This document shows, piece by piece, positions 1 to 64,000 of a DNA stretch of 64,000 nucleotides (positions are counted from its first letter, which is position 1; the number at the start of each line of letters is the position of its first letter). The notes under the pieces are model-generated. The model worked only from the letters and a program-made list of their open reading frames with translations, was not told where the DNA came from and made no database searches. The position numbers and the translations under genes were made by a program. The stretch comes from a virus, in the IMG/VR virus record IMGVR_UViG_3300042311_000920, positions 1 to 64,000 of that record; one strand, 5' to 3'.

Positions 1-1582
1 CCCAATCAGCTGTTACATCAAAGTTATAACTAAGTTCATCCGTAACTTCAAAATAATAAATCTCATTATCATTTTCGACAATTTCCAAAGTCTCAATCCA
101 ATCTTTTACAATTTCGTTTGTGAGTTCTGAAAATTCGGTTAATCCTAAATCTGATAGCGTTGTTGTGAAAAATATGTTTTTCTTAAAACTGCCTCCACCA
201 CTAGGTGTTCCATTAGCTAATAAGTGGTTGACACTCCAATATTCTACTCCTCCAACTACTTCAATTAATTTTAAAATAGCTAGTCCGTTGGTTGGGATTA
301 AAGGCGAACCGATAAATTCAATGTCTGTATCAAATAAAACCTCTCTCGGTGTAGGCGACGTATTTTTAATCCAAAATTCCGTGTTAGCTGTAAATCCTAA
401 ACTTAAAACGGGGTCAAACTCCGTTGTGATTGTTAGAAATTTATTGTCGTCAGATTGGATTAAAAAATACGGGTCTTCGTCTGTTACTAGTTTTACAGTT
501 CGGTTTCCTGCGTCCACTACTTCATTAACCACATTATTCCCGAAAACCTCAAAGTCTTCTTCGGTGGTTTGTAATTCATCAAATCCATAAGTTCCCCCTG
601 GTGCAAGAAATAAGTAATTGATAGATTCTCCGTCAATTAATGTTCTGAAAATACGATAGCCTTCTGATTGCTCTTGAATTACAAATGGTGCTTCTAAATT
701 GACAACATCCCAAATGTTGTTTCCTACTATTTCGCCAACATCTATAAATTGAGTACTGGGAAGTGATATGATGTCGTCAGCAGTTGCTTTCGAGTAATAA
801 GTCAATTCTATATCGCTTTCTAATATTTGTATTCCTCCCGTTCCGTAAGTGCCTTTTCCTTTGAGTTTAAAGTAAAACTTTTTAATTTCTACTACTTGTA
901 CATCAATAGCTACTTCTACGTCTTGAGTGATTACAATTAAAGGAATTTCAGTTTCGGTAACTGTGAACGTTGGCCCTGAATTTACAATGGATGCTATACT
1001 TACTTTTGGAGCATTTAACAATCGAGGTTCTAGTTGGTAGTAAATTGGTTTTACTAGATTGTCTTGATTTACTGAATTACCTTGAATCAAATCAAAATTA
1101 AAATAGTACGAACCGTTATTTATTAATTGCCCTAAATATAAATCACTTTTAACTGTTACGCCAAAAGTGTATCGGGCATCATCGCCTAATGTGATTTCAT
1201 TTATGACGAAATAAGCAAAGTTATTCGGGTCGTTGGAATTGCATAATTTGATTTCGAACTTGTCTATATTTCCTATCAGGTAATTGTAAAGTTCTTCTAA
1301 AAGTAAATCGGCTGCTGTTGTACTATTGAGTATAAGCGAAGTTACTTCTGTGAAATCTGTATTGTTTTCGTTGGAAAAAAAATAACCTTTGGAATAAGGC
1401 GTTAAACTATCGTCTGAACCGTTTGAATATAAGTAAGCGGTTTCATTCATTAAATTTAAAATAGCCTGAATGTAAACAGTTTTAGTTCTGTCAAAATCTT
1501 GACTGTCGTTGATTAAAAAGGAATCCGTATTCTTCGGAATCGGTTTTAAAGCGTACACCGACTGATTGTTCATTTTAGCCAT
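1..1582 (-). CDS. Large protein, probably virion/tail-associated, running off the window start
   Basis: Absent from the ORF track. Manual translation from ATG 1582 (MAKMNNQSVYALKPIPKNTDSFLINDSQ...) stays open for several hundred codons. Minus-strand TATATTTG promoter at 1608-1615. Confidence 0.65.
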   Translation of the reverse strand, partial: MAKMNNQSVYALKPIPKNTDSFLINDSQDFDRTKTVYIQAILNLMNETAYLYSNGSDDSLTPYSKGYFFSNENNTDFTEVTSLILNSTTAADLLLEELYNYLIGNIDKFEIKLCNSNDPNNFAYFVINEITLGDDARYTFGVTVKSDLYLGQLINNGSYYFNFDLIQGNSVNQDNLVKPIYYQLEPRLLNAPKVSIASIVNSGPTFTVTETEIPLIVITQDVEVAIDVQVVEIKKFYFKLKGKGTYGTGGIQILESDIELTYYSKATADDIISLPSTQFIDVGEIVGNNIWDVVNLEAPFVIQEQSEGYRIFRTLIDGESINYLFLAPGGTYGFDELQTTEEDFEVFGNNVVNEVVDAGNRTVKLVTDEDPYFLIQSDDNKFLTITTEFDPVLSLGFTANTEFWIKNTSPTPREVLFDTDIEFIGSPLIPTNGLAILKLIEVVGGVEYWSVNHLLANGTPSGGGSFKKNIFFTTTLSDLGLTEFSELTNEIVKDWIETLEIVENDNEIYYFEVTDELSYNFDVTADW

Positions 1583-1607
1583 GATAAATAATATCGATTG
1601 TTGTATG

Positions 1608-1638
1608 CAAATATAATAGATTTTAGTTATTATATTTG
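1608..1638. promoter_or_regulatory. Divergent Bacteroidota sigma70 -7 elements
   Basis: CAAATATA at 1608-1615 (minus) and TATATTTG at 1631-1638 (plus) match TAnnTTTG. Confidence 0.6.
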
Positions 1639-1667
1639 CTAATCAGATATATAAAATTTATAGTAAA

Positions 1668-2234
1668 ATGGAAAAATACTCACCGCTATATAATAATATT
1701 GCAGAAAATGCAAAGAACATTCTTGTGAAAAAGAAAGTGATACTTGAGAAAAATAGAAAAAAAGTTAAGTACAGTAAGACACTGTATTTGGTAGTAAGGG
1801 AAGGCTACGATATTTGCGAAAACCTAATGTTGGTAAGAGCTTACATTCTAAAAGAGTATGATGTAGATTTAAGATTGTTGGAAATATTTTTGTACTTGGG
1901 TCCAAAAAACTATTTTACCCAACAAGATTTTTTTGATATGCCAAAACCTTTTACATACAATCGCGTGAGTACGATGCTTAAAAAAGGACATATAATCATA
2001 GTTCAAAAAGGCAAAAACAGAGGTCAACACATTTACCAATTATCTGTTCAGGCACGTACTGTTGTAAGAAAATTTTACGAGCTTCTTTCGGGCGAATCAA
2101 AATTCCCAGAAGACTACAAAAAAAATCCAATGGCCAAAGTAAAAGTAAACGCCTTTGATAAAATAAAAATGGACATTATGCGAAAGGTTAATCAACTTGA
2201 ACCTTCGGAAACAAAAAAAGGACTGTATCAATAA
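1668..2234 (+). CDS. Hypothetical protein, possible winged-helix DNA-binding protein
   Basis: 188-aa basic ORF with its own promoter and terminator. Confidence 0.6.
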   Translation: MEKYSPLYNNIAENAKNILVKKKVILEKNRKKVKYSKTLYLVVREGYDICENLMLVRAYILKEYDVDLRLLEIFLYLGPKNYFTQQDFFDMPKPFTYNRVSTMLKKGHIIIVQKGKNRGQHIYQLSVQARTVVRKFYELLSGESKFPEDYKKNPMAKVKVNAFDKIKMDIMRKVNQLEPSETKKGLYQ

Positions 2235-2246
2235 CAGTCCTTTTTT
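2213..2246. terminator. Bidirectional intrinsic terminator
   Basis: A-run, GGACTGT/ACAGTCC stem, T-run between convergent genes. Confidence 0.75.
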
Positions 2247-2267
2247 GTTTTCTAGAGATAATATTTT

Positions 2268-2837
2268 TTATCCAAAAACCAAGAACTGTACTTTTGCAAC
2301 TGCGTTTAACACAGCGGTACCTACGTTTGTAACCACAACAACGAATGATCCATTTGCAACAGATTTTACACGAGTGACAATTGCCCCAGTAGTTCCTGCG
2401 TAAATTGGAGTTAACTGAATGTTTGAAGCCGTGGTAACCTTGGTATTTGTAACTACGAACTCAAAACTTGCATCAGCAGCATCTGTCAAGGCTACGGTAG
2501 TAATTACACCATTCAATGCAGAAAGTGTAACTCCCGTTGTTTTAGACGTTAATTGCGTTACGGTTCCTTTGTCATTTGCGATTGTAGTTTCCGCATCAGC
2601 CGAAGCGACAATAGTTGACAAGGCAGTTACAAAAGCATTGTAATTTGCGTAAGGCTGGTCTTCGGAGTCACGGAAATTTTGCCATTTTTTGTAATCGTTA
2701 CCTCCTCCGATAAGAATGCTTGTTTCTTTTTGGATGATTTTTACTTCCTCGTTTCGGTAATCGATAAAGAAATCTCCACGTTGGTATCTGTTTCCATCTA
2801 CCGCAAAAATTCTAGAATTTACTACTTCAATTTTCAT
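2268..2837 (-). CDS. Putative virion structural protein
   Basis: Thr/Val/Ala-rich beta-strand C-terminal domain (GTVTQLTSKTTGVTL). Confidence 0.55.
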   Translation of the reverse strand: MKIEVVNSRIFAVDGNRYQRGDFFIDYRNEEVKIIQKETSILIGGGNDYKKWQNFRDSEDQPYANYNAFVTALSTIVASADAETTIANDKGTVTQLTSKTTGVTLSALNGVITTVALTDAADASFEFVVTNTKVTTASNIQLTPIYAGTTGAIVTRVKSVANGSFVVVVTNVGTAVLNAVAKVQFLVFG

Positions 2838-2924
2838 AATTTAAAAGTTTTATAGATTATAATTATAATGTTTGTAAAAGTAATAAATTTTATTTATGTA
2901 ACTTATTTTCAGTCAATAAATTTA

Positions 2925-3188
2925 CTAATCGGGATTTACAAATTCGATTTCCGAACTTTCCTTTAGCAAAAAGCAGTCGATTCCGTTGTATTCAATTGGT
3001 GTTCCGGCTACGTTCTTGAATTTTCTCACGACATCGCCAATTTTGCAGTGTTTTACTTCTGTACCAAGTAGAACAACTTCAAAATCGTGTTCGTTCTTTG
3101 GTTTGTTTCCAAGGATTATCCCAGAAACGGTTTTGTTTTCTTCTTTTGGTAGTGGCTTGACCAAGATACGGTCTGATAGGATTTTCAT
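2925..3188 (-). CDS. groES: Co-chaperonin GroES-like protein
   Basis: MKILSDRILVKP...KTVSGIIL...VVLLG...KIGDVV matches the Cpn10 pattern. Confidence 0.85.
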   Translation of the reverse strand: MKILSDRILVKPLPKEENKTVSGIILGNKPKNEHDFEVVLLGTEVKHCKIGDVVRKFKNVAGTPIEYNGIDCFLLKESSEIEFVNPD

Positions 3189-3200
3189 GGTTATTTAGTT

Positions 3201-3440
3201 TTATTTACAGTTGCAATTTTTACATTCCTCACACTTCTTTTTTACAATCGGGGCGTATTCATTATCTTTCCAAACAACAACTAATCCGCTACTACACGAG
3301 TATGAATTAGAACTTTCATTGTAGTCAAATTTCGTGACGTGGTTGATGTTTAAAACTGTATTCAAATTCAAGCATCGGATTTCCTTTGCTTTTAAAAAGT
3401 GTTCTTTTACTTCTTCGGGAGTAGGTATTGTTGATTGCAT
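3201..3440 (-). CDS. Hypothetical protein with Cys-rich C-terminus
   Basis: ORF in a tightly packed leftward operon. Confidence 0.55.
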   Translation of the reverse strand: MQSTIPTPEEVKEHFLKAKEIRCLNLNTVLNINHVTKFDYNESSNSYSCSSGLVVVWKDNEYAPIVKKKCEECKNCNCK

Positions 3441-3648
3441 AAGGTTTAGTCTTTGACTTCTTCGATTTTTTTTGCTTCTTTCTGACTGTTTAGAAAGTTT
3501 TCTATGTCCGAATCAGAAACAACGTCGTGTTTTTCAGGATGTGATTCTTTACTCGCGCGGTCGTTTAATAAAAAGTTACCAAACGCTACTAAAAGTGATA
3601 TTTTTTTTCCCATAATAAAAATTAGATTTAACCTATACAATCGAGGTT

Positions 3649-4032
3649 TTAGTTTTTAATTACGTATTTCGAAATTTCTTCCAAATACTTACTTTTGATT
3701 CTGTTTTCGATTCTGCCAAGTCTGTCGGCTTCGGAAAGGTCTTCGTCTTTGGCGTCGTAAAATTGACCTCTTGCCGTATAATCGCTCCAAAATTTTTCGA
3801 TTTCTTTAAATTCAAAATGAATAAAATAAGATATTTTTTCGTGCTTACGAATAATTTCGTCTTGATCGGAAGTATCTGTTACTAATGCTGAACTTGGAGC
3901 AATGTGCAACAAAACGCCTTCAAGATAAAAAAGCGTTTGACCTGTATTCGGCATAAATTCTACCTTGTCGCTCTGTACGATTTCAGAACAGTTGTTGGCT
4001 GTAATTCTGTAATTTCTAATATTATTTCCCAT
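3649..4032 (-). CDS. Hypothetical protein
   Basis: 127-aa ORF in the operon. Confidence 0.6.
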   Translation of the reverse strand: MGNNIRNYRITANNCSEIVQSDKVEFMPNTGQTLFYLEGVLLHIAPSSALVTDTSDQDEIIRKHEKISYFIHFEFKEIEKFWSDYTARGQFYDAKDEDLSEADRLGRIENRIKSKYLEEISKYVIKN

Positions 4033-4038
4033 AAGTTT

Positions 4039-4308
4039 TTAATTTTCGCAGTAGTATTCCCCGACAGAAAAATTATTCACATAGAAAGAAATTCCGTTAT
4101 CGGTTGATAGTTGTTGCTCGTTGATTTTAAATTGATTTGTGATCGTATCTCCGCATTCAGAAACATACATCAGTTTTATTTCTTGCTGTTCCCGAAAGTG
4201 ACGTGTGTCGATTAATTTTCCGCAATTCTCTTTACAAGTCGCGTCTGGAATTCCTGACGTATCTGTACTGCAGGAAATAAGTAGAAGTAAAAGTGGTAGG
4301 TGTTTCAT
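4039..4308 (-). CDS. Putative lipoprotein
   Basis: MKHLPLLLLLISC signal peptide and lipobox. Confidence 0.6.
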   Translation of the reverse strand: MKHLPLLLLLISCSTDTSGIPDATCKENCGKLIDTRHFREQQEIKLMYVSECGDTITNQFKINEQQLSTDNGISFYVNNFSVGEYYCEN

Positions 4309-4312
4309 GGTT

Positions 4313-4606
4313 TTAATCGTTTTGGTTATTATCGATTGGATATGAATAGCCTAACTTTCCAGCTTGCGAATCGGGATGAATATATGTCGCATGCTTTAAA
4401 TTATTTTCGGATGCGTTCTCCAATTCTAATTTTGTCGATGCCAATGAACTTGATTTAGCTTTTACCATAATCAAGTGATATTTGTCGGTTTCTTTAAATT
4501 TTTTCCTGACGAGCGTGCATCCTGAAACTACATTTTCAGATAAAATTTTAAAATCCATTTTTGGATAAATGGGATAAATTGCTTTTAATTGTTGAGCTGT
4601 TTTCAT
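4313..4606 (-). CDS. Hypothetical protein
   Basis: 97-aa ORF in the operon. Confidence 0.55.
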   Translation of the reverse strand: MKTAQQLKAIYPIYPKMDFKILSENVVSGCTLVRKKFKETDKYHLIMVKAKSSSLASTKLELENASENNLKHATYIHPDSQAGKLGYSYPIDNNQND

Positions 4607-4612
4607 TGTATT

Positions 4613-4936
4613 TTAATTTAATGCAGTTATTTCAAATTCAAAAAACTCTTGTCCTTTTTTTGTAGGAACTTTTTTTATATTCATTTCAAAAATATCCTTG
4701 TCGTTGAATCCGTATTTCTTTTGAAAAATATCAATCAATAATTTTAACGGATTGTCGATATCGGAACCTGAATTACTGAACCCGAAAACAAAAGAAACTT
4801 TCAACTTTCCTTGTGGAATTTGCATTTTCGGCAACGTAAGTAAAAGTGTTTTTTCGTAGGATTTATATTCAGGTGTCTTGTAACGTTTTCCTTGCCACGC
4901 TTCATTAACCGACAACGGCTTGATAAACATTTTCAT
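4613..4936 (-). CDS. rusA: RusA-family Holliday junction resolvase
   Basis: KPLSVN start, SDIDNPLKLLID and FNDKDI catalytic Asp motifs. Start moved to the ATG at 4936. Confidence 0.8.
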   Translation of the reverse strand: MKMFIKPLSVNEAWQGKRYKTPEYKSYEKTLLLTLPKMQIPQGKLKVSFVFGFSNSGSDIDNPLKLLIDIFQKKYGFNDKDIFEMNIKKVPTKKGQEFFEFEITALN

Positions 4937-5067
4937 AATTAAGAAAGTATAAAAACAGTTACTAACACTCCAATCAAACAACCTAATGATGCAGCAGCAA
5001 TTACCGCTATTCCTATAGTTCTGGAAATCATATTTACTCTTTCATCGTCGTAGTTCATGGTGTTTAA

Positions 5068-5346
5068 TTATCTATTTTTAAATTTTACCTTTTCTTCTGG
5101 AGTCCAATGCTCTACATTTGCAACTAACTCCTGATTTTTTTCAAACGGAGCATACAGTCTTTTTATAGCGTCCATAAGATTATTTTGCTCAGTATCTTCC
5201 ACAGAAAACAAATATTCCATTTTTTCGCCGTAATAGAAAGAAACTATGTCGCATGAATTATTATGTTCTGCATAAAGAACTTGCTTGTCCCGACTTCCGT
5301 AAGAGCCCATTTCCGTGAATTCTGTTTTTACTAAATGTCTGCTCAT
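5068..5346 (-). CDS. Hypothetical protein
   Basis: 92-aa ORF. Confidence 0.55.
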   Translation of the reverse strand: MSRHLVKTEFTEMGSYGSRDKQVLYAEHNNSCDIVSFYYGEKMEYLFSVEDTEQNNLMDAIKRLYAPFEKNQELVANVEHWTPEEKVKFKNR

Positions 5347-5783
5347 TTCTTACAATTTTAATTTTTAATTTTTTAATAAATCGGCCTTGGCTCTCACTGC
5401 TTCGGCCGATTCTTCTCTCTAGCGGAACTCCTTTGCCAATTGTTTTTCTTTTTTATTTAACTTCTTTCACGAAATTTACAGGATAGAAATAAGCAATTAG
5501 TTCCCCGTTCAAGTAAAAATTAACTCCACATTCAGATGTAAATAAATCCGCATCAATAGTGTGTTCAATGAAATCACCATCCTTATCTGTCGATCTAGTT
5601 TGTACTAAAAATTTTTTCATGATTATATAAAATTGGTTAATAATTAAGCTTGTACAGTTTCCTGAATAACACAATCCGGATAAAGCGTTTTGAACTTCTG
5701 TTCAGCGTCAATAGAATCGTTCGCGTAACGTTCCGCTTTATTCACTCTCCCTAAATGGTCTTTGTAATTAATAATGAATTTTT

Positions 5784-6038
5784 TCATTGTGTTTCTGTTT
5801 TATTAAAATTAGATTTTCGAACGTAGTAGCTATAAATCTCGTGATTCTTTTCACTCATAATCATTATCTTTTTATCGTCGATAATTTTACGCACTGATAA
5901 TGTGAACATATACTCGTCGGTCGGGTCGTAAAAATCCAAAGCATCTGATTCCGAGCATTCGTGATTTGAATTAAAATGCAAAACTCCTTTCTCTAATTTT
6001 ACATTCTTGTGAAGCTTGTTTGTGTTTTCTTTTCCCAT
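5784..6038 (-). CDS. Hypothetical protein
   Basis: ORF in the leftward operon. Confidence 0.5.
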   Translation of the reverse strand: MGKENTNKLHKNVKLEKGVLHFNSNHECSESDALDFYDPTDEYMFTLSVRKIIDDKKIMIMSEKNHEIYSYYVRKSNFNKTETQ

Positions 6039-6050
6039 TTTATTTATAAG

Positions 6051-6263
6051 TTAATCCCGAAGCTCTGTGTTATCAGGTCCAGGATATGTGAATTGACTAA
6101 ATCCCAATTGAAAAGCAGTATAAATATAACCAACTTGTTTCTTCATAGTATGCCACTCATTCAACGTCATTTCTTTTTTTACTACTTCATCACCATTGGT
6201 TCTAATAACCTCGATTATCGTATCGCCTGATAAACCTATGTTAGTTGTATCACGCTTGGTCAT
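6051..6263 (-). CDS. Hypothetical protein
   Basis: Overlaps the neighbouring ORF, operon-like packing. Confidence 0.5.
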   Translation of the reverse strand: MTKRDTTNIGLSGDTIIEVIRTNGDEVVKKEMTLNEWHTMKKQVGYIYTAFQLGFSQFTYPGPDNTELRD

Positions 6264-6471
6264 TTAACAATTTTTCGTGTTCTTCTTTATCCTTTTCTGT
6301 AATGCAATACTTGCAAGAAAGTACTGATTTTACGTTCGGATGGATAATCTTATTTTCACTACAGTAAAATGACTTGTCGTAATCAATCCATATTTCTCCA
6401 ATTCCAAAATCCCCACAGTAAGGTTTCCAAAATCCAGGCTTGTAATCTAATATTTCTTGTATTTTACTCAT
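6250..6471 (-). CDS. Hypothetical protein
   Basis: Operon-like packing. Confidence 0.5.
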   Translation of the reverse strand: MSKIQEILDYKPGFWKPYCGDFGIGEIWIDYDKSFYCSENKIIHPNVKSVLSCKYCITEKDKEEHEKLLNDQA

Positions 6472-6772
6472 TTACTAACCTATCATAAAGTTCTTCCGGA
6501 CTTTCGTAATCATCCCCATTCTTCCCAAAATCCAAGAAAAAACAATAATGTTCAATATCACAAAATCCATCACCGTCAATAGGAAAATGTAACCGCAGTA
6601 ATTTCATCAAAGAAGACAAATACTTTGAATTGTCGTAAAGAACCGATGCTTCCATCCCAAATAGCTCTGAAACGCTCTGTGAATAACTCTTGTCGTAGTA
6701 ATGCTGAATCCGCATATCTTCAATTATTTCTACAAATAATGATTTTGTGATTCTTACATCCGTTATCCCATT
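6464..6772 (-). CDS. Hypothetical protein, first gene of the leftward operon
   Basis: Minus-strand TATATTTG at 6811-6818. The start is approximate. Confidence 0.5.
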   Translation of the reverse strand, partial: NGITDVRITKSLFVEIIEDMRIQHYYDKSYSQSVSELFGMEASVLYDNSKYLSSLMKLLRLHFPIDGDGFCDIEHYCFFLDFGKNGDDYESPEELYDRLVNE

Positions 6773-7679
6773 CATAAGTCCTGATTTTATAGTTTTTATT
6801 TTTCCCTTCACAAATATATGAATTTTTACACACAGTGAAGTTTTTGTGTAACTTTTTTCTGAAATATAGCTTTTGTTTCTTGAAATAATAAAAACACAAT
6901 AACAAGTCTTCTAAGAGGTTATCTTTTTCTCACAATGCTAACTTATATCTTTTTCTTTTTTTTTTGAAAAATGATGTGTGGTATAGGGTATGGGACGGTA
7001 TAGGGTGTGCAGGAATCGCGATCGAAAAAAGAAAATCGGATATTTCCGGGGTATGGGGGTGTGTTCCTGTCGTGTGATCCAAAAATTTTGGCTTTTTTAT
7101 CGTTGTTGGTTTTCAGTCATTTTTATTCAGCTATTTTCGTGTGTGTTCCTTTAATGGTCACATACTTTCAATGTAACGTACTGATATTTAGAAAACTAAC
7201 TTTTGTATTCTCTAAATCTGCACAGCTATTGTACAGTAATGCAAATTTGTGGATGAAATTAGATCGTTTCGATTGCGATATTTTTGGTGGATTTTTTTTG
7301 TCTCCACCGCGTGGACAAAGTAGACTAAACCCTCACCATTACTGACTTTATTTTTTTTGCTATTTTGGTCAAATTGTAGTCGTTTTACGTGTGTAACTTT
7401 AGCTACGTGATAGAACATTACTTAATCTCGCTTAAAAACAAACATAGTTTTATTTAAAATCTTACAATCTGGACCATCTTAACGGCTTTGTTTTTATTCA
7501 AGTGTAGTTTTGTGAAGTATCAATGCGAAATAAATAGTTATTCGCTTAAGCCTTATAAATAGTGGCTTCGTTGGTGTATCATAGATAAAACTTATCGAAT
7601 TTATTATTTCAATTAGTGATAAATTAGGGTTTTAAAGTGTTAAAAAATCAAAATGTGTTTTTTGTGTGCAATTAATATG

Positions 7680-7687
7680 TACATTTG
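7680..7687 (+). promoter_or_regulatory. Bacteroidota -7 promoter element for the rightward early transcript
   Basis: TACATTTG immediately before a structured leader. Confidence 0.55.
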
Positions 7688-7942
7688 TACAGCAATCAAT
7701 TGAGAGTTGTTTTACACATTGTTTGGGCTTCGCCCTTTGTGTTTTACTCTATTGAATTGTTTTGCTGGTTTAACCTCTATTACGTGGCGCGACCGACAAA
7801 ATTAACTAGGTTATGAAGTAGTAGCCAACAGCCGGGACAACAGGCGTAATAAGTTGCGGAAGTGGAAAACACTATAAAGCGGGTGTGGTTACTCTGGTTA
7901 ATTACCGAAACCCAGTAGTATTTTAAATATAAATACGCTGAT

Positions 7943-7993
7943 ACTGTACAGGATTGAGTGATCCTGCTGACGAGTTCAAAAGAACGAAACAGT
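7943..7993 (+). ncRNA. Type III hammerhead ribozyme
   Basis: ACTGTA (GUA cleavage triplet), stem I CAGGAT/ATCCTG, core CTGACGA, stem II GTTC-AAAA-GAAC, GAAA, then CAGT pairing with ACTG. All core elements and three stems are present. Confidence 0.85.
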
Positions 7994-8015
7994 TAACTAT
8001 TATATTTAATATATT

Positions 8016-8318
8016 ATGGCTAATCCATTAATTATCAAAGGAGGAATTTATTTTAACGGTACAATGTTATTAAAAGCTCATTATTCAGGCTTTTTTATGA
8101 TGGTTGATTGTACCGAATACAAGACAAAAAAGCAAATTAAACAGGACTACGACAGAGAAAAATCAAAGGAATTGTTATCAAAAGACAATTACTATTTAAT
8201 TAATGAAGGTGTTAAGTATTACGAATGCGAATACGGTCCGCGCCTTACAAATGATTTTGACTTGTTAAACGATGTTAGTAACTTATCGTTTACGGACGAA
8301 CAGTACGAGTTTGATTAA
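8016..8318 (+). CDS. Hypothetical early protein
   Basis: First ORF after the ribozyme. Confidence 0.6.
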   Translation: MANPLIIKGGIYFNGTMLLKAHYSGFFMMVDCTEYKTKKQIKQDYDREKSKELLSKDNYYLINEGVKYYECEYGPRLTNDFDLLNDVSNLSFTDEQYEFD

Positions 8319-8404
8319 TTGTCTCTTCCCTTCGGGGATTAACTATAACACTTTCACAACGTGGCGCGGTTGCGCTATTCAACTAACTTTTAAAAATTAA
8401 GATT

Positions 8405-8758
8405 ATGCAGACATTATCTACTTTATTACAAATCGAAAGACTAGAATATAATTTACACAAAATTGCAGCTAATAACAAGTTATTAATTGAAGTATTAACC
8501 GATAAAACGGTTTTAAACAAGGTCCAACAAAATAATTTTCATAATCTATTCAACGACACGCAGAAATTGATGTTAAGTACTTCAATTGATTTTTTGACCT
8601 TTAAAGGTAGAAAAAAACAGCTCGAAAAAATAACCGTCAATCCTTATATTAACGACGTCGTTAAAACTGTTAGAAAAACTTTACTAGAATTAAGAAAAGA
8701 GACCAAAGGCAAGTTTAACAAAAAATATATTGATTATATCAATACGGAGTTCAAGTGA
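8405..8758 (+). CDS. Hypothetical early protein
   Basis: 117-aa ORF with an A-rich start region. Confidence 0.6.
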   Translation: MQTLSTLLQIERLEYNLHKIAANNKLLIEVLTDKTVLNKVQQNNFHNLFNDTQKLMLSTSIDFLTFKGRKKQLEKITVNPYINDVVKTVRKTLLELRKETKGKFNKKYIDYINTEFK

Positions 8759-8885
8759 TTAAAAGATTCAACACGGCAAAAAGCCAATTCCAGAAAATTA
8801 GCAAAACGGAGGTGACCAATTTATTCGGCTGGGACACTCACAGCATCGAGCAATTAAAACTTAAAAATTTTATAAAATAATCATC

Positions 8886-9236
8886 ATGAACACAATACAA
8901 AAAGATAGAAACGGCTTTATTTCGATAGATTTAAAAGTTGCAAACATGCGAAACGAGCAAAATTTCACAATTTACCCCTACACGGGAGGCGACATATTAA
9001 CACTTCAATCAAGTAAAAGAATTATGTCTTTGAACCTACGGACCGGATCGGGAAAAATTAACCCTAAAAACGAACAAAACGGCGCGTATTCCATGCACTT
9101 AAGTTTCAAAACACTACCGTTTCAATTAGATGAAGAAACAAAAGTAAGTATTCAAGGTTATTTCTGGAATAACGAAGGCAAACAAGGAGGCGGGACGTGC
9201 TTAAAATGGGAAAACAAAGGACTTTTTTCTAACTAA
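8886..9236 (+). CDS. Hypothetical early protein
   Basis: 116-aa ORF. Confidence 0.6.
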   Translation: MNTIQKDRNGFISIDLKVANMRNEQNFTIYPYTGGDILTLQSSKRIMSLNLRTGSGKINPKNEQNGAYSMHLSFKTLPFQLDEETKVSIQGYFWNNEGKQGGGTCLKWENKGLFSN

Positions 9237-9249
9237 AAATTTACAAAAA

Positions 9250-9894
9250 ATGAACACTTACCACAAATACGCTGCAAATGTTTTTGTAGCAAAATGCGCA
9301 GAAATGCACGAGAAAGGCGAGACAATTATTTTAACAACTAAATACGGGCAAGAACACGAATGTATTGTATTTAATTTAGTCGGAAGAGACCGCGACGGAA
9401 ATTTTTACTACTCAATAGTAAGGGCAGACGGTTACAACGTCCAGGAACGTGCAAAAGCAAAAGCCGAAAGATACCAAAATTGGGCAAACTCCGCCGAAAA
9501 TCGCAGCACTGAATACTGGAAAGCTTCACACGAAGGAGCGGACTTTTTAAAACTTGCCGAGCCGATCAAAATAGGACACCACAGCGAAAAGCGACACAGA
9601 GCGTTAATAGACCGTAATTGGAACAGAATGTCAAAATGTGTTGAAGAAAGCAAAAAAGCCGAACAGCACGAAAGCAAAGCGGAATACTGGACACGTAAAG
9701 CCGACACTATTAATTTATCAATGCCAGAAAGTTTAGAGTTTTACGAATACAAATTAGAGGAAGCAAAAGCGAAGCACGAAAATTTAAAAAATAACCCTTC
9801 GGAGCGTTCGCACTCGTATTCGCTGACGTACGCAAAAAAAGCAGTTAACGAAGCCGAAAAGAATTTGCAAACAGCAAAAAAACTTTGGGAATAA
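9250..9894 (+). CDS. DUF3560 domain protein
   Basis: EPIKIGHHSEKRHR signature. Confidence 0.8.
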   Translation: MNTYHKYAANVFVAKCAEMHEKGETIILTTKYGQEHECIVFNLVGRDRDGNFYYSIVRADGYNVQERAKAKAERYQNWANSAENRSTEYWKASHEGADFLKLAEPIKIGHHSEKRHRALIDRNWNRMSKCVEESKKAEQHESKAEYWTRKADTINLSMPESLEFYEYKLEEAKAKHENLKNNPSERSHSYSLTYAKKAVNEAEKNLQTAKKLWE

Positions 9895-9903
9895 TTACTA
9901 ACC

Positions 9904-9927
9904 AACCGCCTCACAAGGGTGGTTTTT
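9904..9927 (+). terminator. Intrinsic terminator
   Basis: AACCGCC/GGTGGTT stem followed by a T-run. Confidence 0.55.
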
Positions 9928-10122
9928 AATTTCAAAACATAATGACAAATTTAAACGGATTTTTTTACTGGTTTATCAGTTTAGGCGGAGATACTGCCAA
10001 AGCCAATTTCAAAGAGGTACACGACAACGTTAACGCGATTAGCTTACAATTTAGCACGCTGAAAAATAGAGCTGCAGAAATCAAAGAAAAGTACAATTAT
10101 AAATTTATAAAAAACTAAAACC

Positions 10123-10365
10123 ATGAAAACAAGATACCTCATTTTAGCATTTTTAGGCGTTTTAATAGCTTCTTATTTATTCCTTCGCATTATTTGTAAT
10201 TCTATAGAAATATATGAATTAAAACAAAAAATAGCACTAATTGAAAGAGTTGATTATTTGATGATTGAGGAGGGATATACTAGAGACGCGGCCGAGCACA
10301 TCGCAAAAGTAGAATTAAAAATAATTCCAGAGGATGCTGAGTATATAGCGTTAATGGAAGATTAA
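10123..10365 (+). CDS. Hypothetical membrane-anchored protein
   Basis: N-terminal hydrophobic helix. Confidence 0.55.
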   Translation: MKTRYLILAFLGVLIASYLFLRIICNSIEIYELKQKIALIERVDYLMIEEGYTRDAAEHIAKVELKIIPEDAEYIALMED

Positions 10366-10487
10366 AAAAAAGCCGTTCGCTAAAGGCGTGAAATTCGATT
10401 TTAAAACGGCACAAATTTTTTTATTATATTTACAAACATTATTCATTTTACGGACGAGCCGACCGAGACAAACGGGCAATTATTATC

Positions 10488-11129
10488 ATGGTTTACAATA
10501 TCAACAAAAAAGGGTACATTTTGAACAATCGCGGGCAAATTGAAACAATTAGTTACAGAGATTATTTGCAGGAATTTGGAAGCGACGAAACAACAACACC
10601 AAGAGGTGTTGCGCCTAGGTTATACGTTGCAGGAAATACGATAATGACATGGGGCGTTCGCGGAAATAACCATGCTTTTTATGCTAGTTTTGCAAACAAA
10701 AGAGAAGCAATAGCAAGTCTTTACGAAATTTGGGAAAGAAACATTGATCAAGAATGCAATGTGCGAAGATTTTACGGAACCAAGAAAGAAATGTTTCAAC
10801 ACCTTGCGGATGTTTACGAAAAAGAAACAGCAGTAATAAAACGATATTTTAGACTGCAAAAATTCAACCTTGAAAGAGCGCAACAAGCAAAAATAAAACA
10901 CGACAACCGCCCGAGCTTCACAAAGGAAATGATGATTAATTTTATTAATCAAAACAAGGAAATAGTACTTTCTTCACTTAAAGAATTAGACGAGCTAAAA
11001 CAAGCCGAAAACAAGGAAATTTGGCAAGTAAAAGCAAATTCGTTAATTCAGAAAGTCAGTAACAACGACTTTAGAGTTTTGAACTGGAAAGAAATTTATA
11101 GTTTAATTCGAGAAAGTGCAAATTTGTAA
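10488..11129 (+). CDS. Hypothetical protein
   Basis: 213-aa ORF. Confidence 0.65.
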   Translation: MVYNINKKGYILNNRGQIETISYRDYLQEFGSDETTTPRGVAPRLYVAGNTIMTWGVRGNNHAFYASFANKREAIASLYEIWERNIDQECNVRRFYGTKKEMFQHLADVYEKETAVIKRYFRLQKFNLERAQQAKIKHDNRPSFTKEMMINFINQNKEIVLSSLKELDELKQAENKEIWQVKANSLIQKVSNNDFRVLNWKEIYSLIRESANL

Positions 11130-11152
11130 GCAAATATTTTTTTTAATCACAT

Positions 11153-11179
11153 AAACCGCTAGAAATAGCGGTTTTTTTT
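11153..11179 (+). terminator. Intrinsic terminator
   Basis: AAACCGCTA-GAAA-TAGCGGTTT followed by a T-run. Confidence 0.8.
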
Positions 11180-11249
11180 GTTGCAAAATTTCAAAAAGAA
11201 ACAATGCCCAAAACGGGAATTCTATTTTAATCAATTATAAATTTTAAAA

Positions 11250-11525
11250 ATGAAAAACGCAGAATTAATGAATTTATCAATCGAAGAATTGAGAGATTTA
11301 AACACAAGACTTATTGAAGTCTTGAAACTTAAAAAACAAACTATTGCTTTTGTTAATAAGGAAACACTAACAAAAGGAATGATTGCTGAATATGTAGGAA
11401 CTTCTACTAATGTTCGGTATAAAGAGTTTGAGATTGTAAAAATCAATAGAACGAAAGCTGAGTGTAAGTGTGTGGTAACTGGTAAACTTTGGAATATCCA
11501 AATAGCAAACTTAAAACCATCATAG
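11250..11525 (+). CDS. Hypothetical protein
   Basis: 91-aa ORF. Confidence 0.55.
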   Translation: MKNAELMNLSIEELRDLNTRLIEVLKLKKQTIAFVNKETLTKGMIAEYVGTSTNVRYKEFEIVKINRTKAECKCVVTGKLWNIQIANLKPS

Positions 11526-11539
11526 TTAATTTTTATTTT

Positions 11540-11872
11540 ATGGACACAGCGACCAAACCCCAAGCCATTCAGTACAGTTTGGCTTTTTTTGACCCTCCAG
11601 ACGCTCCGGACCGTGATCAAATTTTAACAAGCAAAGCCAACGCATTGCTCGAAGCTCTCAACGACGGACTAAAAACGAAAGATCACTATTTACCACAATA
11701 CACTTATCAAGAAGGAAATTTTATTATGCTAATCGCTTGCAACAAAGAAAAAGATATTATGCATAATATTCTGGACGTGGACGGAAATACACCGCCCGGA
11801 ATGTCCGCTTGTTGGAGAAATGCGTCACAAATCAAGCAAGATTTAAAAGAATTACAAATGCTTAACACCTAA
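11540..11872 (+). CDS. Hypothetical protein
   Basis: ORF, start moved to the ATG at 11540. Confidence 0.5.
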   Translation: MDTATKPQAIQYSLAFFDPPDAPDRDQILTSKANALLEALNDGLKTKDHYLPQYTYQEGNFIMLIACNKEKDIMHNILDVDGNTPPGMSACWRNASQIKQDLKELQMLNT

Positions 11873-11974
11873 ACCATGAAACGAATCATTTTAGAAAAGC
11901 CGATTATCATCGAGGCACGTTACGAAACTTATTTTCAAATCAATTTTTATTTAAACTAATCATTTTTTACAATC

Positions 11975-12430
11975 ATGAAAAAACTTTTTTTATTACTGTT
12001 ATTGCCTACTTTGGCAATTTCTCAAAACGTTGGAATCGGAACGAAAAACCCAACGGCTAAACTAGAAGTTAATGGAAACGTAAAACTAAAAGCGTCAATA
12101 GGTACGGTAAACGATACTATTTTAGTTATTCGAAATGGCGAAATAATGAAAGTGCCTGCATCTTTTTATCAATACACACCGCCTACAAATTGCCCCTTAC
12201 TCGTTACGGGTCAAGGTCAAAGTAATGGTTACTATTTGAAATTTCAATCAAACGTCCCAATTGTTAACCCAAGCGCTACACTCGTAATTCAGGGCAAAAC
12301 TTTTCAAGCAGCGGGAACGTGGGTAAGTAGCAATACCTACTTCTACTCTTACACTAATACGAGTGGTTCTCCTTTAAATATTAACCAGCCTTTTACCGTT
12401 AATTTTACGGGGCAAATTTGTCAGTATTAA
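11975..12430 (+). CDS. Secreted protein with a Bacteroidota VGIGT-type motif
   Basis: Signal peptide, then QNVGIGTKNPTAKLEVNG. Its TAA is the TAAC at which cassette array 1 begins. Confidence 0.65.
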   Translation: MKKLFLLLLLPTLAISQNVGIGTKNPTAKLEVNGNVKLKASIGTVNDTILVIRNGEIMKVPASFYQYTPPTNCPLLVTGQGQSNGYYLKFQSNVPIVNPSATLVIQGKTFQAAGTWVSSNTYFYSYTNTSGSPLNINQPFTVNFTGQICQY

Positions 12431-12557
12431 CAGCAAAGTATATAAGCAGTAGCGGAGTGAGTAGCACAGCACGTAAGAGGGAAGGCTGGAATTTCAAATG
12501 TGCATTGTCATTTCGGTATAACCAAGCCCCGCCCGCTATTTCTTATATTTATTGTTA
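12428..12557 (+). repeat. att-like hairpin site 1
   Basis: TAAC..TATAAGCAGTAGCGG / CCGCTATTTCTTATA..TGTTA. Confidence 0.65.
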
Positions 12558-12645
12558 TAAAATCCTTTTAATGTTTTACAACGTTTGGTGCTTTCTGTCT
12601 GTAGCGGATTTCAGCACCAAGCCATTAAAACACAAAACCAAAATT

Positions 12646-12873
12646 ATGGAATCACTTGAAAAATTTATAGAAAAAAGAATGCAACAATCGGAATTTTCAG
12701 CAATGATGATCCCTAGATATTTAGAAAAGCCAAATGCTTTTTTAGGTTCAAAAAATTACACTTTGGAAAAAGCGGCAGAATTTAAAGCAGATGCTGAGAA
12801 ATGCAAAGCATTAATGATGTTTTTAAAAGAATATAATAAACTTTTGAAAACCAAGCGTAACAATGGAAACTAA
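12646..12873 (+). CDS. Cassette hypothetical protein
   Basis: MESLEKFIEK..., TAA overlaps the next TAAC. Confidence 0.55.
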   Translation: MESLEKFIEKRMQQSEFSAMMIPRYLEKPNAFLGSKNYTLEKAAEFKADAEKCKALMMFLKEYNKLLKTKRNNGN

Positions 12874-12986
12874 CGTTGAATTATTGTCGTCAGGTGGCGA
12901 CAAACACAAAACAAAATATAAAAATGAAAGTAATGACAAAACATTCAGAGAATACCCAAACCGCCACTTGCGACAATAATTTGTTA
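12871..12986 (+). repeat. att-like hairpin site
   Basis: TAAC GTTG AATTATTGTCGTCAGGTGGCG / CGCCACTTGCGACAATAATT TGTTA. Confidence 0.8.
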
Positions 12987-13256
12987 GTAGATTATCATCC
13001 TTTTGACCTTAAGCCTCAACATAGAGATTTAGGAGGAAAAATACCTTTTGTTCATAATAAGACAGGTTTTACAGAATTGTATCCAAAAGCTTATAGTTAT
13101 CCGGCCAAAAGATGCGAAAATTGCTTGTTTTATAGAGTAGAGAGAAGTACTACTCCTGTTGCTTACTATTGTCGAATTGGTATGTTTTCAAGTTATGTAC
13201 AGGCAACCGCAAAAAGAGATGAAGACAAACCAACTGAATGTCAGGTTTATTGGTAA
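12924..13256 (+). CDS. Cassette hypothetical protein (CxxC)
   Basis: ATG inside the hairpin; cassette ends GTTAGTAGAT / ATCTACTAAC. Confidence 0.55.
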   Translation: MKVMTKHSENTQTATCDNNLLVDYHPFDLKPQHRDLGGKIPFVHNKTGFTELYPKAYSYPAKRCENCLFYRVERSTTPVAYYCRIGMFSSYVQATAKRDEDKPTECQVYW

Positions 13257-13263
13257 TATCTAC

Positions 13264-13390
13264 TAACGGATTGCGGTTTTGTCTTGTTGCCGAAAATACA
13301 AGACCAATTTTAATTTAAAAAACTATGAATACAAGTACAAAAAATTCATCAAATGAAGCCGAAAATGGCAATAAGTCAAAACCGCTGTTA
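13264..13390 (+). repeat. att-like hairpin site
   Basis: TAAC GGATT GCGGTTTTGTCTTGTTGCC / GGCAATAAGTCAAAACCGC T GTTA. Confidence 0.85.
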
Positions 13391-13558
13391 TATGATGGCA
13401 TTTTCGTAGGGCAGAAAGTTATTGATGAAGATTGCGATAAAGGAACGATAACAGAAATAGAAAATATCTACAATGTTTATGTAAAATATGATAATGGCGG
13501 AAGTGGTATTTCTTGTTTAAATGGTTGTTGCAACGACAGGTTGTATGCTATCATATAA
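13325..13558 (+). CDS. Cassette hypothetical protein
   Basis: ATG inside the hairpin; cassette ends GTTATATGATGGCAT / ATGCTATCATATAAC. Confidence 0.55.
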   Translation: MNTSTKNSSNEAENGNKSKPLLYDGIFVGQKVIDEDCDKGTITEIENIYNVYVKYDNGGSGISCLNGCCNDRLYAII

Positions 13559-13643
13559 CGTTTTCGGGCTTGGCGAAGTGCCGCTAACCGAAACTTAATT
13601 TTTAGCACTAACTGTCCTGCGGCATTTTGCCAAACCCGTGTTA
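13556..13643 (+). repeat. att-like hairpin site
   Basis: TAAC GTTTT CGGGCTTGGCGAAGTGCCGC / GCGGCATTTTGCCAAACCCG T GTTA. Confidence 0.85.
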
Positions 13644-13694
13644 TGGGATAGTTTTAAAAACCTTTTAGGGTGGGCATTTAAAAACAAAATTAAA

Positions 13695-14090
13695 ATGGGA
13701 ATGTACACAGAATTAATTTTTGGTGCTGAATTAAAAAAAGACACACCAAACCAAGTAATTGAAGCCTTGAAATATATGATAGGTGAAACAAAAGAAAAGC
13801 CAAGTGATTTCCCGTTACCTGATGGAAGATGTGAATGGTTATTTCAAGGCGGTAGCTATTACTTCGCTATCAATAATTCAGTAACAAAAATGTGGCTTGA
13901 TGATATTGATAAGCAATGGCATATTAGCACACGTTCAAATATTAAGAATTACGAAAGTGAAATTGAAACATTTTTAGACTGGATAAAGCCATACATTGAC
14001 GGTGGTTCTGGTGGTAGAGATTTATATGCCATTACCATTTATGAAGAACAAGACACACCAACTCTTTATTATTTGCACGATGCTGATTAG
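13695..14090 (+). CDS. Cassette hypothetical protein
   Basis: MGMYTELIFG..., flanked by a terminal inverted repeat of about 26 bp. Confidence 0.65.
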   Translation: MGMYTELIFGAELKKDTPNQVIEALKYMIGETKEKPSDFPLPDGRCEWLFQGGSYYFAINNSVTKMWLDDIDKQWHISTRSNIKNYESEIETFLDWIKPYIDGGSGGRDLYAITIYEEQDTPTLYYLHDAD

Positions 14091-14126
14091 TACGGTGCGG
14101 TGGGAAAAGGTTTTTAAAATTTCCCA

Positions 14127-14194
14127 TAACGTTTTGCAGATACACGCTGTGAGCGTTGAATTGAGGGAGGGGAAATAGCGTGTATCTGCTGTTA
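14127..14194 (+). repeat. att-like hairpin site
   Basis: TAAC GTTTT GCAGATACACGCT / AGCGTGTATCTGC T GTTA. Confidence 0.85.
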
Positions 14195-14234
14195 TGCCTT
14201 CGTTGCGGATTATTAACTTAAAAACTAAAATATA

Positions 14235-14561
14235 ATGGATAAATTTCCAAAATTCATCATAGAAGATGATAAATTAATACTAATGAAAGTAACATATCAT
14301 AAAGAGATTGCTACTGATTTAACTAAAGTAAAAGGCGGTGGTTGGTTTAAATATTTGCAACATACCGATATGTTTGTTTTTAGCGGAGAAAGCCACGATT
14401 TTGGCAAAGCTAAATTTGAAGATATAAAACAATGTGTTGCAAATTGCCAAGTATATTCAGATAACCGCCTTTACCGAAATATCAGTAATAATCACAATTT
14501 TGGATATGATACAGGAACAGAAATTATCGAATTGAAAACGGAATGTAGCAATGAGGCATAA
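14235..14561 (+). CDS. Cassette hypothetical protein
   Basis: Cassette ends GTTATGCCT / AGGCATAAC. Confidence 0.65.
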   Translation: MDKFPKFIIEDDKLILMKVTYHKEIATDLTKVKGGGWFKYLQHTDMFVFSGESHDFGKAKFEDIKQCVANCQVYSDNRLYRNISNNHNFGYDTGTEIIELKTECSNEA

Positions 14562-14686
14562 CGTTTTGCAGCTATATGTCTGTTGCCAAAAGTAAAAAAC
14601 AATGCTTCGATTAAGCACAAATAATCACAAGTACAAAACAAATTATAAATCAAGCCGAATGTGGCAATAAGTCAAAACCGCTGTTA
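14559..14686 (+). repeat. att-like hairpin site with mismatched (chimeric) arms
   Basis: Left arm GCAGCTATATGTCTGTTGCC, right arm GGCAATAAGTCAAAACCGC. Confidence 0.7.
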
Positions 14687-14700
14687 TAAGTAGTACGGAT

Positions 14701-14841
14701 ATGAAAATCACAAAAGAATTTTTAGAAAAAATAAAAAAAGAAAACAATATATTGATATTTAAACTAGCGTCGATTGAGGGTAAAATACCAAAAGAAATAC
14801 AAGACACATTACCTAAAGAAGTAATTACAAACAGATTGTAG
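14701..14841 (+). CDS. Cassette small protein (46 aa)
   Basis: MKITKEFLEKIKKENNILIF... fills the unit GTTATAAGTAGTAC / GTATTACTTATAAC. Confidence 0.5.
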   Translation: MKITKEFLEKIKKENNILIFKLASIEGKIPKEIQDTLPKEVITNRL

Positions 14842-14850
14842 TATTACTTA

Positions 14851-14942
14851 TAACGTTTTGCAGGTAGGCGATAGTGCCGCTTACCACAAACTTTAAATCA
14901 AAGCACTCAGGCTCATAGCGGCATTTTGCCTACCTGCTGTTA
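14851..14942 (+). repeat. att-like hairpin site
   Basis: TAAC GTTTT GCAGGTAGGCGATAGTGCCGCT / AGCGGCATTTTGCCTACCTGC T GTTA. Confidence 0.85.
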
Positions 14943-14996
14943 GGTGTCTGTAAAAAATAAATTTAGCGTGGGCTTAAACTTTAAATAACAAACAAA

Positions 14997-15482
14997 ATGG
15001 AATTACAAGAATTAATTGAAAAGAACAAACTGCAATTACGCACACAAGAAGATATTTCTGCAAAGTTTGACGAATTGCAAAATTCAGGTGGCTTTATGGA
15101 TTTTCGACCAGAAGTATTGATTAACTTTTTATCATTTGAAAACGCAAAGCCACATTTGAAAGAAGACTACGTGAAAGAAGTTGAAGCAGGAACAAAGCAA
15201 TGGGAGCAACATACTACGGTTGAAAAGGCTGCCGAAGAGTTTTTGGACTATATGAAATTTGCTTGGGGTAAAGCCGAAGATGAACGTGGAATTTCAGCAA
15301 GCCGTTCAGTTCAAAAACTAGGAATGTGGCTTTGGATTATGAACCGAGATGATTTGCGTAGAGTTATTGAGGATGATGATTTGTACAATCCTTATGGCGC
15401 ACCTGCTTTAATTGAAGTTTGCAATCAAATGGGTATAAAAGTTCCAAACTCATTAATCGAATTTGCTAAGATAAAATGCTAA
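14997..15482 (+). CDS. Cassette hypothetical protein
   Basis: 161 aa; cassette ends GTTAGGTG / CACCTAAC. Confidence 0.65.
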   Translation: MELQELIEKNKLQLRTQEDISAKFDELQNSGGFMDFRPEVLINFLSFENAKPHLKEDYVKEVEAGTKQWEQHTTVEKAAEEFLDYMKFAWGKAEDERGISASRSVQKLGMWLWIMNRDDLRRVIEDDDLYNPYGAPALIEVCNQMGIKVPNSLIEFAKIKC

Positions 15483-15522
15483 TTATGTTGGGTGCGGTGG
15501 GAAATTTATTTTTTATTGCACC

Positions 15523-15649
15523 TAACATTCTCGTGGCTTTGTCTTGTTGCCGAAAATACAAGACCAACTTTAAATTTATCACTATGAAAAATGACACAAA
15601 ACCAGCATTACCCGAAGCCGAAAACGGCAATAAGTCAAAACCACTGTTA
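15523..15649 (+). repeat. att-like hairpin site (same family as 13264)
   Basis: GTGGCTTTGTCTTGTTGCCG / CGGCAATAAGTCAAAACCAC T GTTA. Confidence 0.85.
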
Positions 15650-16021
15650 CAAGCAGTGTTTTTCGCTCCTTATTTGCCTTATTCGGTAAAAATAGCTTAT
15701 GATTATTTTGGAGATACACAAGAAATAGCAACATTAATAGGTGTTGAAGATAGAAATGGAGAAACTAGATTGCAAATTAATACTGGCGGAAGTGCTTTGT
15801 TAAAATATTGCAAACTTGTTTTAAAACCTTTTTCAGATTATACTGAAATATTAGAAATAACAGATGAAATGAATGATTATGAAATCCAAATGATTGAAGA
15901 TAATCCTGATTTAATAAAACGACTACCTTATGATGTGGTTGAAAAAATGTTTAAAAATCACATTGATGTTTTCGGACTTATTAATTTCGGTTTAGCCGTT
16001 TCAATTCACGATGTTGTGTAA
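15584..16021 (+). CDS. Cassette hypothetical phage protein
   Basis: ATG inside the hairpin; cassette ends GTTACAAGCAGTGTT / AACATTGCTTGTAAC. Confidence 0.6.
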   Translation: MKNDTKPALPEAENGNKSKPLLQAVFFAPYLPYSVKIAYDYFGDTQEIATLIGVEDRNGETRLQINTGGSALLKYCKLVLKPFSDYTEILEITDEMNDYEIQMIEDNPDLIKRLPYDVVEKMFKNHIDVFGLINFGLAVSIHDVV

Positions 16022-16030
16022 CATTGCTTG

Positions 16031-16159
16031 TAACGTTCCGCAACTACACGTCTGTTGCGTAAAAGTACAAAATTACCTTTCAGTTTAACACGGAATTGAA
16101 AGGTACAAAAACATCACTAAATTAATCACAAATCTAGCAATAGCGTGTAATTGCTGTTA
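16031..16159 (+). repeat. att-like hairpin site
   Basis: GCAACTACACGTCTGTTGC / GCAATAGCGTGTAATTGC T GTTA. Confidence 0.8.
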
Positions 16160-16174
16160 TCAAATCGGTTTATT

Positions 16175-16501
16175 ATGAAAAGATTACCTGTTATACACGA
16201 TGTAAAAGTTTGGAGTAGATTTTGGCAAAATCTAACTATCGAAGAAAAAAACTTTGAATTAAGAAAATTAGATAGAGATTATCAAGTAAATGATTATTTA
16301 CGATTGAATTTCTATTCAGAAGATTTAAAAGAAATTATAGAAACTGAAAAGCCTAAAATTGCTAAAATTCAATACATTTTAAAAGATGCTGAAATGTTTG
16401 GATTGCAAAAAGATTACGGAATATTATCCTTAAAATATTATAGTTCTTTTTCTTTTCAAGAAAGGGTAGAGTTTTTGAAAACGCAAACCCAAACTGTTTG
16501 A
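16175..16501 (+). CDS. Cassette DUF3850/ASCH-like protein
   Basis: HDVK...KNFELRKLDRDYQVNDYLRL motif. Confidence 0.7.
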   Translation: MKRLPVIHDVKVWSRFWQNLTIEEKNFELRKLDRDYQVNDYLRLNFYSEDLKEIIETEKPKIAKIQYILKDAEMFGLQKDYGILSLKYYSSFSFQERVEFLKTQTQTV

Positions 16502-16627
16502 TAACGGCTACGCATATACGCAGTAGCGGATTTAAAACACAAAAGTTTAATTAACAAATAAAAGTAAAATAGAATGAAAAAGTTTAAAATTAGCACAGTA
16601 GCCGCTATTGCCGTATATGCGATGTTA
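16502..16627 (+). repeat. att-like hairpin site
   Basis: CGCATATACGCAGTAGCGG / CCGCTATTGCCGTATATGCG AT GTTA. Confidence 0.85.
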
Positions 16628-16915
16628 GCGGTTGTTTTTACTTCTTGTGATGATGCAGGGGTAACTTCAAAAAGATTAAATGGCGATGAACAAAATTTGC
16701 CTGATGAACTGAAAGGACTAAAAATTTATTCAGTTTCGACAGGTAATGGGAATTATGTAAAAGTTGCCGTTTTAGACGGTAAGATAAACTCAACAACTTA
16801 CCAAGTAGGTAAAGTTCAAGAATCGACAGTAATAGTAAATAAACAAAACGGCAAACTTATAGAGGTTAGCCAAATTTTGGTTGAAAACGACAGCGTGATT
16901 GTCTGCCGAAAATAA
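16574..16915 (+). CDS. Cassette lipoprotein
   Basis: MKKFKISTVAAIAVYAMLAVVFTSC lipoprotein signal. Confidence 0.65.
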   Translation: MKKFKISTVAAIAVYAMLAVVFTSCDDAGVTSKRLNGDEQNLPDELKGLKIYSVSTGNGNYVKVAVLDGKINSTTYQVGKVQESTVIVNKQNGKLIEVSQILVENDSVIVCRK

Positions 16916-16919
16916 CCGC

Positions 16920-17038
16920 TAACGGTTCTCGGCTTTGTCGTCGTTGCGACTTATGAAAACTAATATTAATATTTTAAACTAAACGAAATGAAAAACGATA
17001 ATTCAACTAAACAAAGCAATGCGTCAAAACCGATGTTA
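16920..17038 (+). repeat. att-like hairpin site
   Basis: TCGGCTTTGTCGTCGTTGC / GCAATGCGTCAAAACCGA T GTTA. Confidence 0.8.
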
Positions 17039-17272
17039 GCGGAAGGCTGGATTTCTGTTAACGATAGAAGACCAAATGAAAATCAAACAGTATGGTGTTA
17101 TTCAGAAAACACATTTAACATATTTGTAGGAGTTTATATTTACCTTACAAATGAAGGTTGGTTTTGGGCTTCAAGTAACGGTTGCTTTTATATTGAAGAG
17201 GGAAAAATAATAACAGAATGTGAGATTGATGATTTTGATGTTACACATTGGTTTCCCGCTCCAGTTCTGTAG
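16988..17272 (+). CDS. Cassette DUF551-like protein
   Basis: WISVNDRRP...VTHW motif; ATG inside the hairpin. Confidence 0.7.
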   Translation: MKNDNSTKQSNASKPMLAEGWISVNDRRPNENQTVWCYSENTFNIFVGVYIYLTNEGWFWASSNGCFYIEEGKIITECEIDDFDVTHWFPAPVL

Positions 17273-17280
17273 CTTTCCGC

Positions 17281-17407
17281 TAACGTTTCTCGGCTTTGCT
17301 TTGTTGCGGAAAAGTAAGCCAAAACTTTAGATTTAAAAACAAAATTAACAAATACAAACCAAACATTCAGTTAAGCCTAAAACCGCAATAGAGCAAAACC
17401 GATGTTA
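17281..17407 (+). repeat. att-like hairpin site
   Basis: TCGGCTTTGCTTTGTTGCGG / CCGCAATAGAGCAAAACCGA T GTTA. Confidence 0.85.
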
Positions 17408-17499
17408 TAAGTAGCTTTTATTATGGATGAAATAATTTTATGTTTAGGAATGATTGTTGGATTAATATTATTTATAATTAGTATAAAACAAGAGTAAAA

Positions 17500-17772
17500 A
17501 TGGAAAGTAAAATAGAATATTTTAATAGATACAGTGATACGCATTTGCCTGATAAAATGAATAGATGGGCAAGAATAGCTGTATTTAAAAACATTAGAAT
17601 TGCTTGGATAAGTAAACATAAGATTAAAGAGCAAGATACATTTTGTGTAACGTGCCATTTTCCAACTATGCAAAATGATACAGCAAACGAAAGTAAAGTT
17701 TTCTTTAGTTTAGAAGATGCAAAAGATTTTGTTTCTGAAAGATGGAATTTTTTTTTAACCGCAGTTTCTTAA
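17500..17772 (+). CDS. Cassette hypothetical protein
   Basis: 90 aa, preceded in the same unit by a 24-codon hydrophobic ORF at 17423-17497. Confidence 0.6.
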   Translation: MESKIEYFNRYSDTHLPDKMNRWARIAVFKNIRIAWISKHKIKEQDTFCVTCHFPTMQNDTANESKVFFSLEDAKDFVSERWNFFLTAVS

Positions 17773-17781
17773 AGTTACTTA

Positions 17782-17854
17782 TAACGTTCCCACGATAGGG
17801 GCTGTTTGCCTATTTACAAAGTTGCTTTCGGCAAATAGCACTTATCGTGTGTTG
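17782..17854 (+). repeat. att-like hairpin site
   Basis: CACGATAGGGGCTGTTTGCC / GGCAAATAGCACTTATCGTG T GTTG. Confidence 0.85.
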
Positions 17855-17903
17855 TGCGATGGTGCTTTTAAATACAAATATTAACCAATTAAATTACAAT
17901 AAA

Positions 17904-18119
17904 ATGTCAAAACGAAAATACTCAAAAATGTCGGACAAAGTTGAAATAACACATTATGAATGTACTAATAGAAAGTGCAAGTGGCAAGGAACTAATAAAC
18001 AAAAAGGAACTCAATATTTAGATAATGGATTTACGGAATTGATTTGCCCTAAATGCTGTAATAATGAATTTTACGGATTACTTCCGTCTTATGTAGATTC
18101 TATTTCTGCGGTTTCGTAG
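17904..18119 (+). CDS. Cassette zinc-ribbon-like protein
   Basis: CxxxxC...CPKC; cassette ends GTTGTGCGA / TCGCACAAC. Confidence 0.55.
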   Translation: MSKRKYSKMSDKVEITHYECTNRKCKWQGTNKQKGTQYLDNGFTELICPKCCNNEFYGLLPSYVDSISAVS

Positions 18120-18128
18120 CATCTCGCA

Positions 18129-18254
18129 CAACGTATCGGTGCTATACGATGTGGCGGATTTTCGGCAGAAAGCCCAATACGAAGCACCACAGTTGAATTA
18201 AATAAAAATGTTTAATCGAAGCACGTCAGCCGCCATATTGTATAGCACTTGTTA
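18129..18254 (+). repeat. att-like hairpin site
   Basis: CAAC GTATC GGTGCTATACGATGTGGCGG / CCGCCATATTGTATAGCACT T GTTA. Confidence 0.85.
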
Positions 18255-18285
18255 GCGGATGCCGTTTCTTCACAACAATTTTAAA

Positions 18286-18522
18286 ATGGAATATAAAGCA
18301 CAAGAACTCAAAAAAGATTTAATAACAAAGCGTTGCATTGATAACGATATGACAATGGATGAAGCCTGTAAAGAAATAGGAATTTCAAAAGCCACTTTGT
18401 CAAGGTTGGAAAAGTCTAAACTGCCAGATGTTGAAACATTAGGTAAGGTTTGCACTTGGTTAGGAACTGAACCAAATAAATACTTTGTCATTATTCGTAA
18501 GCGTCAAGACGGTTTCCGCTAA
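18286..18522 (+). CDS. Cassette XRE-family HTH regulator
   Basis: TMDEACKEIGISKATLSRLEK...PDVETL. Confidence 0.8.
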   Translation: MEYKAQELKKDLITKRCIDNDMTMDEACKEIGISKATLSRLEKSKLPDVETLGKVCTWLGTEPNKYFVIIRKRQDGFR

Positions 18523-18644
18523 CCGTTCGGGGCTTGTAGCAGTAGGGGATTAGAAGCACTACTGTTCAACCTACCACAAAAGCTGATTAGAAGTACACAG
18601 CTTAATTAAAGCACTTCTGCCCCTATTGCTACAAACCCTTGTTA
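18520..18644 (+). repeat. att-like hairpin site
   Basis: GGGCTTGTAGCAGTAGGGG / CCCCTATTGCTACAAACCC TT GTTA. Confidence 0.85.
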
Positions 18645-18694
18645 GCAGAAGTGGCGGTTAATTTACAAGGGTGTCAATTTTAAAACGTAAAAAA

Positions 18695-18997
18695 ATGATT
18701 AAAAATTCAGAACAACCAATCAGTCCAATGCCTTACCAAAATCAAGATGGCTCTATTCAACACGATGTTTATTTTGGATTAACTAAAAGAGAACATATTG
18801 CTATTGAAGCAATGAAGGGCTTTTTAGCAAACCCATCTGAAACAGAAGTAAGTTCAACTTATGTATTGGAAGCAATCGGGTTGCCAAAAGAAACTAAGTA
18901 TTCATTTGATGAGCATTACACAAAGTATGTTTCACAAATAGCAGTCAAATATGCCGATGCCTTATTAAAGGAATTGTCAATCGGAGACGGTCGGTAG
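18695..18997 (+). CDS. Cassette hypothetical phage protein
   Basis: GLTKREHIAIEAMKG...AVKYADALLKEL, a motif common in phage proteins. Confidence 0.65.
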   Translation: MIKNSEQPISPMPYQNQDGSIQHDVYFGLTKREHIAIEAMKGFLANPSETEVSSTYVLEAIGLPKETKYSFDEHYTKYVSQIAVKYADALLKELSIGDGR

Positions 18998-19007
18998 CCA
19001 TTTCTGC

Positions 19008-19131
19008 TAACGGCTACGGCTATGTGCAGTAGCGGATTTAAAACACTAAACTTTAAATATAGAACGAATGATGATAGTAGAACAAATTTTGAATAACGCA
19101 CCGAACCCGCTATTGCATATAGCCGATGTTA
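19008..19131 (+). repeat. att-like hairpin site
   Basis: CGGCTATGTGCAGTAGCGG / CCGCTATTGCATATAGCCG AT GTTA. Confidence 0.85.
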
Positions 19132-19859
19132 GTGGCGGTGCTTTGTTCAATGCTGATTGTATGGATATTTTACCTCTTATTCCTAATAAATCGGTTCAAC
19201 TTATTTTGGCTGATTTGCCTTACGGAACAACAAGTTGTGCGTGGGATTGTATTATTCCATTTGACAAACTTTGGGCTGAATATGGTAGAATAATAAAAGA
19301 CAATGGTGCAATAGTTTTAACGGCTTCACAACCATTTACAAGTGCCTTAGTAAACAGTAAAATTGAATGGTTTAAATATGCTTTAGTTTGGGAAAAAGAA
19401 AGACCAAGCAACCCTGCACACGCAAAGATTAGATTTATGAAATGGCACGAAGATATTTTGATTTTTTCACCTAATAAAGAAAAGTTTAATCCACAAAAAG
19501 AAAAACGATTAGAGCAAAATAAAAGGAATAACAAACAAGGTGTATTTCATAAATCTGATGCTTATGGAGAACAAACAATACCACAAGGCGATGGGATGGC
19601 TGATGAAAAGTATTTGAGTAGCATATTAAAGGTAAATGTTGAAAGAGGGTTGCACCCAACGCAAAAGCCGTTAAAACTATTTAAAACATTGATTAGTGCC
19701 TTTACGGATGAAAATGATTATGTACTTGATAATACAATGGGAGTAGGCACAACTTGTTTAGGAGCAAAAGAGTTGAACCGTTCCTTTATTGGAATTGAAA
19801 AAGAGGTAAAATATTATGATTTGGCAGTTGGTCGGGTGTTCGGTCAGCATTGCCACTAA
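19068..19859 (+). CDS. Cassette beta-class N6A/N4C DNA methyltransferase
   Basis: DLPY, HPTQKP and DNTMGVGTT motifs. Confidence 0.9.
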   Translation: MMIVEQILNNAPNPLLHIADVSGGALFNADCMDILPLIPNKSVQLILADLPYGTTSCAWDCIIPFDKLWAEYGRIIKDNGAIVLTASQPFTSALVNSKIEWFKYALVWEKERPSNPAHAKIRFMKWHEDILIFSPNKEKFNPQKEKRLEQNKRNNKQGVFHKSDAYGEQTIPQGDGMADEKYLSSILKVNVERGLHPTQKPLKLFKTLISAFTDENDYVLDNTMGVGTTCLGAKELNRSFIGIEKEVKYYDLAVGRVFGQHCH

Positions 19860-19943
19860 CGGTTTCGGGCTTGGCGAAGGTGGGCTTGTAGGATGCTCAA
19901 TTTTAGCAGAATGTTTCTGCCCACTTTTGCCAAACCCGTGTTA
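19857..19943 (+). repeat. att-like hairpin site
   Basis: CGGGCTTGGCGAAGGTGGGC / GCCCACTTTTGCCAAACCCG T GTTA. Confidence 0.85.
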
Positions 19944-20013
19944 TGTGTAGTTGCGGTTGTTTATCAGGAACTTAAATTGAAAACGAATAAAAAAGAATTA
20001 GAAAAAAGAAGCG

Positions 20014-20715
20014 ATGGAATTAAATAAAATATATAACGAAGATTGCATTGAAGGTATGAAGAAAATACCATCTGCGAGTATTGATATGGTTCTAACTGAC
20101 CCACCATATACATCTCCAACTGTTCACGCATTCGGAAGGCAAAAAGTAAACCGATTATCAGATTTAGCAATACAAGAATTTTACTTTGCTGAAATCAAAA
20201 AGGAATGGGAACGAATACTGAAACCCAATGCACCTGTTTTGATTTTCTGCGATGATATTTATAGTGCTGTTTTGATGGGTTTGTTTTACGAATGGCAACA
20301 AAAGAATTTAGTTATTTGGGATAAGGGTAGAATTGGAATGGGAAACCCGTTTAGAAAACAGCACGAACTTGTATTTTATGCAAACAGAGGAAGTATTGAA
20401 TTGAATAAAACCAATATGAGCCACATTCCTACTGTAATAAAAGAAACGCTAACAAAAGAACATCACGGAGCAGAAAAGCCAGTAAAACTATTGATGAAAC
20501 TGATTGACGGACTTACAAAAGAAAATGCAACAGTTTTGGATTGCTTTATGGGAAGTGGCTCAACTGCGATTGCTTGTTTAGAAACGAAAAGAAACTATAT
20601 CGGTTTTGAACTTGATAAAAGCTATTATGAAACTTCACAAAATCGTATTTCTTCCTTGTGCGGTGGGCTTTTTTCTAATTCTTTTTCAACGGAAAGTTCA
20701 ATTGAAACGGGATGA
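20014..20715 (+). CDS. Cassette beta-class N6A/N4C DNA methyltransferase
   Basis: DPPY, HGAEKP and DCFMGSGST motifs. Confidence 0.9.
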   Translation: MELNKIYNEDCIEGMKKIPSASIDMVLTDPPYTSPTVHAFGRQKVNRLSDLAIQEFYFAEIKKEWERILKPNAPVLIFCDDIYSAVLMGLFYEWQQKNLVIWDKGRIGMGNPFRKQHELVFYANRGSIELNKTNMSHIPTVIKETLTKEHHGAEKPVKLLMKLIDGLTKENATVLDCFMGSGSTAIACLETKRNYIGFELDKSYYETSQNRISSLCGGLFSNSFSTESSIETG

Positions 20716-20728
20716 TAGCAATTACACA

Positions 20729-20777
20729 TAACGTTTTGCAGATTGGCGGTCGTTTTAATGCCGCCAATGTGCTGTTA
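20729..20777 (+). repeat. Minimal att-like hairpin site (49 bp)
   Basis: TAAC GTTTT GCAGATTGGCGG / CCGCCAATGTGC T GTTA. Confidence 0.8.
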
Positions 20778-20839
20778 CAGGTAGTAGGGATTTCTACCAC
20801 AAAACTTAATTAGAAGTACAAACAAAAAAGAATTTAAAA

Positions 20840-21715
20840 ATGAGCGAGGGCAAAAAAAGAAAAATTAAAGTATTATCATTATTCGATGGTATGAGTTGCG
20901 GACAAATAGCTTTAAACAAGCAAGGGATTGAATATGATGAATATTTTGCTTCTGAAATTGACAAAGAAGCTATAAAGGTAACTATGAAAAACTACCCAAA
21001 CACAAAACAATTAGGTAGTATTACGGAACTAAAAGGAATTGATTTGCCAAAAATAGATTTGCTATTTGGCGGAAGCCCTTGTCAAAGTTTTAGTAGAGCA
21101 GGAGATAACAGTGGATTTGACGGAAGTAGTAAATTGTTTTGGGAATTTGTAAGAGTTTTGAATGAAGTAGAACCTACTTACTTTTTACTTGAAAATGTAA
21201 TTATGAAAAAAGAATGGGAAGATGTAATTACGGAAGCGTTAGGAGTGAAACCTATTGAGATTACAAGTGCTAAATTTGTACCACAAGCAAGACGAAGATT
21301 ATATTGGACTAATATACCCAATGTAACGCAACCGAAACAATCTGAATACACTGTTTTAGACTTTATTGATGGTGATGGGTTTCCGACAAGTTGCGGAATT
21401 GATAGAGTTTTTAAACGCAAAGAAATATTTAATACTTTGACGGCAACTTATTGGAAAGGAATTAGAGGAAGTTCAAGACCAGCAGTAAGTATTAGAGAAG
21501 GATTTTTAGATGCGGACAGAGAAGCACACCGTATGCTAACACCAACAGAATGTGAACGACTACAAACAGTACCTATTGGATATACGGATTGTGTTGCTAA
21601 AACAAATAGATATAAGATGCTTGGTAATGGTTGGACAGTTGATGTGATTGCTCATATTTTTTCTTTTTTAAAGGAGGGGAAATTTTTAAATTCTTTTTCT
21701 GACGAAAATGTTTAA
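20840..21715 (+). CDS. Cassette C5-cytosine DNA methyltransferase
   Basis: LFDGMSCG, GGSPCQSFS, ENV, QARRRLYW, ECERLQ and LGNGW motifs. Confidence 0.9.
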   Translation: MSEGKKRKIKVLSLFDGMSCGQIALNKQGIEYDEYFASEIDKEAIKVTMKNYPNTKQLGSITELKGIDLPKIDLLFGGSPCQSFSRAGDNSGFDGSSKLFWEFVRVLNEVEPTYFLLENVIMKKEWEDVITEALGVKPIEITSAKFVPQARRRLYWTNIPNVTQPKQSEYTVLDFIDGDGFPTSCGIDRVFKRKEIFNTLTATYWKGIRGSSRPAVSIREGFLDADREAHRMLTPTECERLQTVPIGYTDCVAKTNRYKMLGNGWTVDVIAHIFSFLKEGKFLNSFSDENV

Positions 21716-21741
21716 TCAAAGCACTTCACCGCTATTACCTG

Positions 21742-21861
21742 TAACGGTTCTCGGCTTGGCGAAGTTGCCGAACACAAAACTTCATTAGAATTACAAATGT
21801 TTAAATCAAAGATAGAATGTCAAACGAAGCACAAAACGGCAATTTTGCCAAACCGATGTTA
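21742..21861 (+). repeat. att-like hairpin site
   Basis: TCGGCTTGGCGAAGTTGCCG / CGGCAATTTTGCCAAACCGA T GTTA. Confidence 0.85.
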
Positions 21862-22461
21862 GCACCAGTACGGGTTTTAAATCTATACGCTGGAATTGGA
21901 GGAAACCGAAAACATTGGGAAAATGTAGAAGTAACTGCAATAGAATACAACGAAGAAATTGCAAATGTTTACAAGAAATTACATCCAAACGATAATGTGA
22001 TAGTTACTGATGCACACGATTATTTGGCTAAAAATTGGAGAGAGTTTGATTTTATATGGAGTTCGCCACCATGTCAAAGTCATAGCAAAGTAAGAATGAT
22101 GGCAAGTAAAAGCGGAAGTTATGATGCTGTAATGCCTGATATGAAATTGTGGAGTGAAATAATTTTTTTACAGAACTTTACTAAAAACACAGATATAAAG
22201 TTTGTAGTTGAAAATGTAAAGCCTTATTACGAACCATTTGTAAAACCAACTGCAAAACTTGGTAGGCATTTATTTTGGGCAAACTTTGAAATACCTGAAG
22301 CCGAAATAAAAGATGGATTAACCCACAATGAAAGAGGAAGTTCTGAAAAAGGTTATTTTGACTTACGAGAATATAAAATAAAACACAGAAAAGACCAAAT
22401 AATTCGTAATTGCGTTGACCCAAATGTAGGACAATATGTTCTCGGTTGTGCAGTTTCGTAG
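21817..22461 (+). CDS. Cassette short C5-methyltransferase-like protein
   Basis: LYAGIGG, SPPCQ and ENV motifs; ATG inside the hairpin. Confidence 0.8.
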   Translation: MSNEAQNGNFAKPMLAPVRVLNLYAGIGGNRKHWENVEVTAIEYNEEIANVYKKLHPNDNVIVTDAHDYLAKNWREFDFIWSSPPCQSHSKVRMMASKSGSYDAVMPDMKLWSEIIFLQNFTKNTDIKFVVENVKPYYEPFVKPTAKLGRHLFWANFEIPEAEIKDGLTHNERGSSEKGYFDLREYKIKHRKDQIIRNCVDPNVGQYVLGCAVS

Positions 22462-22470
22462 TATTGGTGC

Positions 22471-22494
22471 TAACTAATCGCTAATCGCTATAAA
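22471..22494. other. Conserved array-terminal site (attI-like candidate)
   Basis: TAACTAATCGCTAATCGCTATAAA, 20/24 identical to 34783-34806. Confidence 0.6.
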
Positions 22495-22505
22495 ACCAAA
22501 TCAAA

Positions 22506-22730
22506 ATGAATACAATATCAGTAAGTTATGATTTGAAATGGCAAATAAAAAGTAATGAAAAATACAAGTGGACAACTTGCAAGAAACTTTTCAACACTCA
22601 AACAGGTCGCCAAATAAAAAAGACAATGAATTGCAGAAGTATTGGCTACTGGATAGGAAAACAATTTGTCACTTTGGAAAATTTAAAAAATCAACTAGAA
22701 TTAATCCCAAAAGAAAATACACCTTTTTAA
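22506..22730 (+). CDS. Hypothetical basic protein
   Basis: 74-aa ORF directly after the array-terminal site. Confidence 0.55.
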   Translation: MNTISVSYDLKWQIKSNEKYKWTTCKKLFNTQTGRQIKKTMNCRSIGYWIGKQFVTLENLKNQLELIPKENTPF

Positions 22731-22731
22731 A

Positions 22732-23190
22732 ATGAAAAAAATATTATTTTTGCTGTTAGTTGCTGGAGTAACGACAGCGCAGTACAACAATAAAATCAAC
22801 TTCAATCTATTAGTTGATAAAACCGCTCATATGGTTGCAGAAATCGAGGGAATTGAAGGTAAGATGTATCTTAAACAATCTTTAGAATTTGCCCCAAACA
22901 TCCAAGGAGGATATTTAGCAACCGGAACATCTGTTGGATTCAGTACCGAATTAGGAATGTTTCAACAGTACCGACTATACACAGCCCCGAAGCTTCAATT
23001 TATTTCAAGAGGCGGGAATGTTTATCCTTCCGCCGGATTTGAATTAGGAATTGATAAAACTTTTGATTCAGGTTTAATTATTGGAGTTCGCGGTACCTAT
23101 GACTACCGTAGCGATTTTGAGTATTGGGATAAATACGCATCCGAATGGAGACCGTCAGGATTTATTAAAATCGGGTGGAGAATAAGATAA
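22732..23190 (+). CDS. Putative small outer-membrane beta-barrel protein
   Basis: Signal peptide, alternating amphipathic strands, C-terminal FIKIGWRIR. Confidence 0.6.
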   Translation: MKKILFLLLVAGVTTAQYNNKINFNLLVDKTAHMVAEIEGIEGKMYLKQSLEFAPNIQGGYLATGTSVGFSTELGMFQQYRLYTAPKLQFISRGGNVYPSAGFELGIDKTFDSGLIIGVRGTYDYRSDFEYWDKYASEWRPSGFIKIGWRIR

Positions 23191-23205
23191 AATAAACTAA
23201 AAAAA

Positions 23206-23427
23206 ATGGCACAAAAAAAGACACTCTCAGAAGAGTTTGCAACATTCCTAAAAGAAAAACGAATGCGACTAGGAATGACACAAGCCCAACTTTCAGAATT
23301 AATTTACGGCGATCCTAAACGTGCCGAGTACATCGGACGAATCGAAAACGGTAAAAGAGAAATATCTGTTTCAACTATGGGGTTGATGCTTGAAAAAATG
23401 AACGCTTGGGTAGAATTTATTGAATAA
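23206..23427 (+). CDS. XRE-family HTH regulator
   Basis: LKEKRMRLGMTQAQLSE...IGRIENGKREIS. Confidence 0.8.
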   Translation: MAQKKTLSEEFATFLKEKRMRLGMTQAQLSELIYGDPKRAEYIGRIENGKREISVSTMGLMLEKMNAWVEFIE

Positions 23428-23471
23428 CTGTACAAAAATAAATAGTCGGGAAAACTATTAAAAACTAAAAT

Positions 23472-24770
23472 ATGGCAACAATTAAATTTACCGTGCGAGG
23501 GAAGAAAAACCCGTCGCCCATCTACATCCGTTTTGCAGAGGGAAAAAATATAGACCTTCACGAAAAATCTGGACTTTATGTAAATCCAATTTTTTGGGAC
23601 CAGAAAAAGCAACAGATCCGGAAAGTTCTCGAAGTAGCAAACAAAGACGATATCAATTCCAATCTTCGGAAACTTGAAATTTATTTGATTGATGAATTTA
23701 ATCAATCATTTATGACCGGCCAAGTAATAAATAAGCAATGGCTGTTGCAATCTATCCAAAAATTCTTTAATCGCCCTAAAAACGAAGAAAAACTACAAAA
23801 TTTAAAGCATCACATTTATTTTTCAGATTACGCCCAACACTGGATTGATAACAAGGCTAAAAAATTCAAAGTTGCCGCCAATAAATATATGGACGAAACA
23901 ACGATAGGACATTATCAGCAAGTTTTGGATAACTTCAAAGATTTCGAAGGAAAAAACAAAGTAAAACTATGCGATTTAAGCAACTTAAAATTAGACGAGT
24001 TCTCTTTATACCTTTCAGATACTAAAAGCTATTCAGAATCTACTAGCAAGCGTAAAGTTGGACGCGTTAAGTTCTTTTGCGCACGTGCCGAAAGCGACAA
24101 TTTAGAAGTCAACAAACAATACAAAGAAAGAGTTTTCGTCAAAGAGCAAGAAATCGAATACAAGCAGCCTTATTTAAACGAAGATGAAATTAACAACATT
24201 TTTAAATTGAAACTAGAACCTAATTGTCCAATGGATCATGTTCGAGATAATTTAATAATTGGATTATGGACTGGCTTAAGGGTGTCAGACTTTCTAACGA
24301 GATTAAACGTCTCCAATATTCAAGATGGTTTTATCAAAATAAAAACAATGAAAACAAAAACATTTGTCAATATTCCGATACACTCACAAGTAGCTTTTAT
24401 TTTGAATAAAAGAAACGGACAACTACCTAATAAAATATCAGAGCAAAAGTTTAACGACCACATAAAAACCTTGACGCAGATAGTAGGTATTGATGATTTA
24501 ATGATTGGAGGAGTGATGAAAGTTGACGAAAAAACTAAAGTTAAAAGGAAAGTAATTGATACATATAAAAAGTGGGAGTTAATGACCTCTCACGTTGGGC
24601 GCAGATCATTTGCTACAAATTTGTTCGGAAAAGTATCTAATAAAACCATTTGTGACGTATGCGGCTGGTCAAATGAAGATATGCTTTTTGCTTACAACAA
24701 AACCACGAACATGGAATCAGCGAATGTACTTAAGGATTACTGGGATAAAAAATACGAATCAAAAATATAA
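23472..24770 (+). CDS. int: Tyrosine recombinase/integrase of Bacteroidota type (arm-binding, SAM-like and catalytic domains)
   Basis: TGLRVSD (R), KTMKT (K), SHVGRRSFAT (HxxR), CGWS (W), FAY (Y). Confidence 0.9.
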   Translation: MATIKFTVRGKKNPSPIYIRFAEGKNIDLHEKSGLYVNPIFWDQKKQQIRKVLEVANKDDINSNLRKLEIYLIDEFNQSFMTGQVINKQWLLQSIQKFFNRPKNEEKLQNLKHHIYFSDYAQHWIDNKAKKFKVAANKYMDETTIGHYQQVLDNFKDFEGKNKVKLCDLSNLKLDEFSLYLSDTKSYSESTSKRKVGRVKFFCARAESDNLEVNKQYKERVFVKEQEIEYKQPYLNEDEINNIFKLKLEPNCPMDHVRDNLIIGLWTGLRVSDFLTRLNVSNIQDGFIKIKTMKTKTFVNIPIHSQVAFILNKRNGQLPNKISEQKFNDHIKTLTQIVGIDDLMIGGVMKVDEKTKVKRKVIDTYKKWELMTSHVGRRSFATNLFGKVSNKTICDVCGWSNEDMLFAYNKTTNMESANVLKDYWDKKYESKI

Positions 24771-24772
24771 CC

Positions 24773-25027
24773 ATGAAAGAAATGAACGATATTGCGTTAA
24801 ACAAAATGATAAATAAACTCCCTTTTGTTTTTGACTGGGTTAATTACAAAGGCGAAGATGTTGTGGCGCAGATTAATTTAGAAGCAACAAAAAAAGCAAA
24901 AAAACCGATGTTAGATATTAGCTACTGTATGACTAAAGCTATTAACCAGGTAATTATAGCCACGGTTCAATTTGACAAAAGTAAGTTTAAAAAATCTTCT
25001 CTTTCTGACACTAATTGGACTCAATAA
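24773..25027 (+). CDS. Hypothetical protein
   Basis: 84-aa ORF coupled to int. Confidence 0.55.
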   Translation: MKEMNDIALNKMINKLPFVFDWVNYKGEDVVAQINLEATKKAKKPMLDISYCMTKAINQVIIATVQFDKSKFKKSSLSDTNWTQ

Positions 25028-25052
25028 AATACCCATAAATTAAACTATAACT

Positions 25053-25253
25053 ATGGAAAAAGATATTGAAGACAAAGATATTCTCCGCAACGTGATAAAT
25101 GCTCTCAACCTGAAACGAAAAGAGTTCCACGTAAAAATCGGGTACTGACAAACAATCATTTATAAAATTTTGAACGGAGACGCTCGCATATCAAATCAAA
25201 GAAAAAGTATAAAAAGTGAAATTATTTTTCACACAAGTGTTGTTTATGTGTAA
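25053..25253 (+). pseudogene. HTH regulator with an internal TGA
   Basis: MEKDIEDKDILRNVINALNLKRKEFHVKIGY*QTIIYKILNGDARIS, stop at 25146-25148. Confidence 0.5.
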
Positions 25254-25261
25254 AATGTACT

Positions 25262-25387
25262 TATATTTGTCCTTGAATCAGTCTGGGTGGAATCAGATTT
25301 GATTATCTGACAATACACCAGTACTGATGCAAAAAAAGATAATCCTTAATCAAGCTCCTCCACCCGGCAAGATTAAGGTTTTTTTTG
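25262..25387 (+). ncRNA. Promoter plus structured small RNA or attenuator ending in a terminator
   Basis: TATATTTG at 25262, a hairpin carrying GGGTGGA, and a terminator hairpin CCTTAATC/GATTAAGG plus T-run whose loop holds the complementary TCCACCC. Confidence 0.5.
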
Positions 25388-25991
25388 TGCCTTATTTTAA
25401 ACAAAAAGCTATATACTGAAGGGATTAAAAGAGTGAAGCGGTATATTTCTAATGCGTTACTTCGGGGGTGGTTAAATAAAGCGCAGCTGTGACATAAAGG
25501 AAAGAGCAGTAGATTTAACAGGCAAGGTAATTTGTCTTAAAATAGATTCCACGTTTAACCGCATTACTGACGAGTTAAATAGTTCGACGAGCCGACGAAA
25601 ACTCACTGCAGTTTTTTAAAGTAATCTGAGAATTAGATGCACCTGAAACGAAAGTTTTAGGGTGCTATATCACATCTAATTCTCAAATCCTCCTCATCCT
25701 CTTGCAGTTATAATTTATATAGTAATTGTATATATTATAACAACAAATTTTAAAATTTTTTCACAAAAAAAACAAAAATGACCGAACTTAGGAATATTGA
25801 ATTTATTTGGATTCCTATAGCTTACAATACGGTCGCAGACGAATTGTTAAGATAACATTCACTTTGTCCAAAAAACCATTAGAAAATCCTACCATTTGGC
25901 AAAACTTACTCTTACTAATTCCTTTGTATTCAACTACTTGTAAAATTCTATCAATAATCATAAAAATAATTGAGATTTAAATCTAAAATAA

Positions 25992-26023
25992 TTTGTTTAT
26001 TTAGCCTATACTCTATATATTTG
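25992..26023 (+). promoter_or_regulatory. Consensus Bacteroidota promoter
   Basis: TTTG at 25992-25995, a 20-bp spacer, then TATATTTG at 26016-26023. Confidence 0.7.
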
Positions 26024-26366
26024 CCTTGTCTTGTTACAAAATAACAATTTAATGTTACACAATAACAATGCATTATGTTCTGGTATTTACTGAAAGTTAA
26101 CGGGGCAGTCAGCCTTTGAGTGCGAAGCCTCCTAAACTTGTATTTAGGAGGAAGTCTTTACAGCTCATACGCCACCCAAGAAACGTTAATTAGCCACTGT
26201 GGGCCGAACGAATACACTGCGTTAAAAAATAAAAACAAACTCTAAAACCCTAGTTTTAAAATGTTTGGCGACAGGAAAAACTAGGTCTTAACTTAACAAA
26301 GATATAAAATAAATTGTAACACTTGTAACATTTGTATTAAAACTTTGTTAATAAAAAGTAAATCAA

Positions 26367-26957
26367 ATGGATAAGTCTTTAAAACTTACCGATATAGCTA
26401 CTATTAAAAGACATAAAAGGTCTTTAAGATTGTGGAAATTGTGTGTTTTAGCAAACGCATACTACAAATACCAAATCTTCTATCTCAACGAATGTTTATT
26501 GAAACACGACACAGATTATAAGCAGGCCGAAAATACTTCAATGCTTATCAATTCAATTTTCAACGGAGAAACTGTTCCGGCTGATTTTGTAAAATCACAA
26601 GAAGAATCAGAAAACGAGTTAATTGAAAAACACCAAGACTACCAAGATTATCTCAATCAAAGTATGTTAGATAAAGAAACTGTTGATGCGTTTTGCAAAG
26701 CTTCTGAACACGGTAAATCTTCGTTACTAAAAATCAATTCGATTATTTTCGTAAAGCAAATAGAAACTCTTTTAACTTACAACTTCGGCTTAATCACCAA
26801 AGAACAGGCAGAAAAAGGTATTTTAGATTATTGCATATTTTCTCGTAAGCCTAAAAAACTAAACACAAAACTTTTTAAAAATACAGTCTACTTTATTGAA
26901 AGGCTATACAATGAAATAGAATCTAAAAAAAATTTCAGAACCCAAAATAAAACTTGA
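26367..26957 (+). CDS. Hypothetical protein
   Basis: 196-aa ORF. Confidence 0.6.
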   Translation: MDKSLKLTDIATIKRHKRSLRLWKLCVLANAYYKYQIFYLNECLLKHDTDYKQAENTSMLINSIFNGETVPADFVKSQEESENELIEKHQDYQDYLNQSMLDKETVDAFCKASEHGKSSLLKINSIIFVKQIETLLTYNFGLITKEQAEKGILDYCIFSRKPKKLNTKLFKNTVYFIERLYNEIESKKNFRTQNKT

Positions 26958-26958
26958 A

Positions 26959-27714
26959 ATGGGAAATCTAATAAGCAACAGTCAAGAGCAAGTTACAAGT
27001 TTAGAACTTGTAAAGCAAATAAATCTTTTCAGAGTAAAAGAAGGTAATCGTTCAGAGTTAGAACATAAAAACCTTTTAGCTATAATTCGTGATGAATTTG
27101 ATGAAGAAATCTCACGGCTAAAAATTCAGCCGTCCTCTTATAAAAATTCTCGAAACAAAGAACAACCAATGTTCGTTTTAACAATTTCCCAAGCCAAACA
27201 AGTTTTGGTCCGGGAGAGTAAGTTTGTCAGAAAAGCAATTGTAAAGCATTTAGAATCGCTAGAGGAAAAATTAAATTCCACTCCAACACAACCACAACTA
27301 CCACAAAACTACATTGAAGCATTAAAAGCCTTAGTTGTTAGTGAAGAAGAAAAAGTTGTACTTCAAAAACAAATCAAAAACAACGAAGTCAAAATTCAAT
27401 TTATTGATCGTGTTACGCAATCCACCGATACAGTCGACATCGGGCAATATGCCAAAATTTTAGAACTCAACTTCGGGCGTAATACCTTATTCAAAGAATT
27501 ACGAGAGCGTGGCGTGTTTTTTAAGCAACGCAACGAACCAAAACAGAACTTCATCGACCGTGGTTATTTTAAACTCAAGGAAGAGTTTATTCAAACCAAA
27601 AATCACGGAACCAAGACAATCATCAAAGTATTAGTAACCCAAAGAGGACTAGGATATTTAAGCACTATTTTCGGTGTCGTTCCTGACCCTTCTAAACCCG
27701 CATTATTAGTATAA
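26959..27714 (+). CDS. Phage antirepressor (Rha-like N-terminus plus KilAC/ANT C-terminus)
   Basis: VTSLEL...EHKNLL at the N-terminus; AKILELNFGRNTLFKELRE...PKQNFIDRGYF...VTQRG at the C-terminus. Confidence 0.85.
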   Translation: MGNLISNSQEQVTSLELVKQINLFRVKEGNRSELEHKNLLAIIRDEFDEEISRLKIQPSSYKNSRNKEQPMFVLTISQAKQVLVRESKFVRKAIVKHLESLEEKLNSTPTQPQLPQNYIEALKALVVSEEEKVVLQKQIKNNEVKIQFIDRVTQSTDTVDIGQYAKILELNFGRNTLFKELRERGVFFKQRNEPKQNFIDRGYFKLKEEFIQTKNHGTKTIIKVLVTQRGLGYLSTIFGVVPDPSKPALLV

Positions 27715-27941
27715 TGGAAGAAAATAAAATAAAAGTCGTAGCGACAAAAAAAGCATGCGAATTACTCGAATGCAGCCGTCAAGATTTTCACAGAAAATAC
27801 CGCCCGAAATTAAAAGTACTGAAAGCCGAGAACGGATTCAATACTTTATATGAACTCCGACAAATTGAGGCCCTGGTCGAACAGAAACGTCTCAAGAAAG
27901 AAAATAGGCTGGAAAAAGGAACTTATGTAGAAGTTAAATAA
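27714..27941 (+). CDS. Small HTH/excisionase-like protein
   Basis: ATKKACELLECSRQ...YELRQIE. Confidence 0.55.
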   Translation: MEENKIKVVATKKACELLECSRQDFHRKYRPKLKVLKAENGFNTLYELRQIEALVEQKRLKKENRLEKGTYVEVK

Positions 27942-28101
27942 TGGAAGCCTATACTGTCCAAATCTGGTACCGATACGCTGGCGGAGACGAAAAAGATTTC
28001 TTTGAAACAGAAATTGAAGCCGAAACCATCGAAGAAGTAATTACTAAAGCAAAATCATTAAGAAACAATGTAACGAGAATTTACATCAAAAAGAAAAACC
28101 A

Positions 28102-29421
28102 ATGGCAAAAGATAAATTAATTACGTTAGACGATTTCAACGTAAACGCACTAGCCGAAATTCAAGGCAAAAAAGACCAACAACTTAAATTGGTAAAAGAA
28201 AATCCATTTGTCGAAATTACCGACAACGCAACATGGGAAGTTGCAAAAAAATCCAGAACCTTACTTCGTACCGGACGTACCGATCTTGAAAAAGAAAAAA
28301 AATCCGTTTTAAGTAAAATCAAAGAAGTCATTACGGAGCCGGTCAGTAAAACTTACGATTCCTTCATTGAAATCTCAAAGCCACACGAAGACAAGCAACA
28401 GGAAGAAGTTAAACGTTACGAGGACATCAAGGAAAACGAGCGTAAAGAACGAGAACGCATCGACAACGAACGTAAAGAAAAGCACCGAACAACAATCGAT
28501 GCTTTTTTTGTTTCTACAAAACAGCAAATTGAATCGTTGACTTTTGAAACAGCGAAAACCTTTGAGTTTAAAATTAAAGTTGACAGCGAAAACGTAACCG
28601 CAGAACATTTCGAAGAGTTCCAAGATTTATTTGAAGGTAAATTAGAAGTCTTGAAAATGCAATTGCACGAAAAGCGAACAATGCTTCAAGAGCGAGAAGA
28701 TATTCGTGTAGAGCAAGAAAAAATTGTTGCAGCGCAAGCGGAACAAGAACGTGTTGAAAATATTAAAAAATCAATTGATGTATTTTTTACTCGTTGGAGT
28801 AATGGAATATCGCAGTTGACTTTTGGAAATATATCTTCATTTGAAAAGAGTTTTAGATGTGAATACGCAGAAGATTTGCAAGAATTTCAACCGCTTTTTA
28901 CCGAAAAACGTGCCGAACTACAAAAACAAATTGAAGCAAAAGTTCAGTTTCTACAAGACCAAGAACAACTTCGAATCGACCGTGAAGCCGTAGCAAAGCA
29001 AAAACAAGAAAATCTTATCGCTTCCAGAACAAACGAACTGATTTCGTTAGGATTTGATAAAGACGGAACCTACGAGACACCTGTATTCAAAATGATTGTA
29101 TCAGAAGATGATTTGCTTTGCGAAGAATCAGAATGGATCAACTTTATTTCTGAAACTAAAGAACGTATCAGAATCGCAAATATCCCCGTTATCGAAGAAG
29201 AAGTTGTAGAAGTAGAAGTTCCTAGTACAGAACCTGAAACCGTTAGTACAGAAGTTGAAGTTGTTACTACAGAACCTACCGTTTCCGAAGTCGATTACGA
29301 AGGAAATATTCCAGAACCTACCAAAGAAGAACTTCAAGAATTACTCACAAAATGGATTGCGGAATCTTCTAAAAAGCAATTGCTACAGTTGTGCCGTGAT
29401 TTATTTTTAATCAAAGAGTAA
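28102..29421 (+). CDS. Coiled-coil hypothetical protein
   Basis: 439-aa E/K/Q-rich helical ORF in the recombination block. Confidence 0.7.
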   Translation: MAKDKLITLDDFNVNALAEIQGKKDQQLKLVKENPFVEITDNATWEVAKKSRTLLRTGRTDLEKEKKSVLSKIKEVITEPVSKTYDSFIEISKPHEDKQQEEVKRYEDIKENERKERERIDNERKEKHRTTIDAFFVSTKQQIESLTFETAKTFEFKIKVDSENVTAEHFEEFQDLFEGKLEVLKMQLHEKRTMLQEREDIRVEQEKIVAAQAEQERVENIKKSIDVFFTRWSNGISQLTFGNISSFEKSFRCEYAEDLQEFQPLFTEKRAELQKQIEAKVQFLQDQEQLRIDREAVAKQKQENLIASRTNELISLGFDKDGTYETPVFKMIVSEDDLLCEESEWINFISETKERIRIANIPVIEEEVVEVEVPSTEPETVSTEVEVVTTEPTVSEVDYEGNIPEPTKEELQELLTKWIAESSKKQLLQLCRDLFLIKE

Positions 29422-29423
29422 CC

Positions 29424-29699
29424 ATGGAACACATGCCAAGACTACACCCCGACGACCTCAAGGAACTCGGGGAAATGGTTTCAAATAACCTTTCAATCGT
29501 ATTTAACGAGCTACATTCCAAAAAAGAGACACTATCAAAAGCCTCTACTTTCAACGTACAAGAAGTGGCCAACATCGTAGGAAAGCACCCGACAACCATT
29601 CTACATCACATCAAGAACAATATTTTAAAAGCAACAAAACCAGGCAAAAGTTGGATTGTTTCCCAAAAAGCCTTAAACGACTACACCAATGGAAAATAA
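29424..29699 (+). CDS. Excisionase-family HTH protein
   Basis: FNVQEVANIVGKHPTTILHHIKNNILKATKPGKSWIV. Confidence 0.75.
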   Translation: MEHMPRLHPDDLKELGEMVSNNLSIVFNELHSKKETLSKASTFNVQEVANIVGKHPTTILHHIKNNILKATKPGKSWIVSQKALNDYTNGK

Positions 29700-29943
29700 A
29701 ATGTATTCCGCACCCGTAGAGCAAGAAATAATCGACCGCTTAGCAAGTATAGGATTCGATCAATTAGAAGACAGCATCGAGGACGAACTAGAAGATTTCT
29801 GCATCATCATCAATGCCGAAGAAAAGCTCTTTTGGATTTCAGACCAAACCAATCTTGAAATGACCGATGAAATTTGCCAAGAAAGATACGACCAATCAAT
29901 TTTACAAACCAATTTTAAAACCATATCATCATGGCTGAATTAA
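29689..29943 (+). CDS. Hypothetical acidic protein
   Basis: Coupled ORF. Confidence 0.5.
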   Translation: MENKMYSAPVEQEIIDRLASIGFDQLEDSIEDELEDFCIIINAEEKLFWISDQTNLEMTDEICQERYDQSILQTNFKTISSWLN

Positions 29944-30842
29944 GCACAATATCACAAGACCAAGAATTAGTTTCTCAGGAATTAAACAACCAAGTTTTAG
30001 CAGTGCTAAGCAACAAGGTAGAAGGGTTCCAAAAAGCATTTATAATGGCAAGCGCTATTCAAGTCCTAAAAGACAGACTGTCTCCTGAATTCATGAAGCC
30101 AATTATGGCTTTACAAGGTTCAAATCTTGGATTTAAAACTGACAAAGACAAATCTAGCGGTTATCCGGAAGTAGAAGTAAAAGCGTGTTTAATTGACGCA
30201 GTGCTTTTAGGGCTACAACCCACGGGAAACGAATTTAACATTATAGCGGGTAATATGTACCCTACTAGACAAGGTTTTGGGTCATTATTGAAAAAGATAA
30301 ATGGATTGAAATACTCAATTTCGTATTCAAATCCAATCTTCACTCAAGACAAGTCTTCTGCAACGTGCGTAACCACAATCAAATGGGAATTAAACGGAGA
30401 GAAAAACCAACAAGAAGTTGAGTTCGCGATTAAATCAAATGCCTACGCTACCGCTGATGCTATTTTAGGAAAAGCAGAAAGGAAAGCCAGAAGATGGCTT
30501 TTTAATACGGTTGAAGGAACTGATATTCCTGACGGTGACGTTACTGATATCCCACACACGGAAGTAAAATCAACCATTAACCCCGAAAGAATCGCCAAGG
30601 AAAAAGAACGTGAGCGTGTTATAAAACACATCACTAATTCCAAAAACGTTTCCGAACTAGAACGTTGTGTTTCGAAAATAGACAAAGACGACACTGAATT
30701 AGTAGAACAATACGTTACCAAGCACGTAGAACTTTCAACGTCCCTAGATGAACTTCAGAAATGCTTGTCATTAATTCCAGAAGACGATCACAACCTTACT
30801 ATTCTGTACGCTGATAAGAAACGAGAACTTGCAAAATCGTAA
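29931..30842 (+). CDS. Putative RecT/Redbeta-like single-strand annealing protein
   Basis: AVLLGLQP...EFNII...Y motif and position in the recombination module. Confidence 0.55.
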   Translation: MAELSTISQDQELVSQELNNQVLAVLSNKVEGFQKAFIMASAIQVLKDRLSPEFMKPIMALQGSNLGFKTDKDKSSGYPEVEVKACLIDAVLLGLQPTGNEFNIIAGNMYPTRQGFGSLLKKINGLKYSISYSNPIFTQDKSSATCVTTIKWELNGEKNQQEVEFAIKSNAYATADAILGKAERKARRWLFNTVEGTDIPDGDVTDIPHTEVKSTINPERIAKEKERERVIKHITNSKNVSELERCVSKIDKDDTELVEQYVTKHVELSTSLDELQKCLSLIPEDDHNLTILYADKKRELAKS

Positions 30843-30845
30843 TCA

Positions 30846-31289
30846 ATGAATTTCGCTTTAAAAACCTGCAAAGTTTCAGGAGCTCTATGGAAGCAATACA
30901 ATAGTCTTCAAAAATGTCCTTGCGTAATTTGCGTAAAAAGACGTGAAAAGCGACCAAATCTAAAACTGAAATCGCTATACAAACCTATCAATCGGGTAAG
31001 TAAAAAAAGGCAAGTTCAGGAACTGCAATACGCAGCCGACCGCATCATATTCCTAGCAAAACCCGAAAATAAAATTTGTCCAATAACAGGACAACCAACA
31101 ACAGAAATACACCACGTCCGTAAAAGACGTGGTTTTGCTGATGAATGGGCAAGGCTAAATAACATTCCATTACTTTTAGACCAACGTTATTGGCTTGCTG
31201 TTTCCAGAATTGGTCATCAAAAAATCGAAGAAAATCCAACGTGGGCGTACGAAAAAGGTTACTCCCAAAAAAACAACACAACATTATGA
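30846..31289 (+). CDS. HNH-like/Nin-region nuclease-fold protein
   Basis: CPITGQPTTEIHH...WLAVSRIGHQKIE. Confidence 0.55.
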   Translation: MNFALKTCKVSGALWKQYNSLQKCPCVICVKRREKRPNLKLKSLYKPINRVSKKRQVQELQYAADRIIFLAKPENKICPITGQPTTEIHHVRKRRGFADEWARLNNIPLLLDQRYWLAVSRIGHQKIEENPTWAYEKGYSQKNNTTL

Positions 31290-31446
31290 AAAACAATCTA
31301 TCATTTTTAGAGTTCAGTCGCTACTTATACGGCTACAACGTTTACAGTAAAAAAACAGAACAAGTAATCCCAAGGTATCAATTGTATTGGGCAGGCTACA
31401 CGATCGAGAGAATCAAACAGAATTTTAACCTTAAGCCAAGAGTAAA

Positions 31447-31626
31447 ATGACAACTTACGGACAAATAGTTGACGGTAAAAGAATAACACTAAATGACTTT
31501 GAAAAACAAGTTCGAGAAGGCGTTTCTGGCATCGTAACTAACCTAACATCAGCGGAAATAGCCAAACGTTACCGTAAAGGCGAATCCGTGGATAATGCAG
31601 TGAGTTATTTTATAATGCACAAGTAA
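31447..31626 (+). CDS. Small hypothetical protein (59 aa)
   Basis: MTTYGQIVDGKR...; its TAA is the TAAC at which array 2 begins. Confidence 0.5.
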   Translation: MTTYGQIVDGKRITLNDFEKQVREGVSGIVTNLTSAEIAKRYRKGESVDNAVSYFIMHK

Positions 31627-31704
31627 CGTCCTGTGGCTTTGTCTAGTGGCGTTGAATTAAGACTAGACACAACAAAAATACACTAATTATTAAATTTAAA
31701 AATT

Positions 31705-32025
31705 ATGATTTCAGATAACACCCAATCCAAGCCATTAAACAAAACGACTGTTAGCGGTTCGGTTACTGACAATATGACCTTTAAAGACGCTTTAAAGTCA
31801 TTAGGAATAGAAGATTATGCTGAACGGATTTTTAATAGTAATTCACACGGAGAATTATTTCATATTCAACAGTATTTTACTTTAGCAAAGGTTCTAAAAG
31901 GAAATTCAGAGTGGTTTAGAGAATGGTTTGAAAAAGTTGTGAAATGGGCAGAAGAAAATTGGGAACGACCAGAATCAATTTTCCAACACATTAGTCAAAT
32001 TTTAGTAGATAGTCGTTCTAACTGA
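31705..32025 (+). CDS. Cassette hypothetical protein
   Basis: ATG inside hairpin 31624-31753. Confidence 0.6.
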   Translation: MISDNTQSKPLNKTTVSGSVTDNMTFKDALKSLGIEDYAERIFNSNSHGELFHIQQYFTLAKVLKGNSEWFREWFEKVVKWAEENWERPESIFQHISQILVDSRSN

Positions 32026-32031
32026 CGGCTA

Positions 32032-32148
32032 ACTGATTTACCTGATTACAACGGGAAAAGAGCTTTTGGATTAGGTTCGGTAGACGAAATTTGGATTATA
32101 GATGATTTTGAATATTGTACGGAATATCCTGATTTACCGATGCGATAA
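32032..32148 (+). pseudogene. 3' remnant of a cassette gene
   Basis: Open frame TDLPDYNGKRAFGLGSVDEIWIIDDFEYCTEYPDLPMR* with no start codon and no hairpin. Confidence 0.5.
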
Positions 32149-32313
32149 CATTACCACTAACGTTTTGCAACTTGCATTAGTGCCTTGCAAACAAGCGAGT
32201 AGTTTCGGATTAAGACTAAACACAACAAAGAAAAACAAAATATAAATTAATAACCAAGCCAAAGGCATTGATGCAAATTGCTGTTATCACTTCGGCTTTT
32301 TATTCCAAAAAAT

Positions 32314-32556
32314 ATGACAACAGATGAAATGCTTATCGAAATTGTAAATTACAATTACAAATCCGCTGGTTTTCCTTATGTATTTTTAGACTACTCACAA
32401 TCTTTTAAATATTGGGCAATTACTTGGCGAAATCCAGTTGATTTTTCAAATGAAAAACAAACTAATGCACCAACTCCAAATGAGGCGTGTAAAAAAGCAC
32501 TCGAATTTATAAAAAGCAATCCGAGTATTTTTAGCCGTTCCAACCAAGCTGAGTGA
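32314..32556 (+). CDS. Cassette hypothetical protein
   Basis: Cassette ends GTTATCACTTCGGCTT / AAGCTGAGTGATAAC. Confidence 0.6.
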   Translation: MTTDEMLIEIVNYNYKSAGFPYVFLDYSQSFKYWAITWRNPVDFSNEKQTNAPTPNEACKKALEFIKSNPSIFSRSNQAE

Positions 32557-32717
32557 TAACGTTTCCACGCTTGGCGAAGGTGGCGATTTTAACCACAAAT
32601 ACTGATGCGTAGAACGAAATTTGAATATAGCAATAATTGTCAAGCGGAGTACTGCACCGCCACTTTTGCCAAACGTGTGTTATGCGTTCGGCTTTTTTGG
32701 AACTTAAAAATTTGATT

Positions 32718-33107
32718 ATGAAAGAAAGTATTATTAGATGTCCAATTTGCAGTAAGATTACAGCGTTGGAAAAAAATGGACGAACTCAAAAAATAGAGCA
32801 AGTTCACGGAATTTGTTGGGATAAAATTGGCTATTCGATTGGTGGGTGGGGAAGCCGAAGAGATTTTATTCACGGATTTTCTGGCGAAGTTTGTAATGAT
32901 TGTTTCACAGCTTTAAAAACAAAAATCAATGAATTTAAAGAAGTTGTTAACCAAAGAACAAACTCCTGCGAAGAAGGGGTATGTATTTACAAAACATCAA
33001 AAGACAAATCAACAGGGGATAACCTGTCTGACCTGCAACAAGACGAGTTACAATCCAAACGACATAAAACACCTTTATTGCGGTTGCTGTCATCGTTTTC
33101 ACGATAG
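32718..33107 (+). CDS. Cassette Cys-rich hypothetical protein
   Basis: CPIC...CNDC; cassette ends GTTATGCGTTCGGCTT / AAGCTGACGCATAAC. Confidence 0.55.
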   Translation: MKESIIRCPICSKITALEKNGRTQKIEQVHGICWDKIGYSIGGWGSRRDFIHGFSGEVCNDCFTALKTKINEFKEVVNQRTNSCEEGVCIYKTSKDKSTGDNLSDLQQDELQSKRHKTPLLRLLSSFSR

Positions 33108-33120
33108 CGTTGTAAGCTGA
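32929..33120 (+). CDS. Small zinc-finger-like protein overlapping the previous ORF
   Basis: ITCLTCNKTSYNPNDIKHLYCGCCHRFH. Confidence 0.5.
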   Translation: MNLKKLLTKEQTPAKKGYVFTKHQKTNQQGITCLTCNKTSYNPNDIKHLYCGCCHRFHDSVVS

Positions 33121-33187
33121 CGCATAACGTTTCGCGGCTACACGAGGTTTGGGACTAAATTAGCAATAATTTTTAAATTTAATACAA

Positions 33188-34021
33188 ATGATAGAGATAC
33201 AAAACCAACTTGAAATTAAGCCTGAAACGGCAATAGCACAAAACCGATGTTACCAGCAGTGTTTTTTGTCGGACAATTTGGATTTAATGAAAACAATAGA
33301 AAGCAATACCATTGATTTGATTTACTGCGATATTCTTTACGGAACTGGCAGAAACTTTAGCGACTACCAAGACTTAAAACCGATTAGAAGTGAAATTGAA
33401 GCACATTATTTACCACGATTAAAAGAAATGTATCGAATACTAAAACCAACAGGGAGTATTTATTTACAAATGGATACAAGAATAAACCATTGGATGCGAA
33501 TTTTAATGGATGATATTTTTGGCTATGATAGAATGTTGAATGAAATTGTAGTTTGTATTAGTAAAGGAAATCAAACAAACAAACACTTTGCAAAAAGGCA
33601 CGATATTTTACTTTATTACACAAAAACAAAAGAATGGATTTATAATTTAGATGCTGTTTCAAAAGAAAATCCTGAACATAAAAGGTATAAATACCAAGAT
33701 GAAAAAGGAATGTATAGATGGCATATTGAAAGCATCAAAGATTATAAAATGTATCTTAAAAAACAAAATATAAACGATGTTTGGAGTGATGTAGGAATTG
33801 TTCAAGGCAACTCAATAGAAAATACAGGTTATTCTACACAAAAACCAAAATCATTGATTGAACGAATTATAAAAGCAAGTAGTAACGAAGGAGATTTAGT
33901 TGCTGATTTCTATGCTGGAAGTTTTACAACAGCAGTGGTTTGTAAAGAACTAAATAGGAATTTTATCGGATGCGATATTAATCCTTTGGCTTTGGAGATT
34001 TCAAAACAACGATTGGCTTAA
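33188..34021 (+). CDS. Cassette beta-class DNA methyltransferase (DILY variant)
   Basis: IDLIYCDILY, YSTQKP and DFYAGSFTT motifs. Confidence 0.85.
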   Translation: MIEIQNQLEIKPETAIAQNRCYQQCFLSDNLDLMKTIESNTIDLIYCDILYGTGRNFSDYQDLKPIRSEIEAHYLPRLKEMYRILKPTGSIYLQMDTRINHWMRILMDDIFGYDRMLNEIVVCISKGNQTNKHFAKRHDILLYYTKTKEWIYNLDAVSKENPEHKRYKYQDEKGMYRWHIESIKDYKMYLKKQNINDVWSDVGIVQGNSIENTGYSTQKPKSLIERIIKASSNEGDLVADFYAGSFTTAVVCKELNRNFIGCDINPLALEISKQRLA

Positions 34022-34170
34022 CATTGCTGGTAACGTTTGTGGCTTTGCTTAGTGGCTGAAAAGCAAGCCTAAATTATTGAATTAAAAACAAATTTTACAA
34101 ACACAAAACAGTGTTGAAATTTTGCCCGAAACAGCCATTGAGCAAAACCACTGTTATAAACAGGCTTTTT

Positions 34171-34785
34171 ATGAAAATACTTAATTTATATTGTGGTATT
34201 GGTGGAAATAGAAAACTTTGGGGAAACGAACACGAAATAACTGCTGTTGAATTTGAACCAAAAATAGCTGAAAAATACAAAACTTTATTTCCAAATGATA
34301 CGGTAATAGTTGCAGATGCACATCAGTATTTACTTGACCATTATTCAGAGTTTGACTTTATATGGACTTCTCCACCTTGCCAAACACATAGCCGAGCAAA
34401 TTATTTTATAAATTATATTACTAATTCTCGTTACCCAAAAATGGAATTATGGCAAGAAATAATATTCTTAAAATCATTTTTTAAAGGCAAATTTTGTGTT
34501 GAAAATGTAGTTAGTTATTATGAATTTTTTATACCACCGACTGCTGAAATAGGAAGGCATTATTTATGGTCTAATTTTAAAATACCAAAAATACCATTGC
34601 CAAAAGATGAAGTAGGAACTATGATGAAAGAATATGTAGGCAAAAAAAATCACGCACATAGTAAGAAATTAGAAGATAGAAACGCTGTTAATTCAGATTT
34701 AGGACTTCATATTTTAAATTGCGCAACAGAAAGTTATAATCAAAATAATGTTGAACAGATAGGTTTGTTCAAAGCTTGTTTATAA
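34171..34785 (+). CDS. Cassette short C5-methyltransferase-like protein (paralog of 21817)
   Basis: LYCGIGG, SPPCQ, ENV and GRHYLW motifs. Confidence 0.8.
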   Translation: MKILNLYCGIGGNRKLWGNEHEITAVEFEPKIAEKYKTLFPNDTVIVADAHQYLLDHYSEFDFIWTSPPCQTHSRANYFINYITNSRYPKMELWQEIIFLKSFFKGKFCVENVVSYYEFFIPPTAEIGRHYLWSNFKIPKIPLPKDEVGTMMKEYVGKKNHAHSKKLEDRNAVNSDLGLHILNCATESYNQNNVEQIGLFKACL

Positions 34786-34806
34786 CTAATTTATAACCGC
34801 TATAAA
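34783..34806. other. Conserved array-terminal site (attI-like candidate)
   Basis: TAACTAATTTATAACCGCTATAAA. Confidence 0.6.
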
Positions 34807-34817
34807 TGTATTACAAA

Positions 34818-35003
34818 ATGACAAAAATACTAACAAAAACAAAGGTTATAAGAGTTTCATAAACGCAACACAAAACTTTGCAAAAAATGAAATCTTATAA
34901 CGTAGATGTAGGTAAATTCATCAGAGATGCAATAGCTGAAAAAATTAAAAAAGAGTATTCGGAATTAGTGCCAAAACCTAAAAAATCAGATTGTCCATTT
35001 TAA
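34818..35003 (+). pseudogene. Ribbon-helix-helix-like small gene with an internal TAA
   Basis: MTKILTKTKVIRVS*TQHKTLQKMKSYNVDVGKFIRDAIAEKI...CPF. Confidence 0.5.
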
Positions 35004-35015
35004 TAAAAACCACCC

Positions 35016-35249
35016 ATGGGAAGACTAGACCACGCTCGTCAAATAAAATTAGAGCCAGAAAGAATAAACTTCGCACTTCAACAAGTAAGAAGTCTCGGCT
35101 ATGTAATAACGCACCAAGACCGTACTAAAATAGAATTTGAATTCAACGGAGATACGGTACAATACTATCCATATTCAGGATGGCATTCAGGAAAAACAAT
35201 CACCGACGGTCGTGGTTGGAACAAACTCAAAAAACAAATTGAACCATGA
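35016..35249 (+). CDS. Hypothetical phage protein
   Basis: 77-aa ORF (YYPYSGWHSGK...DGRG). Confidence 0.6.
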   Translation: MGRLDHARQIKLEPERINFALQQVRSLGYVITHQDRTKIEFEFNGDTVQYYPYSGWHSGKTITDGRGWNKLKKQIEP

Positions 35250-36025
35250 ACGAAATTCAAAAATTTCAGCAAGAGGAAGTCAGGCAAGACTTACCCGCAC
35301 AGCAAGAAATCTGGAAAGATATCCCCGGCTACAGAAAATATTACCAGGCTAGTAATTTAGGAAGGATAAGAAGTTTACCTCGTATGATTAAAAATACTAG
35401 CAAAAGCAGTCACTTATCTAAGCTAAGAGTATTAAAAGCGCACCCATCAACAAAAGGATATCTCACTGTTGTTTTATGTAAAAATAGTAAAACTAAAAGT
35501 TTCGGGGTTCATAGGTTGGTCGCTTGTGCTTTTTTAGGACACAAGTTAAATCTAGGTTTCTCGGTTGTTGTCGATCATATAAATAACATAAATACAGATA
35601 ACAGACTAGAAAATCTTCAACTAGTATCAGTTAGAACCAACACAACGAAAGATAAACCTGTTAATTCTAGCGGATATCTTGGTGTTGTAAAACGGGAAAC
35701 CCGATACTACGCAGTTATTGTCATTGATGGAAAATCTAAAAAACTAGGCTCGTATAAAACTCCATTAGAAGCACATAAAATGTACTTAAAAGCCGTAAAT
35801 GCTTTAAAAAACAAAGAAGAAGTAGTTTTTCAAAAAAAAGTTTATACCTCTAAATACAAAGGAATTAGTTACGCTAAGCACGTAAATAAATGGGTCGCCT
35901 ATCATTACTACAAAAAATCCCAAACGTTGGTAGGTTATTTCGAACACGAAGAACAAGCGTATCAGGAATTATTAAAATATAAAAACAAAATATCGAAAAA
36001 GTATAACCCTAAAATTATTGAGTAA
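35246..36025 (+). CDS. NUMOD4-HNH-AP2 homing endonuclease
   Basis: EIWKDIPGY...YQASNLGRIRS, VHRLVA, VDHINNINTDNRLENLQ. Confidence 0.9.
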   Translation: MNEIQKFQQEEVRQDLPAQQEIWKDIPGYRKYYQASNLGRIRSLPRMIKNTSKSSHLSKLRVLKAHPSTKGYLTVVLCKNSKTKSFGVHRLVACAFLGHKLNLGFSVVVDHINNINTDNRLENLQLVSVRTNTTKDKPVNSSGYLGVVKRETRYYAVIVIDGKSKKLGSYKTPLEAHKMYLKAVNALKNKEEVVFQKKVYTSKYKGISYAKHVNKWVAYHYYKKSQTLVGYFEHEEQAYQELLKYKNKISKKYNPKIIE

Positions 36026-36561
36026 TGGAAGAAGAAATTTGGAAAGATATTCCTAATTACGAAGGTATATATCAAGTAAGTAATATGGGAAATGTTAAAA
36101 GCTTAAAAAGAGTGTTATTAAATCACGGTAAGCATCCATTTTTTAGCAAAGAAATGATATTAAAATCAGCCATCGATAGCACAGGTTATAAATCGGTAAG
36201 GCTATGTAAAGATTCAAAGCCAAAGTCTCTTAAAGTTCATCAACTTGTGGCAGTGACATTCTTAAATCACATTCCCGATGGATATAAAATAGTTGTTGAT
36301 CATATTAATACAAATAAGTTAGATAATCGTGTTGAAAATCTCCAATTAATAACTCATAGAGAAAACTGCTCAAAAGACCGAACAGGTTCTAGTAAATATA
36401 CTGGCGTATGTTTAGATAGAAACTGTGGTAAATGGCGTTCTTCTATAAGAATAAACGGAAAAATAAAAAATCTCGGACGATTTTCTAAAGAACAAGACGC
36501 GTCTTTAGCTTACCAAAATGCTTTAAAAAGTTTACTTCAAAATAATTTAAAACATCAATAA
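36025..36561 (+). CDS. NUMOD4-HNH-AP2 homing endonuclease
   Basis: EIWKDIPNYEGIYQVSNMG, VDHINTNKLDNRVENLQ, SSKYTGV. Confidence 0.9.
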   Translation: MEEEIWKDIPNYEGIYQVSNMGNVKSLKRVLLNHGKHPFFSKEMILKSAIDSTGYKSVRLCKDSKPKSLKVHQLVAVTFLNHIPDGYKIVVDHINTNKLDNRVENLQLITHRENCSKDRTGSSKYTGVCLDRNCGKWRSSIRINGKIKNLGRFSKEQDASLAYQNALKSLLQNNLKHQ

Positions 36562-36563
36562 CC

Positions 36564-37496
36564 ATGGACAGTTTATTCACAGATTGGCGCCCACGCGCGT
36601 CGTCGTTTGGCTTATTACTTACAAACCTTCCCGAACCGTTCACAAATGAAGACGAAAAACGTCTCAAAGAAATTCAGTACGAAAAAGAAACGGGAATAAT
36701 GCCAAGCGGAAGTAAAAACCGTGGATGGTCCGAAACAAAACAAACTGAACTTGACAAGTACCTTAAAAAGAAAGACGGCAAAGATTCACTTCCCGATGGA
36801 GCCATCACAAAACTTGAAGAAATCTTCGATGATATTTTCTGGAAACGTAAAAAACTTCTCAATAACAAGTACCTCGAAAAAGGTTTAATAGTTGAGGAAG
36901 ATTCCCTTGAATTACTTTCAGAAATTGACGACGTTACCTATTGGAAAAACGACGAGCAAATTGAAAATGAGTTCGCGCAAGGTTGCCCTGATAATATCGA
37001 CGGTCGCGTTCGTGATGCTAAATCAAATTACGATTACTTCACGTTCAAAAATGCGGAACTTTCAAATCTATACGCTTGGCAAATCAAGTGTTATATATGG
37101 ATTTTACTTTCGCTAGGTCGAAAAATCGACCGCACCGGAGAACTTTGTTATTGCCTTGTAAACAGCCCGGCACATCGTATTGAAGCCGAGAAGAAATCAA
37201 TCTACTTTTCAATGGGTCAACCTGATTACGAAGAGGAACGTTTTATCAAAGCTGCATCACAACTTGAACGCAACCACATTTTTGACATTCAGAAATTCAA
37301 AGAAGATTATCCGAACGTTGATTTAATCAATACACATTGGCGCGACGTTCCGAAGCATATGCGTTTAAAAAGATTCGAGGTAACGTTGGAAGACAAAGAC
37401 ATCGAACACATGACACGTCGTTCAAAAATGGCTAAGAAGTGGTTATTAGAAAGAGAGCAAAAAGAGTTAGAAGTAATCAACAGTAAAGAATGGTAA
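36564..37496 (+). CDS. YqaJ/lambda-exonuclease-like protein
   Basis: RASS, KG..VEE, GCPD, DAKS and YAWQIKCY motifs. Confidence 0.75.
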   Translation: MDSLFTDWRPRASSFGLLLTNLPEPFTNEDEKRLKEIQYEKETGIMPSGSKNRGWSETKQTELDKYLKKKDGKDSLPDGAITKLEEIFDDIFWKRKKLLNNKYLEKGLIVEEDSLELLSEIDDVTYWKNDEQIENEFAQGCPDNIDGRVRDAKSNYDYFTFKNAELSNLYAWQIKCYIWILLSLGRKIDRTGELCYCLVNSPAHRIEAEKKSIYFSMGQPDYEEERFIKAASQLERNHIFDIQKFKEDYPNVDLINTHWRDVPKHMRLKRFEVTLEDKDIEHMTRRSKMAKKWLLEREQKELEVINSKEW

Positions 37497-37705
37497 CCAT
37501 GGAACAATTAGAATTTTTAGAGCAAGAATTAAACATGATGCTTGAAAACATCAAACGCATCAAAGAGTACCAAAAGTCAGAAGAAAATATACAGTGGCGT
37601 CCGTGTTCTTCTAGAGTTATGGGAGAACTAAAACACCGTGCCGTTTCTTTAAAACAAAGATTAACATTAGTATCAAGCATAACCACTAACGATTTATTTA
37701 GATAA
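37490..37705 (+). CDS. Hypothetical protein
   Basis: Coupled ORF. Confidence 0.5.
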   Translation: MVTMEQLEFLEQELNMMLENIKRIKEYQKSEENIQWRPCSSRVMGELKHRAVSLKQRLTLVSSITTNDLFR

Positions 37706-37707
37706 TC

Positions 37708-37983
37708 ATGCAAATATCAGGAAATTTAAAATTAGTAAAGTCAGTACAGCAAATTACCGAGAAATTCTCTAAAAGAGAATTTGTAATAGTCACGAACGAA
37801 CAATACGCTCAAACGATTCTACTTGAATTACAAGGACAGAATTGTGATATCATTGATGCTTATGCAGAAGGTCAGGGAATCATTTGTAACATAGAATTTA
37901 AAGGTCGAGTTTGGACAAATCCACAGGGCGAAGACAAGTATTTCAACACAATCGTATGTACGGGTATTCAACCTACTAATTAG
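37708..37983 (+). CDS. DUF3127 (SSB-like OB-fold) protein
   Basis: FSKREFVIVTNEQYAQ...KGRVW...KYFNTI. Confidence 0.8.
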   Translation: MQISGNLKLVKSVQQITEKFSKREFVIVTNEQYAQTILLELQGQNCDIIDAYAEGQGIICNIEFKGRVWTNPQGEDKYFNTIVCTGIQPTN

Positions 37984-38072
37984 CAATCGTAAGCCAAAAA
38001 AATTTTCATTAATCTAGTGTAAAAAGTGTAGTTTTGACGCTGTACTTTTTACACTTTTACAACAGTTTTAAT

Positions 38073-38474
38073 ATGAACAAGCAACTTAAAGAACTGTACG
38101 ACTGGCTTGACATTCCGCAACAGTTAACACGTAAGATTATAAAAGACAAGATAGTTGAGATTGACAACAGCCTCAAAAAAACCAGAGCACCACGTTCACT
38201 TTTTACACCGCCAACCGTTGTTGATATTTCAGAGTACTGCACTTTGAGAAACAACGGGATTAACGCAGACCATTTTTACGACCATTATCAAGCCAAAGGT
38301 TGGGTTGTAGGACGCGTCAAAATGAAAGATTGGCAAGCAGCAGTCCGCACGTGGGAGAAAAACAACATCAATAAACCAAACCAACAATCAGATGGAAGAC
38401 AACAACCACTACTTGGTCGACAGACAGCAGATACAGTTAGAGCAAATGCAACAGGCTGGGACAGTCTTGGATGA
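38073..38474 (+). CDS. Replication-initiator C-terminal-like protein
   Basis: FTPPT...FYDHYQAKGW.VG..KMKDWQAAVRTWE. Confidence 0.65.
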   Translation: MNKQLKELYDWLDIPQQLTRKIIKDKIVEIDNSLKKTRAPRSLFTPPTVVDISEYCTLRNNGINADHFYDHYQAKGWVVGRVKMKDWQAAVRTWEKNNINKPNQQSDGRQQPLLGRQTADTVRANATGWDSLG

Positions 38475-39318
38475 AATCTCCAAAAAAACCGAACTGCCCA
38501 CCTTAACGTTTCTCAAAGAAAATTACGATTTTGAAACCATTCGCAAACGACAATTCCAACCCAATTTCACACAGTTGATCGGGGTAATGATTACGAAGCT
38601 TTCAATTTTAGCGGGAATAAAAAACGAAATTGATTTTGCAAATAAGTCCGACTTGCTTCGTTTTGTAAAAACCCGATGTAGCGCACTCACGCTCGAAGAA
38701 TTTTACAAAGCTTTTGAACTCGAAAGATTTGGACTGTACGAAACCAAAACAGAGCATTACGGATTATTTAACGCTGAATATTGTGCAGCAATCATAAACA
38801 AGTACCTAAAATGGAAAAAAACCTCGCTAATCGACCACAATATAACGAGGAACATTAATAACGTACTTCCAGAAGTAACCCCATCGGCACAAAAAGAAGT
38901 AATGAATAATGCGCTCGTTCGGGTATTCAATGAATTCAAAGAAACAAAGCAAATTCCAAGACCCAACAATTACATTTTTGACGAACTCGTTGAACGTGAA
39001 ATTATTCTCCTTGGCGTGACAGATAAACTCGTGGCTTACTACGAAAAAACAACCCGAATAGCAAGGTCGCAATTATTACGTGAACTTGAAGCTACTAAAA
39101 AATCAGCACTAGACAAAGCTGAAAACCGGTCAATCAAAGAGCAAATCGAAAAAATCCAAAAAGGCGGCTCCAATTCTGTTTACGCCCGAGTAAAAGAAAT
39201 TGTCTTGACAGAATTTTTTCAGAAACTCATACTTCAAGAAAAGGACATTCAAGAAATAATCCTAGAAAACGATGAAACACGGCAAAATATACCATCAGCT
39301 GGAAATAATCCGACCTAA
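38392..39318 (+). CDS. Hypothetical replication-region protein
   Basis: 308-aa ORF overlapping the initiator-like gene. Confidence 0.6.
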   Translation: MEDNNHYLVDRQQIQLEQMQQAGTVLDEISKKTELPTLTFLKENYDFETIRKRQFQPNFTQLIGVMITKLSILAGIKNEIDFANKSDLLRFVKTRCSALTLEEFYKAFELERFGLYETKTEHYGLFNAEYCAAIINKYLKWKKTSLIDHNITRNINNVLPEVTPSAQKEVMNNALVRVFNEFKETKQIPRPNNYIFDELVEREIILLGVTDKLVAYYEKTTRIARSQLLRELEATKKSALDKAENRSIKEQIEKIQKGGSNSVYARVKEIVLTEFFQKLILQEKDIQEIILENDETRQNIPSAGNNPT

Positions 39319-39634
39319 AAAAGACCAATTTGTAACTATGGAACATTTCGAAATATACAACAGTCAATTAAACTACCTAGAAATAACAGAAGAAGATATG
39401 GCATTATTTAAACACCGTGAACCGGAAACAGAAATTCAAGAAAAAGAAAAAGCTTCTATAAGTGAATTCATAAAAGCAGTAAAAGAGGAATTGAAATTCC
39501 TTGGCTACACAATAGACGAGCTTGCATCATCTACCTACATCAACAACGAAAGATTGCGATCATTGCTTCAAGGAAAAATGAAATTCACTCCCGAGGAAAT
39601 CAAAGAAATCAAGAAAAAATTATACATGGATTAA
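39272..39634 (+). CDS. Hypothetical protein with C-terminal HTH
   Basis: GYTIDELASSTYINNERLRSLLQGK. Confidence 0.55.
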   Translation: MKHGKIYHQLEIIRPKKDQFVTMEHFEIYNSQLNYLEITEEDMALFKHREPETEIQEKEKASISEFIKAVKEELKFLGYTIDELASSTYINNERLRSLLQGKMKFTPEEIKEIKKKLYMD

Positions 39635-39722
39635 AACAATCAAAAATGACTATCGAAGCTTACAATACGGACCCAAAAGCTATCGAAGAAATTGTAAAAA
39701 AAGTTTTAAAAAATAAGCAACT

Positions 39723-40094
39723 ATGAAAATAAACGAACTAGCAAAACAAGAGATTGACGCTATCGACCAATCTAAAAACTTCGACCAAGAAGTAGAAAAA
39801 ACACTCGACCGCGTTCGTGAATTGCTAATTACAAAAGGTAAAGAATACCGACGTAACAACGACCCTTTTCACAACTTCGAAGTAGGTGCTTCAATGACAG
39901 GAAAAACCCGAGAAGAAGTACTGTACGGTTTTCTATTAAAGCACCTTATTTCAGCCCAAGACATCAGAAACGATATTGCTAACGGAACACTGCCAAGCCG
40001 TGAAAAAGTAAAAGAAAAATGGGATGACATCATCACGTATTTCACAATCGAAAAAGCCAGTATTCTGGATAGAATTTCAAAACTAAAAATTTAA
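39723..40094 (+). CDS. Hypothetical all-alpha protein, possibly nucleotide-modification associated
   Basis: LITKGKEY...DPFHNF...KH...EKWDDIITY. Confidence 0.55.
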   Translation: MKINELAKQEIDAIDQSKNFDQEVEKTLDRVRELLITKGKEYRRNNDPFHNFEVGASMTGKTREEVLYGFLLKHLISAQDIRNDIANGTLPSREKVKEKWDDIITYFTIEKASILDRISKLKI

Positions 40095-40132
40095 CTTAAG
40101 ACCCCTCGACGGAGGCAAAACGTAAAATTATC

Positions 40133-40384
40133 ATGTACATGAAAGATTTAGTAGAGGTTGTAGCAAACAACACAAACGTTTCAAAAAAGCAAGCTAAAGA
40201 TAACGTTACGGCTGTTATCGAAGCAATTCAACAAGGACTTGCAAAGGAAGGAAAAGTTCAAATCCGTGAATTCGGCACGTTCAAAGTTGTAACTCGTAAA
40301 GCAAGAGAAGGTCGAAATCCACAAACAGGTGTGGCTATTCAAATCGCAGAAAAGCAAGTAGTGAAATTCACGCCTGCAAAGTAA
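40133..40384 (+). CDS. hup: HU family DNA-binding protein
   Basis: FGTFKV..RKAREGRNPQTG...VVKFTP. Confidence 0.9.
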   Translation: MYMKDLVEVVANNTNVSKKQAKDNVTAVIEAIQQGLAKEGKVQIREFGTFKVVTRKAREGRNPQTGVAIQIAEKQVVKFTPAK

Positions 40385-40389
40385 AAATT

Positions 40390-40420
40390 TTGGGTCGGCA
40401 TACGTCGGCCCAATTTTTTT
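40390..40420 (+). terminator. Intrinsic terminator
   Basis: TTGGGTCGGC/GTCGGCCCAA stem followed by a T-run. Confidence 0.7.
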
Positions 40421-40557
40421 AAATAAAAAATCAATTAATATGGAAATTTTAAAAACAATCGGCCACGTACTGATCATTTGCACAGGAATAGGATTTATAA
40501 CAACAGTAATTTACGTGATTACTGTTTTTATAGTCCAAAATAAAAAATAACAAAACA

Positions 40558-40974
40558 ATGAAAGTAAAAATCAAAAAATTATCAGAGAACGCAGTAATCC
40601 CGACTTATTCAAAAGAAGGCGATGCAGCAATGGATTTAACCGTAACATCAATGGAAATTGTAGATTACGAACATATTAAGTACGGATTTGGTATCGCAAT
40701 TGAAATTCCAATCGGGTACGTAGGTTTTGTATTTCCTAGATCAAGTTGCTACAAGCAAAGACAAATATTAAGTAATGCCGTAGGGGTAATTGACAGCGGA
40801 TATCGTGGCGAAATTTCAGCAGTAATGATAGGTACTTCATCACATAGTTATAAAGTCGGGGAACGTGCAGCACAATTAATAATCTTGCCTTATCCTAAAA
40901 TCGAATTCGAGGAAGTATCTGAATTGTCAGAAACCGAACGAGGCGAAGGTGGATATGGAAGTACAGGAAAATAA
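40558..40974 (+). CDS. dut: Trimeric dUTPase
   Basis: AMDL, PRSS, GVIDSGYRGE, AQL and RGEGGYGSTG motifs. Confidence 0.95.
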   Translation: MKVKIKKLSENAVIPTYSKEGDAAMDLTVTSMEIVDYEHIKYGFGIAIEIPIGYVGFVFPRSSCYKQRQILSNAVGVIDSGYRGEISAVMIGTSSHSYKVGERAAQLIILPYPKIEFEEVSELSETERGEGGYGSTGK

Positions 40975-40988
40975 AGCAAACATCAACC

Positions 40989-41016
40989 AACCCGGCACGT
41001 AATTGTCGGGTTTTTT
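40989..41016 (+). terminator. Intrinsic terminator
   Basis: AACCCGGCA/TGTCGGGTT stem followed by a T-run. Confidence 0.7.
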
Positions 41017-41031
41017 AATACCTAAAAACCA

Positions 41032-41304
41032 ATGGCAATAAATGTACACAACAGTTGCGACGGAAAAATAAGATATGAAAACGAAATAGCAGTTCAGTAC
41101 CATTTACATTCAAATAACATTGAAGGAATAGAAGATTATTACGTTTGTCAATTCTGCGGTGGATTTCACGCTTATACCATTCCAGGCAAAAAGACTTTGA
41201 GTTCAAAAAAAACCGTCCGAAACTATCAGTTGAAAAACAAGACCGAGCCACGAAAAATGAAAATGAGCAAAAGTAAAAGCGGTAGAAAAGGAAGAAAAAA
41301 TTAA
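41032..41304 (+). CDS. Small zinc-binding phage protein
   Basis: C.GKIRY...YVCQFCGGFH. Confidence 0.6.
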   Translation: MAINVHNSCDGKIRYENEIAVQYHLHSNNIEGIEDYYVCQFCGGFHAYTIPGKKTLSSKKTVRNYQLKNKTEPRKMKMSKSKSGRKGRKN

Positions 41305-41527
41305 TATATTTACATTATGAATAAAAGAAAATTATTAAAAATAATCGCAAGATTTACTGTATTTTTTAGAATGACAATTATCCGAGATTGTAGAGTAGCT
41401 TTGATTGAGTATAAATATCAAACATTAAAAAATTGTTACTATCAAATTGACACGGATATTTCTCAACAAAAACAAATACTTGAAAAACAAGATTTAAAAT
41501 TAAAACAACTTAATATTAAATAACAAA

Positions 41528-41551
41528 AAACCCTCTTTAATTAGAGGGTTT
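41528..41551. terminator. Bidirectional terminator between the early and late blocks
   Basis: AAACCCTCT/AGAGGGTTT stem. Confidence 0.6.
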
Positions 41552-44500
41552 GTTATTTATTTTATTATATTTTTCAATTTCTTTTTTAAATAACTCTTTA
41601 TTTTTATAAAAATTAACTAATATCTTTTTAATATTCTTATCTCCTTTATAGTTTATGGCTATTTTTTGTTTAAATTGTTTTATACTTTGAGTTGATAACG
41701 GAGTTAATTCAGGTATTTTATTTTTCAACAAATCGTTAATTGCTTTATTTGATAATTTAGAAGACTTTAAACTAACTTCAATATCATCATCAGTCATACC
41801 CATCTTTTTTCCTGCGTTAACAATATTAAGCATCTTTTTATAGTTTACTTCGTGATATTTAGCATAATCTTTAACAATGCTTTCTACTTCATCTTTCTCA
41901 AGTAATTTTGATGTTTTTACTAATTTTGAAGCGCTACTTTTGTCTGCGGATTCTGAATCTTTAACTTGATATGCAAAACTTGACATTGCTGCACTGTAAT
42001 TAATTACCGATAACCTCATTCCGAATAAACCCAATAAAGCTTCTTGGTTTGTATATTCTTTACCATAAGAACTAAATTTATCGCCTACATATTGAGAGCC
42101 TATTTCATTGGCTCTCATAAATTCAGTTGCATTATTATAAACACCAGGGCCAGCTTGTTTCATTAAAAAATTAATAATCTTATTCGGTTCGTTAATTATT
42201 GCGTCAAATAAATTATTACTTTGATATATTTTTTGATTATACTCATTTTCATTTTCACTTACACTTATTAGTGTTTTAAATGAAATATCCTGTGAAATAT
42301 AAGGAGAAAGTATTTCGTTTAATGATTGTTTTAATTTGTTATCAAAATCTCTTCCTGCTCTTTGTTCAAACAATGTAGATATTGGTTTCATTAGTGTTTC
42401 GCTTGCGAAAAAAGCCGTTCCGTCTATAAACATAGGTTTTCCGTTTTTAGTTCCTATGTATATTAATTTTGAATTTATTTGCCATTCTGGAAGCATATCT
42501 CTAATAGCATCATCATCTTCATCACTAATTCCTAACATAGACATTGTTAACATACTCAAACCGCTTAAAGTAGCATTTGCAACAATCATTCCTGTAGCTC
42601 TTTGAAATGCCATTTTATTTCGACCCGCTTCAATATCTTCTTTAACAAACAAAAGATTGTTTTTAGTGGTTCTAATCGCTTCATAAGGAAAAGAAACAAA
42701 CGTTCCTACTAATGGAACTCTTCTTAATCTTTGCATGTTTTTTGGTAAATAGGAATAAGTTGGATAACCGTTATTTATTCTGTAGGCTGCTTTTTTTTCT
42801 GCCTCTGCTTTACTCATTCCTGACTTTATAAAATTATCGGTTTCAATGTAAAAACCCGCTACTTTATAAAAATCATCGCCAAAAGCATATAGTTTTTTAG
42901 CAAAATCAAAAACTTTTTCAGTAGTGTTTTTACTTATCATTCTATCTACTTCTTTACTGAAATCATTTAATACAGCCATTAACTCCCCAGAATTTGCTCC
43001 ATCACCCAAAACCCCTAGTTTAATTAATTTCTGACGTTCATCAAATAATTGTGTTTGAGATATTTTCGTGGTTAAGGCTTGGTTAAAAGCTTCTGCAATA
43101 CGTTCTGGTTTCATTAAGAATAAATGTCCTGAATTTGCTCCTAAAAAAACACCGCTTATTAAATTTCTCGCTGTGGTTGTTGGAGACAAAACAGTTTTAT
43201 TTAATTTTACATAACCTGCAATTTTTATCCACGCTTTGTAAAAACCACTTTCGATAGTTTTCAAAGGTTGCATATCCTCAAACGCCTCTTTAAACTCAAC
43301 AGGAACATAAATGTCGTTTAATATCTTCCATCCATCTCCATCTGCTAATTTAACATATCCTAATTTCGCTTCGGTGCTTGCAATATTGTTGGCTATTAAA
43401 TTTTCTCTTAATTTTGACTGATACTCTATATTGCCTAAATATTGACTTATTTTATATACGGTATTTACGTAGTTATAAACAGGGTCTTTACTTTCTCCGA
43501 GCAACTCTCTAAATTCTAAAGGGATATTTTTCCTCTTTTTAAAGAAGTTAGAAACTGCATTTCCGTTTGAACTAAGTTGAAAATCGCTTTTACCTTTTCT
43601 TATATCTGCAAGATATTCAGCAACGGCTTCGGTAGCTTCGTTTCTACTCATCCCTTCTTCTCGTATCAAAAAGTTTATAGCATTTCTGATACGTAGCTGC
43701 CCTTCTTTGCTGATATTTTTAAAATCCCCAGTAATAATATCACGATAATTATCATCAGAAAATATCTGATAATTTCTGGTGATGTAAGTATCCATGTTTG
43801 CTTTAATAGTGTCAATAAGGTTTTGAGTTGAATCAATACTATTTTGGTTTTTCATTTTAGATAAATTATCTTCCAAAATATCAACCAACGCAGTAGACAA
43901 ACCATTTATTCGTTCTCTAAAATAATCTAATTGGTTTATTTGTTCTTGGGATAAAAAAGAAACATCAGCTCCTTTTTCACCGGCCAAATAATCATTTATT
44001 GACAACAAATTATTGTTAATATTATTTTTGTCTAAATTTTTTACTGCTTTTATTATTTTATGAAAAGCATTAACTTCACTGTTTATATGGTCTGAAAACG
44101 CAGCTATTGTTCTGTTTCTGCTTCTAACAACTTCGGCTGTTGTATTATTTAATCCGCTGTTACTTTTAAAAGTATTAGCCCAAACTCTTTTAAAATATCT
44201 TTGAAAAGGAAAACGAAACTTAACAGGCCCATTATCTGACAACAGTAAGTCTCTTTGATTTTGATTGCTACTTCCTAAAAAACCTTGCGATATCGCTTCG
44301 GAATCGTCTTCTAAATCCGAATTATCAAATTCATTGTTGTCTTCTATACTTGGTCCTACTTCTTCGTTTGGTTTTTCAACATCTTCTTGATTGGGTTGTT
44401 GCTCGATGACTTCTCCTTCAATAACTCCATTTTCTGGTCCATCTTCTTTTGCATCGACAACGGCATCGCTTCGTAAATTGTTTGGAACTTGCTTTTTTCG

Positions 44501-47500
44501 GTCGCTGATTGTTTCATTTGATTTATCTCTTTTAGTCGTTATTCCTTCGTCTTCAACTTTAAATATATCGGGTTGACCAACATTGTTATTATAATTTTGC
44601 AACCATTTTTTAAATCCAGCATCTGAAATAGCTAGTATTACTGCATACTCATCAATATTTGGAGTAAATTTTTCTCCAAAAATATCAGGTTGATCTAAAT
44701 ATTCTTCAATTGTTTGCTTTGTAGTTTTTAACTGATAGATAACTTCAATCGCTTTTGCAATTTCATTACCTAACTGGTAAGCGGAATCTAATTTACCATT
44801 ATTTATTAAACCAACAAGGCTTTGAAGAATTTTATTTCTAATATCTCCCATTCCTTGAATTGACAAAGTATTAATTGTTTTTTCATTAAATACGCTTCCT
44901 AATGCAATATTTTCCATTAAAGAAACACCTTCTTTGGTCATTACGTTTTTATCAACATCAAAATATCTCGGTATTTCATTACTTTGAATTATATTATCGT
45001 TAAGCAAAATATCTCTCAATTGCTTTACTGATTTTGGGTCAGAAGTAACATCGGACGGACGTTCTGCGGAATCGTAAACTTCTGCGATTTGTCTTTTGGT
45101 TTTATCGCTTAATGTCTTGCTGTATTCTACTGCTTTTCCAGCACTTGATTTTTCTTTTTTATCTTGCTTATTAAACTTGGATAAAGTTTCAGTAGTATAT
45201 GGTAGATTTCTTTCTGCTTCAAAAACCATAATTGGATTTTTAATAGCAGAAATAGCATCAGGGTCAATGCCATACATATCCGCATCTTGTATAAGAGCTT
45301 CTTTGTATTTAGTATCAGTTCCTTTTTTTGCAGCCAACTTTCTACTCATTACACGATTATTGCCATCAACAGCAATACCATCAGTAGTAACTACAGGTGT
45401 TTGCTGAATTGCTCTTCCGTCATAATCTTGAGCAATTTTAACCACTTCCACTTGAGCGTTTTTATCTTTTTCGTAATCACGGTCGTTAATGGTTTCTCCT
45501 CGTTCGTTAACCGGATAACCGTTAGTTTTAGAGAAATTATCCTCATTATGCGAGGCTAAAATATCATCAGCCGAAACAACTTTGTATTGTCCTTTAATTT
45601 TAGAACCATCAGCAATTGTTATCTCTCGTTTTCTACCTACTACTTGTGATTTTTTATTTTTGTAATTTTCAGTACCTATTCCGCTTACGTCAATTTTCGC
45701 TTCAACATTTTCTACTGCAACACTTTCAGATTGAGTAGTAGGTGTAGGTTGTTCTTTAGATAGTAGGGATTCTGATTTTGATTTTTCAATTATGAATATT
45801 GATTCAGGATTAAAAACAACATAATTATACGCTTCCCCTTTCCCTGCATTTGATTTAAACCTTACACCATCAATTCCAACTTCTACCATTATACGGGTTG
45901 CTTCTTTTTGTCCAAAGGCATCAGCTAAATCAGAATAAACTGCCCCAGCTTGTAAAGGTCTTTCGTCTATGACTAAGTCTTCGTTAAATAATGATTCCGC
46001 TGCCCCTGTATGTGATTTGTCATTTTCTGTTTCAGATAAATATTTTTCGTACTCTGCTTTTTTACTTGCGACTACTTTTGATATTTTTTCTGCTTGACTA
46101 TTATCTAAAGCATCTCTCCATTCAAGCCAATCCTTAGTCCTGCCGTCTTTTACTGTTACTTTGTAAACCTTCCCTTCTTTATCAGTAGATAATTTTTCGG
46201 CATATTGTTTTGCGATTTTATTTGATTCGGTAAAATATAATCCCCAACCAAATGCTTGATTGCCTTCTCCCGTACCAATCTTATCTAATTGAAACTTATC
46301 AAAGTCGTGCGGTGTACCATGCTCTAAAATCAAATCCTTATTGTTACTTCTAAAATCGGATAAATCCTTATCTGCCGCATCCAACTCTTTCTTTGCGGCA
46401 TTATATTCGTTACTTGACTTATCCATTTTACTAACCTTCCCATTCAAGTCCTTCCATTTATTATACAGTTCACCGTCTATTCTATTGTAGTCAGCATTTG
46501 AATTTACATCTCTTAATGCATTACTAGTTGATTCTACATCCATTAATGGGTTTTTTATTTGACTAGGATTTGGAATTGTCTCGTTATTCTCTTCTAAAAC
46601 CGCATTATCATTGACTTCGTTTATTTGACGGTTATTTGATTCACGAACCTCGCTGTTGTAAATCTGCACGGCACGTTTTACAATTTCAGCATCTTCAATC
46701 TTTACGGTTTTCGTGCCGTCAGGATTTTTCTCTTTCATTAATTCACGCGAAGCCAAATTTTTCAATCGAACTACTTCTTTGTCTGATAATTCTGTCAATG
46801 AATTATAACCACCTTCAAGTGTAGAGTTTCGTTTTTCTTCAAGCGAATTAAATTCGTTTTCAAGTTCTTTTATTTTCGCTTTTTTAATGGATTCAGAAAA
46901 ATTTGAATTCGAAACTTCCTTCGCTTTTGCTTTTAAATCGGTTTGTCGTTGGTTTACTTCAACTAAAAATGATTTTGCCTGAATAGGTAATTCAATCCCT
47001 TTTTTGGCGTTCTTTTCAACGATTGCAAACGCTTCGTTATTTAACTTGTTATTTTGTTGGTAAAGGTCTTTACGTTCTGCATCAGTTAAATTTTGATTAT
47101 TTTCAATCTCGTCGTTGATCGCGTTTATTTGCGAGAATATTTTTTGAACTTCTGCAATATCTTTTTTGTCGGAATATAGTTTGGATTGCGTAACGCCTAA
47201 ACCTATCAATCCGCCCGTCATTGTCATCACACCACCCATTAATCCACCTGCAACTCCACTTTCAAAACGCATTTCGTTCTTTTCGGCTTGCGTACGAACC
47301 ACGCCAAGTAATTCTTGGTCAATGGTAATTTGTCCTTCGGCTGTAATTAATTCTGTACCGCCTTCAAGTCCTACATTGTAAGCGGTTTTGCCTAGGCCTT
47401 TGTAAGTAGTTTTCAAAAAGCTATCAGTAAACATTCTTCTCGAAGCTGTAGATGCAGCCGAAACTGTTTTTTCAAGGTCTTTTAAAATTCTTGCCGTACC

Positions 47501-49030
47501 AAATACCCCTGGGAAATATTCGGCACCGGCGTATAACAATCCGGCCAATAGTTTTTCGCCATCGGAATACACTCTTCCAAAAGGTTTTTTGGCATCTTCC
47601 TCAAGTTGATTTATTTTTTGACCTCCTGACGAAGCACTTACCGCGACAAGCCCTGTTGTTCCGCCAAGATAAATAGAAGCAAGTATTGGTATTTGTTCGG
47701 CACCTAATTGAAAAACGAATGAACCAAGATCAGACCAACTGTTTATTTGAGAAGCTTTGTAGCGGTAAAATTGCGTATTATCTTTTTCGGCTTCGTTCAT
47801 AAGTTCGCTACCGATTTCAGACATAGCGTTTAAAGGCGTTGACATTTCCTCTTGATTGAGATTATTTGCTGCAAACTTTAATCCTTCCGAAGCTAGTTTT
47901 ACAGTTCCTCCTACAATATATTTAGCACTGTTTTTAAGTAATGAGGTTTCTTTTTCGAAGTCATTGTAATTGTACTTAAATAACTCAAGTTTTTCTTGGT
48001 CGGTATTTGCTTTTTGTAAATAATTGTCGAAGTTTTTGGCAAGGTATTCTAGTCCTTTGATTGCTTGTTTTGCCTTTTCTCTTACATCTTCCAATTCCTT
48101 AAATCTATCTCCTGATACGCCATTTTTCTTCTCTTCTGGAGTAAGGCTTGCGTAAAAATTATCAAGTTCTTGCATTTGTGCTTTATAAACTTCGGCACTT
48201 GCTACTGCGGAGCGTAACGCGTCGTTACTTCGTAATGATTCTAGTTTCAATTCTTTCCAAACGCCTTCTCTGTCGTAACCACTTGGTAAAGCTTCGTCGA
48301 TAAGTTGAATCATTTGCTCTTGCATGTCTTTTTCAATAAAAAGTTGCTTGGCACGTTCAGATATTATTTCGTCATTTATAACAACGCTTTTGTCTGATTT
48401 TTTTTCTTGCTCTAAATCTTTTAAGGCTTGTTTTTTTTCGCGTTCAAGAGGAACGTATTTTTTAGCACGAAAATCCTTGTTGCCACCCAATAACGTATTA
48501 ACCAAAGTTAATGGAGTACCTACCGAAGTATTGTAGGCGTTTTTAAATCCTTGAGCAATCTTATCAGTCCATTGATTATTATCAACTTCGTCGTTTATTT
48601 TTTTAAGAGAATTTTCTTTACTGACGTTTTGCTTGGCGTATTCAAAAGCTTTATTGGCTACTTCAAGGTTTTTATTTTGAGCAGAAGTAGGTTTTAAGGT
48701 TTTTGTTTTTCCATCAATGGTTTTGTATTCGTTCTTGAAAACATTTGGTTGAGTAATTTGTTCTGTGAAGGTATCACGTTTTGCACCAACCGAAGAACCA
48801 TTTTGAGGTGCCGATTCCGATTTTGTTTTTGGAACAGCAGAAACGGATTCGTCTTTTTTTTTTATATCGCCAAAAACTACCTGGTTTTTATATTCAGGAT
48901 ATTTTTCAATCATTTTTTGAGCCAACAAAACATCGTCCACATCTTTATATTGTGGATATTTTTCTTTAACTTTTTTAGAAAATTCTTGTGGCGAAATTGG
49001 ATTTTTGCCTTGTGGTTCGTTTTCTTGCAT
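41537..49030 (-). CDS. Large polyvalent internal virion (ejection) protein with ART-like and ddrB/ParB-like domains
   Basis: HGTPHDFDKF..DKIGTGEG.QAFGWGLYF (ART-PolyVal-like); ASH...NDRDY...PVV..DG...DGNNR (ParB-like); last gene of the virion module. Confidence 0.8.
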   Translation of the reverse strand: MQENEPQGKNPISPQEFSKKVKEKYPQYKDVDDVLLAQKMIEKYPEYKNQVVFGDIKKKDESVSAVPKTKSESAPQNGSSVGAKRDTFTEQITQPNVFKNEYKTIDGKTKTLKPTSAQNKNLEVANKAFEYAKQNVSKENSLKKINDEVDNNQWTDKIAQGFKNAYNTSVGTPLTLVNTLLGGNKDFRAKKYVPLEREKKQALKDLEQEKKSDKSVVINDEIISERAKQLFIEKDMQEQMIQLIDEALPSGYDREGVWKELKLESLRSNDALRSAVASAEVYKAQMQELDNFYASLTPEEKKNGVSGDRFKELEDVREKAKQAIKGLEYLAKNFDNYLQKANTDQEKLELFKYNYNDFEKETSLLKNSAKYIVGGTVKLASEGLKFAANNLNQEEMSTPLNAMSEIGSELMNEAEKDNTQFYRYKASQINSWSDLGSFVFQLGAEQIPILASIYLGGTTGLVAVSASSGGQKINQLEEDAKKPFGRVYSDGEKLLAGLLYAGAEYFPGVFGTARILKDLEKTVSAASTASRRMFTDSFLKTTYKGLGKTAYNVGLEGGTELITAEGQITIDQELLGVVRTQAEKNEMRFESGVAGGLMGGVMTMTGGLIGLGVTQSKLYSDKKDIAEVQKIFSQINAINDEIENNQNLTDAERKDLYQQNNKLNNEAFAIVEKNAKKGIELPIQAKSFLVEVNQRQTDLKAKAKEVSNSNFSESIKKAKIKELENEFNSLEEKRNSTLEGGYNSLTELSDKEVVRLKNLASRELMKEKNPDGTKTVKIEDAEIVKRAVQIYNSEVRESNNRQINEVNDNAVLEENNETIPNPSQIKNPLMDVESTSNALRDVNSNADYNRIDGELYNKWKDLNGKVSKMDKSSNEYNAAKKELDAADKDLSDFRSNNKDLILEHGTPHDFDKFQLDKIGTGEGNQAFGWGLYFTESNKIAKQYAEKLSTDKEGKVYKVTVKDGRTKDWLEWRDALDNSQAEKISKVVASKKAEYEKYLSETENDKSHTGAAESLFNEDLVIDERPLQAGAVYSDLADAFGQKEATRIMVEVGIDGVRFKSNAGKGEAYNYVVFNPESIFIIEKSKSESLLSKEQPTPTTQSESVAVENVEAKIDVSGIGTENYKNKKSQVVGRKREITIADGSKIKGQYKVVSADDILASHNEDNFSKTNGYPVNERGETINDRDYEKDKNAQVEVVKIAQDYDGRAIQQTPVVTTDGIAVDGNNRVMSRKLAAKKGTDTKYKEALIQDADMYGIDPDAISAIKNPIMVFEAERNLPYTTETLSKFNKQDKKEKSSAGKAVEYSKTLSDKTKRQIAEVYDSAERPSDVTSDPKSVKQLRDILLNDNIIQSNEIPRYFDVDKNVMTKEGVSLMENIALGSVFNEKTINTLSIQGMGDIRNKILQSLVGLINNGKLDSAYQLGNEIAKAIEVIYQLKTTKQTIEEYLDQPDIFGEKFTPNIDEYAVILAISDAGFKKWLQNYNNNVGQPDIFKVEDEGITTKRDKSNETISDRKKQVPNNLRSDAVVDAKEDGPENGVIEGEVIEQQPNQEDVEKPNEEVGPSIEDNNEFDNSDLEDDSEAISQGFLGSSNQNQRDLLLSDNGPVKFRFPFQRYFKRVWANTFKSNSGLNNTTAEVVRSRNRTIAAFSDHINSEVNAFHKIIKAVKNLDKNNINNNLLSINDYLAGEKGADVSFLSQEQINQLDYFRERINGLSTALVDILEDNLSKMKNQNSIDSTQNLIDTIKANMDTYITRNYQIFSDDNYRDIITGDFKNISKEGQLRIRNAINFLIREEGMSRNEATEAVAEYLADIRKGKSDFQLSSNGNAVSNFFKKRKNIPLEFRELLGESKDPVYNYVNTVYKISQYLGNIEYQSKLRENLIANNIASTEAKLGYVKLADGDGWKILNDIYVPVEFKEAFEDMQPLKTIESGFYKAWIKIAGYVKLNKTVLSPTTTARNLISGVFLGANSGHLFLMKPERIAEAFNQALTTKISQTQLFDERQKLIKLGVLGDGANSGELMAVLNDFSKEVDRMISKNTTEKVFDFAKKLYAFGDDFYKVAGFYIETDNFIKSGMSKAEAEKKAAYRINNGYPTYSYLPKNMQRLRRVPLVGTFVSFPYEAIRTTKNNLLFVKEDIEAGRNKMAFQRATGMIVANATLSGLSMLTMSMLGISDEDDDAIRDMLPEWQINSKLIYIGTKNGKPMFIDGTAFFASETLMKPISTLFEQRAGRDFDNKLKQSLNEILSPYISQDISFKTLISVSENENEYNQKIYQSNNLFDAIINEPNKIINFLMKQAGPGVYNNATEFMRANEIGSQYVGDKFSSYGKEYTNQEALLGLFGMRLSVINYSAAMSSFAYQVKDSESADKSSASKLVKTSKLLEKDEVESIVKDYAKYHEVNYKKMLNIVNAGKKMGMTDDDIEVSLKSSKLSNKAINDLLKNKIPELTPLSTQSIKQFKQKIAINYKGDKNIKKILVNFYKNKELFKKEIEKYNKINNKPSN

Positions 49031-49039
49031 GGTTATTTC

Positions 49040-50482
49040 TTATAATCCCAACCCTAAAGGGTCGTTGTTATTTGTAGTTGTGTTTTTTTTAAAACCTCCT
49101 AGTTTATCCCTAAATTCATCAATAGTTTTTACAAATTCCCCTGTTTCTGGGTCTTTAAATCTTTGAACAAAATAAGCTACTTCGTCAGCTTCCTTTTTTG
49201 AATTATATGTTTTTTTGACAATTCTATTATTTCCAGTTTCATCTTTTTCAGAAATATCTACTGTAACATTGACAGATCCATCTTTTGAAATAGAGAACGA
49301 TCTTAAACTTTCTTTTGCTGTACCTGTTTCTCTAACTATTTTTATATTTCCTTGATACACTTGTTCTTTTACATCGCCTTTTTTTATTACGTTGCCTTTA
49401 GAGTCTTTAGTTACATCACGTTTTACGGCTGTCTGTTTTAAGTCTGACATAGAAAAATCTTTTGACTTACCGCTTCCTGTTTTTTCTTTGTTGTCTTTGG
49501 CTTGTTTTCTCGCTCTTTCTGCTGCTGCATTTATAGCGGAGTTATCAACCTTCGTAGTGTTTTCAGTGTCTTTGGTGTCAAGCATTATTCTAGTAGCCTT
49601 AGCTTCCATTTCGTCAAGAACTGCTTGTGGAACGTTTTTCCAATCCGATATTCTTTTGTTTTCGTAAATCCAAGATTTTGCTATGGGTGTCAAATTTCCG
49701 CTTGGGTCGTATAAACTAGCCTTTGCGGTTCTTTGTGCAAATTCAATTGGCGTGAATTTTTTAGTATTTTCTACAAAGTTCCTGTCAGTACCTATTTTAG
49801 TTGAACCTAATTTTTCTCCTAATCCCTGAAATGTAGTAGTGAAATTTACTTTTGGAATAAGTTCCCCTAGCATTTGTCCCGAAATTATTTTATCGTAGGA
49901 TAGAATATCTGGCTTACCGTCGCCTTTACCATCAACACCGTCTTTGTCCCATAATCCAATCATAGGCATCATGTCGTCGTCAAGCTCAAATGATGAATAA
50001 CCTTCTGAAAGGCTATGAAGCATTTTTAATTGTTTTTCTGTTGGCTGAATTTCTCCTTTCGCTACTTTGTCTTGAAACGCTGTCATTTCAGCCACAAAAG
50101 CTTCGTTAGACATTTTTATGTAATCAGCAAGGTTGTCTAGTTTTTTATCCTGAATCATAAGGCTAGCATATTCCTCATTTGAAATTCCAGGCTTAAGTTT
50201 TTTGTAGATTTCTAATTTTTTGTCTTTTCCTTTCATCAACAACTGTGCGTTTATTTCGTCAACAGAGCGCACCTTAGTTGTAGCGATATCAAAATCTTTA
50301 ATTTTGCTTAGTCTTTTTTCATACTCTAACTGCTCTTTCTCTTTTTTTGCGTCTTGAATTTTAGCGATTTCCCTTTGCTCGGTTCTGTAATCAAAATCCA
50401 TTTTTTCCTGACCAGCTACCCAATCAGAAACATTACCTTGAAGTGGTTGTGCGCCTGCAAAAACATTGTTACTATTTGCCAT
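49040..50482 (-). CDS. Putative internal virion protein
   Basis: 480 aa, directly upstream of the large ejection protein. Confidence 0.6.
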   Translation of the reverse strand: MANSNNVFAGAQPLQGNVSDWVAGQEKMDFDYRTEQREIAKIQDAKKEKEQLEYEKRLSKIKDFDIATTKVRSVDEINAQLLMKGKDKKLEIYKKLKPGISNEEYASLMIQDKKLDNLADYIKMSNEAFVAEMTAFQDKVAKGEIQPTEKQLKMLHSLSEGYSSFELDDDMMPMIGLWDKDGVDGKGDGKPDILSYDKIISGQMLGELIPKVNFTTTFQGLGEKLGSTKIGTDRNFVENTKKFTPIEFAQRTAKASLYDPSGNLTPIAKSWIYENKRISDWKNVPQAVLDEMEAKATRIMLDTKDTENTTKVDNSAINAAAERARKQAKDNKEKTGSGKSKDFSMSDLKQTAVKRDVTKDSKGNVIKKGDVKEQVYQGNIKIVRETGTAKESLRSFSISKDGSVNVTVDISEKDETGNNRIVKKTYNSKKEADEVAYFVQRFKDPETGEFVKTIDEFRDKLGGFKKNTTTNNNDPLGLGL

Positions 50483-51201
50483 TAGAAATTGATTTGATTA
50501 GTTACCATATCTTTACGTCTCAATTGATTTCTAAATGTATCTTCATCAAAAATACTACTTAATGCAGAGTAAGGCGTACTGCTTGCAAATGGAACGCTCG
50601 CAGTTGGTAGTGGCGCATCAAATGGTACAACTACAACTCCGTTTGGATTCGTAGTGGCAGTTCCTTCTAATTGCATTCGTTCTGCAGGAGTGCCTTTAGC
50701 TGAATTAATATTTCTATTCGCATAAGCTAAACTACTTGCAACACCCATCATTCCGCTCCACATATCTTGATTTCCTGCTTGGATTTTAGAGCCAATAGCA
50801 TTGATGTTTTGAATATCTCTGTTTTCGGTAATTCCTTCGATACGTGAGTTATCTCCCGCAATAGCGTATTCACGATTAATAGCCTGGTCGTCGATAAGTT
50901 TAGCTGCTTGTTGGTTGATTTGATTTGTAGCACCTACTACTTTTGGAATAGCACCGATTATTGAACGTGAACCGCCTTGACGTGCCACATCAATAAGTCC
51001 TGCTGATGTACGTGCGTTTTCTTCACGAAGTAAATCTGAGCCATAAGTACTTAAGGAAATTTCTTTGAAAGCATTGTCAAGTTCTTGACGCTCGTATTCG
51101 CTTAGTTCTCGCTGACCTTCTTTTTTTTGCTTGGATCCTTGGTAGATTTGATACCCCGCCATCCCAACACCTAAAGCCGCCGATGTAATTGCTGCACACA
51201 T
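50482..51201 (-). CDS. Putative internal virion/ejection protein
   Basis: Gly/Ala-rich hydrophobic N-terminus and Gln-rich helices. Confidence 0.6.
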   Translation of the reverse strand: MCAAITSAALGVGMAGYQIYQGSKQKKEGQRELSEYERQELDNAFKEISLSTYGSDLLREENARTSAGLIDVARQGGSRSIIGAIPKVVGATNQINQQAAKLIDDQAINREYAIAGDNSRIEGITENRDIQNINAIGSKIQAGNQDMWSGMMGVASSLAYANRNINSAKGTPAERMQLEGTATTNPNGVVVVPFDAPLPTASVPFASSTPYSALSSIFDEDTFRNQLRRKDMVTNQINF

Positions 51202-51261
51202 AATTTTATAATTTTCCGTGATTCACATCACTGATTAATAGCTAAGTACTATTGTATTCTA

Positions 51262-51269
51262 CAAATGTA
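51262..51269 (-). promoter_or_regulatory. Bacteroidota -7 element
   Basis: TACATTTG on the minus strand upstream of the ejection genes. Confidence 0.45.
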
Positions 51270-51279
51270 TAAATAAAAT

Positions 51280-51681
51280 CTATAACTTGATTATCATTTC
51301 GGTTGTATTATTACTTCCTTTAGAATATCCGCACGCTTCGTAGTGTTTTATTAACCCTTGATGTTTTACTGATGTAAACACTGCCGAAAACCCCTTACGT
51401 TTTGCAATCTCGGTTAATTCTGAAATCAAAAATACAATTGCGTCTTTTCGGTCGCTCTCTCGGTAGTCAGGATTTGATACGATAAATTCCAGCCATGCTA
51501 GTTTTGAATTGGTAAAATATAAAAATCCCGCACAAATATCAATGCCGTCTTTCGTTACCATAATTCCACCAAGTCCGTCGTTAGGTAAATACTCTTTTTC
51601 GGGTGCAGAAAATCTAAAAAATTTCCACCACTTGCATAATTCAGGGTAATCGTTTTCGGTCAATGCTCTAATATTAAACAT
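51280..51681 (-). CDS. GNAT-like acetyltransferase in the virion module
   Basis: IRALTENDY...AKRKGF...YEACGY. Confidence 0.65.
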   Translation of the reverse strand: MFNIRALTENDYPELCKWWKFFRFSAPEKEYLPNDGLGGIMVTKDGIDICAGFLYFTNSKLAWLEFIVSNPDYRESDRKDAIVFLISELTEIAKRKGFSAVFTSVKHQGLIKHYEACGYSKGSNNTTEMIIKL

Positions 51682-52405
51682 AACTTTTCACTGAATTGGT
51701 TGATACTGCAAATAATTCTCCTGCCTCGGTATTAGTATTTGATAGTTCCACTTCCAAATAATAACCTCTCACTTCCTCGCCTTCAATACGGCTGTCTTTT
51801 TTAGCGAAAAAGTAAAAACCTACTTCGGGGTCGGTAACGATAATATCTACCGTTATTGTATTGTTTGTAGTGTTAATCGCTGTAATTTCTCCAATCTCTT
51901 CTTGTGCTTGTCCATTTAATTGAAATAAGATGTCGCCCACGGAAATTAAACTTGGAATAGTACTGAATGATACCAAGTTAGAAGCCGCCGCAGAAGCAAC
52001 ACCAATTCCTTGTGCAGCATTACCCGTCAACGCTCCCGACCGTTCATTTCCTCTAATAAAAGAAAATTGCCGACTTTCACGCGTATTGAAATTTGATGTT
52101 GTCAAACTGCTTTCGGTTAAGTTCGTAACGAGTGTAGCGTTCCATTTTTGATTTGATTCCAATACCAATGTTTTGAAAATCTTATCTTCGGTCATAGCGT
52201 CGTTAATCACTGTTTTTACAGAAGAGGCATATTGCGTTCCGTATAAGTTATTACGAACTGGATTTTCAACATCGTTATGAATCCAAAGTTGTCCGTTTTT
52301 AATTGTGAAAAATCGGTTGTTTAATCTCAAAAACAAATCAGGAATGTAGGACCAAAAACTATTCCAACCTTTATTTTTTTCGCTATGGCTAATTGTGTAC
52401 TGCAT
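51674..52405 (-). CDS. Tail stabilisation/nozzle protein, C-terminal part
   Basis: TISHSEKNKGWNSFWSYIP...DKIFKTL.LES...RGYYLEV.L. Confidence 0.6.
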   Translation of the reverse strand: MQYTISHSEKNKGWNSFWSYIPDLFLRLNNRFFTIKNGQLWIHNDVENPVRNNLYGTQYASSVKTVINDAMTEDKIFKTLVLESNQKWNATLVTNLTESSLTTSNFNTRESRQFSFIRGNERSGALTGNAAQGIGVASAAASNLVSFSTIPSLISVGDILFQLNGQAQEEIGEITAINTTNNTITVDIIVTDPEVGFYFFAKKDSRIEGEEVRGYYLEVELSNTNTEAGELFAVSTNSVKSYV

Positions 52406-52415
52406 ATCCTTGTTT

Positions 52416-55400
52416 TTAAATTGTTCCTGTGCTTAATATTGTTCCGTCTGAATCTATTTTCCACCACGTCACGCCGTCGTTGATAAATTTATTTGTTGAA
52501 GTCCATCCGTAGACTGTAAAATTCACATTGCCCAAAAAGTTTGTATAGAATTTTGCAGGTGAAGTCCCTAAAAACAAACCAATCGATTTTGTCGTTAAAT
52601 CCTTGTCTGCATCAACAAAAAATCCATAAACAAATTTATCTACACCGTCAAGTAATTCTTCTTCTGGAATAGGGCAAATGCCAGTAATAGACCATCCTGT
52701 CATTTCAAAAGGACCTGTTACAACTACTTTTATAGCTGTGGGTAGCGCAGTAGTTTTATTAAAATAAAGCACTCCGTTTCCGTCAGTCGGCTCTGTTAAG
52801 TTATCAGCAATATCATCTTGAATAACATCAATAGCTACCGTATCGCCCGTAGGCACAAAATCAGTTCCGTTGTAAGAAAGTACATCTAAGGTTCTTGGAC
52901 CTAATAAACCTCCAAAAGCAGGCGGTATTCCCGTAATGCCGTCGCCAACATATTTACTATCAGCGACCAATACATCATCGTAATACATTTGGAATCTATC
53001 AGGAATGTTTTCTGCGTTGTATTTTATTCCGGTGCGACCTACAGCGGTTCCTACATTTAATAAAAATTCATAAATACCCATTCCGCCACCAGCGTCTAGA
53101 CCTTCTGAACAAGACACTCCGATACTTATAATAACTTTCGCTACTGACGAGCACCCGTTATCAGTAACTTGATAAGTAAATTCATCATCAAAATTAGCAG
53201 TTCCGTCGTGTGTGTATGTAACGATTTGATCAAGATTTACGACAGCAGTTCCGTGTAATGGTTGTACGGTAATTTCTACAGTAGCATCTACTGAAACTTC
53301 ATCATTAGCCAACACATCAATTACAACCTCTCCACCTACTGTAACCGAAGCCGAATCGTTTGTAAGAACTGGATTTCTATCTGTATAATCCCAAATCAAA
53401 TATAATTTTTCTGACGTGGACGTTCGGTTGAAAATAAAATTACCTGATACGGTAGAAGAAAAATCTTCTTCGCCTGTTTCTGTTACTGTAATGAATTGCG
53501 TATCGGCATCGTTTATAATATCCAAGTAATCCGCCTCTTCGTAATCTGCATCACTGATTAAAAATCCAAGTCGGTTGCATTTGGTTAAATCAAGTTTTCC
53601 GCTGTTAGAACTATCTTTGAATGACTGAATTATCATTATGTCGTCGTTCGTAGGGAATGAGCCAACACCTTCTGTACCAATAATACTTTGAAATCTCGTA
53701 ACTGGACCTTCATTAAAAATATCATCATTTGAAATAAATGACGAAGACAATCTCCTAAATCGGTTTGTTATGGTTTGTTCGTTGTCTAAATTATCATTCA
53801 ATACCACCATTACAATTTCTAATTCCGTACCAATAGGACAAGTATTAAAAATAGAATAAGTAATTGGACCACCAATAGGAGTTACGATAATAGTTGCAAT
53901 ATTTTCAACCAAACTATTTCTAACAACTACAATATTTCCCGTACCTGTAACATTAGAAACCACGGTAGTTGCTTCATTAAATACTACTTGAATTGTAGCG
54001 TTTCCTGAAGTAATATTGTAGCTTAAAATAATATCTCCGCCAAGGTTATTCAATAGTAAATTATAACTAAACGGTACGTCCTGATTTGTTTTGATTACTT
54101 CATTTGAGCAATTAAACAGCGGTATTCTTTCAGGTTCATTTCCGATTGAAAATACGGTTTGTTCCAAAAACGGATCGAAGCCTGAAATAATTCTTGCGTT
54201 AGGTTGAGCAATGAATAAATCTCGAAAGAAAGATTTTACACCATAAACAATATCTTCGATACCATCAAGTGAAAGTCTACTTATTGAGCCATTTCTTATT
54301 GATGCAAATTTAATTCGTCCATCGTCGTCAACTGAAAAGCTTTCAGGGTTTTTTCCAATACCCCTATTCCCTTGATACGGCACCCATTGACCAAGTACTC
54401 CTGGAACAGAAGTTAATGCTGCATTACCGTCAGCTGTGAATATAGCGTCTTTGTCAAATAATACTTTTCCAGCCTTCTCTTCTTGCAGTACCACAATATC
54501 ATTTTGACGTGAATGTAACTTCTGAACACTTCCGTATTGCTTATCAAGGTCGTCTTTAAAATTAGCAGTTGATAAATTAAATACATTCAAACCATTAATA
54601 CTTGAACTTTCTACAAATGATTCGCTGTAAGTTAAATCTGCGGCACGTCTAATTTCTTTATACTCTTCAATCGAAGTAGAAGTTGGTTTTGTGTCAATGT
54701 TTAAATAATTTTTATTCAATCCGTCTTTCACACGGTAACTTTCGGCACCGTTTCCTTGAACGTAGCAATTAAAAAAATCTAATTCAAATTCAGCGGGAAG
54801 TAAATCAGTTTGGTTTTGTAAATTACCTAAGTGTTTGCCGTCAACAATGTCGTAAGACTGTTCGGTCTCGTAGTAAATTTCGTCTTCACTTTGTTTCGGT
54901 TCGGTTTCGAATATTACAAAGCCATCTACTAAACGTATGGTAACTGTACTTGTGAGAAAACCATTTCTACGACCTCCATTACCTGGAGTGATACCTTCTG
55001 AAATCATATATAAATAACCATCAGGGTCTGGAGTGTAGTCGTTTGCTCCTATCGGAATACCTCTAATTACAAAAACGTTGCTATACGCCTCCACTTCGTT
55101 TTCTTTAATAGATAAAGGCATATTTGGCAATACATTAGCATCAAACCATAGCTTAAAATTATCATAGTCAGAATCAGAAATATAAGTTTTTTCAAAAGTT
55201 TTTTTACCTCGACTACGTCCGTCGCTCTCTAGTTTAATTGTGATAACCGAACCTTGTGGTATTTTTAAGTCAACAATAGTAGTTCCGACTAATTTTGAAA
55301 AACCTTCATTCCTGACTACTGGACGACCTACCGGAGTGTATCTATTTTTTTCATTAAAGAAAAATTCATCAAGGGAGTAATCTATAAAAATTCCTTGTGG

Positions 55401-57464
55401 TTTAATTTTAATATACGTGCCGAGTGGCTCGATTATTTCGGCTCCGTCCTCGTCATTGTTACCGGTAATAAAATCTGTGTCTTGAACTTTCTTTTCGAGT
55501 ACGTTTACTTTAATTACATCTTGCAACGCTCCTTGAATATCTTTTTTTACAATAAGAACATCGCCTTCTTTTACTTTGTCTTTATTATCGCCTTCAAGTT
55601 TTATCCATCGGTACAATCCGTCTTCAAAGAAAACAGATGCGTAAATAGTTTGGTACGTCAACGGAGTTTGCTTGATTACAAATTTAAAACTCTTGGCCCA
55701 ATATGGAGGCAAACTATCGAGCGATACTTTGATTGTATTCTTATTAATGCTGAATGTTTGCGGAATGTAAATCGTGTTTTTCTTACTTGTAATGACTGTT
55801 GTTTTTCTTTTGAATTCATCCATATAAAGCAATCCAACATCGTAACTTCTATTCGATTTTACTGAACTTGACACTGCAAAATTTCTGTAAAACACAGTCG
55901 ATTGGCTTTTAAAAAACCAATTATATGCTCTAGTTCCAAAAGAATCATCTAATGGGTCAGCAGGAGTTGCATCTATTTCATAAACAAAAACGGGCGCGGT
56001 AATAGTAAGTACGTTTCCTACACTAGAAAACCCAAAAGGAGTACTACTTGTTAATACGCTATTGTCAGGTGGCGTAAATTCTACTTTTGAATTAAAGTTT
56101 GTAGTTAGTGTATCTGTAAGAAAAGTAATGAATTCTGGATCTGCAACAAAAGCATCTAAGTCGGTATAATCTTGAGCCAAAACATAATCAATTGTCCAAC
56201 TGTAACTTCCTGTTTTTACTAATATACCAAGAAAACCTTCGTAAGCTGATTCCATTTCAAAACCAAAACGAATGCTATTTCCTTTTTTGAATGAAATTCC
56301 CGTAAAATCAATATTTACAACACGTCCTCCTTCGCTATATGGCGTAGTGAGTGTATAATCTAAATTACTTCCTGTAATATCCCTTGAGATTATTGAAAGT
56401 GTATAATTCGCATTTATTTTTTTTAAATTCTCGTCAAGTAAATTATAGCCTTCAAGGTAATTCCCAAATACAACTTTGTTTCCAATAATAGTTTGAGCCA
56501 ATGATTTTCTAGGAACATTATCGAACGTTCTGAAAAGTTCGCGTTCTGGCAATGCTTGGTATATTTTTTCGTTCGCAAATACAAAACTTTGATTCGTGTC
56601 GTCTCCCCATTGCTCGTCCTCTTTATTGAATGTTTCAATAAGGTACGGAACGTTTGAGTTTGTTTTTTTGAGTATTAATTGAATATCAGTAACGCGTTTA
56701 TCTCCGGTATTGAAAGTAATTCGAACGGCATTGAAACGGTTTATCATTCCAATATTTTCCATACTTTGCAAATCCAATTCAAATTCCCCAGGTGCAAACT
56801 GATAATTTGTAAAATCCGAAAATGCGGAATACTCTCCGTCAAGGTATTTGTATCGGTAGCCGAATAATTGGAAAGTTTCTTCCATGTAATTTTCAAGGCC
56901 ACCCGTGTAAGTCAAAGAAACATTTGGATGATTTTTTGGCGGACTTTTAATCAAGTAAATATCTTCTTTCTCAAAGCCGTTTTCTCCGTATGTTTTTGCT
57001 CTGGAAATATTAATACACAACGGCTCCATATTGTTTTCCGTCAATAATATTAATTCTTTATTCGGGTCCTCGTGAGCGATGATATTTATAGCAGTACAAG
57101 GAAAGTCTTTTTTTAAATCAAATACTCTTGAACCGATAGCACGTGTTTCTTTTAAAAGAAACGAGGTAGTATTTGAATTTGCATCGTATTCAATTAAGAA
57201 CGATCCGCTATCAGAAAGCACAAGCCAATAGATTCGATTTCTGGCATTATAAGTAAAGCCGCCTAATGTAATTGGATTGACGCCAAGGTTTAAGTTTGTG
57301 AGCCGTTTGTTGCTGTATGATTTCGTAATACCTCCTTCTTCTCCAATCTCGTTATTAATTACAATTACGTTGGTCGCTTCACGGTATTCGCCATCAGGCA
57401 ACAAACGATTATCGACGTCGAGTTGCATTCTACCTGAACTAAATGTTTTTCTGAATATTGGCAT
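52416..57464 (-). CDS. Tail stabilisation/nozzle protein with C-terminal Ig-like extension
   Basis: F.SGRMQLDVDNRLLPDGEYREA, FGYRYKYLDGEYS, FDNVP, FGNY; cadherin-like VVIDVLAND...FTYQVTD. Confidence 0.7.
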   Translation of the reverse strand: MPIFRKTFSSGRMQLDVDNRLLPDGEYREATNVIVINNEIGEEGGITKSYSNKRLTNLNLGVNPITLGGFTYNARNRIYWLVLSDSGSFLIEYDANSNTTSFLLKETRAIGSRVFDLKKDFPCTAINIIAHEDPNKELILLTENNMEPLCINISRAKTYGENGFEKEDIYLIKSPPKNHPNVSLTYTGGLENYMEETFQLFGYRYKYLDGEYSAFSDFTNYQFAPGEFELDLQSMENIGMINRFNAVRITFNTGDKRVTDIQLILKKTNSNVPYLIETFNKEDEQWGDDTNQSFVFANEKIYQALPERELFRTFDNVPRKSLAQTIIGNKVVFGNYLEGYNLLDENLKKINANYTLSIISRDITGSNLDYTLTTPYSEGGRVVNIDFTGISFKKGNSIRFGFEMESAYEGFLGILVKTGSYSWTIDYVLAQDYTDLDAFVADPEFITFLTDTLTTNFNSKVEFTPPDNSVLTSSTPFGFSSVGNVLTITAPVFVYEIDATPADPLDDSFGTRAYNWFFKSQSTVFYRNFAVSSSVKSNRSYDVGLLYMDEFKRKTTVITSKKNTIYIPQTFSINKNTIKVSLDSLPPYWAKSFKFVIKQTPLTYQTIYASVFFEDGLYRWIKLEGDNKDKVKEGDVLIVKKDIQGALQDVIKVNVLEKKVQDTDFITGNNDEDGAEIIEPLGTYIKIKPQGIFIDYSLDEFFFNEKNRYTPVGRPVVRNEGFSKLVGTTIVDLKIPQGSVITIKLESDGRSRGKKTFEKTYISDSDYDNFKLWFDANVLPNMPLSIKENEVEAYSNVFVIRGIPIGANDYTPDPDGYLYMISEGITPGNGGRRNGFLTSTVTIRLVDGFVIFETEPKQSEDEIYYETEQSYDIVDGKHLGNLQNQTDLLPAEFELDFFNCYVQGNGAESYRVKDGLNKNYLNIDTKPTSTSIEEYKEIRRAADLTYSESFVESSSINGLNVFNLSTANFKDDLDKQYGSVQKLHSRQNDIVVLQEEKAGKVLFDKDAIFTADGNAALTSVPGVLGQWVPYQGNRGIGKNPESFSVDDDGRIKFASIRNGSISRLSLDGIEDIVYGVKSFFRDLFIAQPNARIISGFDPFLEQTVFSIGNEPERIPLFNCSNEVIKTNQDVPFSYNLLLNNLGGDIILSYNITSGNATIQVVFNEATTVVSNVTGTGNIVVVRNSLVENIATIIVTPIGGPITYSIFNTCPIGTELEIVMVVLNDNLDNEQTITNRFRRLSSSFISNDDIFNEGPVTRFQSIIGTEGVGSFPTNDDIMIIQSFKDSSNSGKLDLTKCNRLGFLISDADYEEADYLDIINDADTQFITVTETGEEDFSSTVSGNFIFNRTSTSEKLYLIWDYTDRNPVLTNDSASVTVGGEVVIDVLANDEVSVDATVEITVQPLHGTAVVNLDQIVTYTHDGTANFDDEFTYQVTDNGCSSVAKVIISIGVSCSEGLDAGGGMGIYEFLLNVGTAVGRTGIKYNAENIPDRFQMYYDDVLVADSKYVGDGITGIPPAFGGLLGPRTLDVLSYNGTDFVPTGDTVAIDVIQDDIADNLTEPTDGNGVLYFNKTTALPTAIKVVVTGPFEMTGWSITGICPIPEEELLDGVDKFVYGFFVDADKDLTTKSIGLFLGTSPAKFYTNFLGNVNFTVYGWTSTNKFINDGVTWWKIDSDGTILSTGTI

Positions 57465-58363
57465 TACAAAGTCATAGTATTAGCACGAAGTGTACGTGCG
57501 ATTCGTAATAAATCAAAGTTTGCTAAAGCCATTTTTGCTTGATGCAATGTTGTTTTGTACCTTCTCAAAGCACGGTCTTTTTCATTTTGTGGCACGTTTC
57601 TTCTACGTTCAATGCACGAAAAGTAAACCCAATTTTCAATAGTATCTCGCAAGTATTTATGTACTGTAATTTCCTCGTCAAGAAATCCTGCTTGCAATCC
57701 GTCTGAAACGTATTCAATTACAATTTCTCTATCGGATAAATCCGAACTAAACAAAAACATTCCGCGTCGTTCATCGGGTGTAAATTCCCCAAACTGACTC
57801 AACTTAGAGGTATTTAAAGTAGGTTGGTATTCGGTTGAAAAATTATATTTTTTGTAAGGTTTTGCGTAACCGTTGGAACTGTCTGCGGTAATAATCAATC
57901 CATCTTCGTCGAAAATAATATCAGCATTATTATCTTGAAGATAACCAATTGCTGTGTTTATTTTGTAGTTTACGTCCAATGGTTGCAGTCGTAAACTTCC
58001 CGTAACGCTATCGTATTCAACAACTGAGACTCTAGCGTAATTCACATAATCTTGTGGCATTGGCCAACACAAAGAACCTGGAACTGTAACTTCAATTGCA
58101 ATTACGTCATTAGCAACTTGTCGTGTTACTTCTCGAATAGCTTGTTTTGCGTGACGTATCAGTTTACTTCTTGGCGTATTCTTTAAAAAACTGTCGTCGT
58201 CCTGTGCTTCCAAAAGCATAGAATCTATAATATCTTTCAGGTTCGTATATTGGTACGATCCGAAATTATCTTCATTGCTGTAATATTGCTCGGGAGTTTG
58301 TGGTAATCCCGAATCAATATTATTTTGCTGAATGAAATTATATGTGTTTGAAAGTATTACCAT
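57464..58363 (-). CDS. Tail ring/adaptor protein
   Basis: FGSYQY..LKDII, MPQDYVNYARVS, IEYVSDGL; position in the module. Confidence 0.65.
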   Translation of the reverse strand: MVILSNTYNFIQQNNIDSGLPQTPEQYYSNEDNFGSYQYTNLKDIIDSMLLEAQDDDSFLKNTPRSKLIRHAKQAIREVTRQVANDVIAIEVTVPGSLCWPMPQDYVNYARVSVVEYDSVTGSLRLQPLDVNYKINTAIGYLQDNNADIIFDEDGLIITADSSNGYAKPYKKYNFSTEYQPTLNTSKLSQFGEFTPDERRGMFLFSSDLSDREIVIEYVSDGLQAGFLDEEITVHKYLRDTIENWVYFSCIERRRNVPQNEKDRALRRYKTTLHQAKMALANFDLLRIARTLRANTMTL

Positions 58364-58369
58364 GGCTTT

Positions 58370-58813
58370 TTATATTAATTCAGCTTTCCAATACCCAGCA
58401 ATACCTACATATGTAAATCGATATGTTTCATTGTTTGCTAATGTTACTTTTGTTAAAAAAGTACCCATTGTTATAAAGATTTTTGCTTCGTTTGCTTCGT
58501 TAGACCAGATATCAATATTAGCAGATAAAGCCGTTACGAAAATTTCTTTTCCTATTACCGGTGTTGGAGGTAAAAAAGCTTGCCCTCCACCAAAGTTACA
58601 GAAATTAAAATCCGAAGTAAGTACTTGCTGAGTTCCTGTTAACGTATAAGCAGAGCTTGTTTTTACCCCTATTGGTAGATTTTCAATTTGCTCGTCAACA
58701 TAGTCGACTATTTTTTTTCTGTTAGCACCATCAACAGTAGGTGTTATACTCGCTGCGGTTGTTTTATTTGTGATATCAGCATCAATCTGAGTATTTAATT
58801 CTGCTCTTGTCAT
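58370..58813 (-). CDS. Putative structural protein
   Basis: 147 aa, in the virion module. Confidence 0.55.
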   Translation of the reverse strand: MTRAELNTQIDADITNKTTAASITPTVDGANRKKIVDYVDEQIENLPIGVKTSSAYTLTGTQQVLTSDFNFCNFGGGQAFLPPTPVIGKEIFVTALSANIDIWSNEANEAKIFITMGTFLTKVTLANNETYRFTYVGIAGYWKAELI

Positions 58814-58827
58814 TTTTTTTTGTTTTA

Positions 58828-59094
58828 TTAGTTGTAAACGGGACTGTAAACGCTTGTGTATATTCTTGCGTCAGTTTCGGTGTAATCTGTACCAAGTCTG
58901 ATAAAGAAATTCCCGTATGTAATTCCATTGACTGTAATAGGACTTGTGAAATTATTTAAAGCCACCGGCGAATTCCAATTCACATTATCAAGTGATGTTT
59001 GGTAAAACAAATTCTCTAAGTTAAAATCAGCAGTAAAAGATACTTCGTGACTAGATCCTACTTTTTGAACATTGGTAATGATTATCTGTGGCAT
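58828..59094 (-). CDS. Putative structural protein
   Basis: 88 aa, beta-rich. Confidence 0.5.
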   Translation of the reverse strand: MPQIIITNVQKVGSSHEVSFTADFNLENLFYQTSLDNVNWNSPVALNNFTSPITVNGITYGNFFIRLGTDYTETDARIYTSVYSPVYN

Positions 59095-59096
59095 AA

Positions 59097-59807
59097 TTAC
59101 GAAGCGTTTTCTTGGTTAAAGTCTTGTGCCGTTTCGTTTGTCGTCACGGCAACTAGGTCGTTTTCTTTTAGATTTATTCCAAATCTTTTCAGTGTCCGAA
59201 GCACTACGTTTGATTCCTCGCTTGGGTGCAAATCAATGTCCTGAAAATCGGATGCGGAAGGATTAAAAAGTTCTACTCCGTCAATTACTGTAAAAGTCCA
59301 ATTTGCAAACTTTGGTTTTCGTAAATAAGATACGGTAACGCTGTTGTTTATTGACGCAGGAGCGATTTTAATCTTATCCCCTACAAGTAATCCAATTGGA
59401 TAATTTATTGTTGGTTTAGTGTCAGCGTAATTCGCTATAAGTTTAAATTCTTTGTTGTCTTTACAAAATTCAACCTCGTTGTTGCTTTGGTAAAATACAC
59501 TATCAATAAATTGCAAGTCTGTTGGTAGTTTAAAGTAAGGCGTTTCAAATACTAAAACCACGTCTTCTTTTAGGAAGTGTAAAATTTTTTCTCTCGTTCG
59601 GTCGGGCAAGTTTACCAATCCACCGCTGATTAGACCTCTGTTCTCCCGATTAATCAATCTATTTACGTCAGCGAAGTATTCATCTATAATCTCGTGAACT
59701 ACGTCGTCAATCGCTAAACGTGCGTCACTAGGCTTTACATTACCTCGAATATCGCTGTTAGTGAACGTTAATACTTTTTTATATACTTTGTCGATTGAGA
59801 TAGCCAT
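59097..59807 (-). CDS. Head-tail adaptor/ring protein
   Basis: MAISIDKVYKKVL...SYLRKP...W...DIDLHPSEE. Confidence 0.65.
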   Translation of the reverse strand: MAISIDKVYKKVLTFTNSDIRGNVKPSDARLAIDDVVHEIIDEYFADVNRLINRENRGLISGGLVNLPDRTREKILHFLKEDVVLVFETPYFKLPTDLQFIDSVFYQSNNEVEFCKDNKEFKLIANYADTKPTINYPIGLLVGDKIKIAPASINNSVTVSYLRKPKFANWTFTVIDGVELFNPSASDFQDIDLHPSEESNVVLRTLKRFGINLKENDLVAVTTNETAQDFNQENAS

Positions 59808-59820
59808 AATTCATATTTTA

Positions 59821-59847
59821 AAAAAAAGCCTTGCCATAAGACAAGGC
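59821..59847 (-). terminator. Intrinsic terminator
   Basis: GCCTTG/CAAGGC stem with an A-run on the plus strand. Confidence 0.55.
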
Positions 59848-59897
59848 ATTTTCACTTCGGGAAAAAATTGCACTAAAAACTAAAAATAGTGGTTCTG

Positions 59898-60887
59898 TTA
59901 CTCTTGAAGTTTTTTATTAATCCATTCAAGATTTGTTTTATATGGGGCTGGTAGTTGCTTGTTAAATTTCGCTACGTACTGCTCTTGAGCTTCTTTTAGC
60001 ACGTCCAAATCAGTTGCTTCTTCATTAGCGAATGTTGCGGTTGGCGCAATGTTTCCATAATTAACAAGCATTGCTTTTAACTCGGCAATTTCTCTGTCTT
60101 TTTCAGATAGTTTGCTTTGAATCTCATTATCCTTTGCAGCTTTATTCAATTTAGTATCAAGCCTTTCTTGAAACTCTTGCATCAATATCAAAGATTCTGG
60201 CGATTGTTTCCGTAAGAACTCGGAAAGTTTATCCAATCCGTTCTCTCCTTGCGCAACGTGAACGATAACTCCTTCGCTGTCCGACCATACGATTGCCGTG
60301 TGTGTCTGATTAATTTTTACGATACCAGAAACCAATGCTAATCCGGCTACGAATTTTGTTTCGTACGTATCGGCTTCTATAGTGTCGATAATCTCTTTTG
60401 GACTACTGACAGCTTTTGCTTTTAATTCTGCGGAACATTGTGTATTTGATTTATAGAAATACGTCAATCCAAATATCGCCATTGCAATAGCTTTAATCTT
60501 ATCTTCGTCTGATTGTTTAATGTATTCAAGCGCTTTTTCAACATCGTCGAATTTCATCAAACTCTCTTTAGCCTCAAGTTCTTTACTGAAAATTTTCCAT
60601 TTTCTGTTTGCCCAAGGATGTTGTTTTGTTAAATAATTAAACAAAGAAATATCAGAATCGTCAAATGTCAATTCAGTTGCTTTTGCAAGCGCATTGTAAG
60701 TAAAATCAGGAACCTTTGATGGCTTAATGTCTTTATTGGTAATATCTTCCGTAAAGTTAGAATCTTGACCTGGATAGTAATTTATGTACTTTTTTCCCTT
60801 GTTTTCTTTGGTAGCCATTACGCCTTCTTGCGGAACAGACCACGTAAGAGGAGTATCTTGACCTGTTAATCTTAAAGTAACTTTCAT
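59898..60887 (-). CDS. Hypothetical protein downstream of the capsid gene
   Basis: 329-aa ORF. Confidence 0.65.
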   Translation of the reverse strand: MKVTLRLTGQDTPLTWSVPQEGVMATKENKGKKYINYYPGQDSNFTEDITNKDIKPSKVPDFTYNALAKATELTFDDSDISLFNYLTKQHPWANRKWKIFSKELEAKESLMKFDDVEKALEYIKQSDEDKIKAIAMAIFGLTYFYKSNTQCSAELKAKAVSSPKEIIDTIEADTYETKFVAGLALVSGIVKINQTHTAIVWSDSEGVIVHVAQGENGLDKLSEFLRKQSPESLILMQEFQERLDTKLNKAAKDNEIQSKLSEKDREIAELKAMLVNYGNIAPTATFANEEATDLDVLKEAQEQYVAKFNKQLPAPYKTNLEWINKKLQE

Positions 60888-60912
60888 TTTTTTTAGTTTT
60901 TTAATTTTAAGT

Positions 60913-60942
60913 AAAAAATGCCGAGACTTTGAAATCTCGGCA
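60913..60942 (-). terminator. Terminator after the major capsid gene
   Basis: TGCCGAGA/TCTCGGCA stem with an A-run on the plus strand. Confidence 0.7.
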
Positions 60943-60954
60943 TCAATCTATTTA

Positions 60955-62316
60955 TTAATAAAATTCAGTTTTTCTACCCACGAAGAAGGCGTTTACACCT
61001 GCCATGTCAACTGTAAGTTCTGACAAAAGCTGTACGTGAGAAGCGTCTCTTGTAACTGGAGTTCCAAGAACACCAAAAGCTTTCATTTGACGCTTACGAT
61101 TAACAGTACCGCTAGTTCTGTAACGTAGGTTGATGTATGGTTTAGAAGATGTAACTCCATTTTCCATTACTGCAGAATTTCCTGTTGGAATCAACACATA
61201 CGCAATAGAAGTAGTATCAAACAATTCAGCAGCCATAAGTGTAGGGTCATCCAACAAAGCCCATGATGCAAAGTGAAATTGAACACCATCAATAAATACA
61301 GATACGAAATCCAAGTTCAAAGCCATGTCTTTACTGTTATTGAACGCTCCGTAGTGAGATCCATTCATAAATGAAGAGTTCAAACCAGCACAAAGGATTC
61401 GCAATCTAGCCATTTGGTCGTGACCACACCACATTGTGTATTCTCTACAAGAAGTCCCTTGTCTTTTGATTCTTTTCGCTAAATCGGAAAGATCGTCCTG
61501 AGTAGTAATAAAATCATTAGAAATATTTCCTCGACTTTCAATTGTAGGAATTACACCGTTCAAACCTTGAGCATTACCAGCTACTGTAGAAGGCGCGTTG
61601 TCAGCAGCTCTCTTATGGAAAATAGCAGTCAATTCGATTTTATTGTCAAACTTTGTGTAAGTTCTGTCCAATTCGAAATTCCACCACATAGGTCCTGCAC
61701 CAGTCTGTACCCAAGTTTTTTGCGCCAAGTCTGAATCGGAAATTTCATAGAATTCCTGAACGATTTGCGGGTGAAACTTGTAAGTCAACATACTTTGTTT
61801 TTTACCTTCTGTAAAAGCATCATCACCTTTAAGGAATCTACTTGAGAAGTCAGCTTGAACACTCACAGGAGTAGCTGAAAAAGCAAATGCAACACCGTCA
61901 GAAAGAGCGGTAAATACAGTTCCAGAATTAATAGCAGATACAATACCTTGGTATTCATCAGTACCATCAGAAATTCTAACAACATCTTTTACTCGCAATC
62001 CGTGAGCCTCGCCACAAGTAAAAACATTATTTGTAGCGCTAACGCCAGTAAGGATTTTGTGAAGTCTGTTTACTTCGGCGTGTTGTACGTAATCACTTTC
62101 AAAAGTGCTTTCTGTACCGTTTGTAACAGCTCTCATAAATCCAAGAATACTTCCCTTTCCGTTTGCATACATTAATTCAGGAACAAGTTCCGGAACGTTT
62201 TGTGACAAATAATCAAATGAAGACGCAAAGTTTTCTGGCAATGCGCGAAGGGAGCTTAAATTGTCTGTAATAACGGCTACTCCAGAGCCATTAAAATCTT
62301 TTAAATCAAATGCCAT
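60955..62316 (-). CDS. Major capsid protein
   Basis: 453 aa after an acidic scaffold gene and before a terminator; YGAFNNSKDMALNLDF motif. Confidence 0.8.
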   Translation of the reverse strand: MAFDLKDFNGSGVAVITDNLSSLRALPENFASSFDYLSQNVPELVPELMYANGKGSILGFMRAVTNGTESTFESDYVQHAEVNRLHKILTGVSATNNVFTCGEAHGLRVKDVVRISDGTDEYQGIVSAINSGTVFTALSDGVAFAFSATPVSVQADFSSRFLKGDDAFTEGKKQSMLTYKFHPQIVQEFYEISDSDLAQKTWVQTGAGPMWWNFELDRTYTKFDNKIELTAIFHKRAADNAPSTVAGNAQGLNGVIPTIESRGNISNDFITTQDDLSDLAKRIKRQGTSCREYTMWCGHDQMARLRILCAGLNSSFMNGSHYGAFNNSKDMALNLDFVSVFIDGVQFHFASWALLDDPTLMAAELFDTTSIAYVLIPTGNSAVMENGVTSSKPYINLRYRTSGTVNRKRQMKAFGVLGTPVTRDASHVQLLSELTVDMAGVNAFFVGRKTEFY

Positions 62317-62335
62317 GATTGTAGTTTTTTATAAA

Positions 62336-63409
62336 TTATCTTAATCCGAATACCTCGTGTATCGGCTTAACAACAACACCATCAATTTTTTGTTTTTCGA
62401 GCGTTCTATGGGTTTCGTAATTTACGTTCCCTCTCTGCTTCAAAATCTCTTCTGTGTTCTTGGCTACTGCCTTGTGAACAATGGAAGCAATTGCTTTTTC
62501 CCTGTTGTTTTTGTTTCTCCAAAACATATCCTCACCGAATTGTTTATGGTTGAAACTTTCTTTCGGTCCGTAATCTTTTAGAATTTCAGCATCAATATTT
62601 GACACGTTTGACAACATACTATGCTTGTCTTTTTCGTCAAAATCATAACTAAAAACTTCTTTTCTTTCGGTTCCGTTATCGTCAAATACTACTTCAAAAG
62701 CGGAAGCGGCAACACTGTTCACTGCTTCTTTTGCAATCTCAATAGTTTTTTGACTTTCTTTCTCCAAAATTTCTAAATCAGATTTAAGCATCACGGAACC
62801 ATTTGGTAATCGCACATACTCGTTTTTTTCTTGATTTTGATTTTCTGGTTTATTTTCAATTGGCTTGCGGTATTTCTCCTGCTCGGCTTTTTTTTCTTCT
62901 AAAATGGATTTGGTGTATTGAGCCAATTTGATTTGGTCAGACCCACTCATGTCTTCAATGTCAATACCTAAAGTATCTGCAAGGTATTCATCGGCTTGTT
63001 CGTCAGTAAGTGTAGTTAAACCACTTTCTTTTCTAACTTTTTCACGTGCCAAGTTGATTCTAGGAAGTTCATCAAGATTTGAATTTAAAGCTTCAAAATC
63101 TTTACGACCTCGACCCGTTTCTTTTTTGTAAGTCAAATAAGCTTTATCATCGTCATCAAGAATATCCTCATACGGATTCACTTCTTTTGTTTCAATGATT
63201 TTTTCGGGAACGCGTTTTAAGTCTTCAATGGTTTCAAATTCGAAGCCTTGCTCTTTTAGGTAAGCCGTGGCGATTTCAGCCTGTGTAGGCTGTGTAGTTT
63301 CTTGGGAGTTCTGATTCTCTTGAGAAGCATCAAGATTATTTGATAAATCTTGAGTTTGATTCTCTTGGTTTTCAGCCCCTGTCATCTCGACGTTGGCATT
63401 ATTTTCCAT
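62336..63409 (-). CDS. Capsid scaffolding protein
   Basis: Acidic helical protein between portal and capsid genes; promoter at 63431-63438. Confidence 0.7.
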   Translation of the reverse strand: MENNANVEMTGAENQENQTQDLSNNLDASQENQNSQETTQPTQAEIATAYLKEQGFEFETIEDLKRVPEKIIETKEVNPYEDILDDDDKAYLTYKKETGRGRKDFEALNSNLDELPRINLAREKVRKESGLTTLTDEQADEYLADTLGIDIEDMSGSDQIKLAQYTKSILEEKKAEQEKYRKPIENKPENQNQEKNEYVRLPNGSVMLKSDLEILEKESQKTIEIAKEAVNSVAASAFEVVFDDNGTERKEVFSYDFDEKDKHSMLSNVSNIDAEILKDYGPKESFNHKQFGEDMFWRNKNNREKAIASIVHKAVAKNTEEILKQRGNVNYETHRTLEKQKIDGVVVKPIHEVFGLR

Positions 63410-63486
63410 ACTGTATTTAGTTTTCGATTACAAATATAATTGTTTTTATCTATTGTAATGCAATTTGTTATAAATTTTATTTATTG

Positions 63487-64000
63487 TTAGCTCATAAACC
63501 AATCTTCTTCGGCTTCAAAATCAATAGGCTCGTCATTTTCATTAGCTTGCTTCATTTTACTTTGTTGGCTTGCTTGAATTTTTGTCCTATCGTCCTTTCT
63601 CGATTCCTTAAATTCCTCTTTATCTAACGAAGTCATTGATTCGATTTTTTTCAAGTAAACTTCTTGCTCGAATTCACGTTGTTCTTTTGGTACGGCTAAT
63701 TGCTGTAAAGCTTGTGCTTTGGTTAATTCAATGCTTGTAGCTCTTTCAAGGAATTTTAAATCAATCTCCTTCATAGCTTGGTAAGATTGCAATTTTGCCA
63801 TTTCAGCTGCTTGATTAGACATAGCGTCGTTCTTGCTTTTTTCTTGAGCTAACATTACTTGTTCTTCCTGACGTTGCTTCATTCGTTTTCTTCGGTGGTA
63901 CATCAAATATTCAGTTGCTTTTTTGATGTTTACCTTGGCGATTTGTTTTGCTTGGTAAGCTACTTCTACGTCGATGGTTTGTTCTTGAACCGCAAGAGTA
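63487..64000 (-). CDS. Portal protein C-terminus (truncated by the window end)
   Basis: Gln-rich coiled coil ending KESRKDDRTKIQASQQS...PIDFE; the frame continues past the window. Confidence 0.7.
   Translation of the reverse strand, partial: TLAVQEQTIDVEVAYQAKQIAKVNIKKATEYLMYHRRKRMKQRQEEQVMLAQEKSKNDAMSNQAAEMAKLQSYQAMKEIDLKFLERATSIELTKAQALQQLAVPKEQREFEQEVYLKKIESMTSLDKEEFKESRKDDRTKIQASQQSKMKQANENDEPIDFEAEEDWFMS

What the first reader, a model, noticed from the sequence alone, without database searches (positions are those of the whole stretch)
12428..22494. Phage-borne integron-like cassette array with non-canonical att hairpins
Seen: 20 successive sites starting at 12428, 12579 (partial), 12871, 13264, 13556, 14127, 14559, 14851, 15523, 16031, 16502, 16920, 17281, 17782, 18129, 18520, 19008, 19857, 20729 and 21742. 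They differ in sequence (49-130 bp) but share one grammar: (T/C)AAC, ~5 unpaired nt, arm, AT-rich loop, complementary arm, 1-2 nt, GTT. Each gene segment also has its own terminal inverted repeat, for example GTTATATGATGGCAT/ATGCTATCATATAAC and GTTGTGCGA/TCGCACAAC, where the GTTG variant co-varies with CAAC. Established: this self-complementarity is what integron cassettes show when R'/R'' boxes pair in the excised circle. Different here: the 5-versus-1 nt asymmetry, the 10-27 bp terminal repeats, the phage location and the absence of a recognisable intI. Inference: a structure-recognised, ssDNA-type site-specific system that shuffles single-gene modules in the phage early region.
Basis: partly seen in the sequence, partly recalled or inferred. 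Interest (0 to 1): 0.93.

Follow-up and report, generated by a model that had tools for sequence, protein, structure and literature searches.

The report
Phage-borne integron-like gene cassette array
This lake-water phage keeps about two dozen small accessory genes, six of them DNA methyltransferases, as swappable cassettes separated by attC-like DNA hairpins; the same hairpins build integron-like arrays next to a Xer-like recombinase in Flavobacterium chromosomes, but in phages they face the opposite way relative to the genes.

Summary
It finds five more at 31.6-34.2 kb and none elsewhere in the 73-kb genome.

Arm pairs co-vary. Each gene segment has its own terminal inverted repeat, median 11 nt beyond GTT/AAC.

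In 7 near-identical Flavobacterium phages, 90 of 134 homology-block ends fall at the AAC|G border. The mobile unit there is hairpin plus downstream gene.

The same site family forms arrays in Flavobacterium chromosomes. In 14 genomes an array lies beside a Xer/IntI-like tyrosine recombinase that lacks the IntI-specific insert. Relatives of that recombinase sit just downstream of arrays in 42 of 80 viral loci.

Genes lie antisense to the folding strand in chromosomes (59 of 80 loci) but sense in viruses (69 of 80, none opposite). An RNA-only role is therefore unlikely.

The window has no recombinase of this family. Its only tyrosine recombinase is an unrelated arm-type integrase. I read the array as a CALIN-like, mirror-oriented variant of an integron-like system served in trans. 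Excision itself is inferred, not shown.

The parts
12429..12556 (+). site 1 (AAC..GTT), degenerate
   Evidence: R1 60.9 bits. Its fold is no better than shuffles.
12574..12697 (+). partial site: 5' half and a short hairpin only
   Evidence: R1 13.4 bits, E 0.12. Sequence.
12872..12985 (+). site 3; the ATG of the downstream ORF (12924) lies in its loop
13265..13389 (+). site 4; ATG 13325 in the loop; the 3' arm encodes ..NGNKSKPLL
   Evidence: R1 130 bits
13557..13642 (+). site 5 (short loop)
14128..14193 (+). site 6 (66 nt)
   Evidence: R1 46 bits with filters off; z -5.6
14560..14685 (+). site 7; the arms do not match each other (hybrid or decayed)
   Evidence: R1 105.6 bits, but fold z -0.14
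14852..14941 (+). site 8
15524..15648 (+). site 9; ATG 15584 in the loop
16032..16158 (+). site 10; 90.6% identical to a site of Flavobacterium phage snusmum9-1 that precedes a different gene segment
16503..16626 (+). site 11; ATG 16574 in the loop; the 3' arm encodes a lipoprotein-type signal peptide
16921..17037 (+). site 12; ATG 16988 in the loop; weak fold
17282..17406 (+). site 13
   Evidence: R1 133.1 bits
17783..17853 (+). site 14 (71 nt); ends in GTTG, which co-varies with CAAC at 18130
18130..18253 (+). site 15 (CAAC start)
18521..18643 (+). site 16
19009..19130 (+). site 17; ATG 19068 of the methyltransferase lies in its loop
19858..19942 (+). site 18
20730..20776 (+). site 19 (47 nt, the shortest)
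21743..21860 (+). site 20; ATG 21817 in the loop
22472..22474 (+). lone terminal AAC that closes the last cassette; possible attI-like end
   Evidence: Terminal repeat of 11 nt beyond GTT with the flank at 21860. Comparable ends (TAAC followed by TA) occur in Muminvirus phages and in L339, where the recombinase gene follows.
19068..19859 (+). cassette gene: N6/N4 DNA methyltransferase
   Evidence: PF01555, 105 bits. The cassette recurs in L165 with homology ending at both AAC borders.
20014..20715 (+). cassette gene: N6/N4 DNA methyltransferase
   Evidence: PF01555, 107 bits
20840..21715 (+). cassette gene: C5 cytosine DNA methyltransferase
   Evidence: PF00145, 138 bits
21817..22461 (+). cassette gene: short C5 methyltransferase-like protein
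   Evidence: PF00145, 43.6 bits
18259..18522 (+). cassette gene: HTH_3 protein
31625..31752 (+). second array, site A
32159..32285 (+). second array, site B
32558..32681 (+). second array, site C
33126..33251 (+). second array, site D; ATG 33188 of an N6/N4 methyltransferase (33188-34021) lies in its loop
34032..34155 (+). second array, site E; followed by a C5 methyltransferase-like gene (to 34785)
23472..24770 (+). the genome's only tyrosine recombinase: arm-type phage integrase, probably for lysogeny and not the array enzyme
   Evidence: Arm-DNA-bind_5 + SAM_5 + Phage_integrase. Unrelated to the array-linked recombinase.
23206..23427 (+). HTH_3 regulator next to the integrase

Best explanation
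The array is an integron-like cassette store. It is built on the attC-like hairpin sites of a recombination system that is widespread in Flavobacterium and its phages.

Site anatomy. On the + strand each site reads: [cassette-specific repeat]-TAAC, about 5 unpaired nt, a ~20-bp arm with one fixed G:T pair, a loop, the second arm, 1 nt, GTTA-[repeat of the next cassette].

Shown: the mobile unit is the hairpin plus the gene after it, and units are bounded at AAC|G.

Inferred: the + strand folds as single-stranded DNA. A tyrosine recombinase of the Xer/IntI-like family that sits beside such arrays cuts at the 5' AAC. It exchanges one strand between two sites, excising or inserting a cassette circle. 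In that circle the two terminal repeats extend the hairpin.

Inferred: this window encodes no such enzyme, so it must come in trans from the host or a co-infecting phage. That makes the array CALIN-like.

Shown: compared with chromosomal arrays, the phage version is mirror-coded. Genes run along the folding strand, so the site lies upstream of its gene. In 9 of 24 sites the loop supplies the start codon and the 3' arm supplies the first codons.

Inferred: the cargo (six DNA methyltransferase genes, small unknown genes) suggests rapid reshuffling of anti-restriction and other early accessory functions.
For: Sites and structure.

Strand. There is a fixed G:T pair in the arm (62 of 63 distinct sites). 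A G:T pair at position 8 of the terminal repeat occurs in 14 of 23 window cassettes. Other G:T/T:G pairs number 35 against 13 A:C/C:A.

Cassette-specific terminal repeats occur in the window and in chromosomal arrays, where adjacent flanks pair for a median of about 14 nt and same-site flanks for 1 nt.

Mobility in 7 fetched phages, out of 46 matching records:
- 90 of 134 block ends lie within 8 nt of AAC|G, 7 at GTT and 37 elsewhere.
- 26 of 28 site clusters keep a single downstream gene segment, while four have 3-4 different upstream partners.
- The methyltransferase unit s8-O8 stands after four different segments and before four different sites or the array end.

Window cassettes recur in other viral contigs, with homology stopping within 3 nt of AAC at 12431, 19008, 19861 and 34035. 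One metagenome contig joins 13554 to 14558, a two-cassette deletion with 10 nt shared at the joint.

Same family in bacteria. A pattern scan gave 111 stretches against about 2 expected. R1 matched 85 of 121 Flavobacterium genomes.

Linked recombinase:
- It lies adjacent to arrays in 14 genomes, always at the 3' end in site orientation.
- Co-occurrence across 121 genomes is 64 both / 10 recombinase only / 21 sites only / 26 neither, odds ratio 7.9, not corrected for phylogeny.
- In 42 of 80 viral loci that encode a relative, 140 of 141 site matches lie upstream of the gene, and all 141 are on its strand.

Mirror orientation: 59 opposite / 11 mixed / 10 same among 80 bacterial loci, against 69 same / 11 mixed / 0 opposite among 80 viral loci.
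Against: - No recombinase of the linked family is in this genome. The single PF00589 hit is an unrelated arm-type integrase.
- Five Muminvirus-type phages have arrays and no tyrosine recombinase at all.
- No excised circle or junction read was seen. Only assembled contigs could be laid, and most joints there have short sides.
- The host of this phage is unknown, so I cannot show that it carries the enzyme.
- Five structural relatives of this phage have no sites, so no cassette-by-cassette comparison exists for the window itself.
- Three of 19 sites no longer fold.
- Some exchanges map to the GTT border: two of 28 site clusters have two downstream partners, and 7 of 134 block ends lie there.
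- The shared (A)TAACG(TT) could itself seed homology-driven exchange.
- The linked recombinase lacks the insert that, from recall, integron integrases use to read folded attC. Its way of recognising sites is therefore unknown.
- The published attC covariance models could not be run here.
Confidence: 0.72

Rival explanations
1. The hairpins are RNA elements of the early transcript, acting as processing stems or as start-codon-presenting leaders. Cassette mosaicism then arises only from homologous or microhomology recombination at the conserved borders, as with PeSLs of T4-type phages.
For: - In phages the sites always lie on the sense strand (69 of 80 viral loci, none opposite).
- Wobble pairs favour that strand.
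- 9 of 24 sites hold the start codon in the loop.
- An 8-9 nt border sequence is shared by most sites.
- Virulent Muminvirus-type phages have arrays but no recombinase.
- PeSL-mediated shuffling and mini-circles are documented (abstract of PMC2839356).
Against: - The same site family lies antisense to the genes in 59 of 80 bacterial loci. A sense-RNA role therefore cannot be its common function.
- The sites are physically linked to a tyrosine recombinase in 14 genomes and 42 of 80 viral loci.
- Cassette-specific terminal repeats with a fixed wobble position also occur in chromosomal arrays.
- There is no excess of sigma-70-like promoters (37 found against 46.0 +/- 6.7 in shuffles) or of terminators (4 against 6.4 +/- 2.3). 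Bacteroidota promoters are not covered by that scan.
- No Rfam family matches.
Confidence: 0.1
2. The array is a fossil. It was assembled by the integron-like system in an ancestor or donor and is now inert in this phage. It is kept only because the genes are useful.
For: - There is no cognate recombinase in the genome.
- One partial site and three poorly folding sites exist.
- Site 14560 has mismatched arms.
Against: - 16 of 19 sites keep a significant fold, and 16 of 23 cassettes keep terminal repeats of 9 nt or more.
- Phages that are 97-100% identical over shared parts differ by whole cassettes, so exchange is recent there.
- A two-cassette deletion variant of this very array was seen in one metagenome.
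- The recombinase family is found in 74 of 121 Flavobacterium genomes searched, so trans supply is plausible.
Confidence: 0.15
3. The phage's own arm-type integrase (23472-24770) catalyses cassette exchange.
For: It lies about 1 kb downstream of the last AAC and is co-oriented with the array. That is the position the Xer-like recombinase holds in 42 of 80 viral loci.
Against: - It is a different family: Arm-DNA-bind_5 + SAM_5, with no significant similarity to the array-linked enzyme.
- In L176 and L206 its relatives lie on the other side of the sites and on the opposite strand.
- An HTH regulator and an antirepressor nearby fit a lysogeny module.
Confidence: 0.05

Closest known systems
[quoted passage not shown]
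   Same: - An AAC...GTT inverted core.
- An imperfect hairpin of 47-128 nt with strand-asymmetric unpaired features.
- The repeat after GTT belongs to the next cassette and pairs with that cassette's own end.
- Mostly single-gene units.
- Arrays stand beside a tyrosine recombinase in chromosomes and without one here.
   Different: - The spacer is about 5 nt on one side and 0-1 nt on the other.
- The R-box pairing is 9-19 bp, where I recall 7 bp for canonical attC.
- A fixed G:T pair takes the place of the extrahelical bases I recall for attC.
- The linked recombinase lacks the IntI-specific insert.
- In phages the genes run along the folding strand, so the site precedes its gene and can carry the start codon.
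- A survey of RefSeq complete genomes with IntegronFinder 2.0 named no Flavobacterium integron in the passages I read.
CALIN of Polaribacter phage P12002L (Qi et al. 2023, PMC9892861)
   Same: It is a Flavobacteriaceae phage with methyltransferase genes between predicted attC sites. Its methyltransferase region shows the same grammar and the same cassette-specific repeats on the coding strand. The paper reports that P12002L_attC2 was recombined into attI1 by IntI1 (section 3.4).
   Different: - Only two sites were called there, and they were read as divergent.
- Site coordinates are in supplements I could not open, so identity with the sites I saw is unverified.
- R1 gives only one weak match in that genome (26 bits), because its hairpins are short.
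- The passages and section I read mention no link to a host system, no mirror orientation and no cassette unit.
Sedentary chromosomal integrons such as the Vibrio superintegron (recalled)
   Same: - Long arrays of homogeneous sites of about 124 nt.
- More than 35 sites in 21.6 kb in one Flavobacterium genome, and sites spread over about 200 kb in another.
- Cargo is diverse and mostly of unknown function.
   Different: The host phylum, the recombinase type and the site geometry all differ. In 13 of 14 genomes the recombinase gene is co-oriented with the cassette genes.
PeSL regulatory cassettes of T4-type phages (PMC2839356, abstract)
   Same: Repeated stem-loop elements flank non-essential genes in phage hyperplastic regions. 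They mediate modular shuffling and give mini-circles.
   Different: PeSLs are a promoter plus a terminator and recombine by homology. Here there is no promoter or terminator signal. The arms co-vary rather than being conserved. The ends are cassette-specific, and a dedicated recombinase family is linked.
Xer-mediated integration of folded single-stranded phage DNA (CTX phage) and IS200/IS605 single-strand transposition (both recalled)
   Same: Strand-specific recognition of a DNA hairpin. For CTX phage, the enzyme is a Xer-type tyrosine recombinase.
   Different: There are no dif-like paired binding sites here. No Y1 transposase was found in the window genome or in 4 Muminvirus-type phages. 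Arrays of many different cassettes are not a feature of those systems.

Membership tests
Integron cassette array (attC sites) | Conserved inverted core AAC ... GTT at the two ends of each site | tested here: met
   AAC and GTT are invariant in 63 of 63 distinct sites.
Integron cassette array (attC sites) | The sequence after GTT of one site is complementary to the sequence before AAC of the NEXT site (crossover signature), not to its own site | tested here: met
   Window: median 11 nt for adjacent flanks against 1.5 nt for same-site flanks. Chromosomal arrays: about 14 nt against 1 nt.
Integron cassette array (attC sites) | Imperfect hairpin kept by structure rather than by sequence | tested here: met
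   14 of 16 arm pairs are compensatory. 95.1% of cells pair against 71.1% in shuffles.
Integron cassette array (attC sites) | Canonical unpaired features: a roughly symmetric central spacer and extrahelical bases (recalled definition) | tested here: not met
   The spacer is 5 nt against 0-1 nt. Fixed G:T pairs and 1x1 mismatches are seen instead.
Integron cassette array (attC sites) | Match to the published attC covariance or HMM models (IntegronFinder, HattCI) | not testable with these tools
   Those models are not on hand. Rfam has no such family that matches.
Integron cassette array (attC sites) | The gene lies upstream of its own attC, antisense to the recombining strand | tested here: not met
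   Window and viral loci: genes are sense to the site strand (69 of 80). The feature is met in bacterial arrays (59 of 80).
Integron cassette array (attC sites) | Whole-cassette gain, loss and reordering at the core | tested here: met
   Seen in related phages, not in relatives of the window phage: 90 of 134 block ends at AAC|G and the module strings. For window cassettes.
Complete integron | Adjacent integron integrase carrying the IntI-specific additional domain | tested here: not met
   No such gene is in the window. The recombinase beside chromosomal arrays has 22 residues where VchIntIA has 64. It scores 203 bits on TIGR02249, below the cut-off of 265.
CALIN | Two or more attC sites clustered without an integron integrase nearby | tested here: inconclusive
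   The definition is met with my own model (24 sites, no linked-family recombinase). It rests on IntegronFinder calls that I could not make.
PeSL (promoter-early stem-loop) | A strong sigma-70-like promoter joined to a terminator stem-loop | tested here: not met
   37 promoter-like sites against 46.0 +/- 6.7 in shuffles. 4 terminator-like sites against 6.4 +/- 2.3, none of them at site arms. Bacteroidota promoter types are not covered.
IS200/IS605-type single-strand transposon | A Y1 HUH transposase (PF01797) in the element or genome | tested here: not met
   0 of 5 records match at E <= 10.
Known RNA family | Rfam covariance model match at the gathering score | tested here: not met
   0 matches in the window. 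One chance-level snoRNA hit at E 0.036.

The most novel reading that the evidence does not exclude
Flavobacterium, and probably other Bacteroidota, together with their phages share a so far undescribed integron-like system. It uses a Xer-like recombinase without the IntI insert. Its attC-like hairpins have an asymmetric spacer, long cassette-specific R boxes and fixed G:T pairs.

Phages run a mirror-image edition of this system. The recombination hairpin lies on the sense strand and doubles as 5' leader, start codon and first codons of each cassette gene. As a result, phage and host cassette pools use one machinery but cannot be expressed in each other's arrays. Phages use it to reshuffle anti-restriction methyltransferases within populations that are otherwise almost identical.
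Probability: 0.5. Interest if true: 0.88.

Novelty: new variant of a known kind. Interest (0 to 1): 0.82.

Why it matters
Integrons are thought to be nearly absent from Bacteroidota and rare in phages. This family matched 85 of 121 Flavobacterium genomes and at least 117 viral stretches, and standard tools appear to miss it.

It offers a second, independently shaped solution to structure-specific single-strand recombination, with no IntI insert and a different site geometry. That bears directly on how such recombinases read folded DNA.

It also gives a concrete mechanism for the fast turnover of phage methyltransferase genes. Nilsson et al. (PMC7077304, passages) linked that turnover to plating efficiency on different hosts.

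The mirror orientation is a testable idea about how phage and host gene pools are kept apart while sharing one recombination machinery.

Tried and rejected
- tRNA and tmRNA scan: none found.
- Rfam: none at gathering score. One chance-level hit at E 0.036.
- Y1 HUH transposase: none found.
- Relatives of the window integrase in IMG/VR by pattern scan: none. A later tblastn found three relatives at 36-37% identity. They lie on the far side of the sites and on the opposite strand in the two loci whose site positions I had (L176, L206).
- Relatives found through the DUF3560 protein: 14 loci share only that gene and no synteny, and 4 of the 14 carry a few sites.
- Relatives found through a 453-aa structural protein: 5 records, 0 sites. 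The positive control gave 22 sites in the window genome. No cassette-level comparison for the window's own lineage was therefore possible.
- Proteins shared between the window phage and Muminvirus-type phages are only methyltransferases, NUMOD4-HNH endonucleases, a DUF3127-like protein and a holin-like protein. No common dedicated recombinase exists.
- Fixed IUPAC patterns recalled few sites, so I used a gapped pattern.
- Sequencing runs: no RNA holder listed. Contigs of four DNA runs were laid. Apart from one clean two-cassette joint, most joints have sides under 30 nt, and I do not count them.
- R1 on Polaribacter phage P12002L found one weak match. The sites there were read by eye.
- Literature: nine searches found no description of this system beyond PMC9892861. 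Subscription journals are not covered.
- Supplements were closed. They hold the attC coordinates and CALIN list of PMC9892861 and the methyltransferase table of PMC7077304, and they may bear on priority.
- Not done: structure prediction, complex prediction, protein atlas, and the large protein searches.

Full report
WHAT IS THERE. The window is 64 kb of a 73,439-bp IMG/VR virus record rated complete. From 12.4 to 22.5 kb every + strand gene is separated from the next by a site of 47-128 nt. Each site reads (T/C)AAC, about 5 unpaired nt, an arm, an A-rich loop, the complementary arm, 1 nt, GTT.

The 20th is a partial site at 13.4 bits. The - strand of the same places scores about 12-15 bits. 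R1 also finds five sites at 31.6-34.2 kb and nothing else in the genome.

On 63 distinct sites from the window and seven related phages, 95.1% of cells pair against 71.1% in shuffles. 14 of 16 arm pairs carry compensatory changes. One arm pair is G:T in 62 of 63. As ssDNA, 16 of 19 window sites fold with z <= -2.2. Three (12428, 14559, 16920) do not.

CASSETTE SIGNATURE. The flank after GTT of one site pairs with the flank before AAC of the next site for a median of 11 nt (16 of 23 pairs reach 9 nt or more). The two flanks of a single site pair for a median of 1.5 nt, and unrelated flanks for 2 nt. Position 8 of this repeat is G:T in 14 of 23. So each gene segment carries its own inverted ends, joined to shared AAC/GTT cores. 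That is the pattern an exchange at the core leaves in integron arrays.

IS IT MOBILE? One window site is 90.6% identical to a site in Flavobacterium phage vB_FspS_snusmum9-1, and that phage has the same architecture. Forty-six records match that array at 90-100% identity (35 at 99% or more) but in pieces. I fetched seven of them.

Of 134 homology-block ends inside both arrays, 90 lie within 8 nt of an AAC|G site start, 7 at a GTT site end and 37 elsewhere. Several of the 37 that I read in the listing are a few bases inside similar arms.

Written as modules, 26 of 28 site clusters always precede the same gene segment. Site clusters s5, s8, s9 and s14 follow 3-4 different segments. The methyltransferase unit s8-O8 changes position and neighbours between phages. 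The unit is thus hairpin plus downstream gene, with rarer exchanges at GTT.

For the window itself, cassettes recur in unrelated viral contigs with homology ending within 3 nt of AAC at 12431, 19008, 19861 and 34035. One metagenome contig carries a clean two-cassette deletion, 13554 joined to 14558.

WHICH ENZYME? The window has one tyrosine recombinase (23472-24770). It is an arm-type integrase beside an HTH regulator. Five Muminvirus-type phages have no tyrosine recombinase, and no Y1 transposase is present.

A gapped pattern from the sites hit 111 stretches of bacterial genomes against about 2 expected. Most are in Flavobacterium. R1 finds arrays there: up to 14 sites in 8 kb, more than 35 in 21.6 kb, and several arrays per genome. 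These arrays have the same terminal-repeat rule and the same G:T position.

Next to arrays lies a 347-353-aa tyrosine recombinase. It has SAM_4 + Phage_integrase domains. It scores 214-221 bits on NF040815 'tyrosine recombinase/integron integrase', 203 bits on TIGR02249 (below its cut-off of 265), and 186-198 bits on XerD. Its best solved relatives are archaeal XerA. Against VchIntIA it aligns in two pieces, with 22 residues where the integron integrase has 64, so the IntI-specific insert is missing.

Homologs occur in 74 of 121 Flavobacterium genomes and sites in 85 of 121. Both occur in 64 (odds ratio 7.9, uncorrected). In 14 genomes the gene is adjacent to an array, always at its 3' end in site orientation.

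Relatives at 40-49% identity are encoded in 231 viral stretches. In 42 of the best 80, arrays lie directly upstream on the same strand (140 of 141 matches). Genes are co-oriented in 20 of 20 checked. In L339 the last cassette ends in TAAC about 45 nt before the start codon of a 267-aa recombinase.

MIRROR ORIENTATION. Around pattern matches, ORFs lie opposite to the site strand in 59 of 80 bacterial loci (10 same, 11 mixed). They lie on the same strand in 69 of 80 viral loci (0 opposite, 11 mixed). Wobble statistics say the modelled strand is the one that folds. In bacteria this strand is therefore antisense to the genes, as I recall for the integron bottom strand. In phages it is the sense strand.

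One consequence in the window: 9 of 24 sites hold the downstream start codon in the loop, and the 3' arm codes for the first residues. Because one site family serves genes in both orientations, a purely RNA-level function cannot be its common role. There is also no promoter or terminator excess and no Rfam match.

CARGO. In the window: two N6/N4 and two C5 methyltransferase genes in the first array and one of each in the second, an HTH protein, a lipoprotein, and small unknowns. Chromosomal cassettes encode varied and mostly unknown proteins.

LITERATURE.
- Qi et al. 2023 (PMC9892861; passages and section 3.4 read) screened 10,705 phage genomes. They report 3 complete integrons and 17 CALINs, one of them in Polaribacter phage P12002L with two methyltransferases. 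One of its sites recombined with attI1 under IntI1. Flavobacterium is not mentioned in the main text.
- I found the same grammar in P12002L's methyltransferase region. I cannot check the published coordinates because the supplements are closed.
- The IntegronFinder 2.0 preprint (passages) names only Salinibacter for complete integrons in Bacteroidetes.
- Nilsson et al. 2020 (PMC7077304, passages) do not mention hairpins. They tie plating efficiency to a variable methyltransferase.
- Nine searches found nothing closer.

VERDICT. What is shown: the site family, its structure, the cassette signature, border-precise mosaicism, linkage to a recombinase family, and the mirror orientation. What is inferred: folding as ssDNA, cleavage at the 5' AAC, circular intermediates, and supply of the enzyme in trans for this phage.

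Noticed in passing
window 31625-34785: A second, shorter array of five sites lies outside the finding's coordinates, among replication-region genes. It carries an N6/N4 methyltransferase and a C5 methyltransferase-like gene.
   Followed up: yes
window 14560-14685: The 3' half of this site is a near copy of the 3' half of site 13265, including a degenerate copy of that gene's N-terminal coding leader. Its 5' arm does not match, so the site looks like a hybrid or a dead site.
   Followed up: partly
window 12553-12582: Between site 1 and the partial site lies a 27-30 nt 'empty cassette', GTTATAAAA...TTTTACAAC, with no room for a gene.
   Followed up: no
window 13325, 15584, 16988, 21817 (ORF starts): Several unrelated cassette proteins begin with a similar site-encoded leader, ..N(G)N.(S/A)KP(L/M)L. 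In 6 of 9 such genes the G of GTT is the third base of a codon.
   Followed up: partly
window 9250-9894: The DUF3560 gene has relatives at 60-78% identity in 14 viral contigs that share nothing else with this phage. In one of them (L011) three sites follow it directly, so it may itself be a former cassette.
   Followed up: partly
window 11964-12431: The gene just before site 1 ends in TAAC. It recurs at 88% identity in L223 and L231, next to a homolog of window 34782-34990, which lies 23 kb away here.
   Followed up: partly
window 35246-36561: Two tandem NUMOD4-HNH endonuclease genes. They are among the few genes shared with Muminvirus phages.
   Followed up: no
window 41537-49030 and 52416-57464 (- strand): Two very large ORFs of 2497 and 1682 aa lie in the structural region. 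Four other structural-region ORFs that I scanned (49040-50482, 59898-60887, 60955-62316, 62336-63409) gave no Pfam match. The two large ORFs themselves were not scanned.
   Followed up: no
G024:C1:885170-1088234: In one Flavobacterium genome, site matches spread over about 200 kb on one strand beside a recombinase at 41% identity. That recombinase is sense to the sites, unlike in the other 13 genomes.
   Followed up: no
loci L053, L054, L062, L066, L079, L083, L094, L100, L109, L118: Short contigs carrying these sites are binned into MAGs named Paraperlucidibaca, Neisseriaceae, Bifidobacterium, Erysipelotrichaceae and Saccharibacteria. They are probably mis-binned phage or Flavobacterium DNA.
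   Followed up: no
window 12428-22500, runs X3-X6: In one metagenome (X5) the contigs break at site borders. Pieces listed on different cassettes have depths of about 8 to 123, as if the cassettes sit in several genomes at different abundance.
   Followed up: partly
L003-L009 array 3' ends: In the Muminvirus-type phages the cassettes next to the lone terminal AAC differ most between isolates, with five different last cassettes. The first three to five units are shared. This resembles turnover at an attI-like end.
   Followed up: partly

Follow-up and report, generated by a model that had tools for sequence, protein, structure and literature searches.

Integron-like hairpin arrays in a lake-water phage: candidate cassettes with the hairpin in front of its own gene

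Two arrays of one hairpin family

The analysed window is a 64-kb stretch of a 73-kb lake-water phage record. The 24 hairpins that it contains belong to one family and lie without exception on the + strand; each consists of TAAC, a structured core and GTTA. They form two arrays, one of 19 hairpins (12428-21861) and one of five (31624-34156), in which the hairpins alternate with small accessory genes (Table 1). The description of these arrays in an earlier note, made from the sequence, was confirmed. The first hairpin of each array opens at the TAA(C) with which a backbone gene stops, and the last gene has a bare TAAC behind it and no hairpin (AAC at 22472 and 34784). A simple-site motif follows the bare TAAC in both arrays, at locus L003 and at four further viral loci.

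Table 1. Hairpin sites, array ends and cassette genes of the window (bit scores of sites refer to the covariance model)
Feature	Coordinates	Strand	Details
Site 1	12428..12557	+	53.6 bits; begins at TAA stop of backbone gene 11975..12430
Degenerate left half of a further site	12580..12651	+	nhmmer partial match, model positions 2-76; after a 29-nt 'empty' unit
Site 2	12871..12986	+	69.0 bits
ORF, 110 aa	12924..13256	+	start in site 2 loop; next ATG 197 nt past GTT; no Pfam family
Site 3	13264..13390	+	105.3 bits
ORF, 77 aa	13325..13558	+	start in site 3 loop; no ATG past GTT; stop is TAA of next TAAC
Site 4	13556..13643	+	73.5 bits
ORF, 131 aa	13695..14090	+	own start, 53 nt past GTT
Site 5, short loop	14127..14194	+	51.6 bits
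ORF, 108 aa	14235..14561	+	own start
Site 6	14559..14686	+	72.4 bits; chimeric core, arms from different site types
ORF, 46 aa	14701..14841	+	own start
Site 7	14851..14942	+	66.4 bits
ORF, 161 aa	14997..15482	+	own start
Site 8	15523..15649	+	88.1 bits
ORF, 145 aa	15584..16021	+	ATG in site 8 loop; alternative GTG 8 nt past GTT
Site 9	16031..16159	+	88.9 bits; 90.6% identity to a site in Flavobacterium phage snusmum9-1
ORF, 108 aa, DUF3850	16175..16501	+	own start
Site 10	16502..16627	+	94.0 bits
ORF, 113 aa	16574..16915	+	start in site 10 loop; no ATG past GTT
Site 11	16920..17038	+	85.5 bits
ORF, 94 aa, DUF551	16988..17272	+	start inside site 11, ATG 16988 or 17033
Site 12	17281..17407	+	115.4 bits
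ORF, 90 aa	17500..17772	+	own start
Site 13	17782..17854	+	43.5 bits; GTTG at end, matched by CAAC opening site 14
ORF, 86 aa	17859..18119	+	ATG 6 nt past GTT
Site 14	18129..18254	+	90.4 bits
ORF, 87 aa, HTH_3	18259..18522	+	ATG 6 nt past GTT
Site 15	18520..18644	+	83.9 bits
ORF, 100 aa	18695..18997	+	own start
Site 16	19008..19131	+	97.2 bits
N6/N4 DNA methyltransferase	19068..19859	+	PF01555, 105 bits; ATG in site 16 loop; alternative TTG 19143
Site 17	19857..19943	+	62.3 bits
N6/N4 DNA methyltransferase	20014..20715	+	PF01555, 107.3 bits; own start
Site 18, minimal loop	20729..20777	+	41.3 bits
C5 cytosine DNA methyltransferase	20840..21715	+	PF00145, 137.9 bits; own start
Site 19	21742..21861	+	112.0 bits
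C5-methyltransferase-like ORF	21817..22461	+	PF00145; start inside site 19, ATG 21817 or 21856
Bare TAAC and conserved simple site, array 1 right end	22471..22500	+	candidate attI-like insertion site
Site 20	31624..31753	+	79.9 bits; begins at TAA stop of backbone gene 31447..31626
ORF, 106 aa	31705..32025	+	ATG in site 20 loop; alternative ATG 31774
Site 21	32158..32286	+	80.4 bits
ORF, 80 aa	32314..32556	+	own start
Site 22	32557..32682	+	94.8 bits
ORF, 141 aa	32682..33107	+	ATG opens on last A of GTTA
Site 23	33125..33252	+	83.5 bits
N6/N4 DNA methyltransferase	33188..34021	+	PF01555, 158.1 bits; ATG in site 23 loop; alternative TTG 33266
Site 24	34031..34156	+	106.7 bits
C5-methyltransferase-like ORF	34171..34785	+	PF00145 from residue 1; own start; stop is TAA of bare TAAC
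Bare TAAC and simple site, array 2 right end	34783..34812	+	same motif as at array 1

A covariance model trained on 23 of the sites gave 24 matches in the window, all inside the two arrays, and recovered site 6 (14559-14686), which was outside the training set. At E<=0.1, the rest of the window and 50 unrelated viral loci gave no match. In the 24-pair structure, 89.0% of cells were paired, compared with 66.6% in shuffles. This percentage was reached by none of 500 shuffles, as was the covariation score. Changes on both sides were seen in 18 pairs, all within the 19-pair inner helix, a count reached by two of 500 shuffles. G.T pairs were kept at two positions (20/23 and 19/23), where pairing is possible on the + strand only, and the + strand fold was the more stable one for 16 of 24 sites (P=0.004).

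The approximately 12 nt past each GTTA were complementary to the approximately 12 nt before the next TAAC. When the 12 nt past GTT were compared across the gene with the complement of those before the next AAC, the mean match was 9.3/12 in array 1 (19 comparisons) and 9.2/12 in array 2 (five comparisons), while controls gave 4.7-4.8 for flanks of the same hairpin and 4.2-4.9 for other pairs. The flank of the last gene also pairs; the exception is the first unit of array 1, with non-complementary flanks (3/12). Such complementarity across the gene is expected if the two ends of a cassette pair once it is excised as a circle, and folding with its own distal flank made the hairpin more stable than the in-array form at all 24 sites. 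A cassette thus starts with the C of TAAC, comprises the core, GTTA, a flank of approximately 12 nt, the gene and the complementary flank, and ends with the TAA of the next TAAC.

Start codons inside the hairpins

The earlier note had named nine ORFs with a start inside a hairpin (12924, 13325, 15584, 16574, 16988, 19068, 21817, 31705 and 33188). The first in-frame ATG was found inside the hairpin for all nine, with the exception that the frame of ORF 15584 is open further upstream too. As had also been noted, N-termini recur and all three frames are used across GTT (xxG|TTA in six ORFs, a GTT codon in two and xGT in one). The statement that ORF 21817 has no other ATG was wrong, as a second in-frame ATG lies at 21856-21858, overlapping GTT and still inside the hairpin. 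The statement that many stops are the TAA of the next TAAC needs narrowing: this is the case for six of the 24 cassettes and for the two backbone genes, but not for the others, of which two stops abut TAAC and the rest lie 4-40 nt upstream of it. The proposed coupling to the previous stop is not supported, the distance from the upstream stop to the loop ATG being roughly 50-100 nt.

A rival reading is that the polarity is right but the loop ATGs are unused, with translation starting at or past GTT and the extensions being artefacts of frames that stay open through an A-rich loop poor in stop codons. Four of the nine ORFs (15584, 19068, 31705 and 33188) have a possible GTG, TTG or ATG start 8-36 nt past GTT, the N-terminal extensions are of low complexity and differ in frame, and some homologous methylases have their own start just past the hairpin (34171 versus 21817; 20840 versus a gene of locus L005). 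However, the other five ORFs have no plausible start outside the hairpin. None of ATG, GTG or TTG occurs past GTT in ORF 16988, whose DUF551 domain begins at residue 20, three residues past GTT. In ORF 21817, position 2 of the PF00145 profile falls on residue 19, four residues past GTT, and the next ATG is 236 nt further on. The N-terminus of ORF 16574, coded across the right arm and GTT, reads by eye as a lipoprotein-type signal peptide that would be complete only from the loop ATG. Many starts would in any case still lie inside the hairpin, such as the 21856 ATG. Hairpin-borne starts, with an ATG-opened frame through GTT, are general in viral contigs (136/238 sites) and contrast with bacterial sites (12/185); the A content of the loop is 50% in viral and 37% in bacterial sites. 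Disuse of the loop ATGs is unlikely.

Crossover side and linked recombinases

Breakpoints were compared among 161 sites taken from 15 phage sources. Recombinant combinations were in excess by 21 at the TAAC junction, between upstream flank and left arm, versus two at the GTTA junction, between right arm and downstream sequence. Other junctions gave four (left arm to loop), one (within downstream sequence, D|D2) and zero (loop to right arm; within upstream sequence, U2|U). With other clustering thresholds, the TAAC junction gave 16-21 and each other junction at most six. Flavobacterium isolates contributed 17 of the excess and the window's own group only two. In alignments, sequence identity begins or ends exactly at TAAC(G). 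Behind one backbone gene (~88% DNA identity), the window, L005 and L007 each have a different core, and one identical core plus gene is preceded by four different upstream genes. In one contig of run X5, 13554 is joined to 14558, with two cassettes removed from TAAC to TAAC and 10 shared letters. A minority of junctions break at the GTTA side or within the core. These data show that crossover takes place at or within TAAC(G), 5' of the hairpin on the coding strand. As recombinants are concentrated at TAAC and not at GTTA, the hairpin moves with its downstream gene. This agrees with the prediction that hairpins would track the downstream gene across phages, and supports the proposal of a mobile unit made of hairpin plus downstream gene with crossover at AAC.

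The hairpin family also forms long arrays in Bacteroidota chromosomes, adjoining an Xer/IntI-like tyrosine recombinase. The site pattern was matched in at least 120 Bacteroidota genome stretches, and the covariance model gave 240 matches in the first 80 of these. Among the matches listed, the strand opposite to the model carried the genes in 84 of 100 Bacteroidota segments in one count and in 110 of 131 in another. Viral contigs had their genes on the model (hairpin) strand in 130 of 157 segments, and in 68 of 71 arrays; in five phage sources, 56 of 69 were on the model strand and none opposite. Judged from these sequences, the phage arrangement, in which the hairpin precedes its own gene, is a mirror image of the bacterial chromosomal one. 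The earlier description as the reverse of classical cassettes is thus upheld for the orientation of the gene relative to the site, but not for that of the site relative to the recombinase and insertion end.

Of the loci with both site and enzyme, 11 of 12 bacterial ones and all eight viral ones had the recombinase at the bare-TAAC end; on the contig of a close relative, the recombinase gene starts 45 nt past the last cassette's TAAC. For the array-linked enzymes, neither the integron-integrase model nor the Xer model gave a score that reached its curated cut-off. No integron-type integrase was found in the phage: the only PF00589 gene of the 73-kb record encodes an arm-type integrase adjoining an HTH gene, without significant similarity to an array-linked enzyme (blastp E 0.55, 20.6% identity over 252 aligned residues). 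PF00589 matches were likewise absent from the five tested Flavobacterium phages with arrays. Since no suitable recombinase is present in these phages, the recombining agent is one that we infer.

This lack of a recombinase would also fit a reading of the hairpins as regulatory or structural repeats (terminator-, REP- or PeSL-like), shuffled by homologous recombination or template switching. Core sequence families are 70-90% alike and could support homologous exchange, chimeric cores occur (four in the 161-site comparison, as well as site 6 of the window), and the hairpins would be transcribed with the genes, so that an RNA role is possible. On the other hand, the breakpoints cluster in a common stretch of 5-6 nt and not along the longer similar arms, flank complementarity across the gene is sensible only for a circular or single-stranded intermediate, and the same family adjoins recombinases at one end of its arrays. 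No T-run terminators were seen at the hairpins, and the Bacteroidetes -7 promoter motif was found in none of the 24 hairpin regions, compared with 1.7 expected. This reading is unlikely. Classical polarity, in which the hairpin belongs to the upstream gene, crossover is at GTT and loop-start ORFs are order-dependent fusions, would fit upstream stops in or just before TAAC, the shared upstream gene and core but different downstream genes of L058 site 5 and L060 site 6, and the extra bases on the left arm, at first taken for the R''-L'' side of a canonical attC, but is already disfavoured and highly improbable given the breakpoint excess, the four upstream genes before one core and gene, arrays that open with a full hairpin and close with a bare TAAC, the recombinase at that end, and a frequency of hairpin starts in viral contigs that would be hard to sustain if each rearrangement broke ORFs.

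Relationship to integrons and other mobile cassettes

The arrays are probably phage-borne integron-type cassettes with hairpins of a Bacteroidota attC-like family, every gene lying on the folding strand, the equivalent of the integron 'bottom' strand. Excision would yield circles whose two flanks pair and lengthen the stem, and an Xer/IntI-like tyrosine recombinase would insert the cassettes at the simple TAAC site at the array 3' end. As the phage has no such enzyme, the host or a co-infecting relative would supply it. Because the site precedes its own gene, the A-rich loop can hold a start codon, and translation through the right arm and GTT would be unbroken by recombination. The cassettes may be transcribed by read-through together with flanking phage genes.

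Like the attC sites of sedentary chromosomal integrons, for example in Vibrio, the sites are imperfect hairpins with ...AAC and GTT... boxes and a variable loop, with site families that are similar within one array. In both systems, the outer-box half beyond the crossover travels with the neighbouring cassette, crossover is one-sided, at the 5' AAC of the better-folding strand, and a simple insertion site adjoins a tyrosine recombinase at one array end. Unlike in integrons, the phage genes lie on the folding strand and point towards the insertion site, which makes each site the 5' leader of the gene that belongs to it. The outer stem is also longer (~14-18 bp versus 7), and the internal loop is asymmetric, 5 nt by 1 nt, whereas the canonical attC pattern is a spacer plus extrahelical bases. 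The recombinases linked to this family also differ from integron integrases in scoring under their cut-off.

In the inverted-integrase integrons of Treponema, Chlorobi and similar groups, the cassettes remain classical and it is the integrase gene that is turned round. Integrase and cassette genes are co-oriented there, as in some of the Bacteroidota arrays, but here it is the cassette genes that have the reversed orientation relative to the site, and the array is located upstream of the recombinase. The PeSLs of T4-type phages are mobile regulatory cassettes that carry an early promoter and are exchanged by homology. The phage arrays share with them a stem-loop before each small accessory gene in a hyperplastic phage region, and units that shuffle between phages; they differ in the lack of a host-type promoter motif, in breakpoints confined to TAAC and in flanks that pair across the gene.

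Clusters of attC sites lacking integron-integrase (CALINs) have been described in virulent and temperate phages (Qi et al. 2023, PMC9892861), defined in the main text of that article by at least two sites predicted with standard attC models. The resemblance extends to integrase-free clusters, methyltransferase cargo and the notion of host integrases working on phage cassettes. Flavobacterium phages do not occur in that main text, nor are inverted gene polarity and in-site start codons described in it. In Polaribacter phage P12002L, one of its CALIN phages, the hairpin model had no match in 30000-48689, the stretch with methylase genes. In the window, at least six of the 24 cassettes encode DNA methyltransferases, which suggests that the arrays serve as a constantly reshuffled reservoir of accessory genes, those for anti-restriction among them.

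Hairpin sites and cassette boundaries

The phage record (73,439 bp, rated complete, G+C content 34 %), near-identical DNA of which is present in lake-water metagenome runs, holds two arrays in which short plus-strand genes alternate with hairpins that start with TAAC and end with GTTA. An alignment of 23 hairpins gave a consensus structure of 24 pairs. The TAAC(G)/(T)GTTA ends form an outer helix, next to which lies an asymmetric internal loop with 5 nt in the 5' arm and 1 nt in the 3' arm, and the inner stem has 19 pairs; AAC and GTT are invariant in 23/23 sites. In having at least two attC-type sites of one orientation, whose AAC/GTT outer boxes enclose an inner stem and a variable loop, the arrays resemble integron cassette arrays and CALINs (attC clusters without an integron-integrase). 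In canonical attC sites the unpaired features are a central spacer of about 5/6 nt and two extrahelical bases on one arm.

The covariance model built from this alignment matched 24 sites in the 64-kb window, one of them outside the training set, all on the plus strand (the model strand) and all within the two arrays (19 and 5 sites, gaps below 1.3 kb). No further match was found in the window and none in 50 unrelated viral loci. Paired cells made up 89.0 % of the 24-pair structure vs 66.6 % in shuffles; the observed percentage and the covariation score were reached by 0/500 shuffles, and the count of pairs with changes on both sides by 2/500. Such two-sided changes occurred at 18 pairs, all within the inner stem. 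Mismatch was frequent at alignment columns 15-128, and sliding the partner columns by 1–3 reduced pairing to 32–49 %. Conserved G.T pairs were located at two positions of the model strand (20/23 and 19/23), which was the better-folding strand at 16/24 sites (p=0.004). A fold-energy scan was unspecific as a hairpin finder (~70 hits per strand). A pairing rule took its place, and later the covariance model, which did not confirm crude-pairing hits on the minus strand of loci L039–L044. A megablast search of phage records with the whole array returned two short matches only.

Flank complementarity is the signature by which integron cassette boundaries were defined. In the window, the 12 nt after the GTT of one site complement the 12 nt before the next AAC, that is, across the gene, with a mean match of 9.3/12 in array 1 (19 comparisons) and 9.2/12 in array 2 (5 comparisons), a result that both polarities predict and that is blind to which gene owns which hairpin. 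Background values were 4.7–4.8 of 12 for the two flanks of the same hairpin and 4.2–4.9 for all other pairs. Variant ends followed the same pattern: the GTTG of site 13 pairs with the CAAC of site 14, and the opposite ends of these two hairpins keep TAAC and GTTA as elsewhere. A complementary flank likewise follows the last gene of each array, ahead of a TAAC that carries no hairpin (bare TAAC); the flanks of the first gene unit of array 1 are unpaired (3/12). The two flanks of a gene would meet in a circular unit, and a hairpin joined to its own distal flank folds more stably than the in-array form at 24/24 sites (mean −24.8 vs −17.8 kcal/mol). The cassette boundaries lie inside the outer box. 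Irregular units and neighbouring genes are listed in the following table.

Coordinates of arrays, irregular units and neighbouring genes in the window
Feature	Coordinates	Description
Array 1	12428-22474	Sites 1–19
Unit after site 1	12557-12651	29-nt unit with inverted-repeat ends ("empty cassette"), then the left half only of another site
Cassette of ORF 13695..14090	13644-13680, 14092-14127	Unusually long inverted terminal flanks (~30–35 nt); contigs of sequencing runs X3–X5 skip the gene body between them
Site 6	14559-14686	Left arm of one site type, right arm of another; poor pairing near the base; apparent product of exchange within the core
Motif after TAAC, array 1	22475	Start of 20–25-nt motif
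HTH repressor-like gene and recombinase	23206-24770	Likely lysogeny module
Tyrosine recombinase	23472..24770	Sole one of the record; arm-binding domain, 432 aa; ~1 kb right of array 1
Array 2	31624-34786	Sites 20–24
Stretch between sites 20 and 21	32026-32158	Second TAAC-ended flank-like stretch near 32030, no hairpin; may be a junction that lost its core
ORF after this stretch	32102..32245	47 aa
Motif after TAAC, array 2	34787	Start of 20–25-nt motif
NUMOD4/HNH homing-endonuclease-like gene	35246-36025	~460 nt past the right end of array 2

Position of the crossover

Similar arrays were present in close IMG/VR relatives (L003–L007) and in the cultured Baltic Flavobacterium siphophages Muminvirus, Lillamyvirus and Hattifnattvirus, which have 10–15 sites each and share many cassettes in differing order. 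The earlier note had proposed that the mobile unit is a hairpin plus its downstream gene, with crossover on the AAC side. This was examined with 161 sites from 15 sources, after removal of L004, which duplicates L003, and of an L005 site cut by the locus end. Each site region was divided into left arm, loop and right arm with two pieces on either side, seven elements in all. Each element was clustered, and the combinations of neighbouring elements above the number expected under perfect linkage were counted as excess.

Excess combinations of neighbouring elements by junction
Junction	Elements joined	Excess
U2/U	Two upstream pieces	0
U/CL	Upstream flank and left arm (the TAAC)	21
CL/LOOP	Left arm and loop	4
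LOOP/CR	Loop and right arm	0
CR/D	Right arm and downstream flank (the GTTA)	2
D/D2	Two downstream pieces	1

Recombinants at the TAAC (21) thus stand against two at the GTTA, and the proposed polarity is supported. With other clustering thresholds, the TAAC junction had an excess of 16–21 and each other junction at most 6. Seventeen of the TAAC combinations came from the Flavobacterium isolates and two from the window's group. In the alignments, four different upstream genes precede the same core and gene in identical form, a single upstream gene can have any of up to five different cores behind it, and sequence identity begins or ends at TAAC(G). Behind the backbone gene 11975..12430 (~88 % DNA identity), the window, L005 and L007 each have a core unrelated to the other two, and the core of window site 1 recurs elsewhere in L005 with identity from the AAC onward. 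These comparisons indicate that crossover takes place on one side only, at the TAAC. There are exceptions: site 5 of L058 and site 6 of L060 share the upstream gene and core and have different downstream genes, and a few cores, that of window site 6 among them, are chimeric.

The four sequencing runs used consist of contigs, mostly short pieces ending at repeats, and many of the loose ends at site borders may stem from related cores of other phages; therefore only one joint was used. A contig of run X5 joins 13554 to 14558, with loss of two cassettes from TAAC to TAAC and 10 shared letters, and as a single contig lends weak support to the TAAC crossover. None of the runs listed as containing near-identical DNA was an RNA run.

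At the right end of both window arrays and of the L003 array, the TAAC is followed by nearly the same 20–25 nt, and a similar motif follows the TAAC in four otherwise different viral loci (L216, L240, L258 and L268). This motif is a candidate insertion site, or could be conserved backbone sequence. The predicted "empty" backbone, in which the TAAC of gene 11975 is joined to the right-end motif, was not found; gene order differs in L003.

Gene orientation and start codons in viral and bacterial arrays

A pattern for one site subfamily, scanned against bacterial genome contigs, matched at least 120 stretches (L068–L187), nearly all from Bacteroidota and their relatives; Flavobacterium, Chryseobacterium, Pedobacter, Chitinophagaceae, Ignavibacteria and others were among the matches listed. 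Within the first 80 of these at least 120 stretches, 240 matches to the covariance model were obtained. Among the matches listed, bacterial arrays often had 6–11 sites per 8 kb on a single strand, with L129, L133, L135, L083, L081 and L141 as examples of long arrays.

Gene orientation relative to the model strand
Set	Same strand	Opposite strand	Ambiguous or tied
Bacterial contigs, 131 segments	13	110	8
Bacterial arrays, by majority	5	48	1
Viral contigs, 157 segments	130	5	22
Viral arrays, by majority	68	1	2

With covariance-model coordinates, genes were opposite in 84/100 bacterial segments among the matches listed; for the window and four phage isolates, 56/69 were on the model strand and none opposite. 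By the usual rule of integrons, each recombination site lies behind its gene, and transcription of the genes starts from a promoter at the insertion end. A classical cassette has its gene on the top strand, upstream of its attC and pointing away from the insertion site, and the phage arrays differ from this arrangement. With their genes opposite to the model strand, the bacterial arrays have the classical layout, in which the recombinase comes first, the insertion site next and then each gene ahead of its site. The description of the window arrays as the reverse of classical cassettes is borne out: in the viral contigs 68/71 arrays were inverted, and in the bacterial contigs 48/54 were classical. 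In phage arrays the recombination geometry is the same, and the genes lie on the other strand. Under the integron "bottom strand" rule, crossover occurs at the 5' AAC of the folding strand, and a crossover at the 5' AAC of the model strand would match this rule. Judged from sequence, the reading of the window arrays as integron-type cassette arrays, with cassettes systematically inverted in phages, is supported.

The earlier note had also described arrays that end with a gene and AAC without a hairpin, nine ORFs that start in the A-rich hairpin loop and read through in all three frames, and repeated N-terminal peptides; sequence and ORF checks confirmed all of these, small corrections apart. 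The first in-frame ATG lies inside the hairpin in 9/24 window cassettes. Five of these ORFs (12924, 13325, 16574, 16988 and 21817) have no plausible start outside the hairpin, the next ATG being absent or 197–236 nt further on; in ORF 16988, no ATG, GTG or TTG was found after the GTT. In 16988 the DUF551 domain starts at residue 20, and in 21817 the match to the C5-methylase profile starts at residue 18–19, in both cases 3–4 residues past the GTT. ORF 34171, a paralogue of 21817 with an ATG of its own, aligns to this profile from residue 1. Read by eye, the N-terminus of ORF 16574 resembles a lipoprotein signal peptide, the hydrophobic core of which would be encoded by the right arm and flank.

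Among distinct full-length sites, hairpin-start ORFs (50 codons or more, continuing past the GTT and with the first ATG inside the hairpin) were found at 136/238 viral vs 12/185 bacterial sites, in a scan limited to full-length nhmmer matches, in which short-loop sites are under-represented. Loops contained 50 % A in viral vs 37 % in bacterial sites. The two main frames of the hairpin-start ORFs had 64 and 65 members and the third had seven; the repeated N-terminal peptides would simply be the conserved right arm in its commonest reading frame. Hairpin-borne start codons are supported by these statistics, as is the putative takeover of the recombination site as a place of translation start. 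With the polarity proposed here, a gene and the hairpin before it are never parted by recombination, and a start inside the hairpin is therefore stable. The motif TAnnTTTG, which we take to be the host-type promoter, did not occur in the 24 hairpin regions plus 50 nt (0 vs 1.7 expected). PeSL-type promoter stem-loops, which have a host-type promoter in each element, differ from these hairpins, in which none was found. Expression would therefore most simply result from read-through from upstream.

Recombinases and a proposed phage cassette system

No integron integrase (IntI with its extra domain) adjoins an array in the phage record. Transposition of HUH/IS200 type was considered, and no such gene was met. 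The window's own tyrosine recombinase, of the arm-binding type and preceded by an HTH gene, is read as a lysogeny integrase and is unlikely to be the cassette recombinase. Its blastp comparison with the array-linked enzyme was not significant (E 0.55, 20.6 % identity over 252 aligned residues), and a homologue was found in one other viral locus only (L227), on the other side and strand. PF00589 had no match in the Flavobacterium phages with arrays (0/5).

The array of Chryseobacterium sp. FH1 ends with an opposite-strand cassette gene, a bare TAAC, ~120 nt and a gene for a 371-aa tyrosine recombinase. Its best model was NCBIfam tyrosine recombinase/integron integrase (207.7 bits, cut-off 220), followed by integrase_gron (180.9 bits, cut-off 265; the middle of the model was left unaligned), XerC (176.1 bits, cut-off 335.15) and XerD (174.5 bits, cut-off 329.6). 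Since all scores are below the cut-offs and those for Xer and integrase_gron are similar, the enzyme is labelled Xer/IntI-like and no more. Read along the model strand, homologues were located at the bare-TAAC end in 11/12 bacterial and 8/8 viral loci that have both site and enzyme. The recombinase gene was on the model strand, 0.3–1.7 kb away, in 7/8 viral loci; at bacterial array ends it pointed towards the array in 5/11 (L188, L189, L111, L080 and L127) and away from it in 6/11. Both integrase orientations thus occur with this Bacteroidota site family.

L003 is a close relative of the window phage (backbone gene with 94 % protein identity). Its IMG/VR contig has a methylase cassette that starts in a hairpin loop and is followed by a bare TAAC and, about 42–45 nt further on and on the same strand, a gene for a 267-aa Xer/IntI-like recombinase. 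This locus (L220:481-2546) has the appearance of a full phage "integron" whose cassettes are inverted. Such a recombinase was found in seven further viral loci. As the L003 contig has the enzyme and the window phage does not, it is present in some phages of the group only, and we infer that in the window phage it is supplied by the host or a co-infecting phage.

Whether Bacteroidota phages run a mirror-image integron system of their own appears to us evenly balanced. In such a system, each gene of a separate cassette pool would have an attC site as its 5' leader, and many genes would also start translation there. Insertion would occur at the distal end of a phage operon, and a small Xer/IntI-like recombinase, encoded by some phages and borrowed by others, would mobilize the cassettes. 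The arrays would serve as a quickly reshuffled reservoir of anti-restriction methylases and other genes against host defence, a phage counterpart of the bacterial integrons in which defence systems are kept. Integrons are the standard example of a platform for gene capture and reshuffling, and in phages the same site type is here used systematically in reverse. The two cassette pools would share recombination chemistry yet could not replace each other in expression, phages could exchange methylases and small accessory genes individually, and the recombination site would be selected simultaneously as a folded DNA strand, an mRNA leader and coding sequence. The system is directly testable, because cultured phage–host pairs with 10–15 sites exist (Baltic Flavobacterium siphophages, strains LMO6 and LMO9).

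Qi et al. 2023 (PMC9892861) described 17 integrase-less attC clusters in phages, some with methylases, and IntI1 recombined 5/6 of the phage attC sites tested; its main text makes no mention of Flavobacterium phages, inverted cassettes or in-site starts. Polaribacter phage P12002L had no match to the hairpin model in 30000-48689, so this stretch gives no tie between the experimentally tested phage attC of that paper and this family. The part of the Baltic phage isolation paper (PMC7077304) considered here notes methyltransferase differences and mentions no hairpins or palindromes. Full texts outside subscription journals yielded no account of the mirror-image arrangement. According to the portion consulted of the IntegronFinder 2.0 paper (PMC9024848), Bacteroidetes have hardly any integrons. 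Standard attC models may miss this hairpin family, and the present matches suggest that integron-like arrays in Bacteroidota are far commoner than standard tools report. One contig of Flavobacterium caseinilyticum (L105, 304001-312000) carries a phage-style array with short cassettes and genes on the hairpin strand in 8/8 segments, and is probably a prophage.

Follow-up and report, generated by a model that had tools for sequence, protein, structure and literature searches.

The question raised by this locus is what the AT-rich inverted repeats and G-rich motifs nested inside four of its gene cassettes represent, and whether they are, as a first-pass annotation had proposed, the footprint of genes captured by a second mechanism into the loop of a pre-existing att-like hairpin. 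The window, by which we mean the whole stretch of DNA analysed, comprises 64 kb of a 73-kb phage that is a relative of Cellulophaga phage phi18:3. The phage is podovirus-like and belongs to those of Bacteroidota, its hosts being Flavobacteria-like bacteria. At least 19 hairpins with TAAC...GTTA cores are present in the window. An array of 19 hairpins with xTAAC...GTTAx cores (55–138 nt; positions 12425–21864, + strand) has 18 cassettes between its members, and a 19th cassette ends at a TAAC (22471–22474) with no hairpin beyond it. AAC...GTT cores are present in 19/19 of the array hairpins, these cores fit the RYYYAAC/GTTRRRY boxes of integrons, and all of the array genes share a single coding strand. 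Four extra hairpins of the same kind (31621, 32165, 32554, and 34028; region 31621–34159, + strand) adjoin two more DNA methylase genes.

In the array, 10–15 nt at one end of a cassette pair with 10–15 nt at its other end. At least 8 contiguous Watson-Crick pairs were found between the two ends of the same cassette in 17 of the 18 cassettes, and in 13/18 the best duplex partner of a cassette end was its own other end. For the four cassettes in question (units 1–4), the duplex energies of the cognate ends were −20 to −32 kcal/mol, as against means of −8 to −10 kcal/mol for non-cognate ends. In these units the end pairing is prolonged by an extra AT-rich inverted repeat of 13–19 bp, with directly oriented G-rich boxes at its two gene-side edges. 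The inner repeat extends the cassette-end stem outward, and what had been taken for a pre-existing att-like hairpin is the cassette's own two ends, whose complementarity is not limited to units 1–4.

All four units lie on the + strand. The 5' adapter of unit 1 (13640–13694) consists of the core and outer stem (13640–13648), the left arm of the inner repeat (IR-L, 13652–13666), the G-box AGGGTGGGC (13667–13675) and an A-rich leader that extends to the ATG at 13695. The ORF in its swappable slot (13695–14090) encodes a protein of 131 aa (phrog_4334, function unknown) and is followed by the 3' adapter (14094–14130), which is made up of the G-box GGTGCGGTGGG (14094–14104), the right arm (IR-R, 14105–14119), and the outer stem with TAAC (14122–14130). 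In unit 2 (14939–15526), the outer stem (14939–14946/15519–15526) and inner repeat (IR-L 14952–14964, IR-R 15502–15514) enclose the G-boxes AGCGTGGGC (14965–14973) and GGTGCGGTGGG (15491–15501) and the ORF 14997–15482 (phrog_5706). Unit 3 (19940–20732) has a loop-motif bubble between its 5' outer stem and IR-L (outer stem 19940–19954/20718–20732; IR-L 19990–20008, IR-R 20668–20686); its G-boxes are AGCGATGG (20010–20017), which includes the ATG, and TGCGGTGGG (20659–20667), and its N6/N4 DNA methylase ORF (20014–20715) reads through the 3' G-box and IR-R. Unit 4 (20774–21745; outer stem 20774–20787/21732–21745) carries such bubbles inside both arms, and its inner repeat (IR-L 20825–20841, the last bases of which are the ATG; IR-R 21682–21698) and G-boxes (GAGCGAGGGC, 20842–20851; GGAGGGG, 21673–21679) accompany a C5 DNA methylase ORF (20840–21715).

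The observation of nested repeats with G-boxes is confirmed as real and not due to chance. All eight of the G-rich motifs that had been reported were found in place (8/8), and each of them abuts, on the gene side, one arm of the AT-rich repeat. The window contains three exact copies of GCGGTGGG, each of them on the + strand at a unit border, against an expectation of 0.26 (first-order Markov model, both strands; Poisson P(≥3) = 0.0024). Looser G-rich motifs are not enriched window-wide (15 vs. 9.2 expected with one mismatch; 41 vs. 48 with two), and hence the signal is positional. An enrichment at inner-repeat borders, which the annotation had expected of a larger set, was also seen among AT-rich inner repeats of 16 different sequences, drawn from the window and from further viral contigs: 9/16 of the 5' and 10/16 of the 3' border 9-mers contained at least 5 G, compared with 2.2% of the 9-mers in the array region, the set including a few loci (L002, L047) first found by a pattern that contained the G motif. 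Complementarity is kept across the 16 inner-repeat sequences despite their sequence differences, and direct-repeat G-boxes lie just inside both arms in units 1–4 and in seven more cassettes from other contigs.

A gene flanked by inverted repeats with short direct repeats alongside could also suggest a small transposon or MITE, the inner repeats serving as terminal inverted repeats and the G-boxes as target-site duplications. This is very improbable, as the repeats differ between units while the supposed duplications are conserved, which is the reverse of a transposon family; the direct repeats are inside rather than outside the inverted repeats; and no transposase was detected when 20 phage ORFs were compared with Pfam. 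The reading is already contradicted by the anatomy of the units. It is likewise highly unlikely that the boxes, being G-rich, 8 nt long, in a single orientation and at recombination borders, are host Chi-like hotspots that concentrate homologous exchange on cassette borders. GCGGTGGG occurs just three times in the phage window, and in five Bacteroidota genomes, an indirect comparison as these may not include that of the true host, it was not over-represented relative to its reversed letters (20/59, 38/38, 8/48, 19/33, and 154/167).

The conserved parts of these units recur around different genes. The unit 1 adapter was found in 20 cassettes from 20 viral contigs, whose ORFs fall into 15 clusters (counted as unrelated when no blastp match was obtained at E<1e-3); conservation in these cassettes covers the first ~43 nt and the last ~38 nt but excludes the interior. 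It ends ~0–12 nt from the stop codon and ~15–25 nt ahead of the ATG, and the 3' G-box is located 0–9 nt after the stop codon in 13/15, the ORF reading through it in the other 2/15. The G-rich boxes sit at the switch from conserved flank to variable gene, and in support of the annotation, a genuine second modular level is provided by the nested layer. The unit 2 adapter similarly surrounds nine unrelated ORFs in nine cassettes from nine contigs. The four best relatives of the unit 3 adapter all hold the same methylase, and hence ORF swapping is shown for only two of the four adapters. On the gene side, the unit 1 protein is 79% identical to a protein (L262) in a plain cassette with no inner repeat or G-box, but only 60% identical to one (L269) that shares its adapter. 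Neither the plain cassettes nor the ordinary operons in which further homologs of this gene occur have the adapter flanks; with 100 nt upstream and 95 nt downstream read, the flanks were lacking from non-cassette homologs (18 of 23 loci), in agreement with the annotation, for which the same flanks on non-cassette homologs would have been adverse. Due to their near letter-for-letter recurrence around unrelated genes in other phages, the adapters mark the exact places of gene exchange.

Adapters remain associated with the hairpin preceding the gene and not with the one that follows it. The interior of the upstream hairpin was shared in 16/19 cases for the unit 1 adapter (hairpin 13553–13646, + strand) and in 8/10 cases for the unit 2 adapter (hairpin 14848–14945, + strand), whereas the downstream continuations of both adapters nearly all differ. 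The array end at TAAC 22474, which no hairpin follows, was counted for the upstream linkage. Joints were also seen in assembled contigs of other populations, as distinct from reads spanning an excision: those at 13670->14092 and 13682->14084, in contigs from other lake runs, keep the unit 1 frame with the content between replaced, and one at 13554->14558 lies inside ATAACGTTTT. Three or four array starts (L121, L134, L138, L297) have only the 3' arm of a hairpin ahead of GTTA; such starts are a better fit to the classical G|TT crossover and count against a model with the hairpin upstream. Hairpin 14556 contains a start codon and a leader peptide that ends directly after GTTA, and the cassette that follows starts at its own ATG, indicating that a hairpin and its downstream ORF are not always one co-adapted unit.

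The reading that we consider probable (about 60%) is that of an attC-like folded site in three tiers, with the nested repeat as its outer tier, which carries an invariant adapter for a slot where ORFs can be exchanged. Units 1–4 would be cassettes of a phage-borne, integron-like array, each starting right after a GTTA core and stopping at a TAAC core, with mutually complementary ends; in most cassettes the outer stem measures 10–15 bp, and units 1–4 add to it the second, AT-rich stem. If the ends are united, either through circularisation or because distant parts of the sense strand pair, then core hairpin, outer stem, and inner repeat may stack as one long hairpin with two unpaired G-rich boxes at its base. 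The conserved adapter comprises the hairpin, a 5' part (stem, G-box, A-rich leader) and a 3' part (G-box, stem), and would move as one module with its hairpin upstream of its own gene, the space between the two G-boxes being a slot filled by unrelated genes. Whereas the anatomy, the recurrence of adapters around unrelated ORFs, their tie to the upstream hairpin and the lack of flanks on non-cassette homologs are observed, the mechanism is proposed: cassette movement may rely on site-specific recombination, with the TAAC/GTTA core of the folded sense strand as its site, ORFs already slotted could be swapped between co-infecting phages by recombination within identical adapters, and a new ORF would first be loaded through a join beside the G-boxes. 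The boxes resemble the G-rich apex of the 5' arm of the hairpins, and two boxes from the same unit are not more similar than two from different units; instead of a one-off footprint they look like conserved adapter parts, and we infer that they are not scars but serve the site by binding protein or by limiting the stem.

The model of the first-pass annotation starts from an empty GTTA...TAAC hairpin whose loop was G-rich, into which a second site-specific mechanism would then have inserted gene circles; it appears rather unlikely. With the G-box as crossover core, it would explain why each junction has one direct-oriented copy of the box, and it is consistent with the presence of these direct repeats inside both arms, with gene junctions ~0–12 nt from the boxes, with the metagenome joints at the boxes, and with a cassette of 134 nt (L129:1387) that has G-boxes at both ends and no long ORF. 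Hairpin 14124 (14124–14197, + strand) contains in its loop, as described, the sequence GAGCGTTGAATTGAGGGAGGGG (14151–14172) with two G-rich stretches 7 nt apart, but for its interpretation as a gene-less version no relative was found for comparison. The reported resemblance of the unit 4 flanks to hairpin interiors, as if to two halves of a loop, was borne out by local alignment: the left flank scored 21 against hairpin 18517 (shuffle mean 7.9) and the right flank 23 against hairpin 18126, scores reached by 0/500 shuffles in each case, and hairpins 16499, 19005, 21739, and 14848 were also matched by both flanks. However, the empty frame was found neither in IMG/VR (0 for frame 1a, where 17 filled copies were matched through the 3' part) nor in metagenome contigs (0 for frame 1a and unit 2, a search with no positive control), and no HUH protein or extra recombinase was detected among the 20 phage ORFs compared with Pfam. 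The lack of greater similarity between boxes of the same unit is also contrary to this model, and as end pairing is common to all cassettes, there is no need to invoke a separate origin for the outer hairpin. The proposal of gene capture into a loop receives only partial support, given that neither an empty site nor an enzyme for it was found.

A different explanation is that the hairpins and long-range stems act at the RNA level, as processing sites, stabilisers or translation-start insulators of an early polycistronic mRNA, and that shuffling is a by-product of homologous recombination in conserved motifs. This was proposed for the PeSLs of T4-type phages, where, according to the accessible portions of PMC2839356 and PMC4122927, small ORFs of variable content lie between short conserved motifs in hyperplastic regions that undergo modular shuffling; the phage adapters, as conserved flanks around swapped ORFs, share this pattern. 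The wobble pairs in the cassette ends comprise 18 sense-strand G.T and 2 A.C, 17/19 hairpins are more stable when folded as the sense strand, A-rich leaders and start codons are present in hairpin loops and adapters, and the array genes are all on one strand. The sense-strand wobble bias fits RNA structure and folded DNA equally well. Against this explanation, which is doubtful yet compatible with a DNA role too, the breakpoints fall exactly at TAAC/GTTA cores, the cores are of integron type, the ends are cassette-specific, differing, and mutually complementary, which is not a product of homologous recombination, and one bacterium has the same hairpins close to both a group II intron RT gene and a Xer/IntI-like recombinase. 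A PeSL consists of one promoter-terminator motif (as far as covered by PMC2839356 and PMC4122927), in contrast to the three-tier stem of the phage array.

The three-tier site is best compared with the attC sites of integrons and their relatives. attC sites are imperfect hairpins with RYYYAAC/GTTRRRY-type cores, in which the bases past the core belong to the neighbouring cassette, and a single conserved family of sites is found around numerous unrelated ORFs in tight packing; species-specific attC families exist, as in the Vibrio cholerae repeats. The hairpins of the array (imperfect, 55–140 nt) agree in all of these core, neighbour, and ORF features. Unlike attC, the phage site is conserved for ~35–45 nt past both cores, a stretch that adds G-boxes, a leader and a further AT-rich stem; its linkage is to the hairpin ahead of the ORF and not to the one behind it, and its wobble pairs favour the sense strand (for attC sites, see the review PMC8618304). 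Clusters of attC sites without an integrase (CALINs) are known from virulent and temperate phages, and in the CALIN of a Polaribacter phage two cassettes encode DNA methyltransferases, which resembles this integrase-less cluster with its methylases; one attC of a Polaribacter phage CALIN recombined with attI1 under IntI1 (Qi et al., 2023; accessible portion of PMC9892861). The CALINs described there have 2–4 sites, compared with 19 + 4 hairpins here, and neither nested repeats nor G-boxes nor constant adapters are mentioned in that portion. The names Cellulophaga, Flavobacteri, and Bacteroid are absent from the main text of PMC9892861, its supplementary list of 17 CALIN phages apart.

In regard to recombinases, no IntI (TIGR02249) was detected in the phage and none adjoins the array, as would be the case in integrons. 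A tyrosine recombinase gene (Arm-DNA-bind_5, SAM_5, Phage_integrase; 23472–24770, + strand) is located 1 kb downstream of the array; it is not an IntI, and no recombinase could be tied to the array. Two complete virus records with such arrays gave no Phage_integrase match, and the IntI cut-off was reached in 0/5 bacterial genomes with the hairpin. The group IIC-attC intron model concerns the joining of an ORF to attC and, as we understand it, predicts nothing like the adapters seen here on both sides of the ORF; the phage window also contains no intron or RT. A tie to this model of cassette formation (available part of PMC3001079) is provided by Pedobacter puniceum, in which a group II intron RT gene sits between two hairpins of the phage-array family. 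Of 111 pattern matches in bacterial genomes, which judging from record titles are mostly of Bacteroidota, 86 belong to this hairpin family, and in one of these genomes the hairpins, which flank a group II intron RT gene, are 4 kb from a XerA/integron-integrase-like recombinase.

Between positions 12425 and 21864 the phage genome carries 19 + strand hairpins, which are bounded by xTAAC on the 5' side and GTTAx on the 3' side and are named here by their start coordinates. The ORFs between them are all on the + strand, and four further hairpins of the array type are present at 31621-34159. These counts are derived from relaxed hairpin scans, stricter settings having yielded only 1–2 sites. All 19 hairpins contain AAC...GTT cores; they are 55–138 nt long and have minimum free energies of -9 to -22.5 kcal/mol (DNA parameters). 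In their cores and lengths they agree with the attC sites of integrons, imperfect hairpins of about 55–140 nt with RYYYAAC and GTTRRRY cores at their base. If a cassette is taken to run from the G of one GTTA through the C of the following TAAC, the 10–15 nt at its two ends are complementary in 17 of the 18 cassettes, and in a duplex-energy matrix of 18 × 18 end pairs the cognate partner ranked first in 13/18. Complementary ends are a signature of integron cassettes, in which the bases past the crossover core belong to the neighboring cassette, although the paired stretch is 10–15 bp here in contrast to the 7-bp box of classical integrons. The first 15 end positions comprise 220 Watson–Crick pairs, 18 G.T pairs (in the sense strand only), 2 A.C pairs and 30 other mismatches, and position 11 after GTT is a G.T pair in 12/18 cassettes (cassettes 3, 6, 8, and 10–18). 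A CAGTAG/CTATTG pairing with G.T also recurs inside hairpins 16499 and 19005. In contrast to integron attC sites, where the bottom strand folds better and recombines, this array favors the sense strand, the top strand being more stable in 17 of the 19 hairpins (DNA parameters). This strand bias also fits a role of the hairpins and stems at the RNA level, which may coexist with a role in DNA, but a role in RNA does not fit the cassette-specific paired ends or the exact breakpoints at the cores. No Rfam family was matched in the whole window. One hairpin (16028-16162, aligned over 16024-16160) is 90.6% identical over 137 nt to positions 2582-2716 of the Flavobacterium phage vB_FspS_snusmum9-1, which are annotated under a DNA methyltransferase, and this similarity points to hairpins that may be common to unrelated phages.

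Four cassettes of the array, viz. units 1–4 (13640-14130, 14939-15526, 19940-20732, and 20774-21745), had been described in the first-pass annotation as containing a second, nested repeat bordered by G-rich motifs. This observation is confirmed, all of the named motifs and repeats being found in place, and it holds in other contigs as well. Past the outer stem each unit has an additional AT-rich inverted repeat (inner repeat) of 13–19 bp, which begins directly in units 1 and 2 and after a bubble of about 30 nt in units 3 and 4, and which ends on both gene sides in a G-rich box (G-box) on the + strand. As both boxes are on the + strand, they are direct repeats and unable to pair. The strongest end-to-end duplexes of the array, with energies of -20 to -32 kcal/mol, are those of units 1–4 and of cassette 16. 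The window contains three exact copies of GCGGTGGG, all of them at the 3' borders of these units (expected 0.26, P = 0.0024). The association of a G-rich motif with the borders of inner repeats was also borne out in a larger set of 16 distinct AT-rich inner repeats, where a 9-mer with at least 5 G was present at 9/16 of the 5' borders and 10/16 of the 3' borders, the background for such 9-mers being 2.2%; among seven repeats that are not AT-rich, a border of this kind was observed once on each side.

With the cassette ends joined, the order of the elements is stop codon, G-box, inner-repeat arm, outer-stem arm, TAAC, hairpin, GTTA, outer-stem arm, inner-repeat arm, G-box, leader and ATG. Hence, all tiers belong to a single long folded site, the inner repeat being the outermost of them and the G-boxes the unpaired base of the site. 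In attC sites the sequence varies while complementarity is kept, and the inner repeats likewise vary in sequence between adapters with their complementarity retained. The G-boxes vary little from one adapter to another and are similar to the G-rich apex of hairpin 5' arms (e.g., AAGGTGGGC at 19877-19885), and for this reason they are probably functional elements of the site and not scars. A transposon or MITE origin was rejected, as the repeats differ between units and the G-boxes lie inside the repeats and are conserved between units. A Chi-like hotspot was likewise rejected, no excess over a reversed control being found in 5 Bacteroidota genomes, which may not be those of the host. A Bacteroidetes-type promoter, TTTG-N19-TAGTTTTA, could be read by eye across the hairpin 3' arm and the unit 1 adapter, but it fails for units 2 and 3. 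Several 3' G-boxes are immediately preceded by a TGATTAG stop-codon cluster, which closes two frames and not three. The reported likeness of the unit 4 flanks to the interiors of hairpins 18517 and 18126 was also upheld, since the bubbles match the loop contents with a score reached in 0/500 shuffles. The bubbles match several other hairpins too, and hence they are part of a recurrent loop motif. A scan for relatives of the loop and 3' arm of hairpin 14124, which had been proposed to hold a gene-less version, gave no match.

The sequences around the ORF of a unit, which we refer to as its adapter, consist of the upstream hairpin, a 5' part (stem, G-box, and A-rich leader) and a 3' part (G-box and stem). 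When the sequence joining hairpin 13553 to the beginning of unit 1 was used as a query against IMG/VR, 32 contigs were retrieved, 26 of which had a complete cassette starting with GTTATGGGA; these represent 19 protein clusters without a blastp match at E < 1e-3. The unit 1 adapter is present near letter-for-letter in 20 cassettes (including that of the window) around 15 unrelated ORFs. When one representative per ORF is compared, the first ~43 nt (core, outer stem, inner repeat, G-box, and CATTTAAA) and the last ~38 nt (G-box, inner repeat, outer stem, and core) are 80–100% conserved and the interior is not. The ATG in these cassettes is located 52–58 nt after the G of GTTA, and the stop codon lies 0–9 nt before the 3' G-box in 13 of the 15 ORFs, the other two running through the box and stopping in the repeat. 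A scan with the 3' part of this adapter alone gave 17 contigs, of which 15 were already in the junction set and one was the other end of a known contig; in one locus (L149) the 3' part is present with an ordinary promoter region upstream. The unit 2 adapter was found in 9 further contigs, and its 9 complete cassettes (including that of the window) contain 9 unrelated ORFs. For unit 3, five of the 8 matches were true and three were unrelated contexts; as four of the five true matches contain the same methylase, no ORF swapping is evident among them. One frame (adapter sequence with or without an ORF) similar to that of unit 4 was seen, in L138. Among the fetched loci the same build with other repeat sequences occurs in L002, L120, L130, L132 (twice), L133, and L138. 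The pattern GTGCGGTGGG..TAAC was too unspecific in IMG/VR (118 stretches), and within the examined subset of loci with GC < 0.42 it led to about five related-looking loci (L002, L046, L047, L049, and L091). In the Cellulophaga phage phi18:3 (L001), the cassette of the gp032 C5 methylase has an 11-bp inner repeat beside the outer stem (AAAAAAGGGCG / CGCCCTTTTTT, in the stretches 14842-14870 and 15990-16016), with GTGAGCG ahead of its 3' arm.

The first-pass annotation had interpreted the nested repeats in terms of a second mechanism, by which genes were captured into the loop of an existing hairpin. This interpretation is partly supported: it accounts for the direct orientation of the G-boxes, but neither an empty site nor an enzyme for it was found. 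The empty frame 1a was absent from IMG/VR, and the scans of metagenome contigs for the empty frame 1a and the empty unit 2 frame, which were without a positive control and are weak negatives, also gave none. The Pfam scan of 20 phage ORFs revealed an antirepressor, two more methylases and two HNH/NUMOD4/AP2 endonucleases, and no HUH nuclease, transposase or second recombinase among them. The nearest to an empty adapter cassette among those seen is a 134-nt cassette at 1387-1520 of locus L129, which has a 14-bp outer stem and G-rich boxes near both ends and is without a long ORF of its own.

The relationship between a gene and its adapter was examined for the ORF of unit 1, relatives of which were found in 23 viral loci; for each of these 100 nt upstream and 95 nt downstream were read. 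Homologs outside cassettes had been suggested as a check on the flanks, and 18 of the 23 are indeed located in ordinary operons, where there are no hairpins and none of the flanks. The homologs in L262 (79% identical) and L263–L265 (72–73%) are in TAAC/GTTA-ended cassettes lacking an inner repeat or G-box, and L269, which is from the same contig as L123, has the same adapter as unit 1 around a protein that is 60% identical to that of the window. Thus, the nearest relative of the unit 1 protein is found in another frame, and in the identical frame the encoded protein is only distantly related. By these sequence comparisons, the unit 1 gene and its flanks have separate histories. Consistently, among contigs from other lake runs, two runs join 13670 to 14092 and two join 13682 to 14084, so that the adapter is kept and the ORF replaced; at other joints only the ends of cassettes 3, 12, and 13 are kept or hairpin loops are replaced. 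These joints are those of assembled contigs from other populations and not observed recombination events.

In classical integrons the attC site follows its ORF. In contrast to integrons, where attC is 3' of the ORF and crossover is at G|TT, the adapters described here are linked to the upstream hairpin. The interior of this hairpin is the same in 16/19 cassettes with the unit 1 adapter and 8/10 with the unit 2 adapter; the sequence before its TAAC varies, and the continuation past the cassette's own TAAC differs nearly always, even with the same ORF. One contig joins 13554 to 14558 within a shared ATAACGTTTT, and the array ends at the TAAC of 22471-22474, after which the sequence forms no hairpin. 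In four long hairpins of about 125–133 nt (13261-13393, 15520-15652, 16917-17041, and 21739-21864) the start codon is in the loop, and the ORFs starting there (at 13325, 15584, 16988, and 21817) continue across the 3' arm and the GTTA core and extend into the cassette. As a consequence, several proteins share hairpin-encoded N-termini, e.g., ..NGNKSKPLL.. or ..KPML... The linkage of the hairpins, the joint, the array end and the starts within loops, together with the sense-strand bias, suggest that the module is a hairpin with its downstream gene and that crossover is at TAA|C, an arrangement that we consider fairly likely. Two observations are counter to such a module: the leader peptide of hairpin 14556 ends immediately past GTTA, the following cassette having an ATG of its own, and the loci L121, L134, L138, and L297 start with only the 3' hairpin arm. 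These few array starts fit the classical crossover.

An integron would have IntI adjoining its array, but no match to IntI (TIGR02249) was found in the phage. A Bacteroidetes-type tyrosine recombinase gene is located at 23472-24770, 1 kb after the array, and the order is the same in phi18:3, where two or three array-type hairpins (14717-16465) are followed by gp037 at 16945. In a tblastn search of this recombinase against 38 fetched loci, most of which are short fragments, only phi18:3 matched, and two complete virus records with arrays gave no match to Phage_integrase. Of the 111 stretches matched by the hairpin consensus in bacterial genomes, 86 show both the AAC and the GTT core at the proper position and are, by their record titles, mostly from Bacteroidota. 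In three of these 86 a G-box frame comes after the hairpin, and one of the three belongs to a Chryseobacterium isolate. The bacterial neighborhoods examined resemble mobile elements, with methylases and a helicase–methylase fusion, and IntI was above the cut-off in 0/5 bacterial genomes with the hairpin. Pedobacter puniceum (L285, G008:C3:38000-52000; positions 2690-5884, 3600-4571, and 9545-10582) has three array-type hairpins, two of which enclose a group II intron RT/maturase gene. At a distance of 4 kb, on the opposite strand, lies a XerA/integron-integrase-like recombinase scoring 228.8 bits for NF040815 (cut-off 220) and 205.8 for TIGR02249 (cut-off 265). Flavisolibacter (L286, G010:C1:2886000-2902000) carries at 10318-13972 a chromosomal minus-strand array of at least six hairpins, which is located 3 kb upstream of a TGA-containing frame for a tyrosine recombinase.

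The arrangement described here is a variation on the attC/cassette theme, which consists of a three-tier site, a constant adapter and an ORF slot, with the hairpin of the three-tier site probably upstream of its gene. A broader interpretation, to which we tentatively assign a probability of about 0.3, is that Bacteroidota phages possess a cassette system of two levels. The first level would be a mirror-image integron, with the sense strand folded and crossover at TAA|C, whose attC-like hairpin moves together with the gene downstream of it and gives that gene a leader or even a start codon; the second would be an ORF slot between the two G-boxes of the constant three-tier adapter, reloaded by a dedicated mechanism with single genes from ordinary phage operons. 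If this were so, the adapters would show cassette genesis caught in the act and cultured relatives such as phi18:3, with a similar inner repeat in the cassette of its gp032 methylase, would provide a test system. A review (PMC8618304) reports integrons in Bacteroidota and counts the formation of cassettes, in which a single ORF becomes joined to a recombination site and hardly any nucleotides are superfluous, among the open problems; another paper describes phage CALINs, including a Polaribacter phage with two methylase cassettes, one site of which is active with IntI1 (PMC9892861). In a limited search of titles and abstract openings, no description of nested repeats, G-boxes or constant adapters around cassettes was found. 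The site is long and nearly invariant, hence its edges can be read to the base; one adapter with 15 unrelated genes and a second with 9 provide material for the question of cassette formation; one gene family is represented in three states, viz. outside any cassette, in a plain cassette and in an adapter cassette; and the junctions lie within a few bases of two G-rich boxes. With these features, the loosely framed question of cassette formation can be put as specific tests on the acting enzyme, the folded strand and the existence of ORF circles with one G-box.

The window covers the initial 64 kb of an IMG/VR virus record of 73,439 bp, which is complete according to CheckV; the GC content is 31–37% and the runs containing it are, by their labels, lake-water metagenomes. 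The large minus-strand genes belong to PHROG families of virion structural proteins, and one structural protein shares 43% identity with its counterparts in the Cellulophaga phages phi46:3, phi18:3, phi13:2, and phi19:3, of which phi18:3 is classified in Pachyviridae, Baltivirus. The PeSLs of T4-type myoviruses consist of a conserved early promoter and a terminator stem-loop around variable ORFs; the present array has conserved flanks around variable ORFs, and its phage is not T4-type, the relatives being Pachyviridae/Baltivirus. Upstream of the array, at 2900-6800, there is a run of small minus-strand ORFs (70–127 aa) with negative AT skew, in which no array-type hairpins were detected. Two adjacent genes with NUMOD4, HNH_3, and AP2 domains in Pfam (35246-36025 and 36025-36561) look like homing endonucleases. 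The cargo of the array includes small uncharacterized phage proteins, one HTH regulator and DNA methylases, and Bacteroidota phages thus keep large exchangeable stores of small genes, with six DNA methylase genes among them here. These six methyltransferase genes, identified by Pfam scan at 19068-19859, 20014-20715, 20840-21715, 21817-22461, 33188-34021, and 34111-34785, include three of the N6/N4 type and three of the C5 type, two of them short, and each is located after a hairpin. They look like an exchangeable anti-restriction store, and from their family they probably counter host restriction. The first of them (19068-19859) contains an 18-bp inverted repeat with one mismatch, ATATTTTACCTCTTATTC at 19164-19181 and GAAAAAGAGGTAAAATAT at 19797-19814 (coordinates derived from offsets), which lies in the coding ends of this methylase cassette and has no G-boxes; the end-to-end duplex of the cassette, at -26.1 kcal/mol, is the second strongest in the array.
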